The notes beneath the pieces were generated by a model. It ran no database searches. It was not told the DNA's origin and saw only the letters and a list, made by a program, of their open reading frames with translations. 64,000 nt of DNA from a virus. A program made the translations under genes and the position numbers. Positions 1 to 64,000 of the stretch are shown in pieces (position 1 is the first letter of the stretch; every line of letters starts with the position of its first letter). The stretch lies in the UHGV virus genome UHGV-0049167; one strand, given 5' to 3'.

Positions 1-254
1 ATCATTTTATCAACGTCTTCCCTGATTTCAGACTTAATTTTTTCTTTATTATGAACAGCGTAAAATATATTCCATCCTATAAGTATTGTAACAGTAATAG
101 CCAACACGTCAACTTGAATGTCTGTTTGCATTTCTTTTGGACTGTCAGTTGAAATACACAGCATTCCTATGATTGAAGCAATCGCCAATGCGCAAGTAAT
201 AATACTTACACATATCAAGGCATTGGCAACATTCATCTTCGTTTCTGAATCCAT
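1..254 (-). CDS. small hydrophobic protein, N-terminal part (gene runs off window start)
   Basis: ATG at 254 on minus strand, frame open to window edge; translation MDSETKMNVANALICVSIITCALAIASIIGMLCI... contains a hydrophobic helix. Confidence 0.3.
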   Translation of the reverse strand, partial: MDSETKMNVANALICVSIITCALAIASIIGMLCISTDSPKEMQTDIQVDVLAITVTILIGWNIFYAVHNKEKIKSEIREDVDKM

Positions 255-292
255 ATTATTCGAGCATATATTTAATAATTTCCTTTTTCAAT

Positions 293-1039
293 TTATTTAG
301 TTGGCATCCCTAAAACCATTTGCCCGTGTGAATTATTTAAGACAAATTCGTATTTGATTTTAATGCCAAAACTTTGATTACATTTCCATATCAAATCCTG
401 CAAATAAAAATCATTTAATCCGCCGTTTGTAATAATTAAACCATTCTTTTCTTTTTCGTGAGAAGTTACACAAACAATGGATGCTGTTAATTTTAGTGAA
501 TTATAATATTGCTCTACGAATTTTTGAACTTTATCATTCTTTTGCGGAGAATTAAATTTTAATACAAGCATATTATTTATTCTTCCTCCTTTTGGGTCTA
601 TTGCAGGGTTGTTTTTCAATATTTCAATCTCTTTATTAAAGTTAGTTTTGATATCAGAAATAGTTTTATCTGTTTGTATAGCCTTTTCCTTTATTCCATC
701 TTTTAGTTCTTTGGCATTTATTATTTGCCAACTAACGGTAAAAACTACAAGTAATGCCAATATGCCGACTATGGCACCGATGTAATCGAAACCTAACTGA
801 TTAGGATGTGTCATACATAAGGCTGTAATACTAAAAAATAGAGCTAAGAAATTTGTACATACAAGAATAAAAGACTTTATACCTGTGGTTTTCTTTTTAG
901 CAAAATAAATAACAAATAAAATTAAAATCAAAAAGATTGCAACATCAATAACGTCGTTGTACTTATTTATAATATCGCCAATGCACTTAATCCATTGACA
1001 ATTTAGTAATAAACTCATTATTGTTGGTGAAGTTCCCAT
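293..1039 (-). CDS. integral membrane protein (N-terminal TM helices plus soluble C-terminal domain), function unknown
   Basis: 248-aa ORF; hydrophobic segments FLILILFVIYFA, FILVCTNFLALFFSITALC, IGAIVGILALLVVF; 1-nt gap after upstream regulator gene. Confidence 0.55.
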   Translation of the reverse strand: MGTSPTIMSLLLNCQWIKCIGDIINKYNDVIDVAIFLILILFVIYFAKKKTTGIKSFILVCTNFLALFFSITALCMTHPNQLGFDYIGAIVGILALLVVFTVSWQIINAKELKDGIKEKAIQTDKTISDIKTNFNKEIEILKNNPAIDPKGGRINNMLVLKFNSPQKNDKVQKFVEQYYNSLKLTASIVCVTSHEKEKNGLIITNGGLNDFYLQDLIWKCNQSFGIKIKYEFVLNNSHGQMVLGMPTK

Positions 1040-1040
1040 A

Positions 1041-1457
1041 TCAGCAATTACTTAATAATATTCTTTTATTTAACTCAACTATGGTTTTCATTATATTCTG
1101 CGCCTCCTCCAACAGAGATTGGTGCTTTTCGTAAAGCATATTCATTTCTTTCATTAAAGCAACCTTATCTTCCATTGAAAGATTTTCGCAGTTTGCTATA
1201 TTTTTGCTATCGTTTGCTATATTCTTGCTATGTTCATATTTTAGTCCGGCACCATTTACAAGCCATTCCCTGCTCACACCCATCTTTTCACAAATAGCAT
1301 TTATTAGTGGGTCGGGATTGCGTACACCTCGCAATATTGAAGATATTGTCGATTGAACAACGCCAGTTATTTCCGCTAAACCAATTTGATTCAGCGAATG
1401 CTCACGCATTATATCCTTTATGCGATTGCATATTTCAGTATTACGATTTTCTATCAT
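1041..1457 (-). CDS. XRE-family helix-turn-helix transcriptional regulator (repressor-like)
   Basis: N-terminal HTH-like segment LNQIGLAEITGVVQSTISSILRG; coiled-coil-like C-terminus; contains in-frame 21-bp tandem duplication. Confidence 0.75.
   Translation of the reverse strand: MIENRNTEICNRIKDIMREHSLNQIGLAEITGVVQSTISSILRGVRNPDPLINAICEKMGVSREWLVNGAGLKYEHSKNIANDSKNIANCENLSMEDKVALMKEMNMLYEKHQSLLEEAQNIMKTIVELNKRILLSNC
1191..1232. repeat. 21-bp tandem duplication x2 (19/21 identical) inside regulator gene, giving four TTGCTAT motifs at 10-11 bp spacing
   Basis: gtttgctatatttttgctatc / gtttgctatattcttgctatg read directly; encodes SKNIAND/SKNIANC. Confidence 0.8.
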
Positions 1458-1459
1458 GG

Positions 1460-1471
1460 CAAATATATTTG
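1460..1471. promoter_or_regulatory. 12-bp perfect palindrome CAAATATATTTG abutting the regulator start codon; candidate operator
   Basis: Palindrome read directly; half-site CAAATATA recurs at 1603-1610; about 15 such palindromes expected by chance in 64 kb, so position is the only support. Confidence 0.3.
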
Positions 1472-1661
1472 TGCTAATAATATGTTAATTAAAGCATTTA
1501 TATCGCATGTATTGCTTTATTATTGCTATATTTGCACCATTGAAATACAAAAACAGCGGTGTGGGGAGCGATGTTTATCGCACCTTTGGAACTTGACACT
1601 TGCAAATATAACGAAAATATCGCAAACCACACCTTGTTTTATATGAAATATATAAAGAATT

Positions 1662-1901
1662 ATGGATAAAAAAGCGGTAGTAACGGTAGACGACATCTTG
1701 CAGATTAAGCCCGGCACGTTTCGGGTGTTCTACTGCGGCACGGCATTGCAATGCCGCAGCGCACAGTCGCAGGTGCAATACGCAAAGCGTTATCGCAAGC
1801 CCGACGATGTGGGCGACTACACGACAAAGTGCGACTATGACAGATGCACGGTAACGGTGTCAGCCCTGCCCGTGATTGAAATGAAAGAGGTGAAACAATA
1901 A
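1662..1901 (+). CDS. hypothetical protein
   Basis: 79-aa ORF with ATG start, divergent from regulator gene. Confidence 0.45.
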   Translation: MDKKAVVTVDDILQIKPGTFRVFYCGTALQCRSAQSQVQYAKRYRKPDDVGDYTTKCDYDRCTVTVSALPVIEMKEVKQ

Positions 1902-1914
1902 AACAACTAACAAT

Positions 1915-2253
1915 ATGAAGCATTATAATTTTATTTGCGCGGCAACATTGCTGTTCCTTGCAAGCTGCACAAGCGCAACGCAAGACAGACTGCCGAAAAA
2001 TCCGAAAGACAAGGAAGTCTACAAGGACGACAACGGGAGCAGTTGGATATGGAATGCGGCTGCGGCCTGTTGGATGATGAGGGCGGCAAATGGGGCAACA
2101 TATCAATATCACCCTACGACGGGCAGCTTCACAAACGCTTCGGGAGCCAAGGTCACGCCGCCGACCAATGTGTCTCGTGGGCTTGTCGGCCATAGCGGAG
2201 GCGGCAGGGCTGTCTTTGGCAGCACAGGAAGGGGTGCGTCTGTATCAGCTTAA
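1915..2253 (+). CDS. predicted lipoprotein
   Basis: N-terminus MKHYNFICAATLLFLASCTS resembles signal peptide with lipobox Cys; Gly/Ser-rich C-terminus. Confidence 0.55.
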   Translation: MKHYNFICAATLLFLASCTSATQDRLPKNPKDKEVYKDDNGSSWIWNAAAACWMMRAANGATYQYHPTTGSFTNASGAKVTPPTNVSRGLVGHSGGGRAVFGSTGRGASVSA

Positions 2254-2264
2254 GAATATCAACC

Positions 2265-3368
2265 ATGAGACGGATAAACGTAAGGCCGCGCAACGGCTAC
2301 AAGCAAAAAATAGAGGAACTGGGCTTCTGTTTCCATGAGGGCTATTGGAAAGAGGAGGCTTGCTACGAGTTTGGCATGGCGGAGATTGAAGCCATCGAAA
2401 AGGCGACCAACGAATGCTATGCCATGTGCTGCGATGCCGTCCAGCACATGATAGACAGCGAAACGTTCCCAATGGACGGCATACCGCAAAGGCTGAAAGA
2501 CGCCATCGTGGCTTCGTGGGAGAAAGACGACCTGTCTCTATACGGAAGGTTCGATTTTGCTTTCGACGGCAATACGCCCAAGCTGCTGGAGTTCAACGCA
2601 GACACCCCAACATCGCTGCTTGAATGCTCCGTGATACAATGGGATTGGAAGCAAGAGGTGTTCCCCTCGTGCGACCAGTTCAACGGCATACATGAGGCTC
2701 TGGTGCAGAGCTTCCGCGACATACACGGGCGGTATGGCTTCGGAAAATACCACTTCGCCTGCTGCCGCGAAAACCTCGAAGACGAGGAGACCTTGCAATA
2801 CATATTGTCCGCCGCGATGGAGGCAGGGCTTGACGTGGCCGAAGTTTCAATGGAACAAATGCTCCTTGATGATGGCGTGTTCCGTACAGCAAACGGCGAC
2901 AGGGTGGAGTGCTGTTTCAAGTTATACCCATGGGAGTGGATGATGACCGAAAGCCCGGAGGGTTGCATGGCCGACACAGTGTGGATAGAGCCTCTTTGGA
3001 AGTCGCTAATGTCAAACAAACTCCTGCTAAGGGTACTTTACGACCTATATCCCGACTCGCCCTACATACTGAAATGTCAAAACGCCCCCAACGGATTGAA
3101 ATCTTACTGCAAAAAGCCGATATTCGGTCGTGAGGGAGCAAACGTGGTGCTTGTCAAGGATGGCTCTGTACTTGAACAGACTGGCGGTGAATATGGAAAC
3201 GATGGATATGTCTACCAGGAAATTGCCGACATACCATGCTTCGATGGCAAATATCCAATAATCGGCTCGTGGGTGATAGGCGGCGAGGCCGCCGGCATGG
3301 GCATCCGCGAATCGTCAACACGGATAACGGACAACATGAGCGAGTTCATTCCCCACATAATAAAGTAA
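2265..3368 (+). CDS. glutathionylspermidine synthase (GspS) family ATP-grasp-like amide ligase
   Basis: 367 aa; motif RFDFAFDGNTPKLLEFNADTPTS and overall length match my recollection of GspS/YgiC-type proteins. Confidence 0.75.
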   Translation: MRRINVRPRNGYKQKIEELGFCFHEGYWKEEACYEFGMAEIEAIEKATNECYAMCCDAVQHMIDSETFPMDGIPQRLKDAIVASWEKDDLSLYGRFDFAFDGNTPKLLEFNADTPTSLLECSVIQWDWKQEVFPSCDQFNGIHEALVQSFRDIHGRYGFGKYHFACCRENLEDEETLQYILSAAMEAGLDVAEVSMEQMLLDDGVFRTANGDRVECCFKLYPWEWMMTESPEGCMADTVWIEPLWKSLMSNKLLLRVLYDLYPDSPYILKCQNAPNGLKSYCKKPIFGREGANVVLVKDGSVLEQTGGEYGNDGYVYQEIADIPCFDGKYPIIGSWVIGGEAAGMGIRESSTRITDNMSEFIPHIIK

Positions 3369-3372
3369 CGAT

Positions 3373-3552
3373 ATGCTACTATTCAAAATCTCCGTCTTGA
3401 CGTTCAACGTCCTCATAACGCTCGCCTGCTTCTACGGTGTCTACAAGACATGGGCGCAGACAGACGGACAACACGCGATTCTTCTCACAGGGCTGGCGAT
3501 ACTTTGCCTCAATGTCCTGCTGTACACAACTTACTTCTGCATGACAATTTAA
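3373..3552 (+). CDS. small hydrophobic protein (59 aa)
   Basis: ATG at 3373, stop at 3550; translation MLLFKISVLTFNVLITLACFYGVY... is largely hydrophobic; below ORF-track length cutoff. Confidence 0.35.
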   Translation: MLLFKISVLTFNVLITLACFYGVYKTWAQTDGQHAILLTGLAILCLNVLLYTTYFCMTI

Positions 3553-3566
3553 AAAAGGAGGCAGTG

Positions 3567-3857
3567 ATGAAACCCAAATACAAGGTCGGAGAAATATTGA
3601 TTCCACGGCAATTGCCATCCAACTTGGCACTTCCTATGAATATGGATATTATTGCTTTAGTCAACAAACATTCTGGCTGTAAGTTTAAAGTGCAAGAGAT
3701 TGTGAAAGTTGACTCGGCTTTGCATACATGGTTTGAATACCATTTAGTAAAGGAATCGGGGAAGAGAGAGAGAATAACAATATCTGATAGGTATTCCAGG
3801 TACTTCAAGAAATCGAGGCGCATAACATTTAACTTCGGGTACAGACAGTATGATTGA
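3567..3857 (+). CDS. small protein, paralog 1 of a three-gene array (C-terminal ITFNFG motif)
   Basis: Internal ATG at 3567 preceded by AAGGAGG; C-terminus RITFNFGYRQYD. Confidence 0.5.
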   Translation: MKPKYKVGEILIPRQLPSNLALPMNMDIIALVNKHSGCKFKVQEIVKVDSALHTWFEYHLVKESGKRERITISDRYSRYFKKSRRITFNFGYRQYD

Positions 3858-4020
3858 TTGTGACAAATGTATTTTTCATAGCCTGTTTGGGTGCTCACCA
3901 CCCCGCGACATTGACTGCGAGACTGCAATGATAATATCATCTAAAGTACACAAGTCTAACCATTCATGTGGTAAACATATAACATTCAACTTCGGGCAAT
4001 ATGGAAAGGAAGATAGGTGA
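3850..4020 (+). CDS. small Cys-rich protein, paralog 2 (56 aa, not in ORF track)
   Basis: ATG at 3850 overlapping stop of previous gene; translation MIDCDKCIFHSLFGCSPPRDIDCETA...GKHITFNFGQYGKEDR; shares 18-nt repeat with paralog 1. Confidence 0.35.
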   Translation: MIDCDKCIFHSLFGCSPPRDIDCETAMIISSKVHKSNHSCGKHITFNFGQYGKEDR

Positions 4021-4228
4021 GACGTTCTATTTTGAGGGCCACAAGCTGAAAGTAATCGAACGAAAAGTTTGCGAAGGTTGCTTCTTCGCGCGACTGCCGT
4101 GCGAGCAGAAACGTTACCTTGACGTTCATGGATATTGCGCAAAATCAAGGACAGACGACCATTTTGTCAAATTCATAGAAATAACGCCAATGTCTACCCG
4201 CAAGCACATAAAGTTCAACTTCAAATAA
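4001..4228 (+). CDS. small Cys-rich protein, paralog 3
   Basis: 75 aa; CEGCFFARLPCEQ...C and C-terminus HIKFNFK resembling the other two. Confidence 0.45.
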   Translation: MERKIGETFYFEGHKLKVIERKVCEGCFFARLPCEQKRYLDVHGYCAKSRTDDHFVKFIEITPMSTRKHIKFNFK

Positions 4229-4242
4229 ACAATAAAAACAAT

Positions 4243-4644
4243 ATGGTAATGCACAAGGTAATACCAATCGAGATATACAACACCGACCTGCTGGTGTGCT
4301 TCGGCGACGTGCAAGGCGTAAAAGAAGCCTTGCAGGAATACATCGGCGATGAAAAGGCGGAGGAGACAATGCGCAACTTCGGAAAAGTGCGCGAATCCAC
4401 GCTTGCGCGAACTTGCATGGCTGCGAACGGCGGAGTGCTACTATGGATGCCATCGATACCCGACAATACAAAGGATTACGCGACGCTGGCGCATGAGGCA
4501 CTTCACGCTGCTGCTTATACAATGAGAAAGGCAGGCGTACCGTTCTCCACCGACACGGAAGAAGCATACGCCTACCTCATAGGTTACATAACATTGCAAA
4601 TAGAGGAGTTTATCGCCGCTTGCCAACAGGGCGGTGTTCCTTGA
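4243..4644 (+). CDS. small protein with HExxH motif (HEALH); possible minimal zinc-metallopeptidase fold
   Basis: Internal ATG at 4243; motif TLAHEALHAAAYTM. Confidence 0.45.
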   Translation: MVMHKVIPIEIYNTDLLVCFGDVQGVKEALQEYIGDEKAEETMRNFGKVRESTLARTCMAANGGVLLWMPSIPDNTKDYATLAHEALHAAAYTMRKAGVPFSTDTEEAYAYLIGYITLQIEEFIAACQQGGVP

Positions 4645-4843
4645 CCGTCGTACTCTTGTGCCTTTCGGCATACTTCTGAGTGACAAACTGCCCGGTCTTA
4701 GCGTCGCGGTAAAGCTCCTTTTCGTCAGTCTTTGCCATAAGCGAATAAGATTATAGGGATTCACGGCAATATCGCCGCTTACAGGAATCGTGGCAAACAC
4801 CATGCCAACGAATAAGATATAACAATTTAAAAACAAAATAATT

Positions 4844-5149
4844 ATGAAACGAATTACAGCTTACTTGAAAGACAAGATTGCCAACATCAAGGCCGAGAAC
4901 AGAGAGAAAAGAATCTATGCGACCATCGAGACTGCAAAAATCAACAAGGAGGGCGAGATTGCAGACGCAGAGGTTGGTATTGAGAAAGCCATCGAGGAGC
5001 TTGCCAGCACCGACAACGTGGGCGAAGTGATACAGCGCATATCTGACTACATGGACGACAAGGAGGAGGCGCAGCGCGGCATTGAGCGGCTGGAGGAGAT
5101 TAAGAAGTTCCTCTCCGAGGACATCGACACGGAGGCCGCAGAAAAATGA
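4844..5149 (+). CDS. hypothetical acidic coiled-coil protein
   Basis: 101-aa ORF rich in E/K/D. Confidence 0.45.
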   Translation: MKRITAYLKDKIANIKAENREKRIYATIETAKINKEGEIADAEVGIEKAIEELASTDNVGEVIQRISDYMDDKEEAQRGIERLEEIKKFLSEDIDTEAAEK

Positions 5150-5245
5150 AGCACACTAAGATAAAACACCGATTGGCGGCAAGCGTGAAATTTGATGGTT
5201 AGACGCTTAAAATTGCTTGCCGCCCCGATTTAATAAACAAGAAAT

Positions 5246-5461
5246 ATGGCAACACCAACGATAACAAGCAGGGGCAAAGTCCTCGAAGTTGAAAAAGTTT
5301 GGCTGAACAGCAAAGAGGCAGAAGCTTACTTGGGTATGTCGGCAGACTTTTTCAAGGATTTGAGAGCCAATGGGCAAATCCGCTTCTACAAGGTGCGTGG
5401 CGCGATATTTTACAAGAAGTCTGACATCGACAGGCTTGTCGAAAAAAGCAGGGTTGTTTAG
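5246..5461 (+). CDS. small helix-turn-helix DNA-binding protein (excisionase/MerR-like)
   Basis: 71 aa; segment WLNSKEAEAYLGMSADFFKDLRANGQIRFYKV resembles Xis-type HTH. Confidence 0.5.
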   Translation: MATPTITSRGKVLEVEKVWLNSKEAEAYLGMSADFFKDLRANGQIRFYKVRGAIFYKKSDIDRLVEKSRVV

Positions 5462-5462
5462 A

Positions 5463-5639
5463 ATGAACAAAGAAAGGAGACCCATAAAGCTCCGCTACGG
5501 CAAGGTGAAAGCATTGGCAAAGATATTCGGATGCTCGCGGATGACGGTTGAGCGCGCCCTACGGTGGGAGTTCGACACGGAACTTGCCGACAAAATACGC
5601 GAAAGGGCGGAGAGACTTGGGTTTATAAAAAGGTATTAG
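5463..5639 (+). CDS. small basic protein, possibly DNA-binding
   Basis: Internal ATG 1 nt after previous stop; 58 aa; KIFGCSRMTVERALRWEF resembles an HTH. Confidence 0.35.
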   Translation: MNKERRPIKLRYGKVKALAKIFGCSRMTVERALRWEFDTELADKIRERAERLGFIKRY

Positions 5640-5896
5640 CTATATCCATCATCAGGCACGGCGGTGCCAAGAAGTATTTCCATAAACTAAAGTTAAAACA
5701 TCATGCGTATGCCGCCCGTGAGGGTGGCATGCCTGAGCCGCCGGACAGTAAGGCTGTCATTACGCTTCGAGCGCGTCGGCGGCGCAACATGACAGGACTT
5801 TCTTTGACATATTGATATACGAAAGTAGAAGCCACGGACGAGACGGCAATCCATGACCCCGTGGCGAGGACTACGAGTAGGGCTGGAATAAAAAAT

Positions 5897-5915
5897 GAGG
5901 CGAGAACACCGCCTC
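5897..5915 (-). terminator. candidate intrinsic terminator (6-bp GC-rich stem, 7-nt loop, U6 tract on minus strand)
   Basis: gaggcg-agaacac-cgcctc with aaaaaa immediately upstream on plus strand (UUUUUU after hairpin on minus). Confidence 0.3.
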
Positions 5916-6139
5916 TTTAAAATATAATCAAGATTGTCGCCTGTCTTATACGGTGACAAGCGTGCGGTATGTAAAACTCCGCACGTCGGTTTGAACGAAC
6001 AATTCAGTCTTGGCTAAATGCTACGAAATGAGTCCGTCCCTGTTATTTTGTTAGGGGAAAGGTTATAAAGGGTGCGGTGTGGGCGACCGCTTCGGCTGAC
6101 GCTATGTACTGTAATATATGAATATCCCCGCGCTGTGCG

Positions 6140-6898
6140 CTATGGCACTGCTCCCGAAGAGGGCGCGGGGAACTGACCAACCAGCAGATTTTGGAGCTTG
6201 TACAATGAAAGAGAATAGCTATCATCCGCAGTATTCCGGAGATGACGGAAAAGAGCGTCAAGCGACGACCAGCGTCGCATGTCCCCGAATTGAAGGATTA
6301 TCTTCCACAGACAAGGATTCTTCTGAAAGAGAGGCAGCATCGTCGTTGATAGATTTGAGTAAATTCCCCGTTGGTACAAAGGTTGTCCGAGTTTATCCAG
6401 ATTTTGTTTTAGATATTCCCGACAGTTACTTTGAACGGTGCCGAGGTTTGCATTGCGGCAGTTCACAATCCAATCCTTTACGTGGTTATCTATCCGAAGA
6501 ACACCGCAAAGAGCAATTAGCCTATCTAAATGGCAGATTGCCGACAAATCGCAAATAGTCTCTTCGAACCACATCAAGCCGGTAACATTACCTGACGTGT
6601 TCCCGTTTATGAGGTGATGGCAGTACTCATGGGCAAATTGATATACCCACCGCCACAAGTCATCTCCTTTCACATGCAGGCATATGCGGTGTCCGGCTTC
6701 CCCCATACTGTAAATCTCAGGATGCCCGTCCTGATAACATATGATGCAATTGCTTGTGGTAAAAGCTTGGGTGCCTATCCAACTGGAAAAGTCTATTTGT
6801 ACTTGTTGCAGCAGCCTATGTACAATATGTTTATTATACGTTCCAAATTTGGGGTCTTCGGCTACGTAAATGTTGTCGGATATTCTGTTTGCTTTCAT
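6140..6898 (-). CDS. HExxH-motif protein, possibly ImmA/IrrE-like metallopeptidase domain
   Basis: Internal ATG start MKANRISD; motif QFAHEYCHHLING resembles HELGHILMH of the ImmA fusion at 27041-28096; a plus-strand ORF overlaps (see rejected). Confidence 0.4.
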   Translation of the reverse strand: MKANRISDNIYVAEDPKFGTYNKHIVHRLLQQVQIDFSSWIGTQAFTTSNCIICYQDGHPEIYSMGEAGHRICLHVKGDDLWRWVYQFAHEYCHHLINGNTSGNVTGLMWFEETICDLSAICHLDRLIALCGVLRIDNHVKDWIVNCRNANLGTVQSNCREYLKQNLDKLGQPLYQRGIYSNLSTTMLPLFQKNPCLWKIILQFGDMRRWSSLDALFRHLRNTADDSYSLSLYKLQNLLVGQFPAPSSGAVP

Positions 6899-7071
6899 AA
6901 GTTTTATTTGGCACAGCAAAGATACTAATAAATTGCACACGCATATGTTTTGAACAAGGTTTTATTTGGCGATTTAATCTCAGTGTGTGCAAATTCCCGT
7001 ACCCTTTTGTGAGGGTTGTAAGCGTCCACACCGGAACACGCACGGGAACCACACCAACTATATTATTATTT

Positions 7072-7284
7072 ATGTACCAGAAAATTCTTTTAGTTTCGGT
7101 ATGGCTGGTTGTTTCACTTCTCGTCGTTTCGCTTTTATGTGAAATGCTCTCGGCAAGCGACACCATATCCAACATGTGCGGCTTCGTGCTTCTGATAGCA
7201 TACGCCCTGCTAAGCGTCAAGACACGGTTATTTACAAAATTCAAGTTCAATAACAAAAACAACAACAAAATCAAGTTCAAATGA
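7072..7284 (+). CDS. small membrane protein (partner of SPFH protein, NfeD-like role possible)
   Basis: Internal ATG; hydrophobic LLVSVWLVVSLLVVSLL and GFVLLIAYALL; ATGA overlap with next gene. Confidence 0.4.
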   Translation: MYQKILLVSVWLVVSLLVVSLLCEMLSASDTISNMCGFVLLIAYALLSVKTRLFTKFKFNNKNNNKIKFK

Positions 7285-8075
7285 AAAAGAAAAACATTTT
7301 TATCATGGCGGTTGCCGCCTTATCCTGCATGTCGTGTTCCGAAAGGATAGATGCAGGCTGCGAGGGCATCTTGGTGAACATGTACGGCGACGACAAGGGA
7401 GTCGACGGCGTGAGTCTTTGCACCGGGCGCGTGTGGTACAACCCTTTCACCGAGGAAGTCTACGAGTACCCGACCTACGTGCAGACGATTGACTACAAGC
7501 CGTTCACAATCAACGCAAAGGACGGCTCGGAGTTCACCATCGACCCGACAATCTCGCTGAAAATAATCGACGGCAGGTCGCCCGTGGTGTTCAAGAAATA
7601 CCGCAAGGAGCTGAAAGACGTAATAGAGGGCACACTTTACAATTACGTGAAAGATGCTTTCCGCATACAGCTCAACCGCTACACTACGGACGAGATTGTA
7701 TCCAACAGGGCGTTGGTGGAAAAGAGCATCGAACAATACTTGTCGCAGACGCTCACAAAGGAGAATTTCAAGCTGGAGCAGCTCACGTCGGGGCTTAAGT
7801 ATCCCGACGTCATCGTCCAAAGCGTCAACGCCAAGAACAAGGCGGTGCAGGAAGCCATGAAGGTGGAGAACGAGCTTAAGGTGGTCGAGGCGGAAGCCAA
7901 GAAGAAAATAGTAGCCGCCGAAGCCGAGTACAAGGCAAACGAGCTGCGCACGAAGTCGCTCACCCCGGCTGTGCTGCAGAAGATGTGGATTGAGAAATGG
8001 GACGGGACAATTCCTACAGTCGTTACTGGAGGAAATTCATCTACATTTTTGGATTTAAGCAAATTAAAAAAATAA
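7281..8075 (+). CDS. SPFH/band-7 (prohibitin/stomatin-like) domain lipoprotein
   Basis: 264 aa; signal/lipobox-like MAVAALSCMSCS; SPFH-like core followed by Ala/Glu/Lys-rich coiled coil. Confidence 0.75.
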   Translation: MKKKNIFIMAVAALSCMSCSERIDAGCEGILVNMYGDDKGVDGVSLCTGRVWYNPFTEEVYEYPTYVQTIDYKPFTINAKDGSEFTIDPTISLKIIDGRSPVVFKKYRKELKDVIEGTLYNYVKDAFRIQLNRYTTDEIVSNRALVEKSIEQYLSQTLTKENFKLEQLTSGLKYPDVIVQSVNAKNKAVQEAMKVENELKVVEAEAKKKIVAAEAEYKANELRTKSLTPAVLQKMWIEKWDGTIPTVVTGGNSSTFLDLSKLKK

Positions 8076-8666
8076 CATGGAAAGAACTTATTTTGAAAGA
8101 CGGCAGCGAGCGTGATAGCGCAGGCCAAGAGTTTAGGCCTCGTAGGCAAGCACGCAGGTAGCAAACCCACAAAAAGGCTTGCACAAGCGATTGGGCATTA
8201 CAGCCAATACTGCTCTAAAATCGAGTAACCATTTCCCGTGCCGCACCGATGTTTTTCTGTCATAATTTGCAAAATCCGGGTGCTGCCCTTCGATGGGAGC
8301 ACGGGAACAATACATATGCTCATATGCAAAGTTTTAGTTTGTAAGACAGAGAGTCCGGAGGGACTCACGATTTCTTTACATCCTTGTCGCGAGGCAAGAT
8401 GTATTCATGTCTATTTTTACTCATATCATACCAGTCTGCTTTGCCGTGAGGCACGGCAGATTTCATGAAAATAGCAAAACCTACATATATATGAACAAAT
8501 CCGTGGTTCCAATTGCATGCGTGGCGTCAGGCACTGTCCACGCGCTGCTTAGCGGTGATGTCACAGCACTCGCCGTGTCACTCATATTCCTTACTTTCAC
8601 CTCATGGCGCGGCATGTACCGCGCATGGCTGCGTATGACACAGTCCTCCGGGAAAGGAGGCGCGCG

Positions 8667-8918
8667 ATGAGCTCCAACGTCCCGGCAGGCGCAGACTTCT
8701 GCCCTTACGCGCCATGGAACATGCCCGAGGCGGAGGAACGCGAGTGCGACGTCACGGTGACATACATCGACGACACAGGCGGAGACGCCACGCGCGGCGT
8801 CACAGTCCGGGCATACGGAGAGGATGACATCCCGCATGCCGTGTGTGACGCGCTCGGAGTCGAGCCGTGCCGGATTCTTGACATCAGGCTTCCTTTCAAC
8901 AGGCGCGTGATGTTTTAA
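8667..8918 (+). CDS. hypothetical protein
   Basis: ATG at 8667 preceded by AAGGAGG at 8654-8660; 83 aa. Confidence 0.35.
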   Translation: MSSNVPAGADFCPYAPWNMPEAEERECDVTVTYIDDTGGDATRGVTVRAYGEDDIPHAVCDALGVEPCRILDIRLPFNRRVMF

Positions 8919-8956
8919 TTAGCACAGAACATACAAACCAACCAGAATACAATTTT

Positions 8957-9838
8957 ATGAACAACACCACAACGTCAACGGGAGCCACAGCCGCTCCCGC
9001 ACAGAAACATTCAAGCATCCAGTCGCTTATGAACAGCCCGGCTGTAATGGCAAAGATAAGCAAGTGTCTCGGAACGGAGAAGAAAGCCGCCGCTTTCGCC
9101 AGCTCGGTAATATCGATAGCGACAGGCAGCGCGCAGCTGCGTGACTGCAATCCCACCACCATATTGGGAGCGGCTATGGTAGCCGCCACCCTCGACCTTC
9201 CGATTGTACCCACGCTCGGCATGGCATATATTGTCCCTTATAAAGGACAGTGTCAGTTCCAGATAGGCTACAAGGGGCTTATAGAGCTTGCCGAGCGCAG
9301 CGGAGTCTTCAGGAACATAATCGACGAGGTCGTATACGAGGGACAGCTTATGAGGAAGAACAAGTTCACCGGAGAATACGTCTTCGACGAGGACGCCAAG
9401 AAGTCCGACACCGTAATCGGCTACATGGCACGCTTCGACCTTACCAACGGCTTCTCAAAGACCATCTACTGGAGCAAGGAAGAGGTGGAGAGGCACGCCA
9501 GAAGATTCTCACAGGCTTACAGCAAGGGATACAGCACCCCATGGTCGACAGACTATGATACAATGGCGAGAAAGACCGTCCTTAAAGCCCTCTTCGCGAA
9601 ATATGCGCCCAAGAGCATATCGTATGCCCTGCAGACGGCAATCACTTTCGACCAGTCAGTCAGCGCTCCCAAACACACCGACAATATTTCCGAGGATGTG
9701 CTCGAGCTGAACTCTTTCGACGTGGTCTATGCTGACAACGACAGCAACGAGGCTGCTGTGGAAGCAAGGCAGGAGGCTGTACAGGAGCAGAAGAAGGCTG
9801 TCAGGGCAAAAACGGATGAAACACCGAAACTGTTATGA
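8957..9838 (+). CDS. recT: RecT-family single-strand annealing recombinase
   Basis: 293 aa; segments LGMAYIVPYKGQCQFQIGYKGLIELAERSG and size fit RecT family as I recall it. Confidence 0.7.
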   Translation: MNNTTTSTGATAAPAQKHSSIQSLMNSPAVMAKISKCLGTEKKAAAFASSVISIATGSAQLRDCNPTTILGAAMVAATLDLPIVPTLGMAYIVPYKGQCQFQIGYKGLIELAERSGVFRNIIDEVVYEGQLMRKNKFTGEYVFDEDAKKSDTVIGYMARFDLTNGFSKTIYWSKEEVERHARRFSQAYSKGYSTPWSTDYDTMARKTVLKALFAKYAPKSISYALQTAITFDQSVSAPKHTDNISEDVLELNSFDVVYADNDSNEAAVEARQEAVQEQKKAVRAKTDETPKLL

Positions 9839-11937
9839 ACAGATACGCCGCATACAGCCGTGAGCAGATAGAAGAGCTGCAATCCCATTACCTCATTGAC
9901 TCGTGGTCGTACTCTAAGGTGGCGACATTCGCGCGCAACGAGAAATCCTTTGAGAAGCAGTACGTCTACTACGACAAGGAGAAGCGCAGCGTCTCGTCCA
10001 TAGCGGGCAACGCCTACCACGAATCATTGAGGCTGTACTTCACAACCTTGAAGCAGGGCGGCACGGAGATTTCCTTGCCCGAGCTGGAGGAGTCAGCCTT
10101 CTCTTACATAGACAATGTTCCGGCGAACGAGTGGAAGCCGTCAAAGACATGTCCCACGGTAGAGGAGTGCCGTATCAAGGCATTCAAGTCCGTATCGTCA
10201 TTGCTGCGCAATTTCTACGGTGAGCGCACGGTCTATACTGATTCCATCGGAGAAGTTCTCGGTGTGGAGCTTTCCTGCCGCGAGTTCCTTACGGTCAACG
10301 GTGTGGATATACCGTTGCCGTGCAATGCGGTAATAGACCTTGTGTTCCGACATAAGGACGGACGTGTGATAATAGTGGACCACAAGACGCGCTCACGCTA
10401 TACGGATGAGGAGGAGGTCGCCTTCACTTGCGGCAAGCAGGCGGTGACTTATCTTCTCGCCTACGAGGCTAAGGAGGGCATTACTGCGGATGAGGTATGG
10501 TTCGTTGAGAACAAGGAAAGCGTGAACAAGAACGGCTCTCCGCAACTCGCAAGACAGGTCATGACTATGGATACGGACAGCCGCCGCCTTTATGAGGCGT
10601 TGCTTTACGAGCCGCTCCGCCGCATGGTGGAGGCAGTGTCCGACCCGGACTATGTGTTTGTTGCCAACGACACGGACAGCCTTTGCGACCGTGGCGCGCT
10701 GTTCAGCTTCTGGGCAAAGACCATGATAGCCGAGGTGTCAGACTTCGACATACCCGAGAATAAGAAAGAACTTATCACAAGACGTCAGCGCAAGATACGC
10801 GACGCGTCCCTTGCCGTGATAAGCCCCAAGACAATAAGCCTTTTCAAGAAAAAGGCGGCATCATTCATACAATATGATTTAACAGATACAGATATGAGCA
10901 ATCCGGAAAAGATAGAGCATGTGCTGCGTACGTTCGGCATACTCACGCAGGTGGCTCACGAGATGCAGGGTCATTCCTCGTGCACCTATCTGCTTGAGGC
11001 GAGCGCGGGAGTGAAAATCAGCCAGATTTCGAAATACAGGCTCGATATAGCCAATGCCCTCAATGTGCCATCAGTGAGAATAGGTGACAACCTCGTGGTT
11101 TACGAGGGCAAGTCATACCTTCCCGTCGAGGCTCCGGTAAAGGGCGGAGGCATCCTGTATTGGGACGTGAAATACCTTGAGGACAAGAACCGCATACCTC
11201 TCGGTGTGGACAATTTCGGAAATGTGATATGTTGGGACATCCACAATCATGCCACACCGCACATGCTTATATGCGGAGCCACAGGCAGCGGAAAATCCGT
11301 AAGTATAATAAGTACTGTCGAATACGCCCTTGAGGCAGGCATTAATGACATAACGATATTCGACCCGAAATACGAGTTCTGCGGTTACGCCTCGCGTCCC
11401 GGAGTCAAGGTCTACAATGAGATAGAGGACATAGAGGAGCAGATGCGGCTATGCGTCGAAGACATGCAGAGCCGTGCAAGAACCGGAGTCCATCAGCTTA
11501 AACTGATAGTGTTCGACGAGTTCGCGGATGCGGTGGCGTCGGCAAAGTCAGGTGCGGAGCTTGATATAAAGGAAATGGTCGAGGTCGGACAGCGGAAGGG
11601 TGATTTCGGCATGCTTGTCCCAAAAATGGAACTGAGGACGACAGGAAGGCTCAAATCGCTCGAGGAGAACCTGAAAATGCTGTTGCAGAAGGGACGCTCG
11701 CTCGGCTTCCGCATAATCGCCGCGACGCAGCGTGCGTCCGCCAATGTCATAACAGGTGACGCGAAGGTTAACTTCCCTGTGCTTGTATGCTTCCGCGTGC
11801 CTAAAGAGATAGACTCGAAGGTCGTCCTTGACGAGCCTGGGGCGGAAACCCTTAATGGCAAGGGCGACGGACTGATAAAAAGTCCCGAATACTTCGGACT
11901 CGTACGTTTCCAAGGATTTTATAAACCAAACCCATAA
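9835..11937 (+). CDS. fusion protein: N-terminal PD-(D/E)XK nuclease domain + C-terminal FtsK/SpoIIIE-like P-loop ATPase
   Basis: 700 aa; nuclease-like IDLVFRH...IIVDHKTR; Walker A LICGATGSGKS, Walker B LIVFDEF, FtsK-like IIAATQRASANVITGD; ATGA overlap with recT. Confidence 0.7.
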   Translation: MNRYAAYSREQIEELQSHYLIDSWSYSKVATFARNEKSFEKQYVYYDKEKRSVSSIAGNAYHESLRLYFTTLKQGGTEISLPELEESAFSYIDNVPANEWKPSKTCPTVEECRIKAFKSVSSLLRNFYGERTVYTDSIGEVLGVELSCREFLTVNGVDIPLPCNAVIDLVFRHKDGRVIIVDHKTRSRYTDEEEVAFTCGKQAVTYLLAYEAKEGITADEVWFVENKESVNKNGSPQLARQVMTMDTDSRRLYEALLYEPLRRMVEAVSDPDYVFVANDTDSLCDRGALFSFWAKTMIAEVSDFDIPENKKELITRRQRKIRDASLAVISPKTISLFKKKAASFIQYDLTDTDMSNPEKIEHVLRTFGILTQVAHEMQGHSSCTYLLEASAGVKISQISKYRLDIANALNVPSVRIGDNLVVYEGKSYLPVEAPVKGGGILYWDVKYLEDKNRIPLGVDNFGNVICWDIHNHATPHMLICGATGSGKSVSIISTVEYALEAGINDITIFDPKYEFCGYASRPGVKVYNEIEDIEEQMRLCVEDMQSRARTGVHQLKLIVFDEFADAVASAKSGAELDIKEMVEVGQRKGDFGMLVPKMELRTTGRLKSLEENLKMLLQKGRSLGFRIIAATQRASANVITGDAKVNFPVLVCFRVPKEIDSKVVLDEPGAETLNGKGDGLIKSPEYFGLVRFQGFYKPNP

Positions 11938-11939
11938 GT

Positions 11940-12350
11940 ATGGCAAACACGATAACAGGACGTGTCAGCAAGATAACGTCCGAACAGCAGATAACGGGCA
12001 TGTCGGGCAAGACGTTCACCAAGCGCACGCTTGTCCTCGACGCCTCGCGCTATGACCAGTATACAGGCGAGAAGAAATTCGACAACTATCCGAGTGTAGA
12101 GTTTTCAGGAGAGCTTATGAAAACCCTTGACAGCTTTAAGGAAGGCGATATGGTCGTGGTGTCGTTCGACATCAACGGCAGGGAGGTGAATGACGCGCAG
12201 ACCGGAGATGGCAGGTATTTCAACTCGATACGCGGCTACAGGATAGAGCGTTACGGGAACAGTGAGCGCACACAGGCACAGAGTACAGACAACGACCCGC
12301 AGGATTCCCTGCATGAGCAAGGGGATGCGGAAGGACAATTACCATTTTAA
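11940..12350 (+). CDS. hypothetical protein, possibly ssDNA-binding (DUF3127-like, tentative)
   Basis: 136 aa directly after recombination genes; family assignment from memory only. Confidence 0.5.
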   Translation: MANTITGRVSKITSEQQITGMSGKTFTKRTLVLDASRYDQYTGEKKFDNYPSVEFSGELMKTLDSFKEGDMVVVSFDINGREVNDAQTGDGRYFNSIRGYRIERYGNSERTQAQSTDNDPQDSLHEQGDAEGQLPF

Positions 12351-12363
12351 AATCAACAACATC

Positions 12364-12774
12364 ATGTATTACGAAATTACAGACCGTGTGACCCGCATGA
12401 AAGATGACGGCACGGAAAAAGAGACAAATGAACGCTATATCACGGACTGCCTTACATTCGCGGAGGCTGAGCGGAAAGGGATGGAGATGTATTCCGATTA
12501 CAATCTTGACGGTGACGTTGTGGCTATAAGACGTTCAAATATACGTGAAATCGTCAATGAGAATGAAGAAAAGGAATATTACTTCAGGGCAACAATAGCA
12601 GACATCTCCGTTGACGAGCATGGAAATGAGAAAGAGCTTAAATATTATGTGCTCATCCGTGCCGACGACCTCTCCGAGGCTACTGCCAAGGCAAACGAAT
12701 ACATGCGTCAGGGCTTGCAGGATATGCGTCTTGACGGCATCGTAAAGACAAGAATACTTGAACTCTTAAAATAA
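12364..12774 (+). CDS. hypothetical protein
   Basis: Internal ATG chosen to avoid overlap; 136 aa. Confidence 0.5.
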   Translation: MYYEITDRVTRMKDDGTEKETNERYITDCLTFAEAERKGMEMYSDYNLDGDVVAIRRSNIREIVNENEEKEYYFRATIADISVDEHGNEKELKYYVLIRADDLSEATAKANEYMRQGLQDMRLDGIVKTRILELLK

Positions 12775-12779
12775 CGACT

Positions 12780-13040
12780 ATGACACTGCAAGAAATCACC
12801 GAAACCATAAAGAAATGGCAGGAAGAAACTGGCAGCATATTTATCTTCCTTGCAAAAGATAACACGTCACCTGACGGCAAGAATATGATGTCCGCTTGCG
12901 TAGGTAAAGGCATTGATTTGTCATCCCTTATTGCTGCCGCCATGTCGGAGGACACCGATTTTGAAAGAATCTTCAAAATGGCGTTAACTGGATATGTACT
13001 TTACAACGCAACCAAACATTCATGCGGTTCGACGAACTGA
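12780..13040 (+). CDS. hypothetical protein
   Basis: 86-aa ORF. Confidence 0.45.
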   Translation: MTLQEITETIKKWQEETGSIFIFLAKDNTSPDGKNMMSACVGKGIDLSSLIAAAMSEDTDFERIFKMALTGYVLYNATKHSCGSTN

Positions 13041-13423
13041 AACGCCTATACACCGCGCCACGCACATACCGACCGCAGCATCACCACGAGGACAGCTTGC
13101 AGAAGGCGTGCGTGGCGTGGTTCGACTACACGCACAAGGACATAAGCCTTTACTTGCACCACTCGCCCAACGGCGGCTTCCACAACGCGAGCGAGGCGGC
13201 GAAATTCAAGGCGATGGGCGTGCGTGCCGGTTTCCCTGACCTCGTGCTGCTCGTGCCGAGAGGAAAATGTCCGTTCCTTGCCATAGAATTGAAATACGGC
13301 AGGAACAGACAGTCAGAGCGGCAGAAAGCCTACCAGGAGGCTCTGGAGGCAATCGGAGCGAGGTACGTGGTAGTGAGGACTCTGATAGAGTTCCGTAAAA
13401 CAGTTGAGGACTATTTGGAATGA
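13022..13423 (+). CDS. VRR-NUC domain nuclease
   Basis: Motif GFPDLVLLVPRGKCPFLAIELKYGRN matches VRR-NUC PD-(D/E)XK core. Confidence 0.7.
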   Translation: MRFDELKRLYTAPRTYRPQHHHEDSLQKACVAWFDYTHKDISLYLHHSPNGGFHNASEAAKFKAMGVRAGFPDLVLLVPRGKCPFLAIELKYGRNRQSERQKAYQEALEAIGARYVVVRTLIEFRKTVEDYLE

Positions 13424-14255
13424 CATGATGGACGAAGGATATATAACACTGAGCCGTCGTTTCTTCGCAAGCGAGATATGGAGGACGACCCGGGCTTTTA
13501 ACGAGAGCGAAGCGTGGCTCGACTTGATACAGTCGGCACGATTTGAGCCATCGGCGATAACATCGCGCATCGGGTGCTACGAAGTTACGTGGACGAGGGG
13601 ACAATATCCTGCATCCGTAAAGTTCCTCACAAAGAAATGGGGACGTTCCGAAAGGTGGGTGAAATCGTTTCTCGGAAAACTTCGCCGCGCCAAGATGATA
13701 ACCACTGACGCGGCGCAGGGGACTACCGTCATAACGCTTGTAAATTTTGACAGATATAACCCTATGCCAAGCCTGCCAGAAGAGGGCGGGCGACCTAACC
13801 CTGTGACCCAACTAAGCGAACTGACAGACAGTGGGTTACGTGGAATTGCGTCTAACCCCCTGACCCAACCCCGTCCAACCCCCGACCTACAAAAAAAAGA
13901 AAGATATAATATGCTTGAAGATAATAATGCGCGTATGCGTGTGCGCGAGGAAAGCTACGCCGATGAAGTCATGTCGTCACCCCAATGGATTGAGGACATG
14001 CAAAGGCTCTACAGAATACCTCCCGACATGCTCCGAGCCAAGTGCGACGAGTTCATGCTCGACTGCCGGTGCTATGGGCATACACACACAGACGCCGACG
14101 ACTTCAAGCGGCATTTCAACAACTGGCTGCGCGGCAGGCGTGACAGGGATTTAAAAAAACAGAAAGATGCAGACAATACCAAAGGACATGAAGATAGACG
14201 TCGCGGCTATGAAATCGCGGCTTCTGATGAGAAGGACTACTGCTCCACGTTTTAA
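13404..14255 (+). CDS. phage replication initiation / replisome organiser-like protein
   Basis: 283 aa; directly upstream of DnaC-like loader; contains iteron-like DNA repeats; assignment by context. Confidence 0.5.
   Translation: MRTIWNDMMDEGYITLSRRFFASEIWRTTRAFNESEAWLDLIQSARFEPSAITSRIGCYEVTWTRGQYPASVKFLTKKWGRSERWVKSFLGKLRRAKMITTDAAQGTTVITLVNFDRYNPMPSLPEEGGRPNPVTQLSELTDSGLRGIASNPLTQPRPTPDLQKKERYNMLEDNNARMRVREESYADEVMSSPQWIEDMQRLYRIPPDMLRAKCDEFMLDCRCYGHTHTDADDFKRHFNNWLRGRRDRDLKKQKDADNTKGHEDRRRGYEIAASDEKDYCSTF
13795..13869. repeat. iteron-like direct repeats CTAACC(CTG/CCC)TGACCCAAC x2 (16/18 identical, 57 bp apart) inside replication gene, followed by an A8 tract
   Basis: Repeats at 13795-13812 and 13852-13869 read directly; candidate origin. 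Confidence 0.4.
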
Positions 14256-14817
14256 GCTGGACGTCACCACGCGGCAGGCATATGACCTGATTACGGCGGC
14301 GTATTCAGCCGAAGTGGAGGCACGTAACGGAAAGTTCATCCTTGATGAGCATACAAAAACGCACGTGTGGTATGCGGCTAAGGCTCTGACCACGACGGAC
14401 AAGTTCGGCATAGCCTTCTGCGGCGAGGTGGGCAACGGCAAGACGACGCTAATGTCGGCAATATGCAACCTCACGTCATACCTCATGGGCAATGAGGACA
14501 GACACTTCAGGAAAATCAAGGCGACAGATATTGCGACGGTTTATGCAAACCGCAGTGATTTCAAGATTCTGTGCAACGATGAGTTCCTTGCCATTGATGA
14601 CATCGGCTGCGAACCGGCGGAAGTTATGTCGTACGGAAACATACTCACACCAACGGTGGAATTGCTTATGGCACGCTACGACATGCAGCTGTACACGATG
14701 TTCACCACCAACATCATGCCGAAGAAGATAAAGGACCGTTACGGAGAACGGATAGCGGACAGGCTGCGTGAGATGATGTATATTATACCGTTTACAAATC
14801 AGACGTACCGCCTATGA
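14167..14817 (+). CDS. DnaC/IstB-like AAA+ helicase loader
   Basis: Walker A FCGEVGNGKTTLMSAI; Walker B-like FLAIDDIG; start uncertain (89-nt overlap with upstream gene if 14167). Confidence 0.7.
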   Translation: MQTIPKDMKIDVAAMKSRLLMRRTTAPRFKLDVTTRQAYDLITAAYSAEVEARNGKFILDEHTKTHVWYAAKALTTTDKFGIAFCGEVGNGKTTLMSAICNLTSYLMGNEDRHFRKIKATDIATVYANRSDFKILCNDEFLAIDDIGCEPAEVMSYGNILTPTVELLMARYDMQLYTMFTTNIMPKKIKDRYGERIADRLREMMYIIPFTNQTYRL

Positions 14818-15044
14818 AGGAAAGTGAAATACGGAAGCTCCGTTCTTTCATGACACATGCGGAGAGTGTCTTTTCCGCATTGTCGAAATACAATACGTGT
14901 GACCTTGTCTCCATATTGGGACTACGTGCCTATAATGCATGGCGTATAGCACGCTACAAGGAACTGCCGCAAGTGCGCGGATATCTCAAAAAGAAACAAG
15001 AACATGAAAGTCTTAACACAAAACCTATTGAAGACGATGATTAA
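14814..15044 (+). CDS. hypothetical protein
   Basis: 76-aa ORF, ATGA overlap with previous gene. Confidence 0.4.
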   Translation: MKESEIRKLRSFMTHAESVFSALSKYNTCDLVSILGLRAYNAWRIARYKELPQVRGYLKKKQEHESLNTKPIEDDD

Positions 15045-15118
15045 TACACATGCTTCATTATTCAGCGGCATCGGCGGAGCCGAGATAGCCGCAGACAAAC
15101 GTATCAAACAAAATTTGT

Positions 15119-15631
15119 ATGGAAGAGATTTGGAAAGAAATTCCAGGTTACGAAGGACTTTATCAAGTCAGCAATCTTGGAAATGTACAAAGAATAAACG
15201 CATCCAATAGGCCATATCTTAATGGGCTTTTAAAACAATGGACAACGAAGGATGGTTATAAAATGGTTTCATTAAGAAATGCAAAAGGGAAACGGAAAGG
15301 TTTTCTTGTGCATCGGCTTGTGGCTATTTCTTTTGTCAATGGATATAATATTGATTTACAAGTTAATCATAAAAATGAAATAAAATCAGATAATCGCGCG
15401 GATAATTTAGAATGGGTTACTTGCATGGAAAATCTAAATTATGGCACACGAATACCCCGTGTAGCATTGTCATTAGGCAAGCCTGTTGTTTCTGTTAAAA
15501 ATTTGATTTTTGAAAAATATCCAAGCATTAAAGAAGCATCGAGAGTAACAGGCGTGTCGTCTGCTAATATACTTGCTGTACTGAAAGGCAAACGCAAACA
15601 CGCAGGCGGATATGTTTGGTATTACTTGTAG
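15119..15631 (+). CDS. HNH homing endonuclease with NUMOD4-like N-terminus
   Basis: WKEIPGYEGLYQVSNLGNV (NUMOD4-like); HRLVAISF...VNHKNEIKSDNRADNLEW (HNH-like). Confidence 0.75.
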   Translation: MEEIWKEIPGYEGLYQVSNLGNVQRINASNRPYLNGLLKQWTTKDGYKMVSLRNAKGKRKGFLVHRLVAISFVNGYNIDLQVNHKNEIKSDNRADNLEWVTCMENLNYGTRIPRVALSLGKPVVSVKNLIFEKYPSIKEASRVTGVSSANILAVLKGKRKHAGGYVWYYL

Positions 15632-15703
15632 CATATAGCCAGCTGTGGCATACGAGATATTCCGCGCGATAGCGCAAGTAGAAAACGAAAACCAGGAATC
15701 AAT

Positions 15704-15886
15704 ATGAAAATCACAATTTATTGGGCAACGGAGAACGCCCGCATAATAGACAATATCCGGCAGCGGTTCGGCATCGTAGAAGGCATGACGGTAAACGGAG
15801 AGAATATCGTCACCGTTACGGATGACGGACTTGCCGAACTGAGAAAATACGAAGCCGACGGCTTCATACAGTTGCGTAACAAATGA
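15704..15886 (+). CDS. hypothetical small protein
   Basis: 60-aa ORF. Confidence 0.35.
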   Translation: MKITIYWATENARIIDNIRQRFGIVEGMTVNGENIVTVTDDGLAELRKYEADGFIQLRNK

Positions 15887-15898
15887 AAATTCAAAACT

Positions 15899-16534
15899 AT
15901 GAAAAAAGAGACAGAAACGATTCATGGCTATAAAGGTTTTGACAAAGACCTGAAGTGCCGCGGCTTCCAGTACGAAACCGGCAAGGAGTATTCAACAGAT
16001 AAGGCTGTCGCCTGTAATACCGGCTTCCACTATTGTGAGAATCCGATGGATGTGCTAGGATTTTATCCACCGTGCGATGGTTCAGGAAACCCCAACAGAT
16101 TCTGTGAGGTGGAAGGCTCCGGTGATTTTGACAAGTCAAAAAGCGACAAACTCTGCTGTACGCATTTGAAAGTCAAGGCAGAGATAGGTCTGAACGGTCT
16201 TATAAAAGCAGGTGTGCAATTCATATTAAGCCGTGTAAAATGGAAAGACGACAAGGATACCAACACGGGCGACAGGTCAGCCGCCACCAACACGGGGAAC
16301 ATGTCAGCCGCAAGTGTTGATGGTAAGGATTCTGTTGCCATAGTGACAGGCAAGGACAGCAAGGCGAAAGGTGCTCTCGGCTGCTGGATAGTCCTTACGG
16401 AACGTGACAGTTGGAACGGTAAAACGTACCCTATAAAGGAGGTCAAGGCGTTCAAGGTAGACGGAGAGACAATAAAGTCCAACACTTGGTATAAGTTAGT
16501 CGACGGTGAGCCTATAGAAGTGAAGGAGGACTGA
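15899..16534 (+). CDS. hypothetical protein (Cys- and Gly-rich)
   Basis: 211-aa ORF. Confidence 0.5.
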   Translation: MKKETETIHGYKGFDKDLKCRGFQYETGKEYSTDKAVACNTGFHYCENPMDVLGFYPPCDGSGNPNRFCEVEGSGDFDKSKSDKLCCTHLKVKAEIGLNGLIKAGVQFILSRVKWKDDKDTNTGDRSAATNTGNMSAASVDGKDSVAIVTGKDSKAKGALGCWIVLTERDSWNGKTYPIKEVKAFKVDGETIKSNTWYKLVDGEPIEVKED

Positions 16535-16698
16535 TTGGCATGACACATACAGTACACTCATCGTCTTCCTTGTGGCTCGTTAAGCTGGCGGCATCGTTCG
16601 ACTTCTGCGACAGGGATGAGAAGCAGATGGTCTACCGAGTCCTTATATCCGCGTGGAAGTGGGGTAGGGATAGTTAGTTAATGTAAATTAAAAGAATA

Positions 16699-17265
16699 GT
16701 GAAAATGAAAAAGACATACAGGATTACGCTGCCGAAAGGCGCGAGAGTGGGAACAATTGACGCTAAAGTTGACAACGGTACACTCAATGTCACCGTTGGA
16801 CTGAGAAAGGGATACATACCGATAGACGGTGAAATAGTTGTTAACGGCATGGATACAATCGCCATCTATGCCGGGACTAATAAGACTGGAGGCATTATGA
16901 CTTACGCAGCACTTCACGGGCAACGTCTTCAAACGGTTGTCAGCGAGGAAGGTTGGGGATATACCTACGATTACCACCCCGCCACCGATGCCGAGAAGCG
17001 ACGCCTTTTCGACGCGCTCGCCAAACAGGGCAAGCGGTGGAACGCCGAGAAGAAGTGCATTGAAGACTTGCCGAGGTGGAGGGCGGTTTGTAGTGGCCTG
17101 TATTACATAGTTGATACGGATTTTTTTATCCGTGAAATGAAGGAAAAAGGCGAAAGAACAGACTGCGCATTATATAATGCTGGCAACTACTTCCGCACCC
17201 GTGAGGCAGCCGAAAAGGTAGCCTCGCAGATACGTGACATATTCAAGAACTCAAAGGCTGAATAG
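16699..17265 (+). CDS. hypothetical protein
   Basis: 188-aa ORF. Confidence 0.45.
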   Translation: MKMKKTYRITLPKGARVGTIDAKVDNGTLNVTVGLRKGYIPIDGEIVVNGMDTIAIYAGTNKTGGIMTYAALHGQRLQTVVSEEGWGYTYDYHPATDAEKRRLFDALAKQGKRWNAEKKCIEDLPRWRAVCSGLYYIVDTDFFIREMKEKGERTDCALYNAGNYFRTREAAEKVASQIRDIFKNSKAE

Positions 17266-17267
17266 GT

Positions 17268-18119
17268 ATGGAACGGGAAATAGGAGAGATATTCGAGTAC
17301 CGTGGCGAGTGGTATCAATGCATCGGGGCTCAAAAAAACGAAACAGGTAATTTGTGCAAACACTGTGATATGCGCTGTTCTCTTATAAGAAAATTCAAGG
17401 CATCTGAATGTCGTGCGGATTATCGTTCTGACTGTAGATACGTCATCTTCAAGAAGCTTGAGCATGTAGGCGACCCTTACCCGTTATACGACCACATCGT
17501 GCAGCGTTACGCAGGAGTGAAATTCCCCGTTGTCCTGACCGGAAAGCGGTTCATCAACTGCAACGCGTTCAACAACACCGTTGACATCGAAGTTGAACAA
17601 GACAAAACAAACAAAGAAGATATGGAAACAAACGAAAAGACAATTACAGTCCCTGAAGGCTGGGAGTTCGACCACCTGGACGAACGAGGCAACATCGTGC
17701 TGAAAGAGAAGAAGAAAGAGCTGCCCAAGACGTGGCTGAAATGCCTGTGTAGCATCAATGACGTGGAATTGATAGAAGAAGATAGCGAAGTTTATAAATG
17801 CCTTATAAGTGAATTGTCCGATGACGGGCGACTGTTTGGCGATAGCGACAGAAACATGTTGCCGCAAGGTCTCGGCAAGTCCATGCTCGCCCTCTGCCAG
17901 CTTCTCGTCTGCCGCAACGCCTGGTGGAAGCAATTGGGGTGGAAGCCTTATTGGACGGATGATAAAATGAAATATTGCATTAGTTACAAAGCAAATAAGA
18001 AAGAAAAGAACTCTTATTGGACGGTGAGCCGGATATTGGCTTTCCCCACCCCCGAAGTCCGCGACCAGTTCTTAGACACATTTGGTGACCTGATTGAAGA
18101 AGCAAAGGATCTGCTATGA
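17268..18119 (+). CDS. hypothetical protein
   Basis: 283-aa ORF. Confidence 0.45.
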   Translation: MEREIGEIFEYRGEWYQCIGAQKNETGNLCKHCDMRCSLIRKFKASECRADYRSDCRYVIFKKLEHVGDPYPLYDHIVQRYAGVKFPVVLTGKRFINCNAFNNTVDIEVEQDKTNKEDMETNEKTITVPEGWEFDHLDERGNIVLKEKKKELPKTWLKCLCSINDVELIEEDSEVYKCLISELSDDGRLFGDSDRNMLPQGLGKSMLALCQLLVCRNAWWKQLGWKPYWTDDKMKYCISYKANKKEKNSYWTVSRILAFPTPEVRDQFLDTFGDLIEEAKDLL

Positions 18120-18322
18120 GTGATTTATTTAGCAATGCTGACACCATTCAGCCGCAAGAATCAACCTTAGAAACGTGCCGCACTTGTATTCACCGCCAGC
18201 GGTGGGAGTGTGGTAGCAAGGTAATATCCTACTGCCGTGTGCGTAAGAGTAACCGCACTTTCAATGGATTACAGAAAGTGAAGTGCAACCAACAGGCGTG
18301 TAGCCAATATGTAAAGATATGA
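18116..18322 (+). CDS. small Cys-rich protein
   Basis: 68 aa; CRTCIHRQRWEC...C. Confidence 0.4.
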   Translation: MSDLFSNADTIQPQESTLETCRTCIHRQRWECGSKVISYCRVRKSNRTFNGLQKVKCNQQACSQYVKI

Positions 18323-18600
18323 AAAGAAGTGAATATAAAGTGGGTGAGTTCCTATATGGAATTCCAACAAGTGAAGAATCTGCGAAATACCACCCCGAAA
18401 ATCAAAGGGTATTCATCCATAACGGATATGTAGATGGTGACGGATACGGCATTTTGATTGGATGGAATGACGGTATAATCAAGAAAAGTACGGGATGGGG
18501 AAACTTCTGTTGGGGTGCGAATGTAAGGAAAGCCACAGATGAAGAAAAGGAGTCTTTTATGAAAGCTTTAATGAATCAAGATGTAATAAGATATTACTGA
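18319..18600 (+). CDS. hypothetical protein
   Basis: 93-aa ORF, ATGA overlap. Confidence 0.4.
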   Translation: MKRSEYKVGEFLYGIPTSEESAKYHPENQRVFIHNGYVDGDGYGILIGWNDGIIKKSTGWGNFCWGANVRKATDEEKESFMKALMNQDVIRYY

Positions 18601-18602
18601 TT

Positions 18603-18803
18603 ATGAAACAGAAAGTGACGATGTACCAAGCCGTGTGCGACGGGTGCGGAAGTAAGCATGGCTATGAATTTAGTGAAGGTATGGCAAGGTATATGGCGAA
18701 GATGTGCGATTGGGAAGAAATCGACGGCAAACTCTACTGCCCCGACTGCGTGGAGTGGGACGAAGAAACCGATAGTTACAAACCTAAAAAGGAGAAATTA
18801 TGA
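18603..18803 (+). CDS. small zinc-ribbon-like protein
   Basis: 66 aa; CDGCG...CPDC. Confidence 0.45.
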   Translation: MKQKVTMYQAVCDGCGSKHGYEFSEGMARYMAKMCDWEEIDGKLYCPDCVEWDEETDSYKPKKEKL

Positions 18804-19015
18804 ACATAGAAACCGTTAATTTAGTGTTGGAAATTGTAAAGTTAAAAAATCAATTAGATGACTTGCTAAGTGTTTTTGAATTATAATACCCCTACCAAAA
18901 TTACAATTACAAATGATACCGGTATTAGCAGGTCATTTGATGTTGAAATGATAACAGAGCTGAAATCGTATGCTTATGCAAGGGATAAAGAATTAGATAA
19001 AAAACTTGAAGAATT

Positions 19016-19201
19016 ATGAAGAGCATTTGGATAGCGAGAGATATGTTTGGCGACCTATGCATCTCATCCGAAAAGCCCGTTAGGAACAATGGATGTTGGG
19101 AGATATGTGATGGTATAGAGATATCAGACTCTGATTGGTTTCCCGACCTCACATGGGATAGCGAGCCAATCGAGTTGGTAATAAAAGAAAAGGAGGAATA
19201 A
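19016..19201 (+). CDS. hypothetical small protein
   Basis: 61-aa ORF. Confidence 0.35.
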   Translation: MKSIWIARDMFGDLCISSEKPVRNNGCWEICDGIEISDSDWFPDLTWDSEPIELVIKEKEE

Positions 19202-19212
19202 AAATTGCTTGG

Positions 19213-19401
19213 TTGGCAAAATGTATAGATGAAACTGAATACATCTTTGATAGAGAACCTTATAAAGAGGAAGGTTATTGGTATAATCCTCGTAGATGGG
19301 ATGGTGGTACAATTAAGCTGCCAAAAGGAACTATTGAGAAGATTATTGGTAAAGAGTTTAAATGGAATGATAACCCTGTAGAAATAAAAGAGGACAAATA
19401 A
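19213..19401 (+). CDS. hypothetical small protein
   Basis: 62-aa ORF. Confidence 0.35.
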   Translation: MAKCIDETEYIFDREPYKEEGYWYNPRRWDGGTIKLPKGTIEKIIGKEFKWNDNPVEIKEDK

Positions 19402-19706
19402 TGAAATACAGAAAGAAACCGGTTGTTATCGAAGCCGTGCAGTGGGCTGGCAATAACGAAGAAGATATAAAACGCTTTGCACCTGTTGCGGCGGTGTTCA
19501 AGTACATCGTGAGCAACGACAAAAGCACGTCATTGTGCATGGAGAAACCGCAGAGCGGATATATTGAAGCCGTGACATTGGAAATAAACACCTTGGAGGG
19601 CGTGATGCAAGCCTCACTCGGCGATTACATCATCCGTGGCGTGAACGGCGAGTATTACCCATGCAAGCCCGACATCTTCGAGAAAACATATGAAAAAGCG
19701 GAATGA
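19401..19706 (+). CDS. hypothetical protein
   Basis: 101-aa ORF. Confidence 0.4.
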   Translation: MKYRKKPVVIEAVQWAGNNEEDIKRFAPVAAVFKYIVSNDKSTSLCMEKPQSGYIEAVTLEINTLEGVMQASLGDYIIRGVNGEYYPCKPDIFEKTYEKAE

Positions 19707-19708
19707 TA

Positions 19709-19867
19709 ATGAGCAGGAATGAGATAATAATCCTCGTCGGCGTGCTATGTGTGTCGGTTGCCGTATGGCTTATGTATGACTTCGCCTGCTCCTTGATGAC
19801 ATTTGGCTTGTCTGCAATCCTTTACGGCATTGCAAAAGCCGCAATGCTACGAATGGAGGACACATGA
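19709..19867 (+). CDS. small membrane protein (52 aa, not in ORF track)
   Basis: ATG at 19709; translation MSRNEIIILVGVLCVSVAVWLMYDFACSLMTFGLSAILYGIAKAAM... Confidence 0.3.
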   Translation: MSRNEIIILVGVLCVSVAVWLMYDFACSLMTFGLSAILYGIAKAAMLRMEDT

Positions 19868-20001
19868 CCGACTTTGAGCGTGAGGCGTACCACAATGAGA
19901 TTGACTTCCTGCAAGCCGAGGTCGACAGGTACCGCCAGCAGAACAAACAACTGATGGAATTTATATTCAAACTTAAAAACAGAAATAGAAATGGGATGTG
20001 A
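19864..20001 (+). CDS. small coiled-coil protein (45 aa, not in ORF track)
   Basis: ATGA overlap with previous small ORF; MTDFEREAYHNEIDFLQAEVDRYRQQNKQLMEF... Confidence 0.3.
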   Translation: MTDFEREAYHNEIDFLQAEVDRYRQQNKQLMEFIFKLKNRNRNGM

Positions 20002-20563
20002 CATACATTTACGCCTTGAAAAAAGACTCAAAAAAGAAAAGGTGTGGAACAGATACTACACAGAGAAATGCGAGTGGCAAAATTGCGGAATAATCCCTTT
20101 TGACAGAACTTGGGGTGACCGGATATATGGTATGTTCGCTGTTTTGGCAAACGTGCGCAATCGATGGAATATCGAGCATATTCCCATACGTGGATTGCCG
20201 GATGACATCTGCCCTGCCACCTTGGAATGTTATGGTAAACCAATAAAGGATGAAATCAAAGACGCTTATGAAGACGAGAACTTTTATCTTACTTCCAAAG
20301 CAGAAGATTGGGTGAAAGACGGATTGAGCAGATATTACGTAGTGAGAGGGCGCAAGTTCTGCTCTTGCCCAGATTTCCATAGCGCGAACTGGTGTACGAC
20401 GCGTGAAATGGAAGATTGCATAAACAAGGTGTTCAAAGACGAAAAAGGAAACTTCAAACCGGAGGCAGAGCCTTATGAATGGCTTGCCCTGCTCGGCGCG
20501 ATGAAAGGTTATGAAAGCACCGGCGAATATGAGTGCAGGGCTATTTTTTTGTTTGACAATTAA
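19991..20563 (+). CDS. hypothetical protein
   Basis: 190-aa ORF. Confidence 0.45.
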   Translation: MGCDIHLRLEKRLKKEKVWNRYYTEKCEWQNCGIIPFDRTWGDRIYGMFAVLANVRNRWNIEHIPIRGLPDDICPATLECYGKPIKDEIKDAYEDENFYLTSKAEDWVKDGLSRYYVVRGRKFCSCPDFHSANWCTTREMEDCINKVFKDEKGNFKPEAEPYEWLALLGAMKGYESTGEYECRAIFLFDN

Positions 20564-20576
20564 AAGATTACGTAAA

Positions 20577-20862
20577 ATGGAACAAGACAACGTTATCGCA
20601 AAGGAATGCTCGCACTGCCACCGCACGTTGCCCGTCACGGAGTTCTACAAGAAGAAAGGCACGTCCGACGGTCTGCAATACTACTGCAAGCAGTGTCAAA
20701 TTGAGTTTAACAACGCCTACAAATGCAAGAAGAAGGCTTTCGGGGGGGGGGAATCCCGAACTCTCACGCTTCACGCCACGTCAGCTTATGGAGGAACTTA
20801 AAGCCCGCGGCTATACTGGAGAACTGAAATATGTACAAACAATAAATCTTGAAAGATTATGA
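20577..20862 (+). CDS. zinc-ribbon protein interrupted by a G10 tract; full-length product needs a 1-nt frame change at 20742-20751
   Basis: Frame 0 gives CSHCHRTLPVTEFYKKKGTSDGLQYYCKQCQ...GGG then early stop at 20801; +1 frame continues NPELSRFTPRQLMEELKARGYTGELKYVQTINLERL and ends at 20862 in ATGA overlap with next gene. Confidence 0.45.
20742..20751. repeat. G10 homopolymer tract inside coding sequence
   Basis: cgggggggggga read directly. Confidence 0.9.
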
Positions 20863-21815
20863 CACAGACCGGCATAATCGTCCTTCCGCATCAAATCAAA
20901 ATGAAAGCGTGTGAAATACAACTCGACTACGACACCGTAATGTCAAAGGTAAGCCGCCCGCTTGCAAGGAAGCTGGTACACTCCGTGGAGCTTTTGCGGA
21001 AGTCGGAGAAAATGGCGTTGCGCCTCGACCCCGAAAACGGCTTTTACCTTGCGTTCAGCGGCGGCAAGGACAGCCAATGCCTCTACCATGTCGCAAAGCT
21101 GGCCGGTGTCCGCTTCAAGGCTCACATGAACCTTACGAGCATAGACCCGCCCGAAGTCATCCGCTTCGTCAAGACGCAATACCCCGATGTGGAGCTAATC
21201 AAACCACGGATGAGCATTTACGAAATGGCTAAGAAAAAGCACATCTTGCCTACAAGGATTTTGCGCTGGTGTTGCGCCGAGTTCAAGGAAACGTCAGGCG
21301 TTGGCAAAATAACACTTGTCGGTGTGAGAAAAGAAGAAAGCGCACGGCGAGCCAAACGTGAGGAAATATCCACAGAGATAAAGGGCAAGCGCACTGAGGA
21401 AACCTTTGACCAATGGAGCGAACATGAGGAGAGCATGGTTGCGTGTGTCGGCGGTAAGGACAAAATCCTTGTATCGCCCATAATCTATTGGACGGAGCGC
21501 GACGTGTGGGAGTTCCTTAACGTGAACGGCATACCACACTGCGAACTCTACGACGAGGGTTATACACGCATTGGCTGCATCTGTTGCCCTATGTCGCAAC
21601 CATGGCAAAAAGCCAAAGAGATTAAACGTTGGCCGCACGTCAAACGCAATTGGATAAAGACAATCCAATGGCTGATAGACAACGGATATATCGACCACAA
21701 TTTCAACGACGCTGAAACAGGCTTTAGGTGGTGGATAAGCGGCAAGGGCTACAAGCAGTTCTACGCCGACGAGTTCCTGCAACAGAAAATTGAATTTAAA
21801 GACAAAGACCAATGA
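20859..21815 (+). CDS. phosphoadenosine phosphosulfate (PAPS) reductase family protein (PP-loop ATP pyrophosphatase fold)
   Basis: PP-loop motif YLAFSGGKDSQCLYHV; 318 aa. Confidence 0.7.
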   Translation: MTQTGIIVLPHQIKMKACEIQLDYDTVMSKVSRPLARKLVHSVELLRKSEKMALRLDPENGFYLAFSGGKDSQCLYHVAKLAGVRFKAHMNLTSIDPPEVIRFVKTQYPDVELIKPRMSIYEMAKKKHILPTRILRWCCAEFKETSGVGKITLVGVRKEESARRAKREEISTEIKGKRTEETFDQWSEHEESMVACVGGKDKILVSPIIYWTERDVWEFLNVNGIPHCELYDEGYTRIGCICCPMSQPWQKAKEIKRWPHVKRNWIKTIQWLIDNGYIDHNFNDAETGFRWWISGKGYKQFYADEFLQQKIEFKDKDQ

Positions 21816-21976
21816 AAGCGAGACATTGCGGCGAGTGCCGCCACTTCAAGAACGAGGACATCAACGGCGACGGCTGGTGCGGGAAGTACGACGTGGGCAG
21901 AAGATGTGGCAATGAGTGTTTGGCAAAGGAAAACAAAGGAAATACAAGGAAAATTTCCTCTAAAATCACAAGATAA
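21812..21976 (+). CDS. small Cys-rich protein (54 aa)
   Basis: ATGA overlap; MKARHCGECRHFKNEDINGDGWCGKYDVGRRCGNEC... Confidence 0.35.
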   Translation: MKARHCGECRHFKNEDINGDGWCGKYDVGRRCGNECLAKENKGNTRKISSKITR

Positions 21977-22009
21977 AATGGAGGGAAAGAATATTAATAC
22001 AAATAAGAT

Positions 22010-22372
22010 ATGACAAAAGAACAGATTGAAAAGGCGGCAACAGAAAGCTGTGTTATTGACAACAGCATCTTCAATCCAAAATACGTGCCGTATTATGAAC
22101 ATGGGTTTATAGATGGTGCCAACTGGCGCATCAACGCCGTGTGGCACAAGCCGTCGGCCTATGGCGATGAACTGACAAGGAACGTTGAGGTTATAGCAAA
22201 AACTAAAAGAGGCTATCGCTTTGGGATATTCGACATATTAGGCTGTTTCCACGAATATATAGCGTTTGTAAGCACATCAAATCTTGAATATGCGCTTTCC
22301 GATGTATTGGAATACGCGTATTTGGCTGATTTATTACCCGAAGGAAAGGAGGAAGAAGATGGAAGTCATTAA
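22010..22372 (+). CDS. hypothetical protein
   Basis: 120-aa ORF. Confidence 0.45.
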   Translation: MTKEQIEKAATESCVIDNSIFNPKYVPYYEHGFIDGANWRINAVWHKPSAYGDELTRNVEVIAKTKRGYRFGIFDILGCFHEYIAFVSTSNLEYALSDVLEYAYLADLLPEGKEEEDGSH

Positions 22373-22619
22373 GGTTACCAAAAGAACATACAGAGTGCTA
22401 CATGCTGTTGATAAGCCATTTTTGAAATTCGGACAGTTTCGCAGGACGAGAGAAAGTATAGGTCTTCCTGTTCAGAGGCGTTGTTTTAATTGCAACCGTA
22501 AGTTCAAGGATGACGATGATGTCTATTTAGTCATGCTAAAAGGAACTCTCAACAGATTGTTTTGTAAAAGCTGCAATGACAAGGCTTTGAATGATTTGAA
22601 GAAAGGAGGTCTGCAATGA
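22359..22619 (+). CDS. small Cys-containing protein
   Basis: Internal ATG preceded by AAGGAGG; CFNCNRKF...CKSC. Confidence 0.4.
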   Translation: MEVIKVTKRTYRVLHAVDKPFLKFGQFRRTRESIGLPVQRRCFNCNRKFKDDDDVYLVMLKGTLNRLFCKSCNDKALNDLKKGGLQ

Positions 22620-23365
22620 CAGCATACGTACGACAGGCTACGGCAGTGAGCAGCCAGCGCGCGATGGAGGTGTTCGAGCGTCTCAACTCACTCGTCAACC
22701 TTGTTATAGGAGCCGCCAACACAGTGGCGGGCAAGACAATGTTCGACGCCATAGAGAGAGTACGGAAGACACCGTACTACCGTTTCACTCTGAAGCGTCA
22801 CCTCAGGGAAGCGGAGAGGGCGTACTACGCCTATGAGAAACTTCACATCCAGAACTTCGGAGACCGGACGCAGCTCTTCTATGACTATCTTGACACAGTG
22901 GAGGAGGACATACAGCCGCATGTCGACATCCTGCGCTTCTCCATCAAGTCGCTGCTCGACAAGTACAGGCAGACCGAGACGGAGCTTAAATCCTATGTCG
23001 AGACCGCCCGCAATCTTCTGGCATACGCGGTACATCTTTACGATGTGCAGATAAAGACGGCTGACGAAGCCGCGCCCGGCATTCATTTTGACAAATACAT
23101 GAATCCTGCGCGGCTGTCACGCACCCTCTACCATTTTGAGCAGGCTGCTGACATGATATGCAAGACCGAGGACGGGATAACCATAGACCTGAACAAGGAC
23201 GCCAACGCCATGCTCGCCTTCCGTATCATAGAGAAGAAGCTGACGAGCGAGCGTTTCCTAAACCGTGTTGGCTATGAGGCGTTGAAGCTTAATCCTGAAT
23301 GCCGCAAATACATTACCGACGAGGATTGGAACGAGCTTGAAAGCAATTGCACGTCACAGGAATAG
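22616..23365 (+). CDS. hypothetical protein
   Basis: 249-aa ORF. Confidence 0.45.
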   Translation: MTAYVRQATAVSSQRAMEVFERLNSLVNLVIGAANTVAGKTMFDAIERVRKTPYYRFTLKRHLREAERAYYAYEKLHIQNFGDRTQLFYDYLDTVEEDIQPHVDILRFSIKSLLDKYRQTETELKSYVETARNLLAYAVHLYDVQIKTADEAAPGIHFDKYMNPARLSRTLYHFEQAADMICKTEDGITIDLNKDANAMLAFRIIEKKLTSERFLNRVGYEALKLNPECRKYITDEDWNELESNCTSQE

Positions 23366-23501
23366 AGGTATTTTTAGCATAAATATTAATTAGTTAAAAA
23401 TTTAAATAGTAAGATAATCGCAAGATGTTTGTTCTCATATAACTAATATTGTTTATGAAAAGTAATCGATTTCCCGATATTATGGTTATTTTTGCAAACA
23501 A

Positions 23502-24557
23502 ATGAATTTTGCCAAATTTTACGATATAAGTGATTGGGTAGAAAAGCCCTACATCAACACAAAAGGTACCAGGAACAAATGTATTGTCATAGACCCAGAT
23601 AGTGGTATTGAATATTATTTCAAAACCTCTATCCACAAAGGTGCTATGGACTACAAGACTGAGTTCTGGTCAGAAATCATAGCTTCCAAAGTTGGGCAAT
23701 ATCTGAATTTCAATGTGCTGGATTATAACATAGCCAAACATAAGGATGAAGTCGGTTGCCTCTCTATGTCTATGATAAAAGACGGTGAATGCCTTACGGA
23801 GGGTATAAGTCTACTGACAGGATTCGACAATACTTATCGACCGTCAGACAAAGATTCATATTCACAATACACTTTCCATTTCATTGAAGAGGCCATAAGC
23901 AGTTTCGGATTGTCAAAGAACATTGACGATGTTATCAGGACCATTATCTTTGACTCTATAATAGGGAATAGTGACAGGCATCAAGAAAACTGGGGGTTCA
24001 TCACGCCTTTTCAAGAAAAAACATTAACAAGGGAGGAGGCAAAAAGTTTTCTTGGAAGATTGAAAGAGCGCATCAAGAAGATACAGGATTCATCGCGTGG
24101 CAACAACGGAAACGTTCCTTTAGACGTCCACGTCAAGATACGGATTTTGCAAATTGTCGGTAAATACGCTCCGATATATGACAGTGGATGCTGTCTCGCA
24201 CGTGAAAAAAACGAAGGAGCCGTAAGGCAAATGCTTAATGACAAAATAATGTTCGACAGTTTTGTCAACCGTGGGCAGTCTGAAATACGTTGGGACGAAA
24301 GTGGGAGAAAGCTAAACCATTTCGAGTTGATAAAGCGCATAAAAGAAAAATATTACGAAGTCGTTACCGATACAATCAACCAAGTCATCGCCGTTTATGA
24401 TGAAAATAAGATACATGACATTGTATTTAACATAGACAAGCGCCTTCCTGACGTACTGAAAGCTGACGAACGTTGGGCTTTGTCTGATGACAGGAAAGAA
24501 TTGATATGTAGATTGATTGACGAACGTTTTAACAGACTAAAAAACATTATATTATGA
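23502..24557 (+). CDS. HipA-like (PI3/4-kinase fold) serine/threonine kinase domain protein
   Basis: Catalytic-loop-like DSIIGNSDRHQENWGF and APIYDSGCCLA; 351 aa, lacks long HipA N-terminal region; AT-rich upstream region. Confidence 0.6.
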   Translation: MNFAKFYDISDWVEKPYINTKGTRNKCIVIDPDSGIEYYFKTSIHKGAMDYKTEFWSEIIASKVGQYLNFNVLDYNIAKHKDEVGCLSMSMIKDGECLTEGISLLTGFDNTYRPSDKDSYSQYTFHFIEEAISSFGLSKNIDDVIRTIIFDSIIGNSDRHQENWGFITPFQEKTLTREEAKSFLGRLKERIKKIQDSSRGNNGNVPLDVHVKIRILQIVGKYAPIYDSGCCLAREKNEGAVRQMLNDKIMFDSFVNRGQSEIRWDESGRKLNHFELIKRIKEKYYEVVTDTINQVIAVYDENKIHDIVFNIDKRLPDVLKADERWALSDDRKELICRLIDERFNRLKNIIL

Positions 24558-25225
24558 AAAGATATATAAGACAAATCTACTTGGTATGGAGACGAGGTAG
24601 AAACGAAAGAAGAATAAAGGTCGGAAGAATTCTCCGTAATAGTACGGAGGGGGTACGGTTCATGTACATGTCAGAAGGAGTCAAGGAAGCAGTGGAAAAA
24701 GGATTCAATATGTATCCTGATTTTCCAGACCCAGGAAAAGTGTACCATAACAACGTGCTTGAAATATTTTCACAGAGGTTGAACAACACCGAACGTTCAG
24801 ATATACAAAAGTATTATGACTATTGGGAAATAAGCCCTGAGATGAAAGATGACAAATATTATGTGCTTGCCCAAACGCAAGGACTTCTGCCGACAGACAC
24901 ATTCGAGTTTCTTGCAGAATATTATCCGGTAAAGGATTTGCGTTTTACCAGCGAAATTTGTGGATTGACAAAAATGCAGCTTCCTAACGGAACTTTGAAA
25001 GAAGGTGATATGCTAAAATGGAAATTGGAGCCAAGTAATCCTTACGATAAATATGCCGTAAAGTTATATAAGGAGAATAAGGAATTAGGATATGTTAAAT
25101 TAATACACAGTAAGGTTTTCCATGATTCAAAATACAAAAAATTCGCTGTAAAGGTAAAAAGCGTAGAACAGAATGGACATATAAACAGGGTTTTTGTTTC
25201 CGTATCCACTATTAATGTCAGGTAA
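24554..25225 (+). CDS. HIRAN-domain protein
   Basis: C-terminal EPSNPYDKYAVKLYKENKELGYV resembles HIRAN signature; ATGA overlap with kinase gene. Confidence 0.55.
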   Translation: MKRYIRQIYLVWRRGRNERRIKVGRILRNSTEGVRFMYMSEGVKEAVEKGFNMYPDFPDPGKVYHNNVLEIFSQRLNNTERSDIQKYYDYWEISPEMKDDKYYVLAQTQGLLPTDTFEFLAEYYPVKDLRFTSEICGLTKMQLPNGTLKEGDMLKWKLEPSNPYDKYAVKLYKENKELGYVKLIHSKVFHDSKYKKFAVKVKSVEQNGHINRVFVSVSTINVR

Positions 25226-25250
25226 TTCCACTTTCACGATAAAAAGCATT

Positions 25251-25282
25251 AAGCCCGATTGCCAAATGTGGCGGTCGGGCTT
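25251..25282 (+). terminator. hairpin after HIRAN gene (8-bp stem aagcccga/tcgggctt, 16-nt loop); weak terminator candidate
   Basis: Inverted repeat read directly; no strong U tract on plus strand. Confidence 0.25.
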
Positions 25283-25316
25283 AATCTATCTATAAACATA
25301 ATTAAGACAAAACAAT

Positions 25317-25871
25317 ATGAACTTAAAGAAACTATCACAAAAAGCTTTTGAGACCGCAAAGGCGCACGGATGGCATGATGAAGAACTTCCTGACGAAACT
25401 TATTTGATGCTTATCATAACGGAGATAGCCGAAGCTGTACAGGCAGATCGCAATAACAGGCACACGGATATAGACCTTTTCAAAGCATTACTTGAAACAT
25501 ACGCCAAAGATGATGCTGTATTTAAGTATGAATTTGAGACACATATCAAAAACAACGTCGAGGATGAGCTTAGCGACATAATCATACGCTGTCTTGACCT
25601 TGCCGCGCTACGTAATTGCGACCTTTCCCTTGCAAAGGCTGTGACAGACGACAATATTTTTACAGTGAATGACGAGCTGCCAAAATTCGCTTTCAGGATG
25701 TGCTGGATGCTTACGTATGAAGCTGACACCTTGTGCAGCCGACTGAATTGCTGTATTGCTGGCGTCATCGCATACTGCCATCAAAAAGACATCGACATCG
25801 ACTTCTTCGTCGAGCAGAAGATGCGCTATAACAGACTCCGCCCATTTAAGCATGGGAATAAGAAATATTAA
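25317..25871 (+). CDS. MazG-like / all-alpha NTP pyrophosphohydrolase-like protein (tentative)
   Basis: 184 aa; AFETAKAHGWHDEE...LMLIITEIAEAVQADR resembles MazG-type helix. Confidence 0.45.
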   Translation: MNLKKLSQKAFETAKAHGWHDEELPDETYLMLIITEIAEAVQADRNNRHTDIDLFKALLETYAKDDAVFKYEFETHIKNNVEDELSDIIIRCLDLAALRNCDLSLAKAVTDDNIFTVNDELPKFAFRMCWMLTYEADTLCSRLNCCIAGVIAYCHQKDIDIDFFVEQKMRYNRLRPFKHGNKKY

Positions 25872-25878
25872 ACATATT

Positions 25879-26262
25879 ATGAAAATGAAAAATTTTGATT
25901 ACAAGACATCTTTTGAGGCTTTCGCCGTAATGGTAACGGCATGGGTTACATTCTTTCTGACTGACGTTTTCCTGCCGGAATGGTTATTCTGGTTATTCTT
26001 CTTGTTATTTGTCCTTATGCTGCTATGGTGCGCCGGTTACAAAAGACCTCATTACTGGTTCTATATCAGACACAGGCAGGACAACAAAAATGATGTGGGT
26101 GTCCTGAAGACATACAGTCCGTATACCCCGTTTTACGTTTTCGGGGATTCTGACGGAGTAATAAGCCAGAACTGCTTTGAAATCAGTTGTGATGACTACG
26201 AGAGATTGTTCGTATCTATAAACTCAGAAAAGGAGGAATCTGATGACACAGATGCCAAATGA
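25879..26262 (+). CDS. membrane protein
   Basis: Internal ATG; hydrophobic FAVMVTAWVTFFLTDVFLPEWLFWLFFLLFVLMLLW. Confidence 0.4.
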   Translation: MKMKNFDYKTSFEAFAVMVTAWVTFFLTDVFLPEWLFWLFFLLFVLMLLWCAGYKRPHYWFYIRHRQDNKNDVGVLKTYSPYTPFYVFGDSDGVISQNCFEISCDDYERLFVSINSEKEESDDTDAK

Positions 26263-26446
26263 TGTATACTCCGCCCGTCTGTTTGCCGAGGCGGAGCATC
26301 TGATTGCCATACATTGTCCGCGCTCGGCACAGGCTCCTGTGCGACGCATAGCAAGGCACGATGCCGATGTTTACGGGTTGGACTATGGGGAAGCTTTGGT
26401 GCGACGGCAGGGAGAGTTCTACGAAAGACTGTTCCCAGATGGCTGA
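26243..26446 (+). CDS. hypothetical small protein
   Basis: 67-aa ORF. Confidence 0.3.
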   Translation: MTQMPNDVYSARLFAEAEHLIAIHCPRSAQAPVRRIARHDADVYGLDYGEALVRRQGEFYERLFPDG

Positions 26447-26448
26447 TA

Positions 26449-26958
26449 CTACCACTGCCAAAGCCTATAATATACGGATATTCCTATGAAAGGTGTCGGT
26501 TTCATGTCTTTCCCTATACCGTAACCTGCGGCAATACCGACGCCAAGGAGCGGACTTTCCTTGTACCTTGTGACAGTTACAGTCTCGTGTCTCGGATATA
26601 CAAATATACTGTCAAGATTCGCGCGGAATCCGCTCACGTATGCGGTATAGGTACTGTCCTTATAGACTTTGGAAGTTATAGGCAGTGTCACCTTGACGCT
26701 GTCGCCTGTATTCCCGCCCTTCTCTTCGTATATCGTGTCTTTGCGGCAAGTCACGGGCAACGTCTCCGTAACATACCGTATCACCGTACTGTCTTTGGGT
26801 ACAGGATTCAAGAACGGAATGGTGTCTATATATGTAGTCCGTACTGTGTCCTGATTCGTTGTTTTCTTTCCGGCATTACTGCACTGGAGTATGTTGACGC
26901 ATAATGATGCGGTCAACAACACCGATACTACCACAAGCAATCCTTTAAATCTTCCCAT
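26449..26958 (-). CDS. secreted or membrane-anchored protein
   Basis: N-terminal signal-like MGRFKGLLVVVSVLLTASLCVNILQCS; 82 nt downstream of HTH-ImmA gene on same strand. Confidence 0.45.
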   Translation of the reverse strand: MGRFKGLLVVVSVLLTASLCVNILQCSNAGKKTTNQDTVRTTYIDTIPFLNPVPKDSTVIRYVTETLPVTCRKDTIYEEKGGNTGDSVKVTLPITSKVYKDSTYTAYVSGFRANLDSIFVYPRHETVTVTRYKESPLLGVGIAAGYGIGKDMKPTPFIGISVYYRLWQW

Positions 26959-27040
26959 GTTCTTTCATTTTTTATTAAACAAAAAGCGGCAACCCTTGAT
27001 ATGTGGGTCACCGCCTGTGTTGTATCAAAATAGATAATTG

Positions 27041-28096
27041 TTATATTAGTGGCTTTAATGATATTATCCTAGCAGATTTGCCGAATATCTTTATCAAGAC
27101 ATCCTCGGGCAAGCCTGTGCTTTCCGAAATCATGCTGATTGAATACCCCAATGTGTCCGATACCAGCCTATATGCCTGCTCAAAGACGGTAGGGCTGTCA
27201 ATAGGCACTTCGTAAGGTTCTTTCTTATTCCAATGACGTCTGCTGAACTCCATTCTCATAGACTTGTACTTCTCACTTGCAATGGCGTTTATGTTTTTTG
27301 CCTTTTCCAAAAGTGATGCCATGGAAACAAGCCAATACCGTTTCAGCTCAGGGAACTGTCCGAGTCTGACATTGTGCAAGGCGTTTCTGACAACTTGGGA
27401 GGGGAGAAGGAACTCCGATGCAAAAGCGTTCGCCTCTTTCTCCTTGTCTCTAATGCTGAATACCGGGAAACTTGGGCACTCGTGCATCAGTATGTGTCCC
27501 AGCTCATGTGCAAGCGTAAACCTTACCCTGTCGTTGCTTCTGTTCCTGTTCACGATGATAAGATGATTGCCTGCGTCAGTTATCAGGGAAACCCCGTCAA
27601 ACTCGTCGTTAGGACTGTCCCACATGTAAATGAATACCCCGTTTCGCTCAAGGAATTTGCAAATATCGGATATAGGCGACATGCCGAGCCTGTATTTGTT
27701 CCTTATGTGCCCGGCAAGTTCCTCCGGGCTTATGCCGTTGTCCATGTCGTAGTATCCAAATGAATAGTCAGGTATCTCGACAAATTCACTAAGCCAATCA
27801 AAACAATACGCAATCAGGGATATTGTCCTGTCTATCTCGTTGCGTGTCTTTACGGTTATGGTAGCCTTTTTCCTGTAATGCTTGCTGTCTACCTTGTTCA
27901 CAATATTCATGTCAAGGAATTTCATCGGGAAATCAAGCGTGGACATAATCAAACCAAGCATGTTGTCAGACAGCCCGCCAAACCCCTTTTCGTATTTTGA
28001 CAGGTTGGATTGCGACAGCCCTTTGACTTTTGCCGCGAGTGCGGTTTGCGTGAATCCCCTGTATTCCCTTGCGAATGTAAGCTGCTCACATTTCAT
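27041..28096 (-). CDS. XRE-type HTH domain fused to ImmA/IrrE-family (M78-like) metallopeptidase domain
   Basis: N-terminal HTH FTQTALAAKVKGLSQSNLSKYEKG; HExxH-type FTLAHELGHILMHE. Confidence 0.8.
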   Translation of the reverse strand: MKCEQLTFAREYRGFTQTALAAKVKGLSQSNLSKYEKGFGGLSDNMLGLIMSTLDFPMKFLDMNIVNKVDSKHYRKKATITVKTRNEIDRTISLIAYCFDWLSEFVEIPDYSFGYYDMDNGISPEELAGHIRNKYRLGMSPISDICKFLERNGVFIYMWDSPNDEFDGVSLITDAGNHLIIVNRNRSNDRVRFTLAHELGHILMHECPSFPVFSIRDKEKEANAFASEFLLPSQVVRNALHNVRLGQFPELKRYWLVSMASLLEKAKNINAIASEKYKSMRMEFSRRHWNKKEPYEVPIDSPTVFEQAYRLVSDTLGYSISMISESTGLPEDVLIKIFGKSARIISLKPLI

Positions 28097-28145
28097 AAGA
28101 CATTGCTTTTATAGTTCTTTTTTTAACAGACGGTGTGCCCTGCTG

Positions 28146-28739
28146 TTATTCTGCTTTCTTTTCTCCTGTCTCTTTCTTTTTCAGGCGGACAACAATCTCC
28201 TGCGTGTCTGTATTGGCAACCGGTACATTCACACCGTCTTCCATATAGGAAGTCCATTGAACCCCATCGTCATACAAGACAATTCTCGGGTTTACGAGCT
28301 GCCCGAAACCGTCCTTTGTATATCCGAAAATCAATATCGGCTCTTCCTTGCCTTCATCGCCTTGGAAAAGCGGTAATTGGTATTGGTTGACAATCGAATC
28401 TGAAAGTATTGTCGGAATGTAAGACGGCTTGTCATTCTTGTTCAATTTCTTGATGAGCATGAGCACACCGTTCCATCTGAATATTATCCTTCCGTATTTG
28501 CCTTTGTTCCAGTTCTCGGGAAATGTGAGAATGAAACTCTCTGTTATTTTTGCGTTAAGCAAAGGACCTACAAGCCTTGTCCTTGCTTCAGGTATGGTCA
28601 TATTTACTTCTTCATTGTAATTTGCCAAACCTGCGTAATACGCCTTGAAGATGTCCTCATAACAATCTTTTAGCAGTTCCAACGCTTCTTTTTTCGTGAT
28701 GCGTTTTCGTTTCTTAAAATTATTATTTATATTTGCCAT
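28146..28739 (-). CDS. hypothetical protein, first gene of HTH-ImmA cassette
   Basis: Internal ATG start MANINNNFKKRKR; 197 aa; no motif recognised. Confidence 0.5.
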   Translation of the reverse strand: MANINNNFKKRKRITKKEALELLKDCYEDIFKAYYAGLANYNEEVNMTIPEARTRLVGPLLNAKITESFILTFPENWNKGKYGRIIFRWNGVLMLIKKLNKNDKPSYIPTILSDSIVNQYQLPLFQGDEGKEEPILIFGYTKDGFGQLVNPRIVLYDDGVQWTSYMEDGVNVPVANTDTQEIVVRLKKKETGEKKAE

Positions 28740-28903
28740 ATAATTTAAATTTAAGACGGGCACACCGTCTGTAATTTCAGCCCTTATTGCCGTAAGGGCT
28801 TCTTATATGGTGCAAAGATATATAATTTCCCCAAATAATTGTATATAATTTTTCGAAAATATTGTATATTTAACGGCAACCCACAATGTCAAAGAACGCC
28901 TTT

Positions 28904-28932
28904 ACGACGGTTGCAAATTCCGCAACCGTCGT
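28904..28932. terminator. strong hairpin (11-bp perfect stem acgacggttgc/gcaaccgtcgt, 7-nt loop) 26 nt beyond endolysin stop
   Basis: Read directly; U-rich tract follows on plus strand, so orientation is ambiguous. Confidence 0.4.
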
Positions 28933-28958
28933 CAGTTATTTCCATTTTGGAAACGAGC

Positions 28959-29552
28959 TCACACTTTCCCCAAGTACGCCATGATGCCTTCCACGTGCAG
29001 CTCCACAATGGTTCGCTTGCCTTTCTCGCTCAGCAGATAGTCCACGTCCTCCCGGTTGTCCTGAAAAAGGTTTTCAGTCAGGACTGCGGGACAATTTGTG
29101 TCACGGCATATTGCGAGATTCTGTGTCCAATATGGCTCATCCTGTGAGTATCTTCGGACTTTCAGTCCTTGTGTCTCTGCCGCGTCAATCAGACGGCAGG
29201 CGAGCTCTTTGCTCTTCTTTGAAGCGTTGCGCGAGACATAAGCCGACCATCCTCTGGCGTCATGCCATTTGCCGTCGGCACCAGCCGCGTTACAGTGTAT
29301 TGAGACAAGTATCGCTTTCTTTCCTGTCGCGGCATAAATCCTGTTTGCCCTTTCGCACCGCTCTTTCAGGCTGATGTCGTTTTCCTCGGGCACAATGCGC
29401 TGCGCGTCATATCCACGTGCCTTGAGTTCCCTTTCAAGACGCACTGCAATCTCACGGGCGTATGCGTATTCGAGCAGGCGTCCGTCAGGCGACCGTTTCC
29501 CTGCGGTGTCCTTTCCGTGTCCCGCATCAAGTATAACTTTAAAATTTTCCAT
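28959..29552 (-). CDS. N-acetylmuramoyl-L-alanine amidase (Amidase_3-type endolysin)
   Basis: ILDAGHGKDTAGKRSPDG and SIHCNAAG motifs; last gene of minus-strand late operon. Confidence 0.8.
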   Translation of the reverse strand: MENFKVILDAGHGKDTAGKRSPDGRLLEYAYAREIAVRLERELKARGYDAQRIVPEENDISLKERCERANRIYAATGKKAILVSIHCNAAGADGKWHDARGWSAYVSRNASKKSKELACRLIDAAETQGLKVRRYSQDEPYWTQNLAICRDTNCPAVLTENLFQDNREDVDYLLSEKGKRTIVELHVEGIMAYLGKV

Positions 29553-29582
29553 GATTTATAATGTTGTAAAATGCGTTTATCG

Positions 29583-30191
29583 TCATATCTGGTCTGTCAT
29601 TCTGTGATAAAAGTCCAATTTTATATTGTCATATACTGCGCTGACGTTGGTGTAGGCTCTTCCGTTGTTCGCACCGTTCTCATTGTACAGCTCTCCCTCT
29701 ATTACTTTCGCCACCCATTCTGTCCATTCCGGATTACAGTACTCCGAGAGCTTTTTCCCACGGTAATGGAAATTGTCGAACTTGCTGTTCCTGTCCTCAT
29801 ACATGTTGCTCAGCAGGGTGCGTATCTTAGCCTTTGTCCTTTCCTTGTCGGCTATATGGTTCTCCTCCCTTATTTTCTTCAGGAGTCTGCATACTTTCTC
29901 CACCGCAAGGTCAAAGAACGCTCCGGATATGTTCTTTATCCGCAGTTGTGTCTCAGGCATCAGTCCCTCCGCTATCGTCACCATGACGTGGTTGTTGTTT
30001 TCCAGCTTTCCGTTAAGCTCGCGCAGCTCGTCAGTGTAGGATATTATGTTGCTTATCGCTGATTTGAACCAGCGGAAACATGCAATCATCAGACCTGAGG
30101 CGAGCAGCAGGAACACCGCGCAGATGACCATCATTATTCCATAGTCGCTTATGCCTTTTGCGACCTCCAATGTGCTTTGTACCTCGTTCAT
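29583..30191 (-). CDS. single-pass membrane protein in lysis cassette
   Basis: Internal ATG in ATGA overlap with upstream gene; TM segment IMMVICAVFLLLASGLMIACF. Confidence 0.45.
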   Translation of the reverse strand: MNEVQSTLEVAKGISDYGIMMVICAVFLLLASGLMIACFRWFKSAISNIISYTDELRELNGKLENNNHVMVTIAEGLMPETQLRIKNISGAFFDLAVEKVCRLLKKIREENHIADKERTKAKIRTLLSNMYEDRNSKFDNFHYRGKKLSEYCNPEWTEWVAKVIEGELYNENGANNGRAYTNVSAVYDNIKLDFYHRMTDQI

Positions 30192-30451
30192 ATCATCATC
30201 CTTATGCATTGTCCCACAACTGTTCCGACTGTTGTCAGCCCGAAGTCTGTCCAGTCCCATTTGCCGCCCCATTGCCTGTCTTTCAGTTCAAGGGCTGCCG
30301 CAACGCCTATGCCTGCGTATGCCGCACAGTATATATCATCCGCTCCCATACCGATAATCAGACCGCCAAGCAGATGCTTCCATCGGTTGCTTGTCTTAAA
30401 CCACATTATAATCTTGTTCATTCTCCCTTGTTTTTTTATTCGTACATACAT
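30188..30451 (-). CDS. small membrane protein (holin-like candidate)
   Basis: Internal ATG; hydrophobic LLGGLIIGMGADDIYCAAYAGIGVAAAL. Confidence 0.4.
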   Translation of the reverse strand: MYVRIKKQGRMNKIIMWFKTSNRWKHLLGGLIIGMGADDIYCAAYAGIGVAAALELKDRQWGGKWDWTDFGLTTVGTVVGQCIRMMI

Positions 30452-30503
30452 CAAGTCAAATGATAGGGCAGGGCATATGAGTCCCTGCCCTGGATGCCGG
30501 GAA

Positions 30504-30767
30504 TCAAACCACAAGCATCGCCACTACTCCAATGACAGCTCCCGCGAGCCACCACAGCAGGTTCTTCCACTTGTACGTGTCCTCCGTGGTGACATGTCTC
30601 ACCACCTCGGCGAACGCTCCGAAGAGCATAGGTGTGATGATTCCCATTATCCACGCGTTGACGCTGCCGAGGCTCTGTTCCTGCCACATGTACAGCATTG
30701 CGATTACCAGTCCTGCCACGAAGCCGAACCATCTGTTTGTCACGAATCTGATAACTTTTTCCTTCAT
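30504..30767 (-). CDS. holin-like small membrane protein
   Basis: 87 aa with 2-3 hydrophobic helices (FGFVAGLVIAMLYMW, IMGIITPMLFGAF, LWWLAGAVIGVVAMLVV). Confidence 0.45.
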   Translation of the reverse strand: MKEKVIRFVTNRWFGFVAGLVIAMLYMWQEQSLGSVNAWIMGIITPMLFGAFAEVVRHVTTEDTYKWKNLLWWLAGAVIGVVAMLVV

Positions 30768-30784
30768 AGTCTTTGGTTTTTAAA

Positions 30785-31441
30785 TTAAACAAGTTCCACA
30801 TATAATCCCACGAGCTCACTCAGATTGTGAGACATCGGAATCTGACTGTCTCTTGTGCATTTGTATTTTATTTCATCCTGTATGTAATACTTACCGTTGA
30901 ACAACTCCATAGGCGGTGCGTATGGTATCGGGTCGTCCTCCGTGCCCTCATGTTCCTCGTCAATATGTTTCCATATAGATGCGGTTTCCAAAGACGGACG
31001 CCAATTTGCCTGCGTCTTATGCGTTGTAAGTGCTTCCCAAAGGTCATCGTCACAGTTGTACTTTTCGCCTTTGTTGACGTCAATTCCTTCTTTCCATTCG
31101 GGATAAAACTCCTTAACTTTCAGAGCCTCGTTGTTAGACAGCGACATGGTGTTTATCTGTGCCTTTGTGTCTGCTGTCAATATCTGCATGGATAATACCT
31201 TTGCAAAGTCCTCATTTGGCTGCACGTAATCTTCTCCGTGTGTCCATGCCTCACTGTTCATAAGTTCCGTGAACTCGGCATTGTCGAACTTATACCTTTT
31301 TAAGGCATTAAATTCGTCAATATTCTTTACATACTCTTCGTGCAGCACTACTTGTGTCTTATCCACTGACTGACGCATTGTCGGAATAATCTCAATTCCG
31401 TGCGCCTTTGCTTGTGCTATTGTTGCTATTACAAATTTCAT
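30785..31441 (-). CDS. hypothetical phage protein
   Basis: 218-aa ORF in late operon. Confidence 0.45.
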   Translation of the reverse strand: MKFVIATIAQAKAHGIEIIPTMRQSVDKTQVVLHEEYVKNIDEFNALKRYKFDNAEFTELMNSEAWTHGEDYVQPNEDFAKVLSMQILTADTKAQINTMSLSNNEALKVKEFYPEWKEGIDVNKGEKYNCDDDLWEALTTHKTQANWRPSLETASIWKHIDEEHEGTEDDPIPYAPPMELFNGKYYIQDEIKYKCTRDSQIPMSHNLSELVGLYVELV

Positions 31442-31446
31442 ATTCT

Positions 31447-32532
31447 TTATTCTGTTGTTTGTTCACTCGGTAATACATAGTCTGCGTCTATATACTTTCT
31501 TATAAATGCCTTTATCTGTTGCTCGTCTAATGAGCGGTCAAAGAGGTAGGCGGAGTAGAAAACTATTCTTGCACATAAACCGTTGTTGGCAACTCTTACC
31601 TTACCGATAGTTACATCGTTTAAATTCTGGCTTTTCAAGCTACCCTTTGATATAGAAATTCCATTATAAGTCGTACTATTTACATATACAATATTTTTTT
31701 CAACTGACGCAGGCGAATCTAATTCAGTACTTGTTCCAAATAATATTATAGCGTTATTGGGATAATCTGTAGAGTTCGGTGCTCTTTCAAAACCTAATAT
31801 GTTGAAAGACGCATTATTACTATTTTGAAGTGAAATTCCAAATGGCAGTGAGATACCTTTGTATGAATAATTAGTATATTCTCTTACCATTATACATGTA
31901 AGTTCGTCAATAGTTCCGACTTGAGTTACTCCGTAATCATCCACGCCGTCAAAGACAAGAGCATCGGGGTATTCGGGGAGGAGTTGAATGGCAATATTCT
32001 TAAAATTCCCTTTAATAAATGGAGCTCTATTATAAGGACTATCCGACATTGTAGATTGAGGAACTGTATAAATTCCATCATTACGAATTTCTATATAATT
32101 CCATCCTAAAGAACTTGAACCTAAACAATAATAAATTCGTAAGTGTTCATCGGCATTAAGTCCAATTACTTTTATTTTGTATTCATTCCAAGTCCAATAG
32201 GATGAAATCCTTTCTAAATTAAGTGTCCCTGTAAAATTTTCTATTTTAATAGAAGTTTCAGTAACTTCAAAATTATATGTGTTGTAATTAAGATAGTTTT
32301 TACCATTTAATTTAGTTCTATATCCCCCATACCCGCTCATTTTGCTAAAAGCAAAGTTATTCAGCGTAATATCATGCCCATTACCCGTCAAATCACGCAA
32401 TACATTTCTATCAGCATCATCATTGCTCTTTCCTGCCGCCGACCATGCCGCGATAAGTCCCGGGTAATTTATGTTGCTGTCGCTCTTTTTAAGCGCGTTG
32501 GCTATCATAAGCCTGCGTCTATATATGCTCAT
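31447..32532 (-). CDS. putative tail fibre / receptor-binding-like structural protein
   Basis: 361 aa, Asn/Ser/Thr/Tyr-rich beta-like composition; assignment by context. Confidence 0.4.
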   Translation of the reverse strand: MSIYRRRLMIANALKKSDSNINYPGLIAAWSAAGKSNDDADRNVLRDLTGNGHDITLNNFAFSKMSGYGGYRTKLNGKNYLNYNTYNFEVTETSIKIENFTGTLNLERISSYWTWNEYKIKVIGLNADEHLRIYYCLGSSSLGWNYIEIRNDGIYTVPQSTMSDSPYNRAPFIKGNFKNIAIQLLPEYPDALVFDGVDDYGVTQVGTIDELTCIMVREYTNYSYKGISLPFGISLQNSNNASFNILGFERAPNSTDYPNNAIILFGTSTELDSPASVEKNIVYVNSTTYNGISISKGSLKSQNLNDVTIGKVRVANNGLCARIVFYSAYLFDRSLDEQQIKAFIRKYIDADYVLPSEQTTE

Positions 32533-34223
32533 GCCGCACCTCCCATGACTGCTATATTATTGACTATGCTCACTTGATATGTCTTGCTTGCTTCTATGGT
32601 GCTGTCGCCTATCCACTTTACGTCATCGGGCAGCGACAATGTGGTCGGAGTCGCACCGCTTGTGAACTCGAACATGTATTCCTCCCGTATATCCGTGTCT
32701 CCGCTGGCGAATGTAAGTGTGAGGCTTGTCACCTCTCCGAACACATAGAGTATGCCCGGCTTCAGTTCCTGTGTCACCTCGCTGCCCTCAACCTCCACAC
32801 GTCCGCGCATATCGTCAATTTCCTTTTTTGTGTAATATCCCGAAAGGTCTGTTGCCGGATAGAACCCACGGCTCATACTCAGACCGTCATCATGACCTTC
32901 GGTGCACCAATATGCCATCTTGTCCTGTACCGAGTAGAACAGGCGGTTATGATAGCCTGTGTCGTACGCATCAGGGCTATCCCAAAAGCCTGTTCTATTC
33001 CACTCCGAATAAAGCTTCCCTGTCTCTGATTTGTAAGCATAGAAAGCATATCCGGCAGAAGTGCCTGTGAATTCAGCGCAAACACCGTCGAAATCATCTC
33101 CCGCGTTCTCTCCGTGGGCAATCTCATGTGACAGCTTCGTTGAAATCCATAGCAGCGGAAGCACATGCCTTCTGTTCAAATCACGTACGGGCATCGTCCC
33201 TCCGCCTCCGAGCAGTATGTCCTCATCGCTCTTGCCCTTGTATGCAAATGTCTTGCTCCATTCGGGAATAGAATCTGGATAGTCATTGCCCAAGGAAAGA
33301 CTGACGCGCTTTTTGATATATTGAGGCTGGTCTCCATTAAAATCAACCATCCCCCTGCAGAAGGAAATTGTATAATGATTGTGATGGTCAATTGCATGCT
33401 GGTCAAGAAAATCTATAAACAGATGTTCCCTTGGGTCAATCTGTCCATAAAGCCGATGCACTCCGGAAAGAACTCTTATGTCGCTTACGTCAAATCTGTA
33501 GTCTCCAGCATAAGGTAAATCTCCAAAAATTACATTATCCCCGTAACTTTCATCTTTGTTGTATGCCAATCTCGGTAGATATAAGGCATAGTTTTCTTTT
33601 AGACATTCTTCTGCTGTGGCAGGATATGATAAGTCAGTGCTCTTTAATGCAATTCCTATCATGCCATCGTATCCACGAAGCCAAACCGGATGACCCTTGA
33701 CAAGTATCTTCTTTTTCAAGGCATCGGTGTCTCGCATATCAATCACCTCATGCCCTCCACCCGTAATAAGAGCCGCCCATTCCTCTTCCGAGCCTTCATA
33801 CCCGTGCAGCACGGCTATCTCATAGGCGGACAGACCGTTGCCCGGCACACTGATGTCCATGTCAAGCTCGATGTTCACGGTGCCGGTCTCCACACCCTCG
33901 TCGCTGCTTATTGACACAAGCTCGAAGGCGCATGCCTCATCCACGGTGTTGCGGTTGTTGTCGCCCCAATCCTCGGTAAGTGTCACCGTATACGCGCCTG
34001 TCCACTGCTGCTGTGTGCCCGTCCATCCTGCTATCAGCTCCTCTCCTGACTGTACTACAGGAAGGCTCACGCTGCCGAGAATGTTGCGCAGCATAAGACC
34101 TATTTTCTTTCCCTCGAGGTTCTCTGCACCGCCACGGCGTGTAAGCCTTATGCGCAGAATGATGTCGTTTCCTATTCTTATACGTCTCATGGTCTGTCTC
34201 CTTTCTTTACTGTTCCGGCTCAC
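32529..34223 (-). CDS. putative tail/baseplate structural protein
   Basis: 564-aa ORF; overlaps neighbours in operon. Confidence 0.45.
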   Translation of the reverse strand: MSRNSKERRQTMRRIRIGNDIILRIRLTRRGGAENLEGKKIGLMLRNILGSVSLPVVQSGEELIAGWTGTQQQWTGAYTVTLTEDWGDNNRNTVDEACAFELVSISSDEGVETGTVNIELDMDISVPGNGLSAYEIAVLHGYEGSEEEWAALITGGGHEVIDMRDTDALKKKILVKGHPVWLRGYDGMIGIALKSTDLSYPATAEECLKENYALYLPRLAYNKDESYGDNVIFGDLPYAGDYRFDVSDIRVLSGVHRLYGQIDPREHLFIDFLDQHAIDHHNHYTISFCRGMVDFNGDQPQYIKKRVSLSLGNDYPDSIPEWSKTFAYKGKSDEDILLGGGGTMPVRDLNRRHVLPLLWISTKLSHEIAHGENAGDDFDGVCAEFTGTSAGYAFYAYKSETGKLYSEWNRTGFWDSPDAYDTGYHNRLFYSVQDKMAYWCTEGHDDGLSMSRGFYPATDLSGYYTKKEIDDMRGRVEVEGSEVTQELKPGILYVFGEVTSLTLTFASGDTDIREEYMFEFTSGATPTTLSLPDDVKWIGDSTIEASKTYQVSIVNNIAVMGGAA

Positions 34224-35550
34224 CGTAGCCGTTTATATCTGTGTCTGCCTCTATATATGCTCTGAAACCGTTCGCTTCCTGCGGTTCCTGAAGATGATAC
34301 ACAAGACCTCCTGTTCCAAGCGTGTATGCTCCGGCAGGCACTGTTGTTTTGCAGTAGAATCCCTTCATTGTGACCCCATTATATGTCACCGGCAGCGGTT
34401 CCGTCTCCCATTGTGAGACATTGGCTATGATATACTCGGAAGCGGGACTGTCACCGCCCGGTTTAAAAAGATACGGCTTGCCAGCCTCAATTGATGTGAC
34501 TTTGGTAAAGTGCAAGGTTTTCCCTTCTATTGAAGTATATTCCGAAACCTCCGTCCCTTCACCGAATACGCCCGCTATGTCCGTCACGTTGAACGGCAGG
34601 CACAAAGAGTGCCAGACACCCGCACCGAACGTCCTTTTAAGCGTAACGGACACTGTCAGCCCGAGCTTTGCGCAGCTCTCTATCACGGTCTGATTATAAT
34701 GTCCGTCAGACGACTGGTCAAGAGTGACGGCAGAGAGTGGGGTGGAGGAGGCTGTCAGTCCGGCAATGTTCTCCGGAGGATATGTGAAATACCATCGGAA
34801 ACCTTTCATCGTGTTCACGCTCACGTTTGAATGGTACAGCTGTCCCGAGCTGAACAGATAGCATCCCTCGGGCAGAGCGTATATCTTGCCGTATGAAGGA
34901 TGGAACTTAAGTGAGCCGTAAGCAGGCTCAGGCGCGGCAGACACGACAGAGTCTATGTCCTCGAACACATACACACTGTCTGATGGCGGGTCAGCTGTCG
35001 GGACGACGACATAGCATTGTCCGGCATCCATGCCGTCCGTCACTTCGGTAAGCCGCAGGTTCGGGTCGTCTGTCAGACCTCCGTATGCGTAAACTTTTGT
35101 CCCCTCACCGAACGCAGCCGCAATCTGTGCGGTGCTTAAAGAGAACGGCAGTACGAACGTGTTGTAGATGTCCTTCTTGACACCGCTTCGTTTTACCTTT
35201 ACCGTCAGTCCGGTGCCTTCCACCGCGTTTACGGGTGTCTCGGACTCCTCGTCAAGAATCAGCTCGGATGTGCTGTCACGCACGCACGCCTTATCCGGCA
35301 GGCTCTCGCATTCAAGGCGCATCCGCAGCCCTTTGTCAATTTCCAGCATATGGAGCATGACGCTTCCTTCGCGCCTCTCGTATCTCGACCAAGTATGCGT
35401 CACGGTCATTCCCATGCCCGGCAGTCCCGCATACAGTGTGATACCGCTTTCCGGCTCACCGTCTATCTGTAATATTCCCTCACCGCCATGTGTCCATTCC
35501 GCATGCCACATTCCTCCGGTTTTGGAAAAGTTCAATGTTGTCAATGTCAT
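34207..35550 (-). CDS. putative tail structural protein with internal duplicated module
   Basis: Internal ATG at 35550 preceded by AGGAGG; repeated FxLPFxxxxxxIAxxFGEGTxV modules. Confidence 0.5.
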   Translation of the reverse strand: MTLTTLNFSKTGGMWHAEWTHGGEGILQIDGEPESGITLYAGLPGMGMTVTHTWSRYERREGSVMLHMLEIDKGLRMRLECESLPDKACVRDSTSELILDEESETPVNAVEGTGLTVKVKRSGVKKDIYNTFVLPFSLSTAQIAAAFGEGTKVYAYGGLTDDPNLRLTEVTDGMDAGQCYVVVPTADPPSDSVYVFEDIDSVVSAAPEPAYGSLKFHPSYGKIYALPEGCYLFSSGQLYHSNVSVNTMKGFRWYFTYPPENIAGLTASSTPLSAVTLDQSSDGHYNQTVIESCAKLGLTVSVTLKRTFGAGVWHSLCLPFNVTDIAGVFGEGTEVSEYTSIEGKTLHFTKVTSIEAGKPYLFKPGGDSPASEYIIANVSQWETEPLPVTYNGVTMKGFYCKTTVPAGAYTLGTGGLVYHLQEPQEANGFRAYIEADTDINGYGEPEQ

Positions 35551-35572
35551 ATACTGTCCTCCTGTTTTTTTA

Positions 35573-38500
35573 TCATAAATATATGTTTCCGTTCGTGTCC
35601 GTGTCATCATCGTCAATGCGATTAATCTGTATCATCTGCACCCTGTCATAATTCATGTATACGGCTGTTGTCGTTATCATGCTGCCGTAGTATACGGTGC
35701 CGCTTCCCGGTTGTACGATTCCGATGTTCGAGAATCTGTATACATTGCGCGAGCACCATTGTCTGGAGAAATCCACCTTTTCCGCATAGTCATCCTCATA
35801 TCGCGTATAGTCCATTGGCGGTGTGTCCATAGGCGAGCCTATCATGAACGATTCCGGATTGTCCTGCGCCCACATTCCTGTGACAGCCTGTGCCGTGGTC
35901 ACATTACCCTGCTCCATGAACCATCTGCCGTTCGCGGCTCTTGCAATCTCCGGAGTGGAGGCGTAGTCACCGCTGAGATATGTGTCGTTTACGCGCCCTG
36001 CAAGATACATGTACAAAGGTGTTTTCGTGTACACATGACCATATTGGAATATGGTGTTCATTATCTGTTTGTTGCCAACGATGTCGCCTACGGTGGAGAA
36101 TGTGGCCCCTGTCAGCTGCAGGCGTCCGTATTTGCTGCTGGTCTCCCACCGTTCTTCCGAGACATCCTTGCCGGACAGTCCCCACGGTCCGAGGTCATAA
36201 AGGAACGTACCGTCATTGTCATAATAGGACAGTACCATGTATGAGCCGTTATATCCCATTTTGATGTTGGTCACACCGTTAGGGTTCTTTACCTCAATCA
36301 GTCCTCCCTTTATCTCCACATGCCCCTGTCCTTCGTCCATCGTGCGGAGCATCACACCTGTAAGGGTGCCCGCCTCGTCGATTGTGGTGACTGTCTCGCC
36401 GGAGTTGTTCTGTATCTCGAAGTTGTCGGCAGTGACCTTTATGCGCTTGTGTTCAATGTCTATCCCTGTCGCCTGCAGCTCGTCGCGCGTGATTGTCTCC
36501 GAACGCCAGTCGGTCGCCTCGCTGCCTTTCTCCAGCTTCACTCCGCATATCCAGACCTCTCCCTGTGCAGAACTGTCCGGCATGAGCCGTGCCGCTATCA
36601 GGCTCTTCCCTCCGCTTACGTCATTGCGAGTGCTCCATGTCACCTGATAACGGTTCCATCCGCTTTCAAGCGTGAACTGCACGAATCCGTCTGTCACACC
36701 TGTCTGGTTCTTCGTCCCCGGACTTGTGACCCAGTCGGTGCAGTTCGGATAGAAGTACGAGCCGATGCTGCCTGTGCCGCGCGCCCAGAATGAGAGCGTA
36801 TACTGTACGCCCGGCTCGGGCACCACGTTGCGCCATGTGATGACGTCCTTGTATGATGTCCCGGCTTCGTTCACACCGTGTGCCACGCTTATTTTTTCTC
36901 CGTAAGGTGTCGTGTATGCTCCTGCCTCTACGGTATCCTGTACGGTGCATTGGCTGAAGTCCGATGTTCCTGGAAGAAGATTCGGTCTTTTAAGCCTGTC
37001 CTCCGCGCTGAGTCCCCAGTCTGTCGCGTCCGCACCTGTCTCTATCTTGGGACGCGACACGGACGAGTATCCTGATGATATGCCCTGTATATACAGGTTA
37101 CACTGCTCTACCGACGCCACAGCCTTGTCCTGTATCCTGTGTGTGGAGCTTATGCGTCCCTCGAACGTGTCCGTGGATGTTATCTGCCTCCATGTCCCGA
37201 GATACTGCGTACTGCCGTCGGCATACCGTATCATGGGCTCCATGCCGATACGTCTGTTGCCTGATGCTGCCGGAACCGCAGATACGGTCTTGACAAGACA
37301 TGATACGGTTATTGTCTTTCCGCGCAGGCTTGACACATCCCCGATTGTGTAGACCTTGTTCCCGTTCCCTGTCAGGAATATGTCAGGAGTGGTCACCATG
37401 TTTCCGTCCTTTGCCCCAAGATAGCCGACTTTAAGGCTTATGCTGTCCGTCTCAGCCTTAATCTGCGATGAGAGTGCCATGGACGATACAGTGAAGGACA
37501 GGCGGCAGCTCACACTGCGGGTCTCCCCGCCCAGCGTTGCCTGTGCCGTAATCTGTACCCATCCCGCTCCGTATGGCACCGAACCTCCCCAGTCTGCCGT
37601 ATATGTCCCTATTGCGGTTATTGTAACCTGTGCCCCGTTGCGTGACGCAAGACAGTGCATAGGCTCTATGGCGGTAATTGTGACAGTCATCTCGCGCGTG
37701 CCGAGCCATGCGCGCAGACGTGATGTCGCATCCTGCATGCTCACCACACCGTCACTGTCAGCCTCCAATGTTATGGCGGCAGGGTCAAGTGCCCATGAGA
37801 AGCCGTCCTGCCCGTCCGTGCCGGGTTCACCGTCACTTCCGTCCGCTCCGTCCTCACCGCGTATCCGTGTCCACTTATATGAGGTAACGCTTGTCGGGTC
37901 ATATGAGTTGAAGTCTACGCATTGCCCGAGCCACGCGCCCGGTGTCTCACCGTTGTTTGCTGTGAACGTCTTTCCCCCGTCGTCGGAATATTTGATGTGA
38001 AGGTAGCTTGTCTTTCCGTCCGTACCGTTGGTTCCCGGTATTCCCTGCTCCCCATCATACCCTTGGAAGCGTGACCACGTGTAGTCCGAAGGGTCGTCGC
38101 TGTCTGCCTCCGTGAAGTCAACGTATGTGCCGATGTAGAGGTTGGGAACTTCTGACATTGGAGTCCCGTTGGAGTTTGCCGAGTATTTAACATGGAAATA
38201 TGTCGTACGACCGTCCTCTCCTGCGGGTCCCGGAACGCCCTGCTCCCCCTTGTCTCCTTTTTCTCCGGTATCACCCTTTATCTTTGACCATTTATAATCG
38301 GACGGTGTTCCGCTGTCTGTAGGATTCGTGTCTGTAAGGACTCCAATCCAGTCACCGCTGTCCTCTCCGTTGTTTCCGGTAAAGGTGACGCCTCCGTCGT
38401 TAGAGTATTTGATATGGAGATAATATGTCGTGCCGTCAGTCCCATTCACGCCCGGCAAGCCCTGTTCTCCCTGTATGCCTTCAAATCTTGACCAAGTGTA

Positions 38501-41500
38501 GTCAGATGCATCAGTACTGTCTGTTTCTGTAAAATCGACGTAAGTACCTATGTATTTGTCAGGCGTCTCGGTCATGGGCGTACCGCTCGCGTTCGCAGAA
38601 TACTTTATGTGGAAGTAGCTTGTACGTCCGTCCGCACCGGGTGTTCCGGGTATGCCTTGCTCGCCTTGCGGTCCTTGTAATCCTTGAAGCCCCTGCTCGC
38701 CTCTATCACCTTTGTCTCCTTTGTCGCCCTTTATCTTCAACCAAGTGTATTCTGACGAGTCTGTGCTGTCGTCAGCGTTGGTGTCTGTCATGACGCCAAT
38801 CCACGCGCCCGGTGTCTCACCGTTGTTTGCTGTGAACGTCTTTCCCCCATCATCGGAGTATTTGATGTGAAGATAATATGTAAGCCCGTCCACACCGTTG
38901 GTTCCCGGTATTCCCTGCTCCCCATCATACCCTTGGAAGCGTGACCACGTGTAGTCCGAAGGGTCGTCGCTGTCTGCCTCCGTGAAGTCAACGTATGTGC
39001 CGATGTAGAGGTTGGGTGTCTCGGTCATGGGATTTCCGTTCTCGTTTGAAGAATATTTCACATGGAAGTATGTGGTCTTTCCGTCATGACCGGGTGCCCC
39101 GTCTTTACCGGCTACACCGGGAATACCCTGCTCTCCTTGCGGACCCTGCGGTCCCTGTATGTTTCCGGCATTCACCCACTTGTCACCGTCCCACACCCAT
39201 AAGTCTCCGTCTATGAGCCATGCGTCACCGACCGCGTTGCCGTCCTGCGGGAGTTCGGAAGAGTCATTCTTCGAACCTTTCAGATTGAATGAAGTCCCGT
39301 CCTCTCCACGGAATTTGCTCCATGTATAGTCGGAAGGATTGTCGCTTTCCTGTGCGCTCTCTTTGTTTACGGCTATGCCTATATATTTTGTCGTGTCTGA
39401 AGGGGTCTGATACATAGGCTCACCGTCCGGACTGTCAGAGTAGGCAATCCATGTATAGAGAGTCTCACCGTCCTCGCCCTTTGCTCCCGGCACTCCGTCC
39501 TCGCCTTTTATCTCTGACCAGGTATAGTCCGATGGATTGTCGCTTTCCTGTGCGGTATTCTTGTTATATGCGAATCCAATGTATTTCTTTCCGGAAGGGT
39601 CGTTGGATATGCCTCCTCCTTCAGCGGTGTCGGAATATCTTATCCATGTGTAAAGTGTCTTCCCGTCCTCACCGGACGGTCCTGGTACACCCTGTGGTCC
39701 CATGTCACCTTTCTCACCCTGCTGTCCGTCCATACCTCTGAAACGTGCCCATGTATAATCAGAGGGGACATCGCTCGCTGTAGGGTTAAAATCCACGCGT
39801 GTACCGATAAATACATCCGGAGTCTCACTCATGGGCACACCGTCAGGATTCGGTGAATATCTTATGTGAAAATATGTGGTTTTCCCGTCTGCTCCGTCTT
39901 CTCCAGCCGGACCCTGTATTTTTCCTGCGTTTGCCCATGCGCTGCCGTCCCATACCCACAGATAGCCGTTCACGAGATACGCGTCTCCTGTGCTGTTCCC
40001 TGTTGGCGGCAGCATGCTCTCGTCATCAACGCTTCCCTTCACAGTGAATGACGTGCCGTCCTTTCCGTCAGTACCTTTAATCCTTGACCATGCATAGTCG
40101 CTGTAGACGAGAGCCACGTCGCTCTCCGTGCGGTCTGTGCATATGCCGAGCATGAGCCAGTCTTTTGCCGTGCTCTGGGATTTGTCCTTTGTCCAGTCGT
40201 CCGGACCGTTTCCCCATGCAAGGTGCGTGTAGCTGACAAGACCGGAAGTGTCCACATCCAGCTCGCCTCTTATCTTATTGCCGTTAGCCGCGAACCATGT
40301 CGTGCGGTACTGGCTTAGAGAAAAACTTGTGATTCCGTTGTATTGCGCGAATGACGGACTCTCCAGCTCGGTATCCGGAGTGGAGTGGGCGGCTATTATT
40401 ATCGCATGGCTGCGCGCTGTGTCGTCACCACGGTGTCCGCACAGACAAACGCTGTCACCCTCTGCAGGCTCAAGGCTGTCAGCCGCGCACGTGGCTTCAG
40501 ACACTTCAATCCAATGGCACTTTCTGTCCTCACCGTCAATGTTCCGTGTTCCGCTCCCTGTTGCCGTGACAAGTCTCCACCATAGTCTGTTTCCTGCATC
40601 ATATGATGTCCCCTCGGCAAGATTGGATGTCATTGCCAGAGCCTGGTCTCCGACCTTCCACATGTTCTGCACGGCTCTGCCGTCGCTGTCCTCCGCCAGC
40701 CACCACAGACGCCATGCTCCGCTTATTCTTTCGACAGAGCGTACCGTGCAGTTAGCAGCGGACAGTATCAGTTGACCTCCGACGCTGTTCAGCTCATCTA
40801 TGACAAGCTCGAAGAAATGTGCCCTTCCTGTCACGGTCAGCGTTTTCATTGTGGCTTCGTCGGCAAGAAGTTTCTTCAGCCGTGCGGTACCGTCCGCATC
40901 TATGCCGTAGTCTCCGTCTCCCACAAGCAGCCCTTTGAGGAATGTTATAATATCCAAGGCTGTGTCCGGACTGTCTTTCCGCAGAAAATACTTCGCGCAT
41001 TGTGCTAAAATGTCACCACGCATGCCATAAGTCAGGGATGTAAGTATCTCTGTTTTTATGGAATCGAGCTGTGCTCTGAATGAGGATTGAGACACGGTCA
41101 GGGTGTCTGTTAAATCCACACTTATTTCATAAAGTATGCTATCATCGGCTTTACAAGTATAGTTGCTGACATACAGAAGATGCTCTTCTTGATTATATCT
41201 TACTGTCAGACGTGTATTTTCATTCAGCAATGAGGTGAAGTCCTCATTTAATGCCAGATATACACGGGAAAATTTTATTGAATATGTGAATTTCTCATCA
41301 TTATTCCCTTTCATGTAAGCAATAAGAGCCGCATCCAGTCTTTTTTCCGCTTCCCGTATGTAGGATTCAGGAAGAGAAATGCCAGTTATGACAAATGTAT
41401 CGCCTATTGACGGACGATATCCTTGTGCCGCGTTCGGCATAATGACACCAAAGGTATCTGTTTCTTTTTTTACGGCTATCCATACTTCATATTCGCTGGT

Positions 41501-43735
41501 GTCCTGCTGGCGTGAAACGTAACTGTTTGTATCACGTGAAGGCAGGATATAGTCTCCTTCATATTTGTCCGCATTAGAACTGTTGACCTTGCGAAGATTG
41601 CCTTGTGCGTCTGTCATGACAGGGTTATAGAATTTGTATCTGTCACCATCGGCATACTTGTCCACCCCGATAACGAAACGGCATGCGGCGCAGTTGCCGC
41701 TTGTCATCTCTATTGCAGCCTCTTCGCTTTCTAATGCATGCTCAAAAATATTGAAGCCTCCACTTCCGTTATATACATGTAGTTTTATATAGAAATATGA
41801 ATGAAGGTATTCGTCACTATTGTCTTTAAGGACATCGCTATCATCCGTATCAAACCGTATGTCAGCTATTTCACCTATCAACTGACCTTGAATGTTTTTT
41901 ATCCCTTTTATTGTCGGGACTATATCTTCAAATGAAGTCGTCCCTTCGTGAGGGTTCAATTCATTGTATACATTATTAAATATATATTTATTTCCTGATT
42001 CATCTTCATCTTCATATGTATTATTGACTGCATTATAGTAGCGTTCCGCTCCTCCACTTTCTCTGTATATAGAGGGCATCAGGCTCTGAGAGGGAGTTAT
42101 CCACTCTCTTCCTGTAATATTAATTATGGCTGGTGTGTGGTCACCGCTGTCCTCCACAACATTCCATTCACCGCCTGAGAAATCCAAATGCGAAGGCGCA
42201 TACGGAACATTGTTTACATCAGACAGCGTTATTCCGCTTTTACTGTATGCGATGTTATTCCCATCTCCATATGAGAAATAATACAGTTCTCCGCCACTTT
42301 TCTGATATGTTATGGATGATTTTGCATTTAACGTCATTCCTATAGTCGCCTGGCTGTTGGTCGCTCCGCTTCCTGAGAAAATGGCGTAAGCAGTCCCTTT
42401 AATCACAACTTGAAACCATCCGCTGGCATGGAAGGTATATTCATAGTCCTTCCAACCTGACAATATTTCTATTTTATCACTTATAGAATCATCCTCATTC
42501 GGATTATAGTCGTCTCTCCATATTCCAATACTTATTGTATTTTTAAGGTTTCTGTCCCCTCCGTAGCTATTTGACGATACTTTCTGCCATGAAAGTGATA
42601 AATCTGCGTCACCGCTGATTTTTCTGAAAGTCAAAAAGGATTCATTGAAAACAAACCGAAGTTTGTCTCCCTCTTGTGCATTTATTTTCAGTCTGAAAGA
42701 TATCGTGATATAGGTGTTGCCTATACCTGTTCCAAAATAGAATATGTCTGTAGCCTCCCTGTTGCTTATTACTGTGGGGCTATATGCATTATAAAAAGGA
42801 GCAGTCTGTCCGATGTCTGCGCTGGCATCCGTGTTTGACACCTTTTTAAGTCTATATGCGGTATATGGGGAACTGTTGTATTTTAGTATCTCATTTAAGG
42901 AGATATCTGCTACTTCAGATTTGTCAATGTTCTCTGTGTCGAAACTCGCGTTGCCCTCCGCACTCATGTTTGGATAGTACCATGGCAAATTTTTTGTGCC
43001 TCCAGTACCGGTTATCCTCGTGATAATCCTGTAATTGGCATTTGTTTTCTGAATAGACAACAGAGCATTGTCATTACCATATTCTATCGGAGTTGTTATT
43101 ACATTCTCTGTATATCCTACGTGGCAGGTCTTCCCTGTCCAATAATAGGCGAGTCCATATACATTATATATATCCTGTAGAGCCTCTGCAATGAACTTGT
43201 CTTCTATACTGACATCTTTGCCCTCAGAAGTTATGCCTTCGTCAATGACAATATGGAAACCTTCTTGTTTGTCTTTATTATATAGACCGCTGTAAATCAA
43301 TGAATCGTTGAGCCGGGCAACAAACTCGTGTACATCACCGAAGAAATGTACTTTAGATGTGTTGCTTCTGTATCGGTCTTTATATTGGGCTTCAGTATCT
43401 TCTGTTACCACATCAAGGAAATACACGTTTTCAAGTATCTCCCTTTCACTTACAAATGTGACCTCATGTTTGTATGTTATCTCAGAATTGTCTTTGGATG
43501 ATGACGGCTTTTGCCTTATATAATACTTCTCTCCGCCAAATTCTATATACTCGTTTAATGTCCATTCATTGTCAAGACATCTTGGGAATTTCAATGTAGC
43601 CGTGAAGGTCGGTGCGCCGCCCATGCGTTGTGCGTCATAGGTGTATGTACCTATGACCGCTTTTTCTGTAGACGAAGGAAAATATTCTTTCACTCCGTTT
43701 GTGTCACGCATTATGTATAAGCTCTTCTTCTCCAT
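35573..43735 (-). CDS. giant 2720-aa structural protein with collagen-like Gly-X-Y tracts and tandem ~85-140-aa modules; putative tail fibre / host-recognition protein
   Basis: Uninterrupted 8163-nt ORF; GPQGVPGPSGEDG, GDKGDKGDRGEQGLQGLQGPQGEQGIPG; repeated YTWSRFQGYDGEQGIPG...YYLHIKYSDDGGKTFT modules. Confidence 0.8.
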   Translation of the reverse strand: MEKKSLYIMRDTNGVKEYFPSSTEKAVIGTYTYDAQRMGGAPTFTATLKFPRCLDNEWTLNEYIEFGGEKYYIRQKPSSSKDNSEITYKHEVTFVSEREILENVYFLDVVTEDTEAQYKDRYRSNTSKVHFFGDVHEFVARLNDSLIYSGLYNKDKQEGFHIVIDEGITSEGKDVSIEDKFIAEALQDIYNVYGLAYYWTGKTCHVGYTENVITTPIEYGNDNALLSIQKTNANYRIITRITGTGGTKNLPWYYPNMSAEGNASFDTENIDKSEVADISLNEILKYNSSPYTAYRLKKVSNTDASADIGQTAPFYNAYSPTVISNREATDIFYFGTGIGNTYITISFRLKINAQEGDKLRFVFNESFLTFRKISGDADLSLSWQKVSSNSYGGDRNLKNTISIGIWRDDYNPNEDDSISDKIEILSGWKDYEYTFHASGWFQVVIKGTAYAIFSGSGATNSQATIGMTLNAKSSITYQKSGGELYYFSYGDGNNIAYSKSGITLSDVNNVPYAPSHLDFSGGEWNVVEDSGDHTPAIINITGREWITPSQSLMPSIYRESGGAERYYNAVNNTYEDEDESGNKYIFNNVYNELNPHEGTTSFEDIVPTIKGIKNIQGQLIGEIADIRFDTDDSDVLKDNSDEYLHSYFYIKLHVYNGSGGFNIFEHALESEEAAIEMTSGNCAACRFVIGVDKYADGDRYKFYNPVMTDAQGNLRKVNSSNADKYEGDYILPSRDTNSYVSRQQDTSEYEVWIAVKKETDTFGVIMPNAAQGYRPSIGDTFVITGISLPESYIREAEKRLDAALIAYMKGNNDEKFTYSIKFSRVYLALNEDFTSLLNENTRLTVRYNQEEHLLYVSNYTCKADDSILYEISVDLTDTLTVSQSSFRAQLDSIKTEILTSLTYGMRGDILAQCAKYFLRKDSPDTALDIITFLKGLLVGDGDYGIDADGTARLKKLLADEATMKTLTVTGRAHFFELVIDELNSVGGQLILSAANCTVRSVERISGAWRLWWLAEDSDGRAVQNMWKVGDQALAMTSNLAEGTSYDAGNRLWWRLVTATGSGTRNIDGEDRKCHWIEVSEATCAADSLEPAEGDSVCLCGHRGDDTARSHAIIIAAHSTPDTELESPSFAQYNGITSFSLSQYRTTWFAANGNKIRGELDVDTSGLVSYTHLAWGNGPDDWTKDKSQSTAKDWLMLGICTDRTESDVALVYSDYAWSRIKGTDGKDGTSFTVKGSVDDESMLPPTGNSTGDAYLVNGYLWVWDGSAWANAGKIQGPAGEDGADGKTTYFHIRYSPNPDGVPMSETPDVFIGTRVDFNPTASDVPSDYTWARFRGMDGQQGEKGDMGPQGVPGPSGEDGKTLYTWIRYSDTAEGGGISNDPSGKKYIGFAYNKNTAQESDNPSDYTWSEIKGEDGVPGAKGEDGETLYTWIAYSDSPDGEPMYQTPSDTTKYIGIAVNKESAQESDNPSDYTWSKFRGEDGTSFNLKGSKNDSSELPQDGNAVGDAWLIDGDLWVWDGDKWVNAGNIQGPQGPQGEQGIPGVAGKDGAPGHDGKTTYFHVKYSSNENGNPMTETPNLYIGTYVDFTEADSDDPSDYTWSRFQGYDGEQGIPGTNGVDGLTYYLHIKYSDDGGKTFTANNGETPGAWIGVMTDTNADDSTDSSEYTWLKIKGDKGDKGDRGEQGLQGLQGPQGEQGIPGTPGADGRTSYFHIKYSANASGTPMTETPDKYIGTYVDFTETDSTDASDYTWSRFEGIQGEQGLPGVNGTDGTTYYLHIKYSNDGGVTFTGNNGEDSGDWIGVLTDTNPTDSGTPSDYKWSKIKGDTGEKGDKGEQGVPGPAGEDGRTTYFHVKYSANSNGTPMSEVPNLYIGTYVDFTEADSDDPSDYTWSRFQGYDGEQGIPGTNGTDGKTSYLHIKYSDDGGKTFTANNGETPGAWLGQCVDFNSYDPTSVTSYKWTRIRGEDGADGSDGEPGTDGQDGFSWALDPAAITLEADSDGVVSMQDATSRLRAWLGTREMTVTITAIEPMHCLASRNGAQVTITAIGTYTADWGGSVPYGAGWVQITAQATLGGETRSVSCRLSFTVSSMALSSQIKAETDSISLKVGYLGAKDGNMVTTPDIFLTGNGNKVYTIGDVSSLRGKTITVSCLVKTVSAVPAASGNRRIGMEPMIRYADGSTQYLGTWRQITSTDTFEGRISSTHRIQDKAVASVEQCNLYIQGISSGYSSVSRPKIETGADATDWGLSAEDRLKRPNLLPGTSDFSQCTVQDTVEAGAYTTPYGEKISVAHGVNEAGTSYKDVITWRNVVPEPGVQYTLSFWARGTGSIGSYFYPNCTDWVTSPGTKNQTGVTDGFVQFTLESGWNRYQVTWSTRNDVSGGKSLIAARLMPDSSAQGEVWICGVKLEKGSEATDWRSETITRDELQATGIDIEHKRIKVTADNFEIQNNSGETVTTIDEAGTLTGVMLRTMDEGQGHVEIKGGLIEVKNPNGVTNIKMGYNGSYMVLSYYDNDGTFLYDLGPWGLSGKDVSEERWETSSKYGRLQLTGATFSTVGDIVGNKQIMNTIFQYGHVYTKTPLYMYLAGRVNDTYLSGDYASTPEIARAANGRWFMEQGNVTTAQAVTGMWAQDNPESFMIGSPMDTPPMDYTRYEDDYAEKVDFSRQWCSRNVYRFSNIGIVQPGSGTVYYGSMITTTAVYMNYDRVQMIQINRIDDDDTDTNGNIYL
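37931..38146. repeat. ~216-bp direct repeat, copy 1 (inside giant gene)
   Basis: Near-identical to 38801-39016; last ~125 bp identical by eye. Confidence 0.85.
38801..39016. repeat. ~216-bp direct repeat, copy 2 (870 bp downstream of copy 1)
   Basis: Near-identical to 37931-38146. Confidence 0.85.
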
Positions 43736-45219
43736 CAGGCTACATTGTTTATAGGTGCATTTTTGTTTGTGCCATCCGTAGTCTTGTTCCGTTTTGACTC
43801 TTCAGCCAATCTCATTTCCTCATCAGGAGTGGAAACGGTATTTTTTTCAATTCCCGTCTTAGTGGAAATGATACCGGATCCTTTCAGAGTGCAAAGCATC
43901 TGGTTATAAGTATTCTCATCGAACGGCTGCCACATTTTAAACTTGCAGGATATTTTCATTCTGGCAAATTCTGTTACCGCATTCGGATTCTCACCTTTAT
44001 TTACAAGTTCTTTAGCCAGTCCTTCCTTGAAAAGTCTCGCATGTTTATCCGCAAAATTCTGCCATTCTATTACGTTTTGAGCCGCACCTTCTATATCGAA
44101 AGAACGTGTTATTTGCATTGCCAGACCGGAGATGTCCCCGCTTGACTTAACATCCTTGGGAAGGATGAATGTTACGGATGCTCCTATCTGAATCTTGTCA
44201 AGAATGTCTTGCATCGCATTAAGCATTCCTTCATTTGTAGGTGGAGAGAGGAACTTTGCGTCTCCCTTGCCGTCAATCGATGCGTCTTGAAGCATAATTG
44301 AACCTGCTATTTGACGGGCGTCTTCCTTAAAACGCCCTTTGAGATATAAAATCCCCCATCCATGACGCTTTTCTATTACAGTAAAGATGTTGTAAATAAT
44401 CTCAAATGTTTCTATCAGATTCTGGACGTTGTTCCATGCGACATCACCGCGCTTTGTTATAAGCGGTATCTCACTGAAGCCGTGAGCCTCTTGGCTCTCT
44501 ATATGCCAACCGTCAACGTTCGTCAGACGGTACAGGTTCGTGTCGTCGTATGCGTCTATGTGCTGCACGTTGTCACCGTCGGCATAATATACACATTCCA
44601 TCACCCGGTCACCGTTGTCGTCGTTGTGTGATATGATGACATATCCGTCCTCGTATGATATTATCCGCCCCCTGATTTCACCTTTATAGTTGAAATACAT
44701 CAGAAGTCCGATGTCGCCAAGTCCCATCTGCCCGTATACAGCCTTTGTCCCCAATCCGTCCTGATTGCGCTCTGTCCAATGCCATTTCAGGTCAGCAAAG
44801 TTTTTTTTCAATGTTTCGGAAGGATTGCTGTCATGCAATGTAAATACTCTGGGATTGCCGCATAATGCAAGTGTCTTTTTTTGTCTTATTCTTTCTTGAA
44901 AGGCAAGAGCGGTACGCTTGAACTTTATTTCATAGAATGCTCCGTCATTGGCTTTGACACAAATTGACGGCATATTTTCGTCAAAAAGTACCTCATGGCT
45001 GTCCGGGTCAAGTTCTTTCATGAACTTGTCCTGTGTGACAATGGTCTTCATTACGTTTGGAAGCACAGCCCGACGTAAGGCGGACACATTCTCTTCCGCC
45101 CCACAGTTGTTGTCGTACACGGAATATGTACTGCTGCCTCTTGTAAACGGCTTCTTCATCAGCATTTCTTCCGGATGAGACAACAGCCATTCTACAATTT
45201 CCTTACGTGTTCTGTTCAT
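43735..45219 (-). CDS. putative portal protein
   Basis: 494 aa between terminase genes and structural genes; by size and position only. Confidence 0.45.
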   Translation of the reverse strand: MNRTRKEIVEWLLSHPEEMLMKKPFTRGSSTYSVYDNNCGAEENVSALRRAVLPNVMKTIVTQDKFMKELDPDSHEVLFDENMPSICVKANDGAFYEIKFKRTALAFQERIRQKKTLALCGNPRVFTLHDSNPSETLKKNFADLKWHWTERNQDGLGTKAVYGQMGLGDIGLLMYFNYKGEIRGRIISYEDGYVIISHNDDNGDRVMECVYYADGDNVQHIDAYDDTNLYRLTNVDGWHIESQEAHGFSEIPLITKRGDVAWNNVQNLIETFEIIYNIFTVIEKRHGWGILYLKGRFKEDARQIAGSIMLQDASIDGKGDAKFLSPPTNEGMLNAMQDILDKIQIGASVTFILPKDVKSSGDISGLAMQITRSFDIEGAAQNVIEWQNFADKHARLFKEGLAKELVNKGENPNAVTEFARMKISCKFKMWQPFDENTYNQMLCTLKGSGIISTKTGIEKNTVSTPDEEMRLAEESKRNKTTDGTNKNAPINNVA

Positions 45220-45752
45220 ACTGCGCTTCCTTTGTCTTTAAGTCCGTAATACTTCATGCACGCTTCTTTTGTCGGCATATAGGTACACTCTCTGTTGGTG
45301 TGTGGACATATAATGTCATGTTTCTGAGGCACGACTATTATGCGTTTTTGCGTCTGGCTGGCTTCCATCTCAAACTTATCGTTTAGTTTCACGCGGATGT
45401 CTGCCTCCATTTTCACAGCGTCCTTCGCGTCAATCTTCTTACTTTCGGCAAGAACCTTTATCTCTTTCAGCAAACGTATAAGTTCCGTCTTGTTCTGCTC
45501 ACGTGTTATAAGTTCTTCGTTTACCGAGCCTATGCCGAAAGGTTCAAGCAAATCCCGTAATTTTATCATCCTCGGAGCACGATAGTGTGCTTCAGCATCC
45601 GTTGCAGTCCTGCCGTACGCCATTTTGTACGCCACAGATTTATCGGCGAACGTATCGCACAGCACAGCAAAGGCTATGTCTTTATCACTCACTGTAGCCC
45701 ACTCCTGCCGTGCGCTTTTGAGTATAACCTTTATGTCGTCTTTCTTTATCAT
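45216..45752 (-). CDS. hypothetical protein, possibly terminase small subunit-like
   Basis: 178 aa; SVAYKMAYGRTATDAEA loosely resembles TerS helix; unusual position after TerL. Confidence 0.4.
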   Translation of the reverse strand: MIKKDDIKVILKSARQEWATVSDKDIAFAVLCDTFADKSVAYKMAYGRTATDAEAHYRAPRMIKLRDLLEPFGIGSVNEELITREQNKTELIRLLKEIKVLAESKKIDAKDAVKMEADIRVKLNDKFEMEASQTQKRIIVVPQKHDIICPHTNRECTYMPTKEACMKYYGLKDKGSAV

Positions 45753-45767
45753 GAAGTTTTGTATATT

Positions 45768-47390
45768 TTAACTCCACAATGTGGAGTCATATATGCTACG
45801 TCTGACGTATGTTTTACTCTCAACTTCTTCATCCCTCCCTCTCGAGAAACCTTCTTCTATCTCTGTCCCGTATTCGAGATTTACACATGGATACATCCTT
45901 ATAGCACAGGGGTCCAACAAGTCCATTGAACGTCCGTACCCAAGCCGTAAGTTCATCTGTTTCTTGTTCATAAGTCTTTTCTTTCCTGAAGGCATGTCGA
46001 TAAATCTTACGACAGCGCACTCATCCTGAAACTCATTCTCTACTGTAACTCTGAACTTCAGGTTCTGATGTGTGTATGTGGATTGCGCTACGTTATCTGC
46101 AAAAGTGATTTGCCCTCTGTTTATCATGTTTACAAGGCGGAGATAACACAGGTCTTTCATCGTCGCTGCCGTCAGGTAGTATAACCCCATTGGCTTTGTT
46201 GATGAGAGGTAAGCTATTGCGTCCGGTATGTAGTCATTGAAATACCGTCCTGCGGTGCCGTCAAATATTATGTGGCTATCCGGAGTCTCGTTTTTATCCG
46301 CGAAAATTTTTACTCTTTGCGCGTTCTCTTTAGGAGTTGTGTGGCTTACTATTAGTATGTCGGTGACATGGAAACCGTTCCATGCCAATGCCACCATGTT
46401 GTCTGTACCATAATCAGCCAAGTCCACAGTTACCCACCTGTCTCCGTTAACGGCAGGGGCTGCCATAAAACAGTCTCTTGCCTTGTCGCTTGGTATCGGT
46501 ATGTCTACGTCCTCGTCGGGGTCAGCGTTGAAGTTCCCAAGCATTGACAGTGCCATATTGCCACCTGAAGCGGCAACGCTGCCTATATAGCCAGGGTTGC
46601 GTTCCATCAAGTCTTTATTTTGTGACACCATGCCCTGATAGAACACGAACGATTTTATCAGGTGTTCATAAGAAAAATTGCCGTTTAACCTTTTTAATTT
46701 GTTTTCTATGTCTATGCGGCATTTCCGATAGACTTCCTCTTTCGTGTCACCCCAGACGACATCCTTAACCGTAGCCCCGTTTATGTAAAAATATCTTACA
46801 ACACCGTCACGTTCGGGATTTACATAGCCGTCTAATCCTACATACCAGTCAAGGAATGTTCTCGACCAATGGCTGCGCTTCGGGTTGAACGTGGCAAAGA
46901 ATTTCCCGGTAAACGTCTTGCTCTGCCCACGGTTACGGGTCATCACGTATGTGAACGCCTCCCATGACATCTCGGTCAACTCGTCTATGGCTATCGCGTC
47001 ATACTCCCATCCTTTTGCACGCTCTCGCAACTTATCCATATTGGAGTCGTCGATGTACGTCAAATCGCAGAACGTGCCGATGGGGAAGCTGATGCGCGGG
47101 CTGTCCGACTCGCGTACCTTTATATAGTCAGTACCGAACACTTGCTTGAATTTCTCCACGAAACCGCCGCCCGCCTTTTGGTTGCCAAGGCTTCGGCGGC
47201 TTATCAGGCATCGGAAATCAGGGTCGGTCATCAGTGGCTCGGCAAAGGCAAGAAGCAAGCCCAGCGACTTGCCGCCACCCGCTGCACCGCCGCCGAACAC
47301 CACGTCTACATTGGTGCTGGCGAACATATGCTGGAATGGAGAATTCGGTTTCCAAGTAATGTCCTTTATGTTACTTTGACTGTCTGACAT
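45768..47390 (-). CDS. terminase large subunit
   Basis: Walker A VVFGGGAAGGGKS, Walker B DAIAIDELTE; 540 aa. Confidence 0.85.
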   Translation of the reverse strand: MSDSQSNIKDITWKPNSPFQHMFASTNVDVVFGGGAAGGGKSLGLLLAFAEPLMTDPDFRCLISRRSLGNQKAGGGFVEKFKQVFGTDYIKVRESDSPRISFPIGTFCDLTYIDDSNMDKLRERAKGWEYDAIAIDELTEMSWEAFTYVMTRNRGQSKTFTGKFFATFNPKRSHWSRTFLDWYVGLDGYVNPERDGVVRYFYINGATVKDVVWGDTKEEVYRKCRIDIENKLKRLNGNFSYEHLIKSFVFYQGMVSQNKDLMERNPGYIGSVAASGGNMALSMLGNFNADPDEDVDIPIPSDKARDCFMAAPAVNGDRWVTVDLADYGTDNMVALAWNGFHVTDILIVSHTTPKENAQRVKIFADKNETPDSHIIFDGTAGRYFNDYIPDAIAYLSSTKPMGLYYLTAATMKDLCYLRLVNMINRGQITFADNVAQSTYTHQNLKFRVTVENEFQDECAVVRFIDMPSGKKRLMNKKQMNLRLGYGRSMDLLDPCAIRMYPCVNLEYGTEIEEGFSRGRDEEVESKTYVRRSIYDSTLWS

Positions 47391-47441
47391 ATTGCAAATA
47401 TACTTTATGTCTATTTAGATAATGCTTTGATTTTCAACAAT

Positions 47442-47459
47442 ATTGGACATATGTCCAAT
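47442..47459. promoter_or_regulatory. 18-bp perfect palindrome ATTGGACATATGTCCAAT in divergent region between terminase and head operons; candidate operator
   Basis: Read directly; ~0.2 such palindromes expected by chance in 64 kb. Confidence 0.4.
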
Positions 47460-47537
47460 TATAAGCTTTAATGATTTCATCTAAACGACTAACAATCATA
47501 AATTTGCATCATGAGTTAACATTAAAACACTATATAT

Positions 47538-48185
47538 ATGAAGTTTACGAGCGAACAGCTAACAGAAGCACTGAAAGCTAAACTCACGCCCAACGGCAAA
47601 AAACTTGCGATGAGCGAGAGGACACTGAAAGCCAATGTGGAAAGGCTCTACAAAAGGCTGGAGAAAAGTGATGACGAAACCGAACTTGATGATGTTGTCA
47701 AAGAGTATCTTCCTGATTTCGAAGAGATTGACGGCAACGTCCGCAAGGATAATTCCGATTTCGTGAACACTTGGAAAAAGGAACATCCCGACACAAAACA
47801 AGATGACAAACGCGATGACAAACGCGATGACAAGCAAGGCGACCGGCTCGACACGCTTCTGCAAGAAATTAAGGAACTGAAGGCTGAGCGTGAGAAAGAC
47901 AAGGCTGAGAAGGTCGCCAAGGAGAAACGTGCGGAATTGTTGTCCATGTTCAAGGAAAAGGGCATTGAGGATGAGGATTGGGCAGCCTCATATCTAAAGA
48001 AACTCAACGTCAACGCTGATACAGACACCGAAGCTGAGACAAACGATGCTCTCACGCTTTACAATAAGTCGAAATCGCACGTTGACACCAGTGGAACACC
48101 GCGACGAGCCGGAGGCGGCGCGACAGATCCGAAAGATGAGTTTGCCGATGTGGTTGACATTCTCAAAAGTGAAAGACGGATGTAA
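47538..48185 (+). CDS. scaffolding-like charged coiled-coil protein
   Basis: 215 aa, highly charged, DDKRDDKRDDKQ repeat; first gene of head operon. Confidence 0.45.
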   Translation: MKFTSEQLTEALKAKLTPNGKKLAMSERTLKANVERLYKRLEKSDDETELDDVVKEYLPDFEEIDGNVRKDNSDFVNTWKKEHPDTKQDDKRDDKRDDKQGDRLDTLLQEIKELKAEREKDKAEKVAKEKRAELLSMFKEKGIEDEDWAASYLKKLNVNADTDTEAETNDALTLYNKSKSHVDTSGTPRRAGGGATDPKDEFADVVDILKSERRM

Positions 48186-48214
48186 TATTTAACAAAAAAA
48201 ACTACAAGGAAACA

Positions 48215-48967
48215 ATGGAAAATTTCTATTCGCAGATTTTGCAGAACAGTGGCGTGTTTTTGGGACGCACATTGGTTCAGGCGCATGGAAGCATAGGCGG
48301 GCATCGTCATGTTTTCGTAAAATGGCAGGGTAGCGGAAAGGACGGCTTGATATTCCCCACGGTAGGTGGAATATTGAAAAATCCGTTCAAGGGTAACGCT
48401 AAGATATATGCCGGTGACCTGATTGAGTATAATCCCGGCATAGTCGATGATAAGGGAGCGACATTGAAAGTTTTGAAAACTTATGAAGTCGCAAAAGAAG
48501 ACTCTTCAGGCACTGGAACTACCGTTTATCTCGTTCGTGACGGGTATCATCACATTCCATTCGTTGGTGACAACATCATGGTTGCGCCTTCATCCATAGA
48601 TGGTACGGGAACCGGTGTGACAGTCACTGCTGTTGAAAAGACGACGGAAGGTGGAGCTGATGTATGGAAACTTACTGTCAGTGCTGCTGTCGGTACTTTG
48701 ACAAAAGGTCAGGTGCTTGTGGAGGCTGCTGCTGCGGGCGCATCGCAAAAGGCGATGGTCACCAATCCCAATGCATATGCACCGTGTGATTTTGATTTCA
48801 TATTTGACCCGGCATCAGGCGATGATGATTTCGAGGGAGCGCGCTACATGATGACCCCCTGCATCGCAAACGAGGACACCAAACTTTACATCAACAAGAT
48901 GTCACCTCTGCCCGACACAATCAAGTCACTTAACCGTAGTCGGGTAGAAGGATGGTTTAACCTGTAA
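48215..48967 (+). CDS. phage head protein (decoration/capsid-associated, tentative)
   Basis: 250-aa ORF between scaffold-like and capsid-like genes. Confidence 0.4.
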   Translation: MENFYSQILQNSGVFLGRTLVQAHGSIGGHRHVFVKWQGSGKDGLIFPTVGGILKNPFKGNAKIYAGDLIEYNPGIVDDKGATLKVLKTYEVAKEDSSGTGTTVYLVRDGYHHIPFVGDNIMVAPSSIDGTGTGVTVTAVEKTTEGGADVWKLTVSAAVGTLTKGQVLVEAAAAGASQKAMVTNPNAYAPCDFDFIFDPASGDDDFEGARYMMTPCIANEDTKLYINKMSPLPDTIKSLNRSRVEGWFNL

Positions 48968-48988
48968 AAACAAGAGGAGGACAATACG

Positions 48989-50167
48989 ATGAAATTTGAC
49001 TTTAATAGTTCAAGATACGCCAAATTCTTTTCCGACAAGAGTAACAGGCGTTTCTTGCAGACATTCATTGATACGGAAGGTATCCTTTATACAAATTATG
49101 GTTGGTATCTGACGCAGGGACGACGAGCCTCTGCACCGACGCCTACTGATAACAGTGGTGTAGCCACGTTCACGGTCAAAGCCCGTAAGGCTGAAGCCGC
49201 TCCGCTTATGGACATGCGTGCTCCACTTGGTGACAGCAACCAGATGGATAAGGAAGGTCTGAGTTTCTACAGCGCGACCATTCCCGATTTCATCGCCCCA
49301 GGTTTTGTGGAGACTGCCATGGAACGTGAGTACCGCATCCGTCAGTTTGAACTGTTCGGTAACGATGCAGACATCGTAGCACAGTGGGTACATGAAGTAC
49401 AGATGCAGAAAGATTCTGCTGATGCCACTATGAATTATATGACCGCGCAACTTATGACCACAGGAAAGATAGATTACAGTACTATCGGACGTGGCATTAA
49501 AGCTCCGTTACATAAGGCAGACATCCCTGCGGAGAATTTTGTCAAGGCGGGTGAGAAAATATGGACTGCGGCTGACTGTAAGCTGCTTGAGCAAATGAAG
49601 AACATAGAGGACGCATACCGTGAGAAGCGCAACTATACCGGTGCGCTCGTTTGGCAGGTACCGCGTAAGATGTACTTTGAGATTATTCTCGAAAATGCAC
49701 AGGTTAAAGAACTTATCGCAGACTATAAAAAGAATCCACTGGCTTATCAGGCTACTACTGAAGGTCAGTCGTTCACAGAAGTCGCTTTCCGGCAGGCTGT
49801 AATAGACTATCAGGGTGTTTCGCCTATTGAGGTCGTTACTGAGAAAGAGCGTAACAAAACTCACACATCAGACACTTTCATCCATGGATGGAAAGAGAAC
49901 GTGGCGGTGCTTCGTCCAGCCGGAGACGCTGTCGAGTTTGAGTACACTGAAAATCTTGACCAGATAATGTTCAAGAAATATGGCTCCAAGGCTATAACCA
50001 AGGTGTTTGCCCAGACAAACAACGGGTTGGCTACCCTTGTGAATACGACACTTAACAATGGACAATATCAGGAATGGCATACAGACCTGATGATGTCAGC
50101 ATGTCCGGCTCTCATCGAGTTCCCTGACCATCTGATTGTAGACACATCAACAGCCGACACGGAATAA
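48989..50167 (+). CDS. putative major capsid protein
   Basis: 392 aa, size and position typical of HK97-fold capsid protein. Confidence 0.5.
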   Translation: MKFDFNSSRYAKFFSDKSNRRFLQTFIDTEGILYTNYGWYLTQGRRASAPTPTDNSGVATFTVKARKAEAAPLMDMRAPLGDSNQMDKEGLSFYSATIPDFIAPGFVETAMEREYRIRQFELFGNDADIVAQWVHEVQMQKDSADATMNYMTAQLMTTGKIDYSTIGRGIKAPLHKADIPAENFVKAGEKIWTAADCKLLEQMKNIEDAYREKRNYTGALVWQVPRKMYFEIILENAQVKELIADYKKNPLAYQATTEGQSFTEVAFRQAVIDYQGVSPIEVVTEKERNKTHTSDTFIHGWKENVAVLRPAGDAVEFEYTENLDQIMFKKYGSKAITKVFAQTNNGLATLVNTTLNNGQYQEWHTDLMMSACPALIEFPDHLIVDTSTADTE

Positions 50168-50193
50168 CGCCGTGTCGTGCCAACAATACGCTT

Positions 50194-50577
50194 ATGGATT
50201 GCAAATTCAATATAATCGAGGAGCTCAGCGGTCTTACGAGATTTGTCTTTGACAAGGCTCTGCTTGTGCGTATCGCGCGCGAGTGTGGTGTCTTGAATAT
50301 AACAAACCCGATAGATTTCACAAAAGACAGGAAGGAGGCATGTGAGATACTTCTGCTGAAGTCTGTCATTCTCGGACCGTACATGACAGCAAGCTCTACT
50401 AATCAGCATGGTGCGTGGACAAAGACCGTAGGAGCGGAACAGCTTGACTCAAATGCGATTGACCGTATTTTGTCCCGTCTCAGGTTTCTGTGCAAGAAAC
50501 ATGGAGACAACGATACCCTCGAAGAAGTCGAGTCACAGCTCGGTTATATGGAATGGATAAATGAGGAGGAGTGCTGA
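50194..50577 (+). CDS. head-tail connector/adaptor candidate
   Basis: 127-aa ORF after capsid gene. Confidence 0.35.
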   Translation: MDCKFNIIEELSGLTRFVFDKALLVRIARECGVLNITNPIDFTKDRKEACEILLLKSVILGPYMTASSTNQHGAWTKTVGAEQLDSNAIDRILSRLRFLCKKHGDNDTLEEVESQLGYMEWINEEEC

Positions 50578-50939
50578 TGTTCACAGACCGCAATTCTCAT
50601 ATAGAATTCGAATACAAGGGAACATTCTACCGCATAGACGACTACAAGAGTCCGGACGGTGACCTCATAGACAGCAACCAGAATGAGGAAGAGACCGTGA
50701 TACTTGAAACAATGTGTGACATACAGGAGACGCGCAAAGCGTTTGCCACTGATGTAATCAAGAAAGAATACACGGTTTACTTCCCTTTTAAAGCAGATGA
50801 CGGACTGCCTCCGGCATTAAAGCCTGGAATTTATTTCCGGTCAGAAATGTACGGAATGGCTATCGACGGTATGGTGACAGGTGTATATCCGACTCAGATG
50901 GGAGGATGCACGGCTTATATCACAGGCTCTGACGTATGA
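50577..50939 (+). CDS. head-tail joining protein candidate
   Basis: Internal ATG preceded by GAGGAGGA; 120 aa. Confidence 0.35.
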   Translation: MFTDRNSHIEFEYKGTFYRIDDYKSPDGDLIDSNQNEEETVILETMCDIQETRKAFATDVIKKEYTVYFPFKADDGLPPALKPGIYFRSEMYGMAIDGMVTGVYPTQMGGCTAYITGSDV

Positions 50940-50949
50940 CACGCGAGGT

Positions 50950-51399
50950 ATGGCAAAGACTCTGAAACAACAGGCTACAGAACAATTGATATCGCAGTTG
51001 GCGAATGAAGGTGTCCGTATACTCCGACAATGTGTGGAACAGCGTGACTACACACACCGCTCATATAACCTCTACGATAGCTATGGCTACGGGGTCTATA
51101 TGAGTGGCAAACTGCAACGCTACGGCTTTCTCGGTACGCAAAAAGCTTCAGACCCTCGCGAATGGTATGGAGAAAATGTCCGGGGGCGCGAAGAGATACT
51201 TGAATTCCTGACCTCCGGTTATAAGCCATCACAGAATATCGAGCTTGTCATTGCGGCAGCGATGCCTTACGCATCCGTATTGGAAAGCGGCAAGGGACTG
51301 AGGCATAAATATAAGGTCATATCAATGTCGTACGACATGTTGAGAGACATAGCTCAAAAATACAACGGAACTGTAAAGACGATAACAGGAAATGGATGA
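50950..51399 (+). CDS. phage structural protein candidate
   Basis: Internal ATG start MAKTLKQQ; 149 aa. Confidence 0.35.
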   Translation: MAKTLKQQATEQLISQLANEGVRILRQCVEQRDYTHRSYNLYDSYGYGVYMSGKLQRYGFLGTQKASDPREWYGENVRGREEILEFLTSGYKPSQNIELVIAAAMPYASVLESGKGLRHKYKVISMSYDMLRDIAQKYNGTVKTITGNG

Positions 51400-51787
51400 A
51401 AAGGCAAAAAGAATTTCGCGCATAGAGAATTTCTTTTCCATGCTGCTTACAGGCAAAGGAATATCTGACCACATATTTGTTGGCGACTTGCCGCCTACTA
51501 CGGGAAGAAGCTGGCAGAATATGGTTCTCGTAGATGTTAACAGGCATACAGATTACGACTCGCATGCTTCCGGTTCTGCATCCATATTCCTTTACGCACG
51601 CCCGAAAGGCACGGGACCGGTGAAGAATGTCGCCATGCTTGACAGTATGGAGGAAGCCTTGAACGTGACCATAAAAGAAGCACAGGACAACAGTTATGTG
51701 ATAAGCGAGAACTGGCGTGACTCGGGCTATGACAACGACCGCAACTTCCACTATAACATTGTGAACGTGAGCGTATTAATAAGATAA
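51392..51787 (+). CDS. phage structural protein candidate
   Basis: 131-aa ORF. Confidence 0.35.
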   Translation: MDEKAKRISRIENFFSMLLTGKGISDHIFVGDLPPTTGRSWQNMVLVDVNRHTDYDSHASGSASIFLYARPKGTGPVKNVAMLDSMEEALNVTIKEAQDNSYVISENWRDSGYDNDRNFHYNIVNVSVLIR

Positions 51788-51826
51788 CAGGATAACAACA
51801 CAAAATTAAAGAAAGGAAATAATATC

Positions 51827-52429
51827 ATGGCAACAGTAAAGAAAACAGGAGCTACATCTGTAAAGGTGGCAAAGCCTAAATTCATTTTCGCTACTCTGTT
51901 GACTAAAGGCAGTGGTGGAGAATATGAAAAAAGTGATACTACATACCAGTTCGAACATGTATTGCGTGACAGCACATCGCTGACGCAGGACGAGAACACG
52001 ACCAACGCCATTGAGAACGAAGTCTCTGACGAGGCTATCATGCAGAATGTGACACTTGGCGCATGGCAGTTCACATCCACTATTGAGGATATTCAGAAAG
52101 ACCTCGTAAAGGATATGTGTGGCTTCACGGTTGATGGGGAGAAAGCTTATGCACCGGCTTCATACACGGAAAGGTTTGCGGAAGTCGCAGTCGTGCTTGA
52201 CGCAGGAACGGACGCTGAAGGAGAGCAGAAGTATGTCGCATATGTCGTTCCGAAACTGCAACTCAATACCAGACTGATTCTTGAGTCTCTTAGTACAAGC
52301 ATGGCTGGATTCACCCTTGCCGGAACAGCACAGTCTACAGAAATGACAATCACAGGGAGCAAGACTGTAAGCTCTCCGATGTACATTGATATGGACTATA
52401 CTCTGCCGACGGCAGGTGTCGGTGGATAA
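51827..52429 (+). CDS. putative major tail (tube) protein
   Basis: 200 aa, positioned before chaperone pair and tape measure. Confidence 0.45.
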   Translation: MATVKKTGATSVKVAKPKFIFATLLTKGSGGEYEKSDTTYQFEHVLRDSTSLTQDENTTNAIENEVSDEAIMQNVTLGAWQFTSTIEDIQKDLVKDMCGFTVDGEKAYAPASYTERFAEVAVVLDAGTDAEGEQKYVAYVVPKLQLNTRLILESLSTSMAGFTLAGTAQSTEMTITGSKTVSSPMYIDMDYTLPTAGVGG

Positions 52430-52526
52430 CAGGAGCGGTTTGATTGGTTTTCAGGGATAACAATTATTATTTGGCAGGGGCGGCGGCAGACATTACCGCC
52501 GCCCTTTTCGATAAAATCACAACTAT

Positions 52527-53042
52527 ATGAAAAACGACAGCAAAGGTAAGGTCACGCCTCAGACACCGCTCTCAGATGAAGCCATGGAGGCTCTTGTGCG
52601 GCTGATGAACGACAGTCCCACGGTGAAAAAGCTCCATGGTACGGAATGGGAGATACATGCGCTGAAACCCGGTGCTCAGTGGCTGATAGCAGAGGAAGCG
52701 TGCAAGATTGTTAAGAAAGAAAAGATGTCAATGGGTGACGTGATAAAGGAAATGGCAGGAAATATCCCGTCGGTCGCGCGTATACTCACAATAGCACTGC
52801 TCAACGATAAGGATAGAATCAACAGCGACGAATACAATAAGGTCTACGACACGCTTCTTTGGGGAGATTACAGGCAAAGGGATTGGGCTGAATTGCTTTT
52901 CGAGATTATAAAGCTTATGGAAGTGGATTTTTTCTTCGCGAATACCAATGCGGTTCAGACGTTGAGAGAGACGACGCTCGGAAGAAAGATGACGGAGGAG
53001 GAACAAGAATCATCCCGTCACGCACGGAATGGGGTCAAATGA
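52527..53042 (+). CDS. putative tail assembly chaperone
   Basis: 171 aa immediately upstream of tape measure. Confidence 0.4.
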   Translation: MKNDSKGKVTPQTPLSDEAMEALVRLMNDSPTVKKLHGTEWEIHALKPGAQWLIAEEACKIVKKEKMSMGDVIKEMAGNIPSVARILTIALLNDKDRINSDEYNKVYDTLLWGDYRQRDWAELLFEIIKLMEVDFFFANTNAVQTLRETTLGRKMTEEEQESSRHARNGVK

Positions 53043-53242
53043 TTGATTTCCTACGTGCCAACCCGTGGTGTTCGCGTGAAGAATATTTATGGAGTATGAC
53101 TGTATCGCAGATACGGCTTGCATCTCTTGATTTCTCTCATGTGGAATATATGGACAAAGGCGACAGCAGCCAGCATACTATAAACATCGAGAGTGCTGAT
53201 GACCTGAAAAACCTTAGTGACCTCGGTTTCCCAATAATTTGA
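53039..53242 (+). CDS. small protein between chaperone and tape measure
   Basis: 67 aa, ATGA overlap with chaperone gene. Confidence 0.3.
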   Translation: MIDFLRANPWCSREEYLWSMTVSQIRLASLDFSHVEYMDKGDSSQHTINIESADDLKNLSDLGFPII

Positions 53243-53266
53243 TAACCAATAAAAAGAGACATATTT

Positions 53267-56200
53267 ATGAGCGGAGAAATTGGAAGCGCACTTGTAATAC
53301 CTGAAAGCGTACTTGACTCATTTAAAGATGCTGATGAATGGTTGGCAAAATTACAAAAGAGGATTTATGATACCGGTGATATTTCCGGAAGGTCTTTTGG
53401 TAAAATGGTAAATGGGACAACCCGTTTTTCCTCGGTGCTTGACGCTGTCATACAAAAGCTGAAGGAAGTGGAGAAATCGTCGGTAAACGCCTCTACGGCA
53501 TTTAATGCCATGAGCGGGGCAAAATTCGGGAATGCGGCAACGCAGGCGGAGAAGCTGAACACAAGTATAGTGAGAGCAGCGGAAAACATAGAGAGGCTCA
53601 CATCTGCTACAAGAGACAGACAAGGCGATTCCGGACTGAAGAACATCAGTGTTACATTAGATGCTCTATGGAAAAAATTAAAAGATACCCGCGTAGAGCT
53701 GGAGCTGTATTGGAAGTATATATCTACAGGTAAAAAGGACAATGTCGAATTTGGGCAAAAGGGACTTAATGAAGCATCCAAGACTGCTGATGCGCTTATG
53801 CGACAAATCACTGCTCTTGACGCTGCCTATAAACAGCTACGGAGGAGTTCAGCCAACGTAAATGACATGAAAGGGCAGACGCTCGCGGACATGCGACAGT
53901 CTGACATTTTGAGGAAAATGTCAGAATATTACCGTGATATGGAACGGTCGTCTGCTGCTGCGGCAAAAGAAGCCGAGAAGAGAGCCAGGTCGGAGGAAAA
54001 AGCGGCAAAAGCCCAATCTAAAATATACCAGCAACAGAACTATGCCCGTAATACCACATATGCGGGAGCGTTAAGCTTTGCTGAGGACGCAAATACGATA
54101 AACCGACGTACCCAAGCCATTAAATACTTGCAGGAGGCTCGCGCAGCACTGTCTGCCACAGACAGTGAGTATGCATCCAAGCTTCGTACCCTTAATGACC
54201 GTATCAAGCAGTTGAATGCCGCAAATAACGAGGCTATAGCGGGAAGCAAAAACCTTGTGAACGAGCATCGTCGTCTGTTCGATATAACCGGGCAGCTGTC
54301 ACGGTCGTTTGCGCTCCTGTTTTCAGTGTCGCAGATACGTGGATATATTGCAAATGTCGCTACGGTACGTGGGGAGTTCGAGATGTCACAACGCTCACTT
54401 GAAGCGATACTGCAAAACAAGACACAGGCTGACGAAATTTTTGCCAAGACGGTTGAACTTGCCGTTAAATCGCCTTTTCGCATAAAGGACTTGGTTCAGT
54501 ATACACGGCAGCTTGCCGCCTACCGTATAGAATCAGACAAACTGTTTGATACCACCAAACGCCTTGCTGATGTCTCTGCAGGTCTTGGCGTGGATATGCA
54601 GAGACTTATTCTTGCTTACGGACAGGTAAAGGCTGCCGCATATCTGCGCGGTTCGGAAGTACGCCAGTTCACGGAGGCAGGTGTGAATATGTACGGGGAA
54701 CTGCAACGTTATTTTCAGGAGGTCAAAGGTGAGGCATATACCACAGCGCAAATTGTTGACATGATAAGCAAGCGCATGGTGACGTTCCAAGACGTGGAAG
54801 CTGTCTTTGAGAGAATGACAAGTGACGGAGGCATCTTCTTCAACATGCAGGAGATACAGGCTGAAACCTTGCAGGGCAAGATAAGCAATTTCCAGGACTC
54901 TCTTGATGTCATGTTAAATTCCATAGGCAAGGCAAACGAAGGTCTCTTGAAGGGTGCGATAGATGGAGCGACGGCATTGCTTGAACATTGGGAGGAACTT
55001 GTGGACGTCGGCAAGGCACTTGCAGCCATACTTCTTACAATCAAAGCACGTTCAATGTTCCTGAACTCGACGTTGGGAATCGCTTTTACACAAGCAGACA
55101 CAAAAGGTCTCGCGCGTTACAAAGCCTTGTTTGTCAACGCTTTCACCAGCATGGGAAATGCTGTAAAATCTTTTGGGACAATCGCAAAAACATCTCTTGT
55201 CGGACTCGGAATTTTTGCTGCCATCGAATTGATAACAACCGCAATAGGTAAATGGAGCGATTATAATAAAAAAGTCAAGGAGGCGCAGGAAGATACCATA
55301 AAGACAAGAGAAGAAATAAGGAAAATATCAAGTGCTTATAATGACCTCGCGGATACGGCAACAACCGCTGACACAAAGGATTTGCAGAAAAACATTGACA
55401 AACGTAGGATTGCCCTGCAAAGGCTCATTGACAGCGCGGCGAAAGACGGTCTGGTATTAAAGATAAACGTGGAGGAGGTAAAAGATGAGGATTTAAACAA
55501 GACGTTTGACAGTGTAGAGAAGAAATATAAGGATTTCGTTGATGAACTGGAGATAATCAGGCGGAACTATGCCGAGAGTAACAGAAAATTGGTCTTTGAT
55601 GGAATTGACGATGACCGTGAAGATTACAAAAACGCTGTTCTTGACTTTCTTTCACAATCGTCCAAAATAGAAACAGCCGTTGCTATAGTGAATGCCAATT
55701 ATGACAAGGCAACGGCAGCCACAAAGAAATATTTTGACGAGATAAGGGCAGGGCAGAAAGCCGGCGAATCGAACCTTGATTATATGCGGCGAATGGCAGC
55801 AGCCTTGCAGCAAATGAATGTGCATTTAGGAGGAAATATTTATGCAACTCCAGGATGGCTGGACGGAGTGGAGGGGATGGTAGACATTGTGGACACCTAC
55901 AATTCTGTAGAGAAAGCCGGGGCTGCGTTGGAGAAAGAGTACGAGAAAGTGTTCGGGGACTTGCGTGATAAATACAAAAACGACCCGATTAAGATAAAAG
56001 CCGCTATTGATAAGGTCGCAGCTGAAGAGGATTGGAGCCAATATGACCGGGAGTTGGCTTACAGACATTTTGGAATCAATGTCAAGATAAACAAGGACAC
56101 TATGGAGCAGGAGGTATCGTGGGTTGATGACTACCTCTCGAATTTCTTTGCCAAGAAAAAGTACGGAGTCAGCCTTGTTGTAAAGGAAGTCACGGATGGA

Positions 56201-59014
56201 AAGGCTCTTAGCGAATTTCTTAAGAAGGGTGACGACGCAGCGAAAGCGGCTAAGAACTGGCAAGAGCTTGAAAGACGAATATCGGCTGTTGGTAAGAATG
56301 TCAAGCAAATTAAGGTTGATGACTCTATAAGAAAATTGTTTAAGGCTGGAGATATAAGGCTAAGTGGAGAAACAATAGATGTTTCGACATTAAAAGACGT
56401 AATCGCTGAATACAAGAAAGCCGCGACTGAAACGTCTGAAAGTCTTGGTGTTGACCCTTTTTCTAAAGAAAATGCCAAGAGTGCCAAGTCTGCCGCCAAG
56501 CAGCAGCGTGACATCCTTCAGGAGCAGATTTCTCTTCTGAAAGAGATGATGGAGGTGTATGAGAAACTGACGCCTATGATTAGCGATGAAAACGCGGCAA
56601 AGAGAGTCCTGGAAGAATACCGTGACGACCTTCAGTATGTGAAGATGGACAAGAGTATCATAGACTCGTTCGTGCCGACTAAAGAAGGTATGATAAAAGC
56701 CTTGAATCAGCTTTTGCCAACGATAACGGACTTCAAGAAAAAGGCTGAGGTGATGAAGCTGATAAGCAAGTATGAGATAGAAATCGACTCTGACGAATTG
56801 AAAAAGCAGCTTGATGGTGCCGAGAAGGAAGCTGACCGCATATTCTCCAATCTCGACCTATTTAGAAAGCTGAAGGAGCAAGGGCTTGACGACGGTGCAA
56901 TACAGCGTATGTTCGGCAATCTGACAATGAGTTTTGAGGATGCGAGGAAACAGCTTGACTCCCTGTATGCCGACAAGCAGGGCGGGGATTGGACTAAGCA
57001 GAAAGAAGAGCAGTTCGATAAGCTCACGAAGAAAATCAACGATTTCAACCTTGCACAGACTCAGGACATCCTAAAGGATTACGGCAAACAGCTTGACGAA
57101 CGCCTGAAACTTGACCTGTGGTATATCAATGAGCGCGCAAAAATTGAGAATAAAGAGCTGAAGTTTACGCCAGAGCAACGTGAAGAATATATACAAGCCC
57201 TTGACAGGCAAAAAGCAGAAAAAGCAGCAAATCTTGAATGGGAGCAGTTTAAGAATACCGAAACATACATTGAGATGTTCAACAATCTCGACAATGTGTC
57301 CTCACACATGTTGGAGCGCATGAGAGAGAAGCTTGAAGCCCTTAAAAGTTCTCTGAAAGGTCTGTCCCCTGAACAGCTTAAAGTCATTCAGGAACAGATA
57401 AACAAAATCGACGATGAGATACTGGAACGCAATCCGTTGAAAGATTTTGGTAAAAATCTCAATCAATTTTCCAATGCTTCAAAAAGTATAAAAGAACTTG
57501 AAAAAACATATGATGTTGAGAAGCAAAAACTTGAAGAACTTGAAGACAAACTCGATGAAGCGGCTGAACACGTCAACAAGTTAAACGAGGCATATGCAAA
57601 ACTCTCCGACAGTGACAAGCGAGGTGATGCTGGGACAGAACTCAATAATGAGATAAATGACGCGAAAAGGCAATACGACGAAATAAATAAAAAGGTTAAT
57701 GAGCAGGAGAAAAACGTTGCCAATGTCACGAAAGAACTCAATAAGTGGCAAAGAATGCTCAAAACTCTTGGAGGGCAGTTTGAGTATATCGGTTCATGGT
57801 TCGGTGCCATTTCATCAGGAGTAACCGAAATATCCGCCAACCTTGAAAACGTTTTCGGCACAATGTCTGACGGCATCCGTGACACAATCGAGAGCATTTC
57901 CGATATTGCAGGAGGATTGGGACAGACTGCCAGCGGCATAGGGCAACTTGTCGCGCCAGGTGGATTGCTCAACCCCTCGGCATGGGTAAGCACCATTGGC
58001 GGTATTACTAAGACCATAGGCTCATTATTCAATATCGGAGACAAGAAAAAAGAACGTCAGATAAAAAGACTGACAGAGCAGGTCGAGAGCCTCCAACATG
58101 CCTATGAAAACCTTGAACAAGAACAGTCTGATGCATGGAGCATTACAGAACTTGATAAATACACGGAGAAGCTGAAGGATAATCTCGAAATGCAAAATGC
58201 CAACCTGCGTGCTATGATTGCTGCGGAGGAGGACAAGAAGAAAAAGGATAAGGACCGCATAAAGGAGTGGCGGGAACAGATAGAGGAAAATGAGAAAGCA
58301 ATAAAAAAGGCACAAGACACATTGCAGGAGGAAATTGGAGGATTCGGCTCAAAGGCAAATTATAAGTCTGCGGCACAAGCTTTTGCGGACGCATGGGTTG
58401 ACGCATTCAATGAAGGTTCTGACACACTCGCTGCACTTGAAAGCCAATTGGATGAGGTGTTTGATAATTTGTTAAAAAAACAAGTCAGCTATCGTGTGGC
58501 AGACAATATTATCAACAGTTTGTTGAAGCCTCTTGACGATGCGCTTGTGAATTATGACGGTTCATCGTCTTCATTGCAAAGTCTGAGACAATCATTGGAG
58601 AAAATACGCGAGGAATCTCCAGAAACGCTTAAAGCGTTTGACGAAGCCATGAAATCAATCGCAGATATCCTCGGGTTTAAATTTGGTGCCGGTGCGGATT
58701 CTGAATCAAGCCTTTCTGCCCTGCAGCAGGGCATACAAGGAGTAACGGAACAAACGGCTGAAGCCCTTGAAGCTTTGCTTAACTCTATTCGCTTCTTTGT
58801 CGCGAAACAGACTGAGGACATAGCTGCCATCCGAGCCTTGTTGTCGGGCAGTCAGTCCATCGACATGTCCTCAACCGACAATCCGATGGTTACCATACTG
58901 CGTGAACAGGCAGGGTATTTAAGAAGTATGTTATCTATAATGACTGATATGTGGAACCAAGCCTTTGCTCCGGGACATCCCAAAGGCGGCAGAGGATTAA
59001 AGGTTTTCATGTAG
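53267..59014 (+). CDS. tail tape measure protein
   Basis: 1915 aa, long coiled-coil regions, hydrophobic central segments (SLVGLGIFAAIELITTAIG). Confidence 0.85.
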   Translation: MSGEIGSALVIPESVLDSFKDADEWLAKLQKRIYDTGDISGRSFGKMVNGTTRFSSVLDAVIQKLKEVEKSSVNASTAFNAMSGAKFGNAATQAEKLNTSIVRAAENIERLTSATRDRQGDSGLKNISVTLDALWKKLKDTRVELELYWKYISTGKKDNVEFGQKGLNEASKTADALMRQITALDAAYKQLRRSSANVNDMKGQTLADMRQSDILRKMSEYYRDMERSSAAAAKEAEKRARSEEKAAKAQSKIYQQQNYARNTTYAGALSFAEDANTINRRTQAIKYLQEARAALSATDSEYASKLRTLNDRIKQLNAANNEAIAGSKNLVNEHRRLFDITGQLSRSFALLFSVSQIRGYIANVATVRGEFEMSQRSLEAILQNKTQADEIFAKTVELAVKSPFRIKDLVQYTRQLAAYRIESDKLFDTTKRLADVSAGLGVDMQRLILAYGQVKAAAYLRGSEVRQFTEAGVNMYGELQRYFQEVKGEAYTTAQIVDMISKRMVTFQDVEAVFERMTSDGGIFFNMQEIQAETLQGKISNFQDSLDVMLNSIGKANEGLLKGAIDGATALLEHWEELVDVGKALAAILLTIKARSMFLNSTLGIAFTQADTKGLARYKALFVNAFTSMGNAVKSFGTIAKTSLVGLGIFAAIELITTAIGKWSDYNKKVKEAQEDTIKTREEIRKISSAYNDLADTATTADTKDLQKNIDKRRIALQRLIDSAAKDGLVLKINVEEVKDEDLNKTFDSVEKKYKDFVDELEIIRRNYAESNRKLVFDGIDDDREDYKNAVLDFLSQSSKIETAVAIVNANYDKATAATKKYFDEIRAGQKAGESNLDYMRRMAAALQQMNVHLGGNIYATPGWLDGVEGMVDIVDTYNSVEKAGAALEKEYEKVFGDLRDKYKNDPIKIKAAIDKVAAEEDWSQYDRELAYRHFGINVKINKDTMEQEVSWVDDYLSNFFAKKKYGVSLVVKEVTDGKALSEFLKKGDDAAKAAKNWQELERRISAVGKNVKQIKVDDSIRKLFKAGDIRLSGETIDVSTLKDVIAEYKKAATETSESLGVDPFSKENAKSAKSAAKQQRDILQEQISLLKEMMEVYEKLTPMISDENAAKRVLEEYRDDLQYVKMDKSIIDSFVPTKEGMIKALNQLLPTITDFKKKAEVMKLISKYEIEIDSDELKKQLDGAEKEADRIFSNLDLFRKLKEQGLDDGAIQRMFGNLTMSFEDARKQLDSLYADKQGGDWTKQKEEQFDKLTKKINDFNLAQTQDILKDYGKQLDERLKLDLWYINERAKIENKELKFTPEQREEYIQALDRQKAEKAANLEWEQFKNTETYIEMFNNLDNVSSHMLERMREKLEALKSSLKGLSPEQLKVIQEQINKIDDEILERNPLKDFGKNLNQFSNASKSIKELEKTYDVEKQKLEELEDKLDEAAEHVNKLNEAYAKLSDSDKRGDAGTELNNEINDAKRQYDEINKKVNEQEKNVANVTKELNKWQRMLKTLGGQFEYIGSWFGAISSGVTEISANLENVFGTMSDGIRDTIESISDIAGGLGQTASGIGQLVAPGGLLNPSAWVSTIGGITKTIGSLFNIGDKKKERQIKRLTEQVESLQHAYENLEQEQSDAWSITELDKYTEKLKDNLEMQNANLRAMIAAEEDKKKKDKDRIKEWREQIEENEKAIKKAQDTLQEEIGGFGSKANYKSAAQAFADAWVDAFNEGSDTLAALESQLDEVFDNLLKKQVSYRVADNIINSLLKPLDDALVNYDGSSSSLQSLRQSLEKIREESPETLKAFDEAMKSIADILGFKFGAGADSESSLSALQQGIQGVTEQTAEALEALLNSIRFFVAKQTEDIAAIRALLSGSQSIDMSSTDNPMVTILREQAGYLRSMLSIMTDMWNQAFAPGHPKGGRGLKVFM

Positions 59015-59098
59015 ACTCTATACTCATACGCTGGGCAAGAGTATAAAAAGCCCCGGCACCTGAAAGTTTTGTCGCCAAACAAACCTTATAATACGATA

Positions 59099-59416
59099 AT
59101 GCCTACCGTAGAAGTGCCGAGGCGTATGACTCCGACCTACGATAGGCATTATTATTTAAATAAGATTTGTTTGGCATCTGCAAATTTAAAAAAATTTTTT
59201 GATATGACAAGATTTTCAGGGAAGAATAGACGAGAAAGTACAATAATTCGTGATAACAATGTTCATAAGCTGTATCACGATTTATGTTTAGAGCTTGGCA
59301 ATGTGTCAACAGTTGTCTCAAAGCAATATATTTATGAACGGATAAGCGAAAAAATTGGACTGGGACGGCAAACTATAGCATTTATCCTTAACCACACAAA
59401 ACCAACAAAAAAATAG
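59099..59416 (+). CDS. small protein with C-terminal HTH-like segment
   Basis: Internal ATG; VSKQYIYERISEKIGLGRQTIAFILNH; AT-rich context. Confidence 0.35.
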   Translation: MPTVEVPRRMTPTYDRHYYLNKICLASANLKKFFDMTRFSGKNRRESTIIRDNNVHKLYHDLCLELGNVSTVVSKQYIYERISEKIGLGRQTIAFILNHTKPTKK

Positions 59417-59552
59417 TATTTAATAATTACCGTTTTTAAGGTATTTGTTGTGTTTTTATCGGTAAGTAACTTTTCATTTAGGTTTAGGTTTTTGCGAACT
59501 TTGCTGCACGGTTAATATTGACCGCAACAACACAACAAACAATCTGAACTTT

Positions 59553-60506
59553 ATGGAAAGAACTTATGTTTTTAACAGTGACGGCAACTCCGGAGGCGCG
59601 CGTTATGACATCAATGCTATGCTTCCCGGAATGCTGAATAGGGGAATTGACCCTGGTGTGCTGGCACTGATGAATGGCAACGGTGGCTTCGGTGGGCAAA
59701 ACGGAATCTGGGGAGTGATTTATCTTGCAATCGTTGCAAGTATCTTCGGGTGGAACAACGGAGGCTTCGGAGGTTTCGGCTCACGTGGCGGCAACGGACT
59801 GCCAGCGGAACTCGCAGGCAACGCGGGACGCGAACTGCTGATGCAAGCAATCCAAGGCAACGCGAGTGCAATCAACCAAATCGCGTCAACGCTCAACTGC
59901 TCGAGCCAGCAAATCGAGAGTGCACTGTGCAACATCCAGAACAGCATTGGACTGACCGGAACACAGATTATCAACGCCATTCAGAGCGGTGACAACGGTA
60001 TCGTAAACCAGCTGTCAACCTGCTGCTGCAACATCCTTCAGGCAGTGGAGCGTCAGGGCTACGAAAGCCGCCTGGCAACATGCGAGCAGACGCACACGCT
60101 CGTAGACACCGCGAACAACAACGCCCTCTCGCTCCGTGACGGCGCAACGGCCAACACCAACGCCATACTCGCGAAGCTCGACGCGATGCAGAACCAGGCG
60201 CTGCAGGACAAAATCGCAGCCCTCACGGCAGAGAAGGCAACGCTCCAGAGCGAAATCTCACAGCGCAACCAGAACGCCACTATCCTCAACGCCGTAGGCC
60301 AGCAAATCGCACCTTTGGCAGCAGGACTGCAGACACTCCAGAGCGACGTCGACGGTATCAAATGCAAGTTGCCCAACACCGTACCTGTACAATGGCCTAA
60401 TATAGTCGGTGTAAACACAGACTTATACAAGGCTGCCGCAGTGGGTGCCGCCGCAGGCCAGTACGCAGGTTATGGATGCGGATACACGCCGACGTTTTGG
60501 AACTAA
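59553..60506 (+). CDS. Gly-rich / Gln-Asn-rich coiled-coil protein with hydrophobic helix and Cys triplet
   Basis: 317 aa; GGFGG repeats flanking IWGVIYLAIVASIFGW; STCCCNILQ; visibly GC-richer than neighbours. Confidence 0.5.
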   Translation: MERTYVFNSDGNSGGARYDINAMLPGMLNRGIDPGVLALMNGNGGFGGQNGIWGVIYLAIVASIFGWNNGGFGGFGSRGGNGLPAELAGNAGRELLMQAIQGNASAINQIASTLNCSSQQIESALCNIQNSIGLTGTQIINAIQSGDNGIVNQLSTCCCNILQAVERQGYESRLATCEQTHTLVDTANNNALSLRDGATANTNAILAKLDAMQNQALQDKIAALTAEKATLQSEISQRNQNATILNAVGQQIAPLAAGLQTLQSDVDGIKCKLPNTVPVQWPNIVGVNTDLYKAAAVGAAAGQYAGYGCGYTPTFWN

Positions 60507-60525
60507 GCAAGGAAAGGAGGCTACC

Positions 60526-60951
60526 ATGTGGGAATTTTTCTTAGGACTTCCTTTCAACTTCCCCGCGCTCGGGCGAAACAACTACAACACCATACCGAGC
60601 GCAGGGGTCACCGTCGGCACCGACGCGGTTACGATAGAACTGCCCGCGCACTCGCTCTACAGGCGCAACTACGTAGGCTCGTTCTACCTCAACCTACGCA
60701 CGGCCATCCCTACGGGAACGACCACAACGCTGCCCGTCAACATCAGCTCCAACGGAGTGTCGCTCCCCCTTATGGAAACCGAGGGCACGCCAGTGACGGT
60801 GGCCAACATCACCGGGGCGGGCATCTACGAAATCCACTACAACCGCTACACCAACGAGCTGTATCTCGTGAACGCAGGTTACAGACAGGCTGCTGCTGCG
60901 GCAGCTACACAGGAAGCGGCTACGGCAGACTTTGACAAATTCAGAAAATAA
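60526..60951 (+). CDS. hypothetical protein (GC-richer gene)
   Basis: Internal ATG preceded by AAGGAGG; 141 aa. Confidence 0.45.
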   Translation: MWEFFLGLPFNFPALGRNNYNTIPSAGVTVGTDAVTIELPAHSLYRRNYVGSFYLNLRTAIPTGTTTTLPVNISSNGVSLPLMETEGTPVTVANITGAGIYEIHYNRYTNELYLVNAGYRQAAAAAATQEAATADFDKFRK

Positions 60952-60972
60952 CAATATTAAAGCAACACAAGG

Positions 60973-61503
60973 ATGTTTCAGAATCTACGAGAAAATTCGC
61001 AGTTGTTCATACTGCATAAGGACGGCAATCCATATTTAGAATATGGTACAGTGTCAAGCGTTACAGCTCCCAAGCCAAAATATCCGGTGTCTCCGGCTCC
61101 TATGGGGACATTCCCGCAGATGGAGATGGTGGTGGACATTATGGTGAACATAGGCGGGCAGGTAGTCCCGCTTAAGGACTTGAAAGCTAACGCCGACATA
61201 GACGACAACGGTACGGTAGTGGTATCATGCTCAAAAGACGCGATTAACAGTGAGGTGTCCATGATGAGACAAAAGAGTATGGATATTCTTAGCAGTACAG
61301 ATTATCACAAGAATGTCATGGCATGCTGTGACAAGATGCTGAATGACCTTAATCCTGAAATAGCTGCCAAGCGTAAGCAGGATGAAGAGATTAGAGGCAT
61401 GAAGGAGCAGATGAATACCATAGTGAAAAGTATGAATATGCTTGCCGAGCAGAACAGGCAGCTGATGGAACAGCTCGGAGTTTCTGATACATCGCAAAAA
61501 TAA
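60973..61503 (+). CDS. hypothetical protein
   Basis: 176-aa ORF. Confidence 0.45.
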   Translation: MFQNLRENSQLFILHKDGNPYLEYGTVSSVTAPKPKYPVSPAPMGTFPQMEMVVDIMVNIGGQVVPLKDLKANADIDDNGTVVVSCSKDAINSEVSMMRQKSMDILSSTDYHKNVMACCDKMLNDLNPEIAAKRKQDEEIRGMKEQMNTIVKSMNMLAEQNRQLMEQLGVSDTSQK

Positions 61504-61510
61504 ATAAACT

Positions 61511-61798
61511 ATGGGAATGTGGACAATAATGGAGGAAGGACGTGACGGATACGGTCGCGACTTCGGAATGAGAGGCGGTGAGTCTGAACAGGCCTACAGA
61601 CAGGGATTTGAGGATGGCTGCCGCCACGGTTACAAGAAGGCAATGATGGAGGCTCATGAAGATATAGGCTTCCGTAACGGACGTTCTTATGGCGGTGGGT
61701 CATACGGCAATCGTATGTCGGGCTACCAGCCCGAGGATACGTGGTCTGATGACATGGGCGAACGCCGTCATCGTAGGGCTAACGGACAGTTCTATTAA
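61511..61798 (+). CDS. hypothetical Gly/Arg-rich protein
   Basis: 95-aa ORF. Confidence 0.4.
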   Translation: MGMWTIMEEGRDGYGRDFGMRGGESEQAYRQGFEDGCRHGYKKAMMEAHEDIGFRNGRSYGGGSYGNRMSGYQPEDTWSDDMGERRHRRANGQFY

Positions 61799-61859
61799 AA
61801 AACAGGACGAAGAGTGAGGAAATGAAATCTTCACTCTTCATTTTTCATTCTTAAAATAA

Positions 61860-62282
61860 ATGATTATGCAAAGACTTGACACATATGATGAGATGCCGGA
61901 AGGAATGAGGCGATATCTATCTCAGTACGGATGGCATTTTTCAAAAAAACTCTGTGAATGTGCCATAAAAGACATGCGCACACTCAACAAGGTCACAGGC
62001 AAGAAAGAGCCGATGGAGATTATTTCCAAGGAAACAGTGGAAGATCTGTTGAAAAAATATAACTTGAATGTTGATAATTGTAAGGGTTATGATGCCGTCT
62101 ACGTATGGCATATGGCAAAGGCGGATTATTTTAAAAGCTCTGTTGTTGACGAGGCTCATCTGGCGTTGTTCGTGAAAGATTATCTGGACGATACCGATGG
62201 TTACGACGGCGTGGCTCTTACACGCTATCTTGCTGACTGTATCGGAAACGGGACTCCTGTCGAATGGGAAGATGTATTATGA
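61860..62282 (+). CDS. hypothetical protein
   Basis: 140-aa ORF. Confidence 0.4.
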   Translation: MIMQRLDTYDEMPEGMRRYLSQYGWHFSKKLCECAIKDMRTLNKVTGKKEPMEIISKETVEDLLKKYNLNVDNCKGYDAVYVWHMAKADYFKSSVVDEAHLALFVKDYLDDTDGYDGVALTRYLADCIGNGTPVEWEDVL

Positions 62283-62707
62283 TTGTACAGGATTTCGGTT
62301 TGCCAGACTATGACTGGAGGATTAGGGTATACTATGCTGTGACGACTTATTGGACAGATGTCATAGTTAATGACCTCATGCGTATCGGTTGTGGGGGATG
62401 TGAGTTGCGTGATGCTTATATGAGTCTCAGACGCGGAGAACTTGATACCGAACTTACATATTCCAACCGAAGCACGCATGAGAGCATCATGGTTATCGGT
62501 CTAACATCATCAGCCGCGCAGTTCCAGAACTCACTCGACCATGAGAAAGGGCATCTCATCAAACATATATCTGTCGCCTTCGGTCTTGACCCTTATGGTG
62601 AAGAGCAACAGTATTTAAGCGGGGAAATAGGGCAGAGGATGTTTCCCGTTGCCCGGAAGTTCCTTTGTGAGCATTGCAGGAGAAAACTTTATGAAGAAAG
62701 ATATTGA
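62279..62707 (+). CDS. hypothetical protein with HExxH-like motif (DHEKGHLIKH)
   Basis: Internal ATG in ATGA overlap with previous gene. Confidence 0.4.
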   Translation: MIVQDFGLPDYDWRIRVYYAVTTYWTDVIVNDLMRIGCGGCELRDAYMSLRRGELDTELTYSNRSTHESIMVIGLTSSAAQFQNSLDHEKGHLIKHISVAFGLDPYGEEQQYLSGEIGQRMFPVARKFLCEHCRRKLYEERY

Positions 62708-62811
62708 CATATTGATAGAAAAAGCGGACGGCATGAAGTACTGCGACTTCTGCCGCTTGCTCTTCGTCCTCTATTGGAACTTAGGTACGGAATAAGAGGA
62801 TTTCCCTAAAA

Positions 62812-63336
62812 TTACAATCCCTTTCTCCTCCCATACTCACATATCAGCAAGGCGTCGCACTTGTTGTCGTCATCGTCCTTGCATCTCTCTGTCCTACGGA
62901 AGTCTATGCGGGGGAAAAGACGCTTTCCCGCGTTCAGCGAGGTTTTTTTTGTATCAATCCTCCTGAGGGTCTTCCCGTTTGTACATTTCGACTTATACTC
63001 CTTATCTTGATTAATCCATATCTCACCCTGCCATATCTTAGGCTGAACAAGATGGTATGGAATACCCAATGCTGTAAGAATCCCTATAAGTATTCCATTG
63101 ATTTTTCCAAATGCGAATGTAGATTTTGCAGACGAGCCTAATATTGCATGTACTTCTTCCATACAGCATACGACGTTACAGTCGCTTGCAAAAATTATAC
63201 CTTTAAGAAAGTCCACAATCTTTGCATATCCGGCATCCTTTATCGAAAGGAAGTCTTTCATCCCGTTCGCATACATTACGGCTATGAACCCTGCACTTCC
63301 AGGGTCTATCCCTATATAAACTCTTCCGCTATCCAT
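62812..63336 (-). CDS. RuvC-like Holliday junction resolvase
   Basis: N-terminal VYIGIDPGSAGFIAV resembles RuvC motif; 174 aa. Confidence 0.6.
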   Translation of the reverse strand: MDSGRVYIGIDPGSAGFIAVMYANGMKDFLSIKDAGYAKIVDFLKGIIFASDCNVVCCMEEVHAILGSSAKSTFAFGKINGILIGILTALGIPYHLVQPKIWQGEIWINQDKEYKSKCTNGKTLRRIDTKKTSLNAGKRLFPRIDFRRTERCKDDDDNKCDALLICEYGRRKGL

Positions 63337-63365
63337 TCGTCAGTATTTTGTGTTGTATAGTGTTT

Positions 63366-63830
63366 TTACAGTGTATTCTGCTCATTGACCTCATTTTTCT
63401 TATTATTCCCGTCAGCCTTGCCTTTATCGACCTTAATCTCAACAAACTCTCCTTTTCCGAGCCTCGCCCTGTTTATGCAATCGCCAATCCATTGCAACAG
63501 GTAAGACAAATGTTCGTTGTGCCCTCCATATTCTCGTGCCAATGGCAATACGTTCATAAAAGCGTCAAATACGTGTGAAGCCTCATGGCAGATATTACCC
63601 ATTGTCATGTTTGTCTTGCCTTTGAAAACCACCAGTTCGCCATACTTGCCGTCCGCTTTCGAACATACTTCTGTAAAAGTCGTTGCAAAACAGTCCTTGT
63701 CATCCCATTTAATCTCATCTCCGTCATGCTCCGTGAAGCAACTCTGTATCTCCGCCCCTGTGGCCTGTGGCATCACCCACAGCTTTCTCGGATATATCAC
63801 CGGGTCGTATTCATAATAGCCTTTCTTCAT
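63366..63830 (-). CDS. hypothetical protein
   Basis: Internal ATG start MKKGYYEY (track start is GTG). Confidence 0.45.
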   Translation of the reverse strand: MKKGYYEYDPVIYPRKLWVMPQATGAEIQSCFTEHDGDEIKWDDKDCFATTFTEVCSKADGKYGELVVFKGKTNMTMGNICHEASHVFDAFMNVLPLAREYGGHNEHLSYLLQWIGDCINRARLGKGEFVEIKVDKGKADGNNKKNEVNEQNTL

Positions 63831-64000
63831 ACTTTTTCCTTTACACACCACTTAAATTTGTTCCATAATCCTTCTTTCATAAGCAATATCATTTGTTTGT
63901 CGTTTGTTTCCCTATATGATACATCGAACATACCTTGCATTGGTAAATCCCATACCCTTGCAGCCCCTTGGCCTCTATAAACGCCTCGGCCTCGTCCTTG
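63827..64000 (-). CDS. C-terminal fragment of a gene entering from beyond window end
   Basis: Minus-strand frame open from window edge to TGA at 63827-63829 in ATGA overlap with next gene. Confidence 0.25.
   Translation of the reverse strand, partial: QGRGRGVYRGQGAARVWDLPMQGMFDVSYRETNDKQMILLMKEGLWNKFKWCVKEKV

Follow-up and report, generated by a model that had tools for sequence, protein, structure and literature searches.

A palindromic candidate regulator-binding site midway between the predicted divergent late promoters of a family of temperate Bacteroidales phages

Between the divergently transcribed late operons of a phage from the human gut lies a perfect 18-bp palindrome, ATTGGACATATGTCCAAT (47442-47459, centre 47450.5), that occupies the exact midpoint between two predicted promoters and that, in related phages, retains its place and its symmetry while its sequence changes. 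The position of this dyad, its equal distance from both promoters and the co-variation of its arms make it probable, though well short of certain, that a dimeric regulator encoded by the phage binds here, at its only site, and plausibly activates both late promoters. The DNA analysed here, hereafter the window, corresponds to positions 1-64,000 of a 74,848-bp contig from a human-gut metagenome, with which it shares its coordinates. An earlier, sequence-only reading of the window had claimed both the perfect palindrome and its location between the terminase and head/tail operons; the former is confirmed by the sequence, in which the symmetry stops at 18 bp (T at 47441 and T at 47460 are unpaired), and the latter by the annotation of the flanking genes.

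The leftward operon, on the minus strand, begins with the gene for the large terminase (45768-47390; 540 aa; Pfam Terminase_6N; PHROG terminase large subunit, E=5e-50), which is followed by those for a conserved 178-aa protein, the portal (43735-45219; SPP1_portal) and a 2720-aa protein. The 178-aa protein, encoded between terminase and portal (45216-45752), is probably the small terminase and is predicted to combine a helical domain at the N-terminus with a helical hairpin and a C-terminus that contains Cys. The first rightward late gene, on the plus strand, encodes a 215-aa protein (47538-48185) that we describe as scaffold-like on the strength of its position and acidic repeats; it gave no family match, and in relatives its gene likewise stands divergent to that of the terminase. 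It is followed by genes for a 250-aa protein and the major head protein (48989-50167; PHROG 29), and the operon continues onward to a 1915-aa tape measure. The scaffold-like gene also contains a tandem repeat (47800-47842), two copies of GATGACAAACGC plus a diverged one, that encodes an acidic/basic KRDD run, and the length of the acidic tract varies between relatives. The 2720-aa ORF directly after the portal (35573-43735, minus strand) shows only faint collagen and BppU-like matches, and its counterparts in relatives range from about 1300 to 2700 aa and are sometimes split; in two of these phages (L114, L118), a reverse transcriptase (RVT_1) is encoded a few genes downstream of this type of ORF, which suggests a diversity-generating retroelement.

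Near-identical copies of the phage are found inside scaffolds of 94-361 kb, and relatives carry integrases at the operon end, so the phage is temperate. No isolated phage was found to be similar at the DNA level. The closest isolates, phages of Parabacteroides and Bacteroides with a terminase identity of 25-28%, the -7 promoter motif described below and a match to a Muribaculaceae genome in the terminase search together point to a Bacteroidales host.

The two operons are separated by 147 bp (47391-47537), in which the longest ORF does not exceed 37 aa and an Rfam search gave no match at E<=1. A motif scan of this divergent late control region yields two -7 boxes, each within a block that is conserved in relatives: TATATTTG followed by C on the minus strand (47395-47402), predicted to belong to the terminase/portal promoter, and TAAATTTG followed by C on the plus strand (47499-47506), predicted to belong to the scaffold/capsid/tail promoter. 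The consensus of the -7 box read by the primary sigma factor of Bacteroidota, sigma-ABfr, is TAnnTTTG (PMC7366714). The centres of the two boxes, at 47398.5 and 47502.5, are 104 bp apart, and each lies 52.0 bp from the centre of the dyad; the rightward box is centred 31 nt upstream of the ATG at 47538, and the final G of the leftward box is 4 nt from the terminase ATG (47388-47402, minus strand). When both promoters of 18 relatives were aligned on the -7 box, TAtTTTTGC was the sole conserved block besides the dyad position, the dyad occupied constant columns throughout, and no -33 element was conserved in either promoter set. A weak -33 element was considered as a sign of activator dependence, and this argument was dropped because the other predicted promoters of the phage also have no clear -33 element. 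The dyad begins some 45 bp upstream of either -7 box, clear of all core promoter elements, and the distance from its centre to the box centre is 52-53.5 bp, or five helical turns. If, as the name of the element suggests, transcription begins several bases past the box, its centre would be placed at about -61 relative to both start sites, an estimate inasmuch as the start sites are predicted from the motif.

With the box only 4 nt before the ATG, the terminase mRNA would be leaderless or nearly so. The same is predicted for the transcript of an XRE-type gene at the left end of the window (1041-1457), where the -7 box ends 2 nt before the ATG (1457-1467, minus strand). In the relatives, the distance from box to terminase ATG ranges from 5 to about 30 nt; in Bacteroides thetaiotaomicron, 5' UTRs shorter than 10 nt make up only about 3.7% (PMC7366714).

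The palindrome by itself is only mildly unusual. In 300 first-order Markov simulations of the window, perfect palindromes of at least 18 bp occurred on average 0.30 times per 64 kb, and 25% of the simulated windows contained at least one; the window has two palindromes with arms of at least 8 bp (1.1 expected) and six with arms of at least 7 bp (4.3 expected), both counts being close to expectation. The figure of about 0.2 per 64 kb in the sequence-only reading was thus roughly right, but its conclusion that such a palindrome is not expected by chance was too strong. The improbable feature is the position of the dyad: when the DNA between the boxes was shuffled, a comparable dyad fell within 1 bp of the midpoint in fewer than 1 of 2000 cases. 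We therefore reject a chance origin on the grounds of position and conservation across relatives, and not on the grounds of the palindrome itself.

The window dyad can be described as two 5-bp cores with a 6-bp spacer (TTGGA-N6-TCCAA) or, in a wider frame, as ATT-N12-AAT with a palindromic interior. The window contains no further copy of the 18-mer, even with 3 mismatches allowed, and a scan of the window and of contig positions 52.8-73.3 kb revealed nothing else above 13 of the 16 specified positions, nor did either region contain a second copy or a cluster of half-sites that could mark the regulator's own gene; the dyad is unique within the 73 kb of the genome examined. In IMG/VR, the sole carrier of the exact 18-mer is a contig that is 99% identical. 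A search for the motif elsewhere, which had been proposed as a check, thus turned up no second copy in this genome, while what recurs in relatives at the same spot is a symmetric site with a changed sequence.

Homologous regions were collected through terminase searches of IMG/VR, GTDB genomes and JGI metagenomes and, additionally, through the family of the 178-aa protein (242 homologues), exact-protein contig look-ups and an IMG/VR portal search, giving a comparison set of 69 distinct homologous intergenic regions with terminase identity of 42-99%. In 66 of these, the distance between the two -7 boxes is 104-107 bp, and in 56, the best dyad, with a score of at least 7, is centred no more than 1 bp from the midpoint. 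Three others (L110, L114, L206) have a weaker, slightly imperfect dyad at the midpoint, and about ten, mostly more distant relatives, have a weak midpoint dyad or none (L006, L010/12, L011, L013, L014, L045, L052, L061, L117). Among the 17 distinct sequences of the first set, 10 had a midpoint dyad with p<0.01 each by shuffling, and the combined Fisher p was about 4e-19, a value bounded by the number of shuffles.

Because many of the 69 sequences are close kin from one abundant clade and so are not independent samples, a fairer count is that of the distinct dyad sequences, of which there are 19. Beside the window dyad, these include TATTTATCActaTGATAAATA in the dominant clade, TATTGGATAGCTATCCAATA in L004, TATTCGCCAcaTGGCGAATA in L003, TATTTGATACGTGTCAAATA in L143-L146, ATCGTTTACcGTAAACGAT in L159, TTAATCCACgGTGGATTAA in L054/L057, AGTAATTGCAtagTGCAATTACT in L007/L008, TGTGATActaTATCACA in L058, TATTCGCCA in L051 and TATTTATCA in L154/L174.

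In several relatives (L009, L010, L012, L056, L057, L059, L060, L061), the terminase match starts only at residue 40-56 or so, roughly 1-1.3 kb downstream of the promoter region. The intervening DNA in L009, L010 and L012 resembles an insert of the intein/LAGLIDADG type, with motifs such as LMDTDGC, and in L014 an extra gene, apparently for an endonuclease, separates the promoter region from the terminase. The upstream control region has the same layout in these insert-bearing relatives.

The two arms of the dyad change together. Ten dyads can be placed in the common ATT-N12-AAT frame, and in these, 82 of the 90 arm positions are complementary, with at least two types of complementary pairs at five of the nine positions; when right arms were dealt to other phages in 10,000 permutations, the mean number of complementary positions was 64.7 and the maximum 80, so none reached the observed value. 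The outer ATT/AAT and position 8/11 are invariant in the ten same-frame relatives, except in the left arm of L002 and L114, and the variable positions, namely, 4-7 and 9, change along with their partners. In particular, between L051 and L154, phages with terminases that are 92% identical and with alignable flanks, CGC is replaced by TAT in one arm and GCG by ATA in the other, and L114 has CAC|GTG where the window has CAT|ATG, again a symmetric change. Conversely, L113, which has an 85% identical 178-aa protein, keeps all 18 bases of the dyad although its intergenic flanks have diverged, and a MAFFT alignment of eight intergenic sequences shows only three conserved islands, the two -7 boxes and the dyad. 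Mismatches confined to one arm are tolerated (L005, L110, L118, L206). To judge from these comparisons, the dyad is recognized by its sequence and not by shape alone, that sequence is under purifying selection within lineages, and the overall pattern is the one expected for homologous dimeric proteins with diverged recognition specificity.

Taken at face value, this arrangement would comprise two back-to-back late promoters, each with a -7 box (TAnnTTTG) for the primary sigma factor of the host, and one common dyad. The leftward promoter would drive the genes for the terminase, the probable small terminase, the portal, the 2720-aa protein and more, up to the -7 box at 28813, and the rightward one those for the scaffold, the capsid, the tape measure and the tail. 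A dimer bound at the dyad, outside the core promoter DNA covered by RNA polymerase, would most plausibly contact polymerase on either side and so turn on both promoters, in the manner of Ogr at the one site between pP and pO of phage P2 and of class I CRP-type activators at -61.5. The half-site sequences differ by phage lineage, and the regulator would have diverged alongside them. The dyad, its symmetry, exact centring and conservation and the co-variation of its arms are observed, whereas the start sites, the binding of a protein, the sign of the regulation and the phage origin of the regulator are what we infer here. We favour an activator over a repressor operator because the dyad lies upstream of the core promoter elements and overlaps none of them; activators that touch polymerase from upstream bind in such a place, while a repressor would more likely cover the -7 or -33 region. 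The proposal of the sequence-only reading, an operator for a dimeric regulator that controls both operons, is thus upheld by the position, the co-varying arms and the equidistance inasmuch as it posits a shared dimeric site, and appears less apt inasmuch as an operator implies repression.

Repression is nevertheless the best of the alternatives, if an unlikely one. The dyad would then be the operator of a dimeric repressor, acting in lysogeny or in timing, that silences both late promoters by blocking upstream contacts or by looping, and all the evidence that the dyad binds a protein applies to it equally; moreover, the phage is temperate and encodes HTH proteins of the XRE type. The location of the dyad speaks against such a role, given that it lies some 45 bp upstream and overlaps neither the -7 boxes nor the -33 region, as does its solitary nature: no auxiliary operators that could support cooperativity or looping accompany it, and no repressor gene adjoins it. 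Furthermore, late genes of temperate phages are usually silent for want of an activator rather than through direct repression.

Considerably less probable is that the dyad is the pac or cos site at which the adjacent terminase recognizes or cleaves DNA. The dyad is immediately upstream of the large terminase gene, the gene for the probable small terminase is 1.7 kb away, and some cos sites are partly symmetric. However, a packaging site needs neither exact centring between the boxes nor their fixed spacing of 104-107 bp, and no contig was found to end at the dyad. Packaging is further disfavoured in that dyad specificity does not follow the proteins encoded alongside: L051 (dyad class D) differs from L154/L174 (class B) in the dyad, yet the large terminases are 92% identical and the 178-aa proteins 85-87% identical; predicted-helix variation in the 178-aa protein is no greater between dyad classes than within them; and L004 has the window half-site but a very different N-terminal domain of this protein, a domain that differs widely among the members of class A. 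It should be kept in mind that the 178-aa protein is only the probable small terminase and that one of its residues, Q43 versus K, is specific to the odd class.

Of similarly low probability, in our view, is a site for a host factor, either an activator of the Crp/Fnr type or a LexA-like SOS repressor of Bacteroidetes, which would tie late expression to the physiology of the host. Some members of the dyad set do resemble known sites: TGTGATA-cta-TATCACA of L058 is similar to a CRP site (consensus TGTGA-N6-TCACA), and TTGATACGTGTCAA of L143 is similar to an FNR site (consensus TTGAT-N4-ATCAA). The GGA-N6-TCC of the window is close to the Bacteroidetes SOS box, GGA-N5-TCC (PMC8565304), but the spacing is N6 rather than N5, most of the relatives are without GGA/TCC, and the dyad is upstream of the core promoter, which an SOS operator ought to cover. 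The existence of 19 dyads, with a switch even between phages whose terminases are 92% identical, is hard to reconcile with conserved host factors.

The retention of symmetry while the sequence changes could also, in principle, reflect structure only, that is, a cruciform extruded under supercoiling or a replication or recombination site that is not recognized by its sequence, and negative supercoiling driven by transcription does accumulate between divergent promoters. We regard this as scarcely probable, considering that the hairpin has a short stem of 7 bp and little stability (-4.8 kcal/mol for each DNA strand), that within lineages the dyad sequence is kept while the flanks drift, that the classes hardly differ at the outer ATT/AAT and at position 8/11, and that one-arm mismatches are tolerated. 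Two further candidates are rejected: an attP core, because the site, with the whole intergenic region and both flanking operons, is intact inside prophages integrated in scaffolds of 94-361 kb, and an intrinsic terminator or RNA motif, given that the dyad has nothing terminator-like, has no Rfam match and lies upstream of both predicted promoters.

The search for the regulator itself relied on scans of about 65 window proteins against Pfam, PHROGs and NCBIfam, and on precomputed Pfam hits for about 10 kb beyond the window. Among the proteins scanned, there is no Ogr/Delta, Crp/Fnr or sigma-like protein, and the family scans of the window recovered two HTH proteins, both of the XRE type and both in other regulatory contexts. 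The first, encoded at 1041-1457, lies 46 kb from the dyad under a promoter of its own at the extreme left of the window and might be the lysogeny repressor, which is a guess on our part; the second, an XRE-M78 fusion (27041-28096), is part of another unit, headed by a -7 box at 28813. The candidates named in the sequence-only reading, XRE or small HTH proteins, thus find nothing that points to them, the XRE genes being located in separate promoter units. A HigBA pair, including a HigA-type HTH protein, is found beyond the window. Neither could any of the small zinc-ribbon proteins (20577-20801, 22359-22619, 18603-18803), the first two of which have the form CX2C-X22/23-CX2C, be linked to the dyad.

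Comparison across dyad classes also failed to single out a regulator. Five neighbours of the dyad (the large terminase, the 178-aa protein, the portal, the scaffold-like protein and the 250-aa protein) were rejected, as none of them clusters by dyad class. The neighbourhoods of the XRE-M78 fusion and of a PAPS reductase, both in the early region, are mosaic and show no link to dyad class; the PAPS-reductase contigs, bar the 99% identical one, are absent from the terminase matches. A 20-kb walk along the terminase-side operon of a class D contig, compared with class B contigs, met genes for tail and lysis, followed by integrases and cargo that varies, and yielded no class-specific regulator. 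A 129-aa protein with a C-terminal HTH (L283 14365-14754) occurs only on the class D contig and, having no counterpart in class B or in the window, is not the family-wide regulator.

Two of the regions covered in this search are of separate interest. The XRE-HTH/M78-peptidase fusion (351 aa) and an upstream 197-aa protein (27041-28813, minus strand), under the -7 box at 28813, recur as a pair at 86-93% identity on other IMG/VR contigs (L101-L103, L105), the flanks of which are dissimilar to those in the window, so that the two genes have the look of a mobile regulatory module. Next to the XRE gene at the left end, on its upstream side, CAAATATATTTG (1460-1471) consists of two overlapping, back-to-back -7 boxes and, 270 bp further, a 16-bp perfect palindrome, CGGCATTGCAATGCCG (1741-1756), falls inside a doubtful Cys/Arg-rich ORF (1705-2193); together, these elements may constitute a lysogeny switch region.

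The surroundings of the late region deserve a brief description as well. From 62812 to 64000 and beyond, genes on the minus strand run toward the end of the rightward operon. This block is non-structural and encodes a RuvC-like resolvase (62812-63336), a protein with an HExxH motif (63366-63830) and, at or past the window end, a zinc-ribbon protein of 70 aa whose gene spans that end, a protein with a Sequestin domain and what is probably a DNA methyltransferase; therefore, early-type operons abut the late region on both sides. Further to the right, at about 69.0-71.3 kb of the contig (L096 1988-4306), a stretch of 2.3 kb has no called gene. A long palindrome rich in AT, TTAACGCGTACTATATAAATATATTTATATATACGCGTTAA (L096 about 3859-3900), lies within it, along with several GC-rich hairpins that precede runs of T; this stretch, which adjoins the HigB/HigA-like pair, could be an origin, a cos region or a set of non-coding RNA genes. 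In relatives L283-L362, there is a cargo hotspot about 3.3-7 kb downstream of a conserved 97-aa gene and directly past the last gene of the terminase-side late operon, which encodes a 140-aa protein homologous to the product of 62264-62707 in the window. The cargo is unrelated from one phage to another and includes STAS-like pairs, Abi-like genes and tyrosine or serine recombinases. In IMG/VR, the ends of many contigs fall about 6.5-6.8 kb beyond the 97-aa gene, probably at the prophage boundary.

A single site shared by two divergent late promoters is not without parallel, and the closest case is the late promoter pair pP/pO of phage P2, known also from 186 and PSP3, with its Ogr/B/Delta activator site. 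The P2 RefSeq record shows one 'activator binding site; pO, pP promoters' at 3057-3087, with start sites at 3016 for the P operon (terminase, portal) and at 3127 for the O operon (scaffold, capsid); the site is thus midway between the pP and pO starts, at -55/-56 in both directions, within a gap of 173 bp (2994-3166). In the P2-like phage Smp131, one 18-bp TGT-N12-ACA site is likewise shared by both promoters, and the activator, Ogr, is a zinc-finger protein (PMC3931495). The window resembles these phages in that one dyad-type site lies midway between divergent late promoters, for which the start sites are predicted in the window, in that the large terminase and portal are transcribed leftward and the scaffold and major capsid rightward, and in that the site is of about 18 bp with an N12 core frame (ATT-N12-AAT in the window). 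The dimensions are comparable as well, with a site at -55/-56 and a gap of 173 bp in P2 and a predicted position of about -61 and a gap of 147 bp in the window.

The likeness has its limits. The P2-type consensus, TGT-N12-ACA, is absent from the window dyad, and there is no sequence similarity between the sites; unlike in the P2-type sites, the inner half-site in the window is fully palindromic and highly variable between relatives. The activators Ogr/B/Delta are C4 zinc fingers (CX2CX22CX4C); the proteins scanned gave no Pfam or NCBIfam match to this family, and the two small CX2C-X22/23-CX2C proteins mentioned above have no link to the site. Additionally, P2 has four such promoters, in contrast to the single occurrence of the site in the 73 kb examined here, and the P2 promoters are of the sigma-70 type, as opposed to the sigma-ABfr type of Bacteroidota.

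Two other classes of regulators provide partial parallels. Class I activators of the CRP/FNR type also bind a site of two-fold symmetry upstream of the core promoter, classically centred near -61.5, or further out at -71.5, -82.5 and so on, and the window dyad, at five turns from the -7 box, shares its helical face; however, -61 is an inferred position in the window, the half-sites are unlike those of any known member and vary between phages, and the scanned proteins include no Crp/Fnr protein with a cNMP-binding domain and a C-terminal HTH. The operators of CI and Cro in lambdoid phages are, similarly to the window dyad, palindromes of about 14-20 bp, in this case for HTH dimers, and lambdoid immunity is similar to the present family in that close relatives differ in specificity while the surrounding genes are similar. 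By contrast, lambdoid operators overlap early promoters, occur in arrays of two or three and adjoin the repressor gene, whereas the window site is single, lies upstream of late promoters and has the XRE genes 19-46 kb away.

Since P2 already works by a shared late-promoter site, no new principle is involved in the arrangement described here; it occurs in a phage group with uncharted late regulation and shows an unusual turnover of specificity. Temperate Bacteroidales phages are abundant in the human gut and, to our knowledge, nothing is established on the timing of their late genes. In this family, one site of 18-24 bp, found at a constant position in hundreds of metagenomic contigs, probably controls over 30 kb of genes for packaging, head, tail and lysis. 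The site makes the regulator findable, either by pull-down or through co-variation across specificity classes, and orthogonal site variants could serve as inducible, insulated bidirectional promoters for the engineering of Bacteroides.

Conceivably, although we consider this a doubtful extension, each genome carries one pair of regulator and site, and such pairs diversify into many specificity classes, even where terminases are 92% identical, in the manner of immunity groups, which would insulate co-resident prophages and satellites from one another. The satellite P4 is known to pirate the late activators of P2. If the extension is valid, the turnover of classes would prevent co-resident prophages or satellites from cross-activating the morphogenesis genes of others, and the regulator would represent a so far unannotated protein family. 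The site described here offers a test of such insulation of prophages by specificity turnover.
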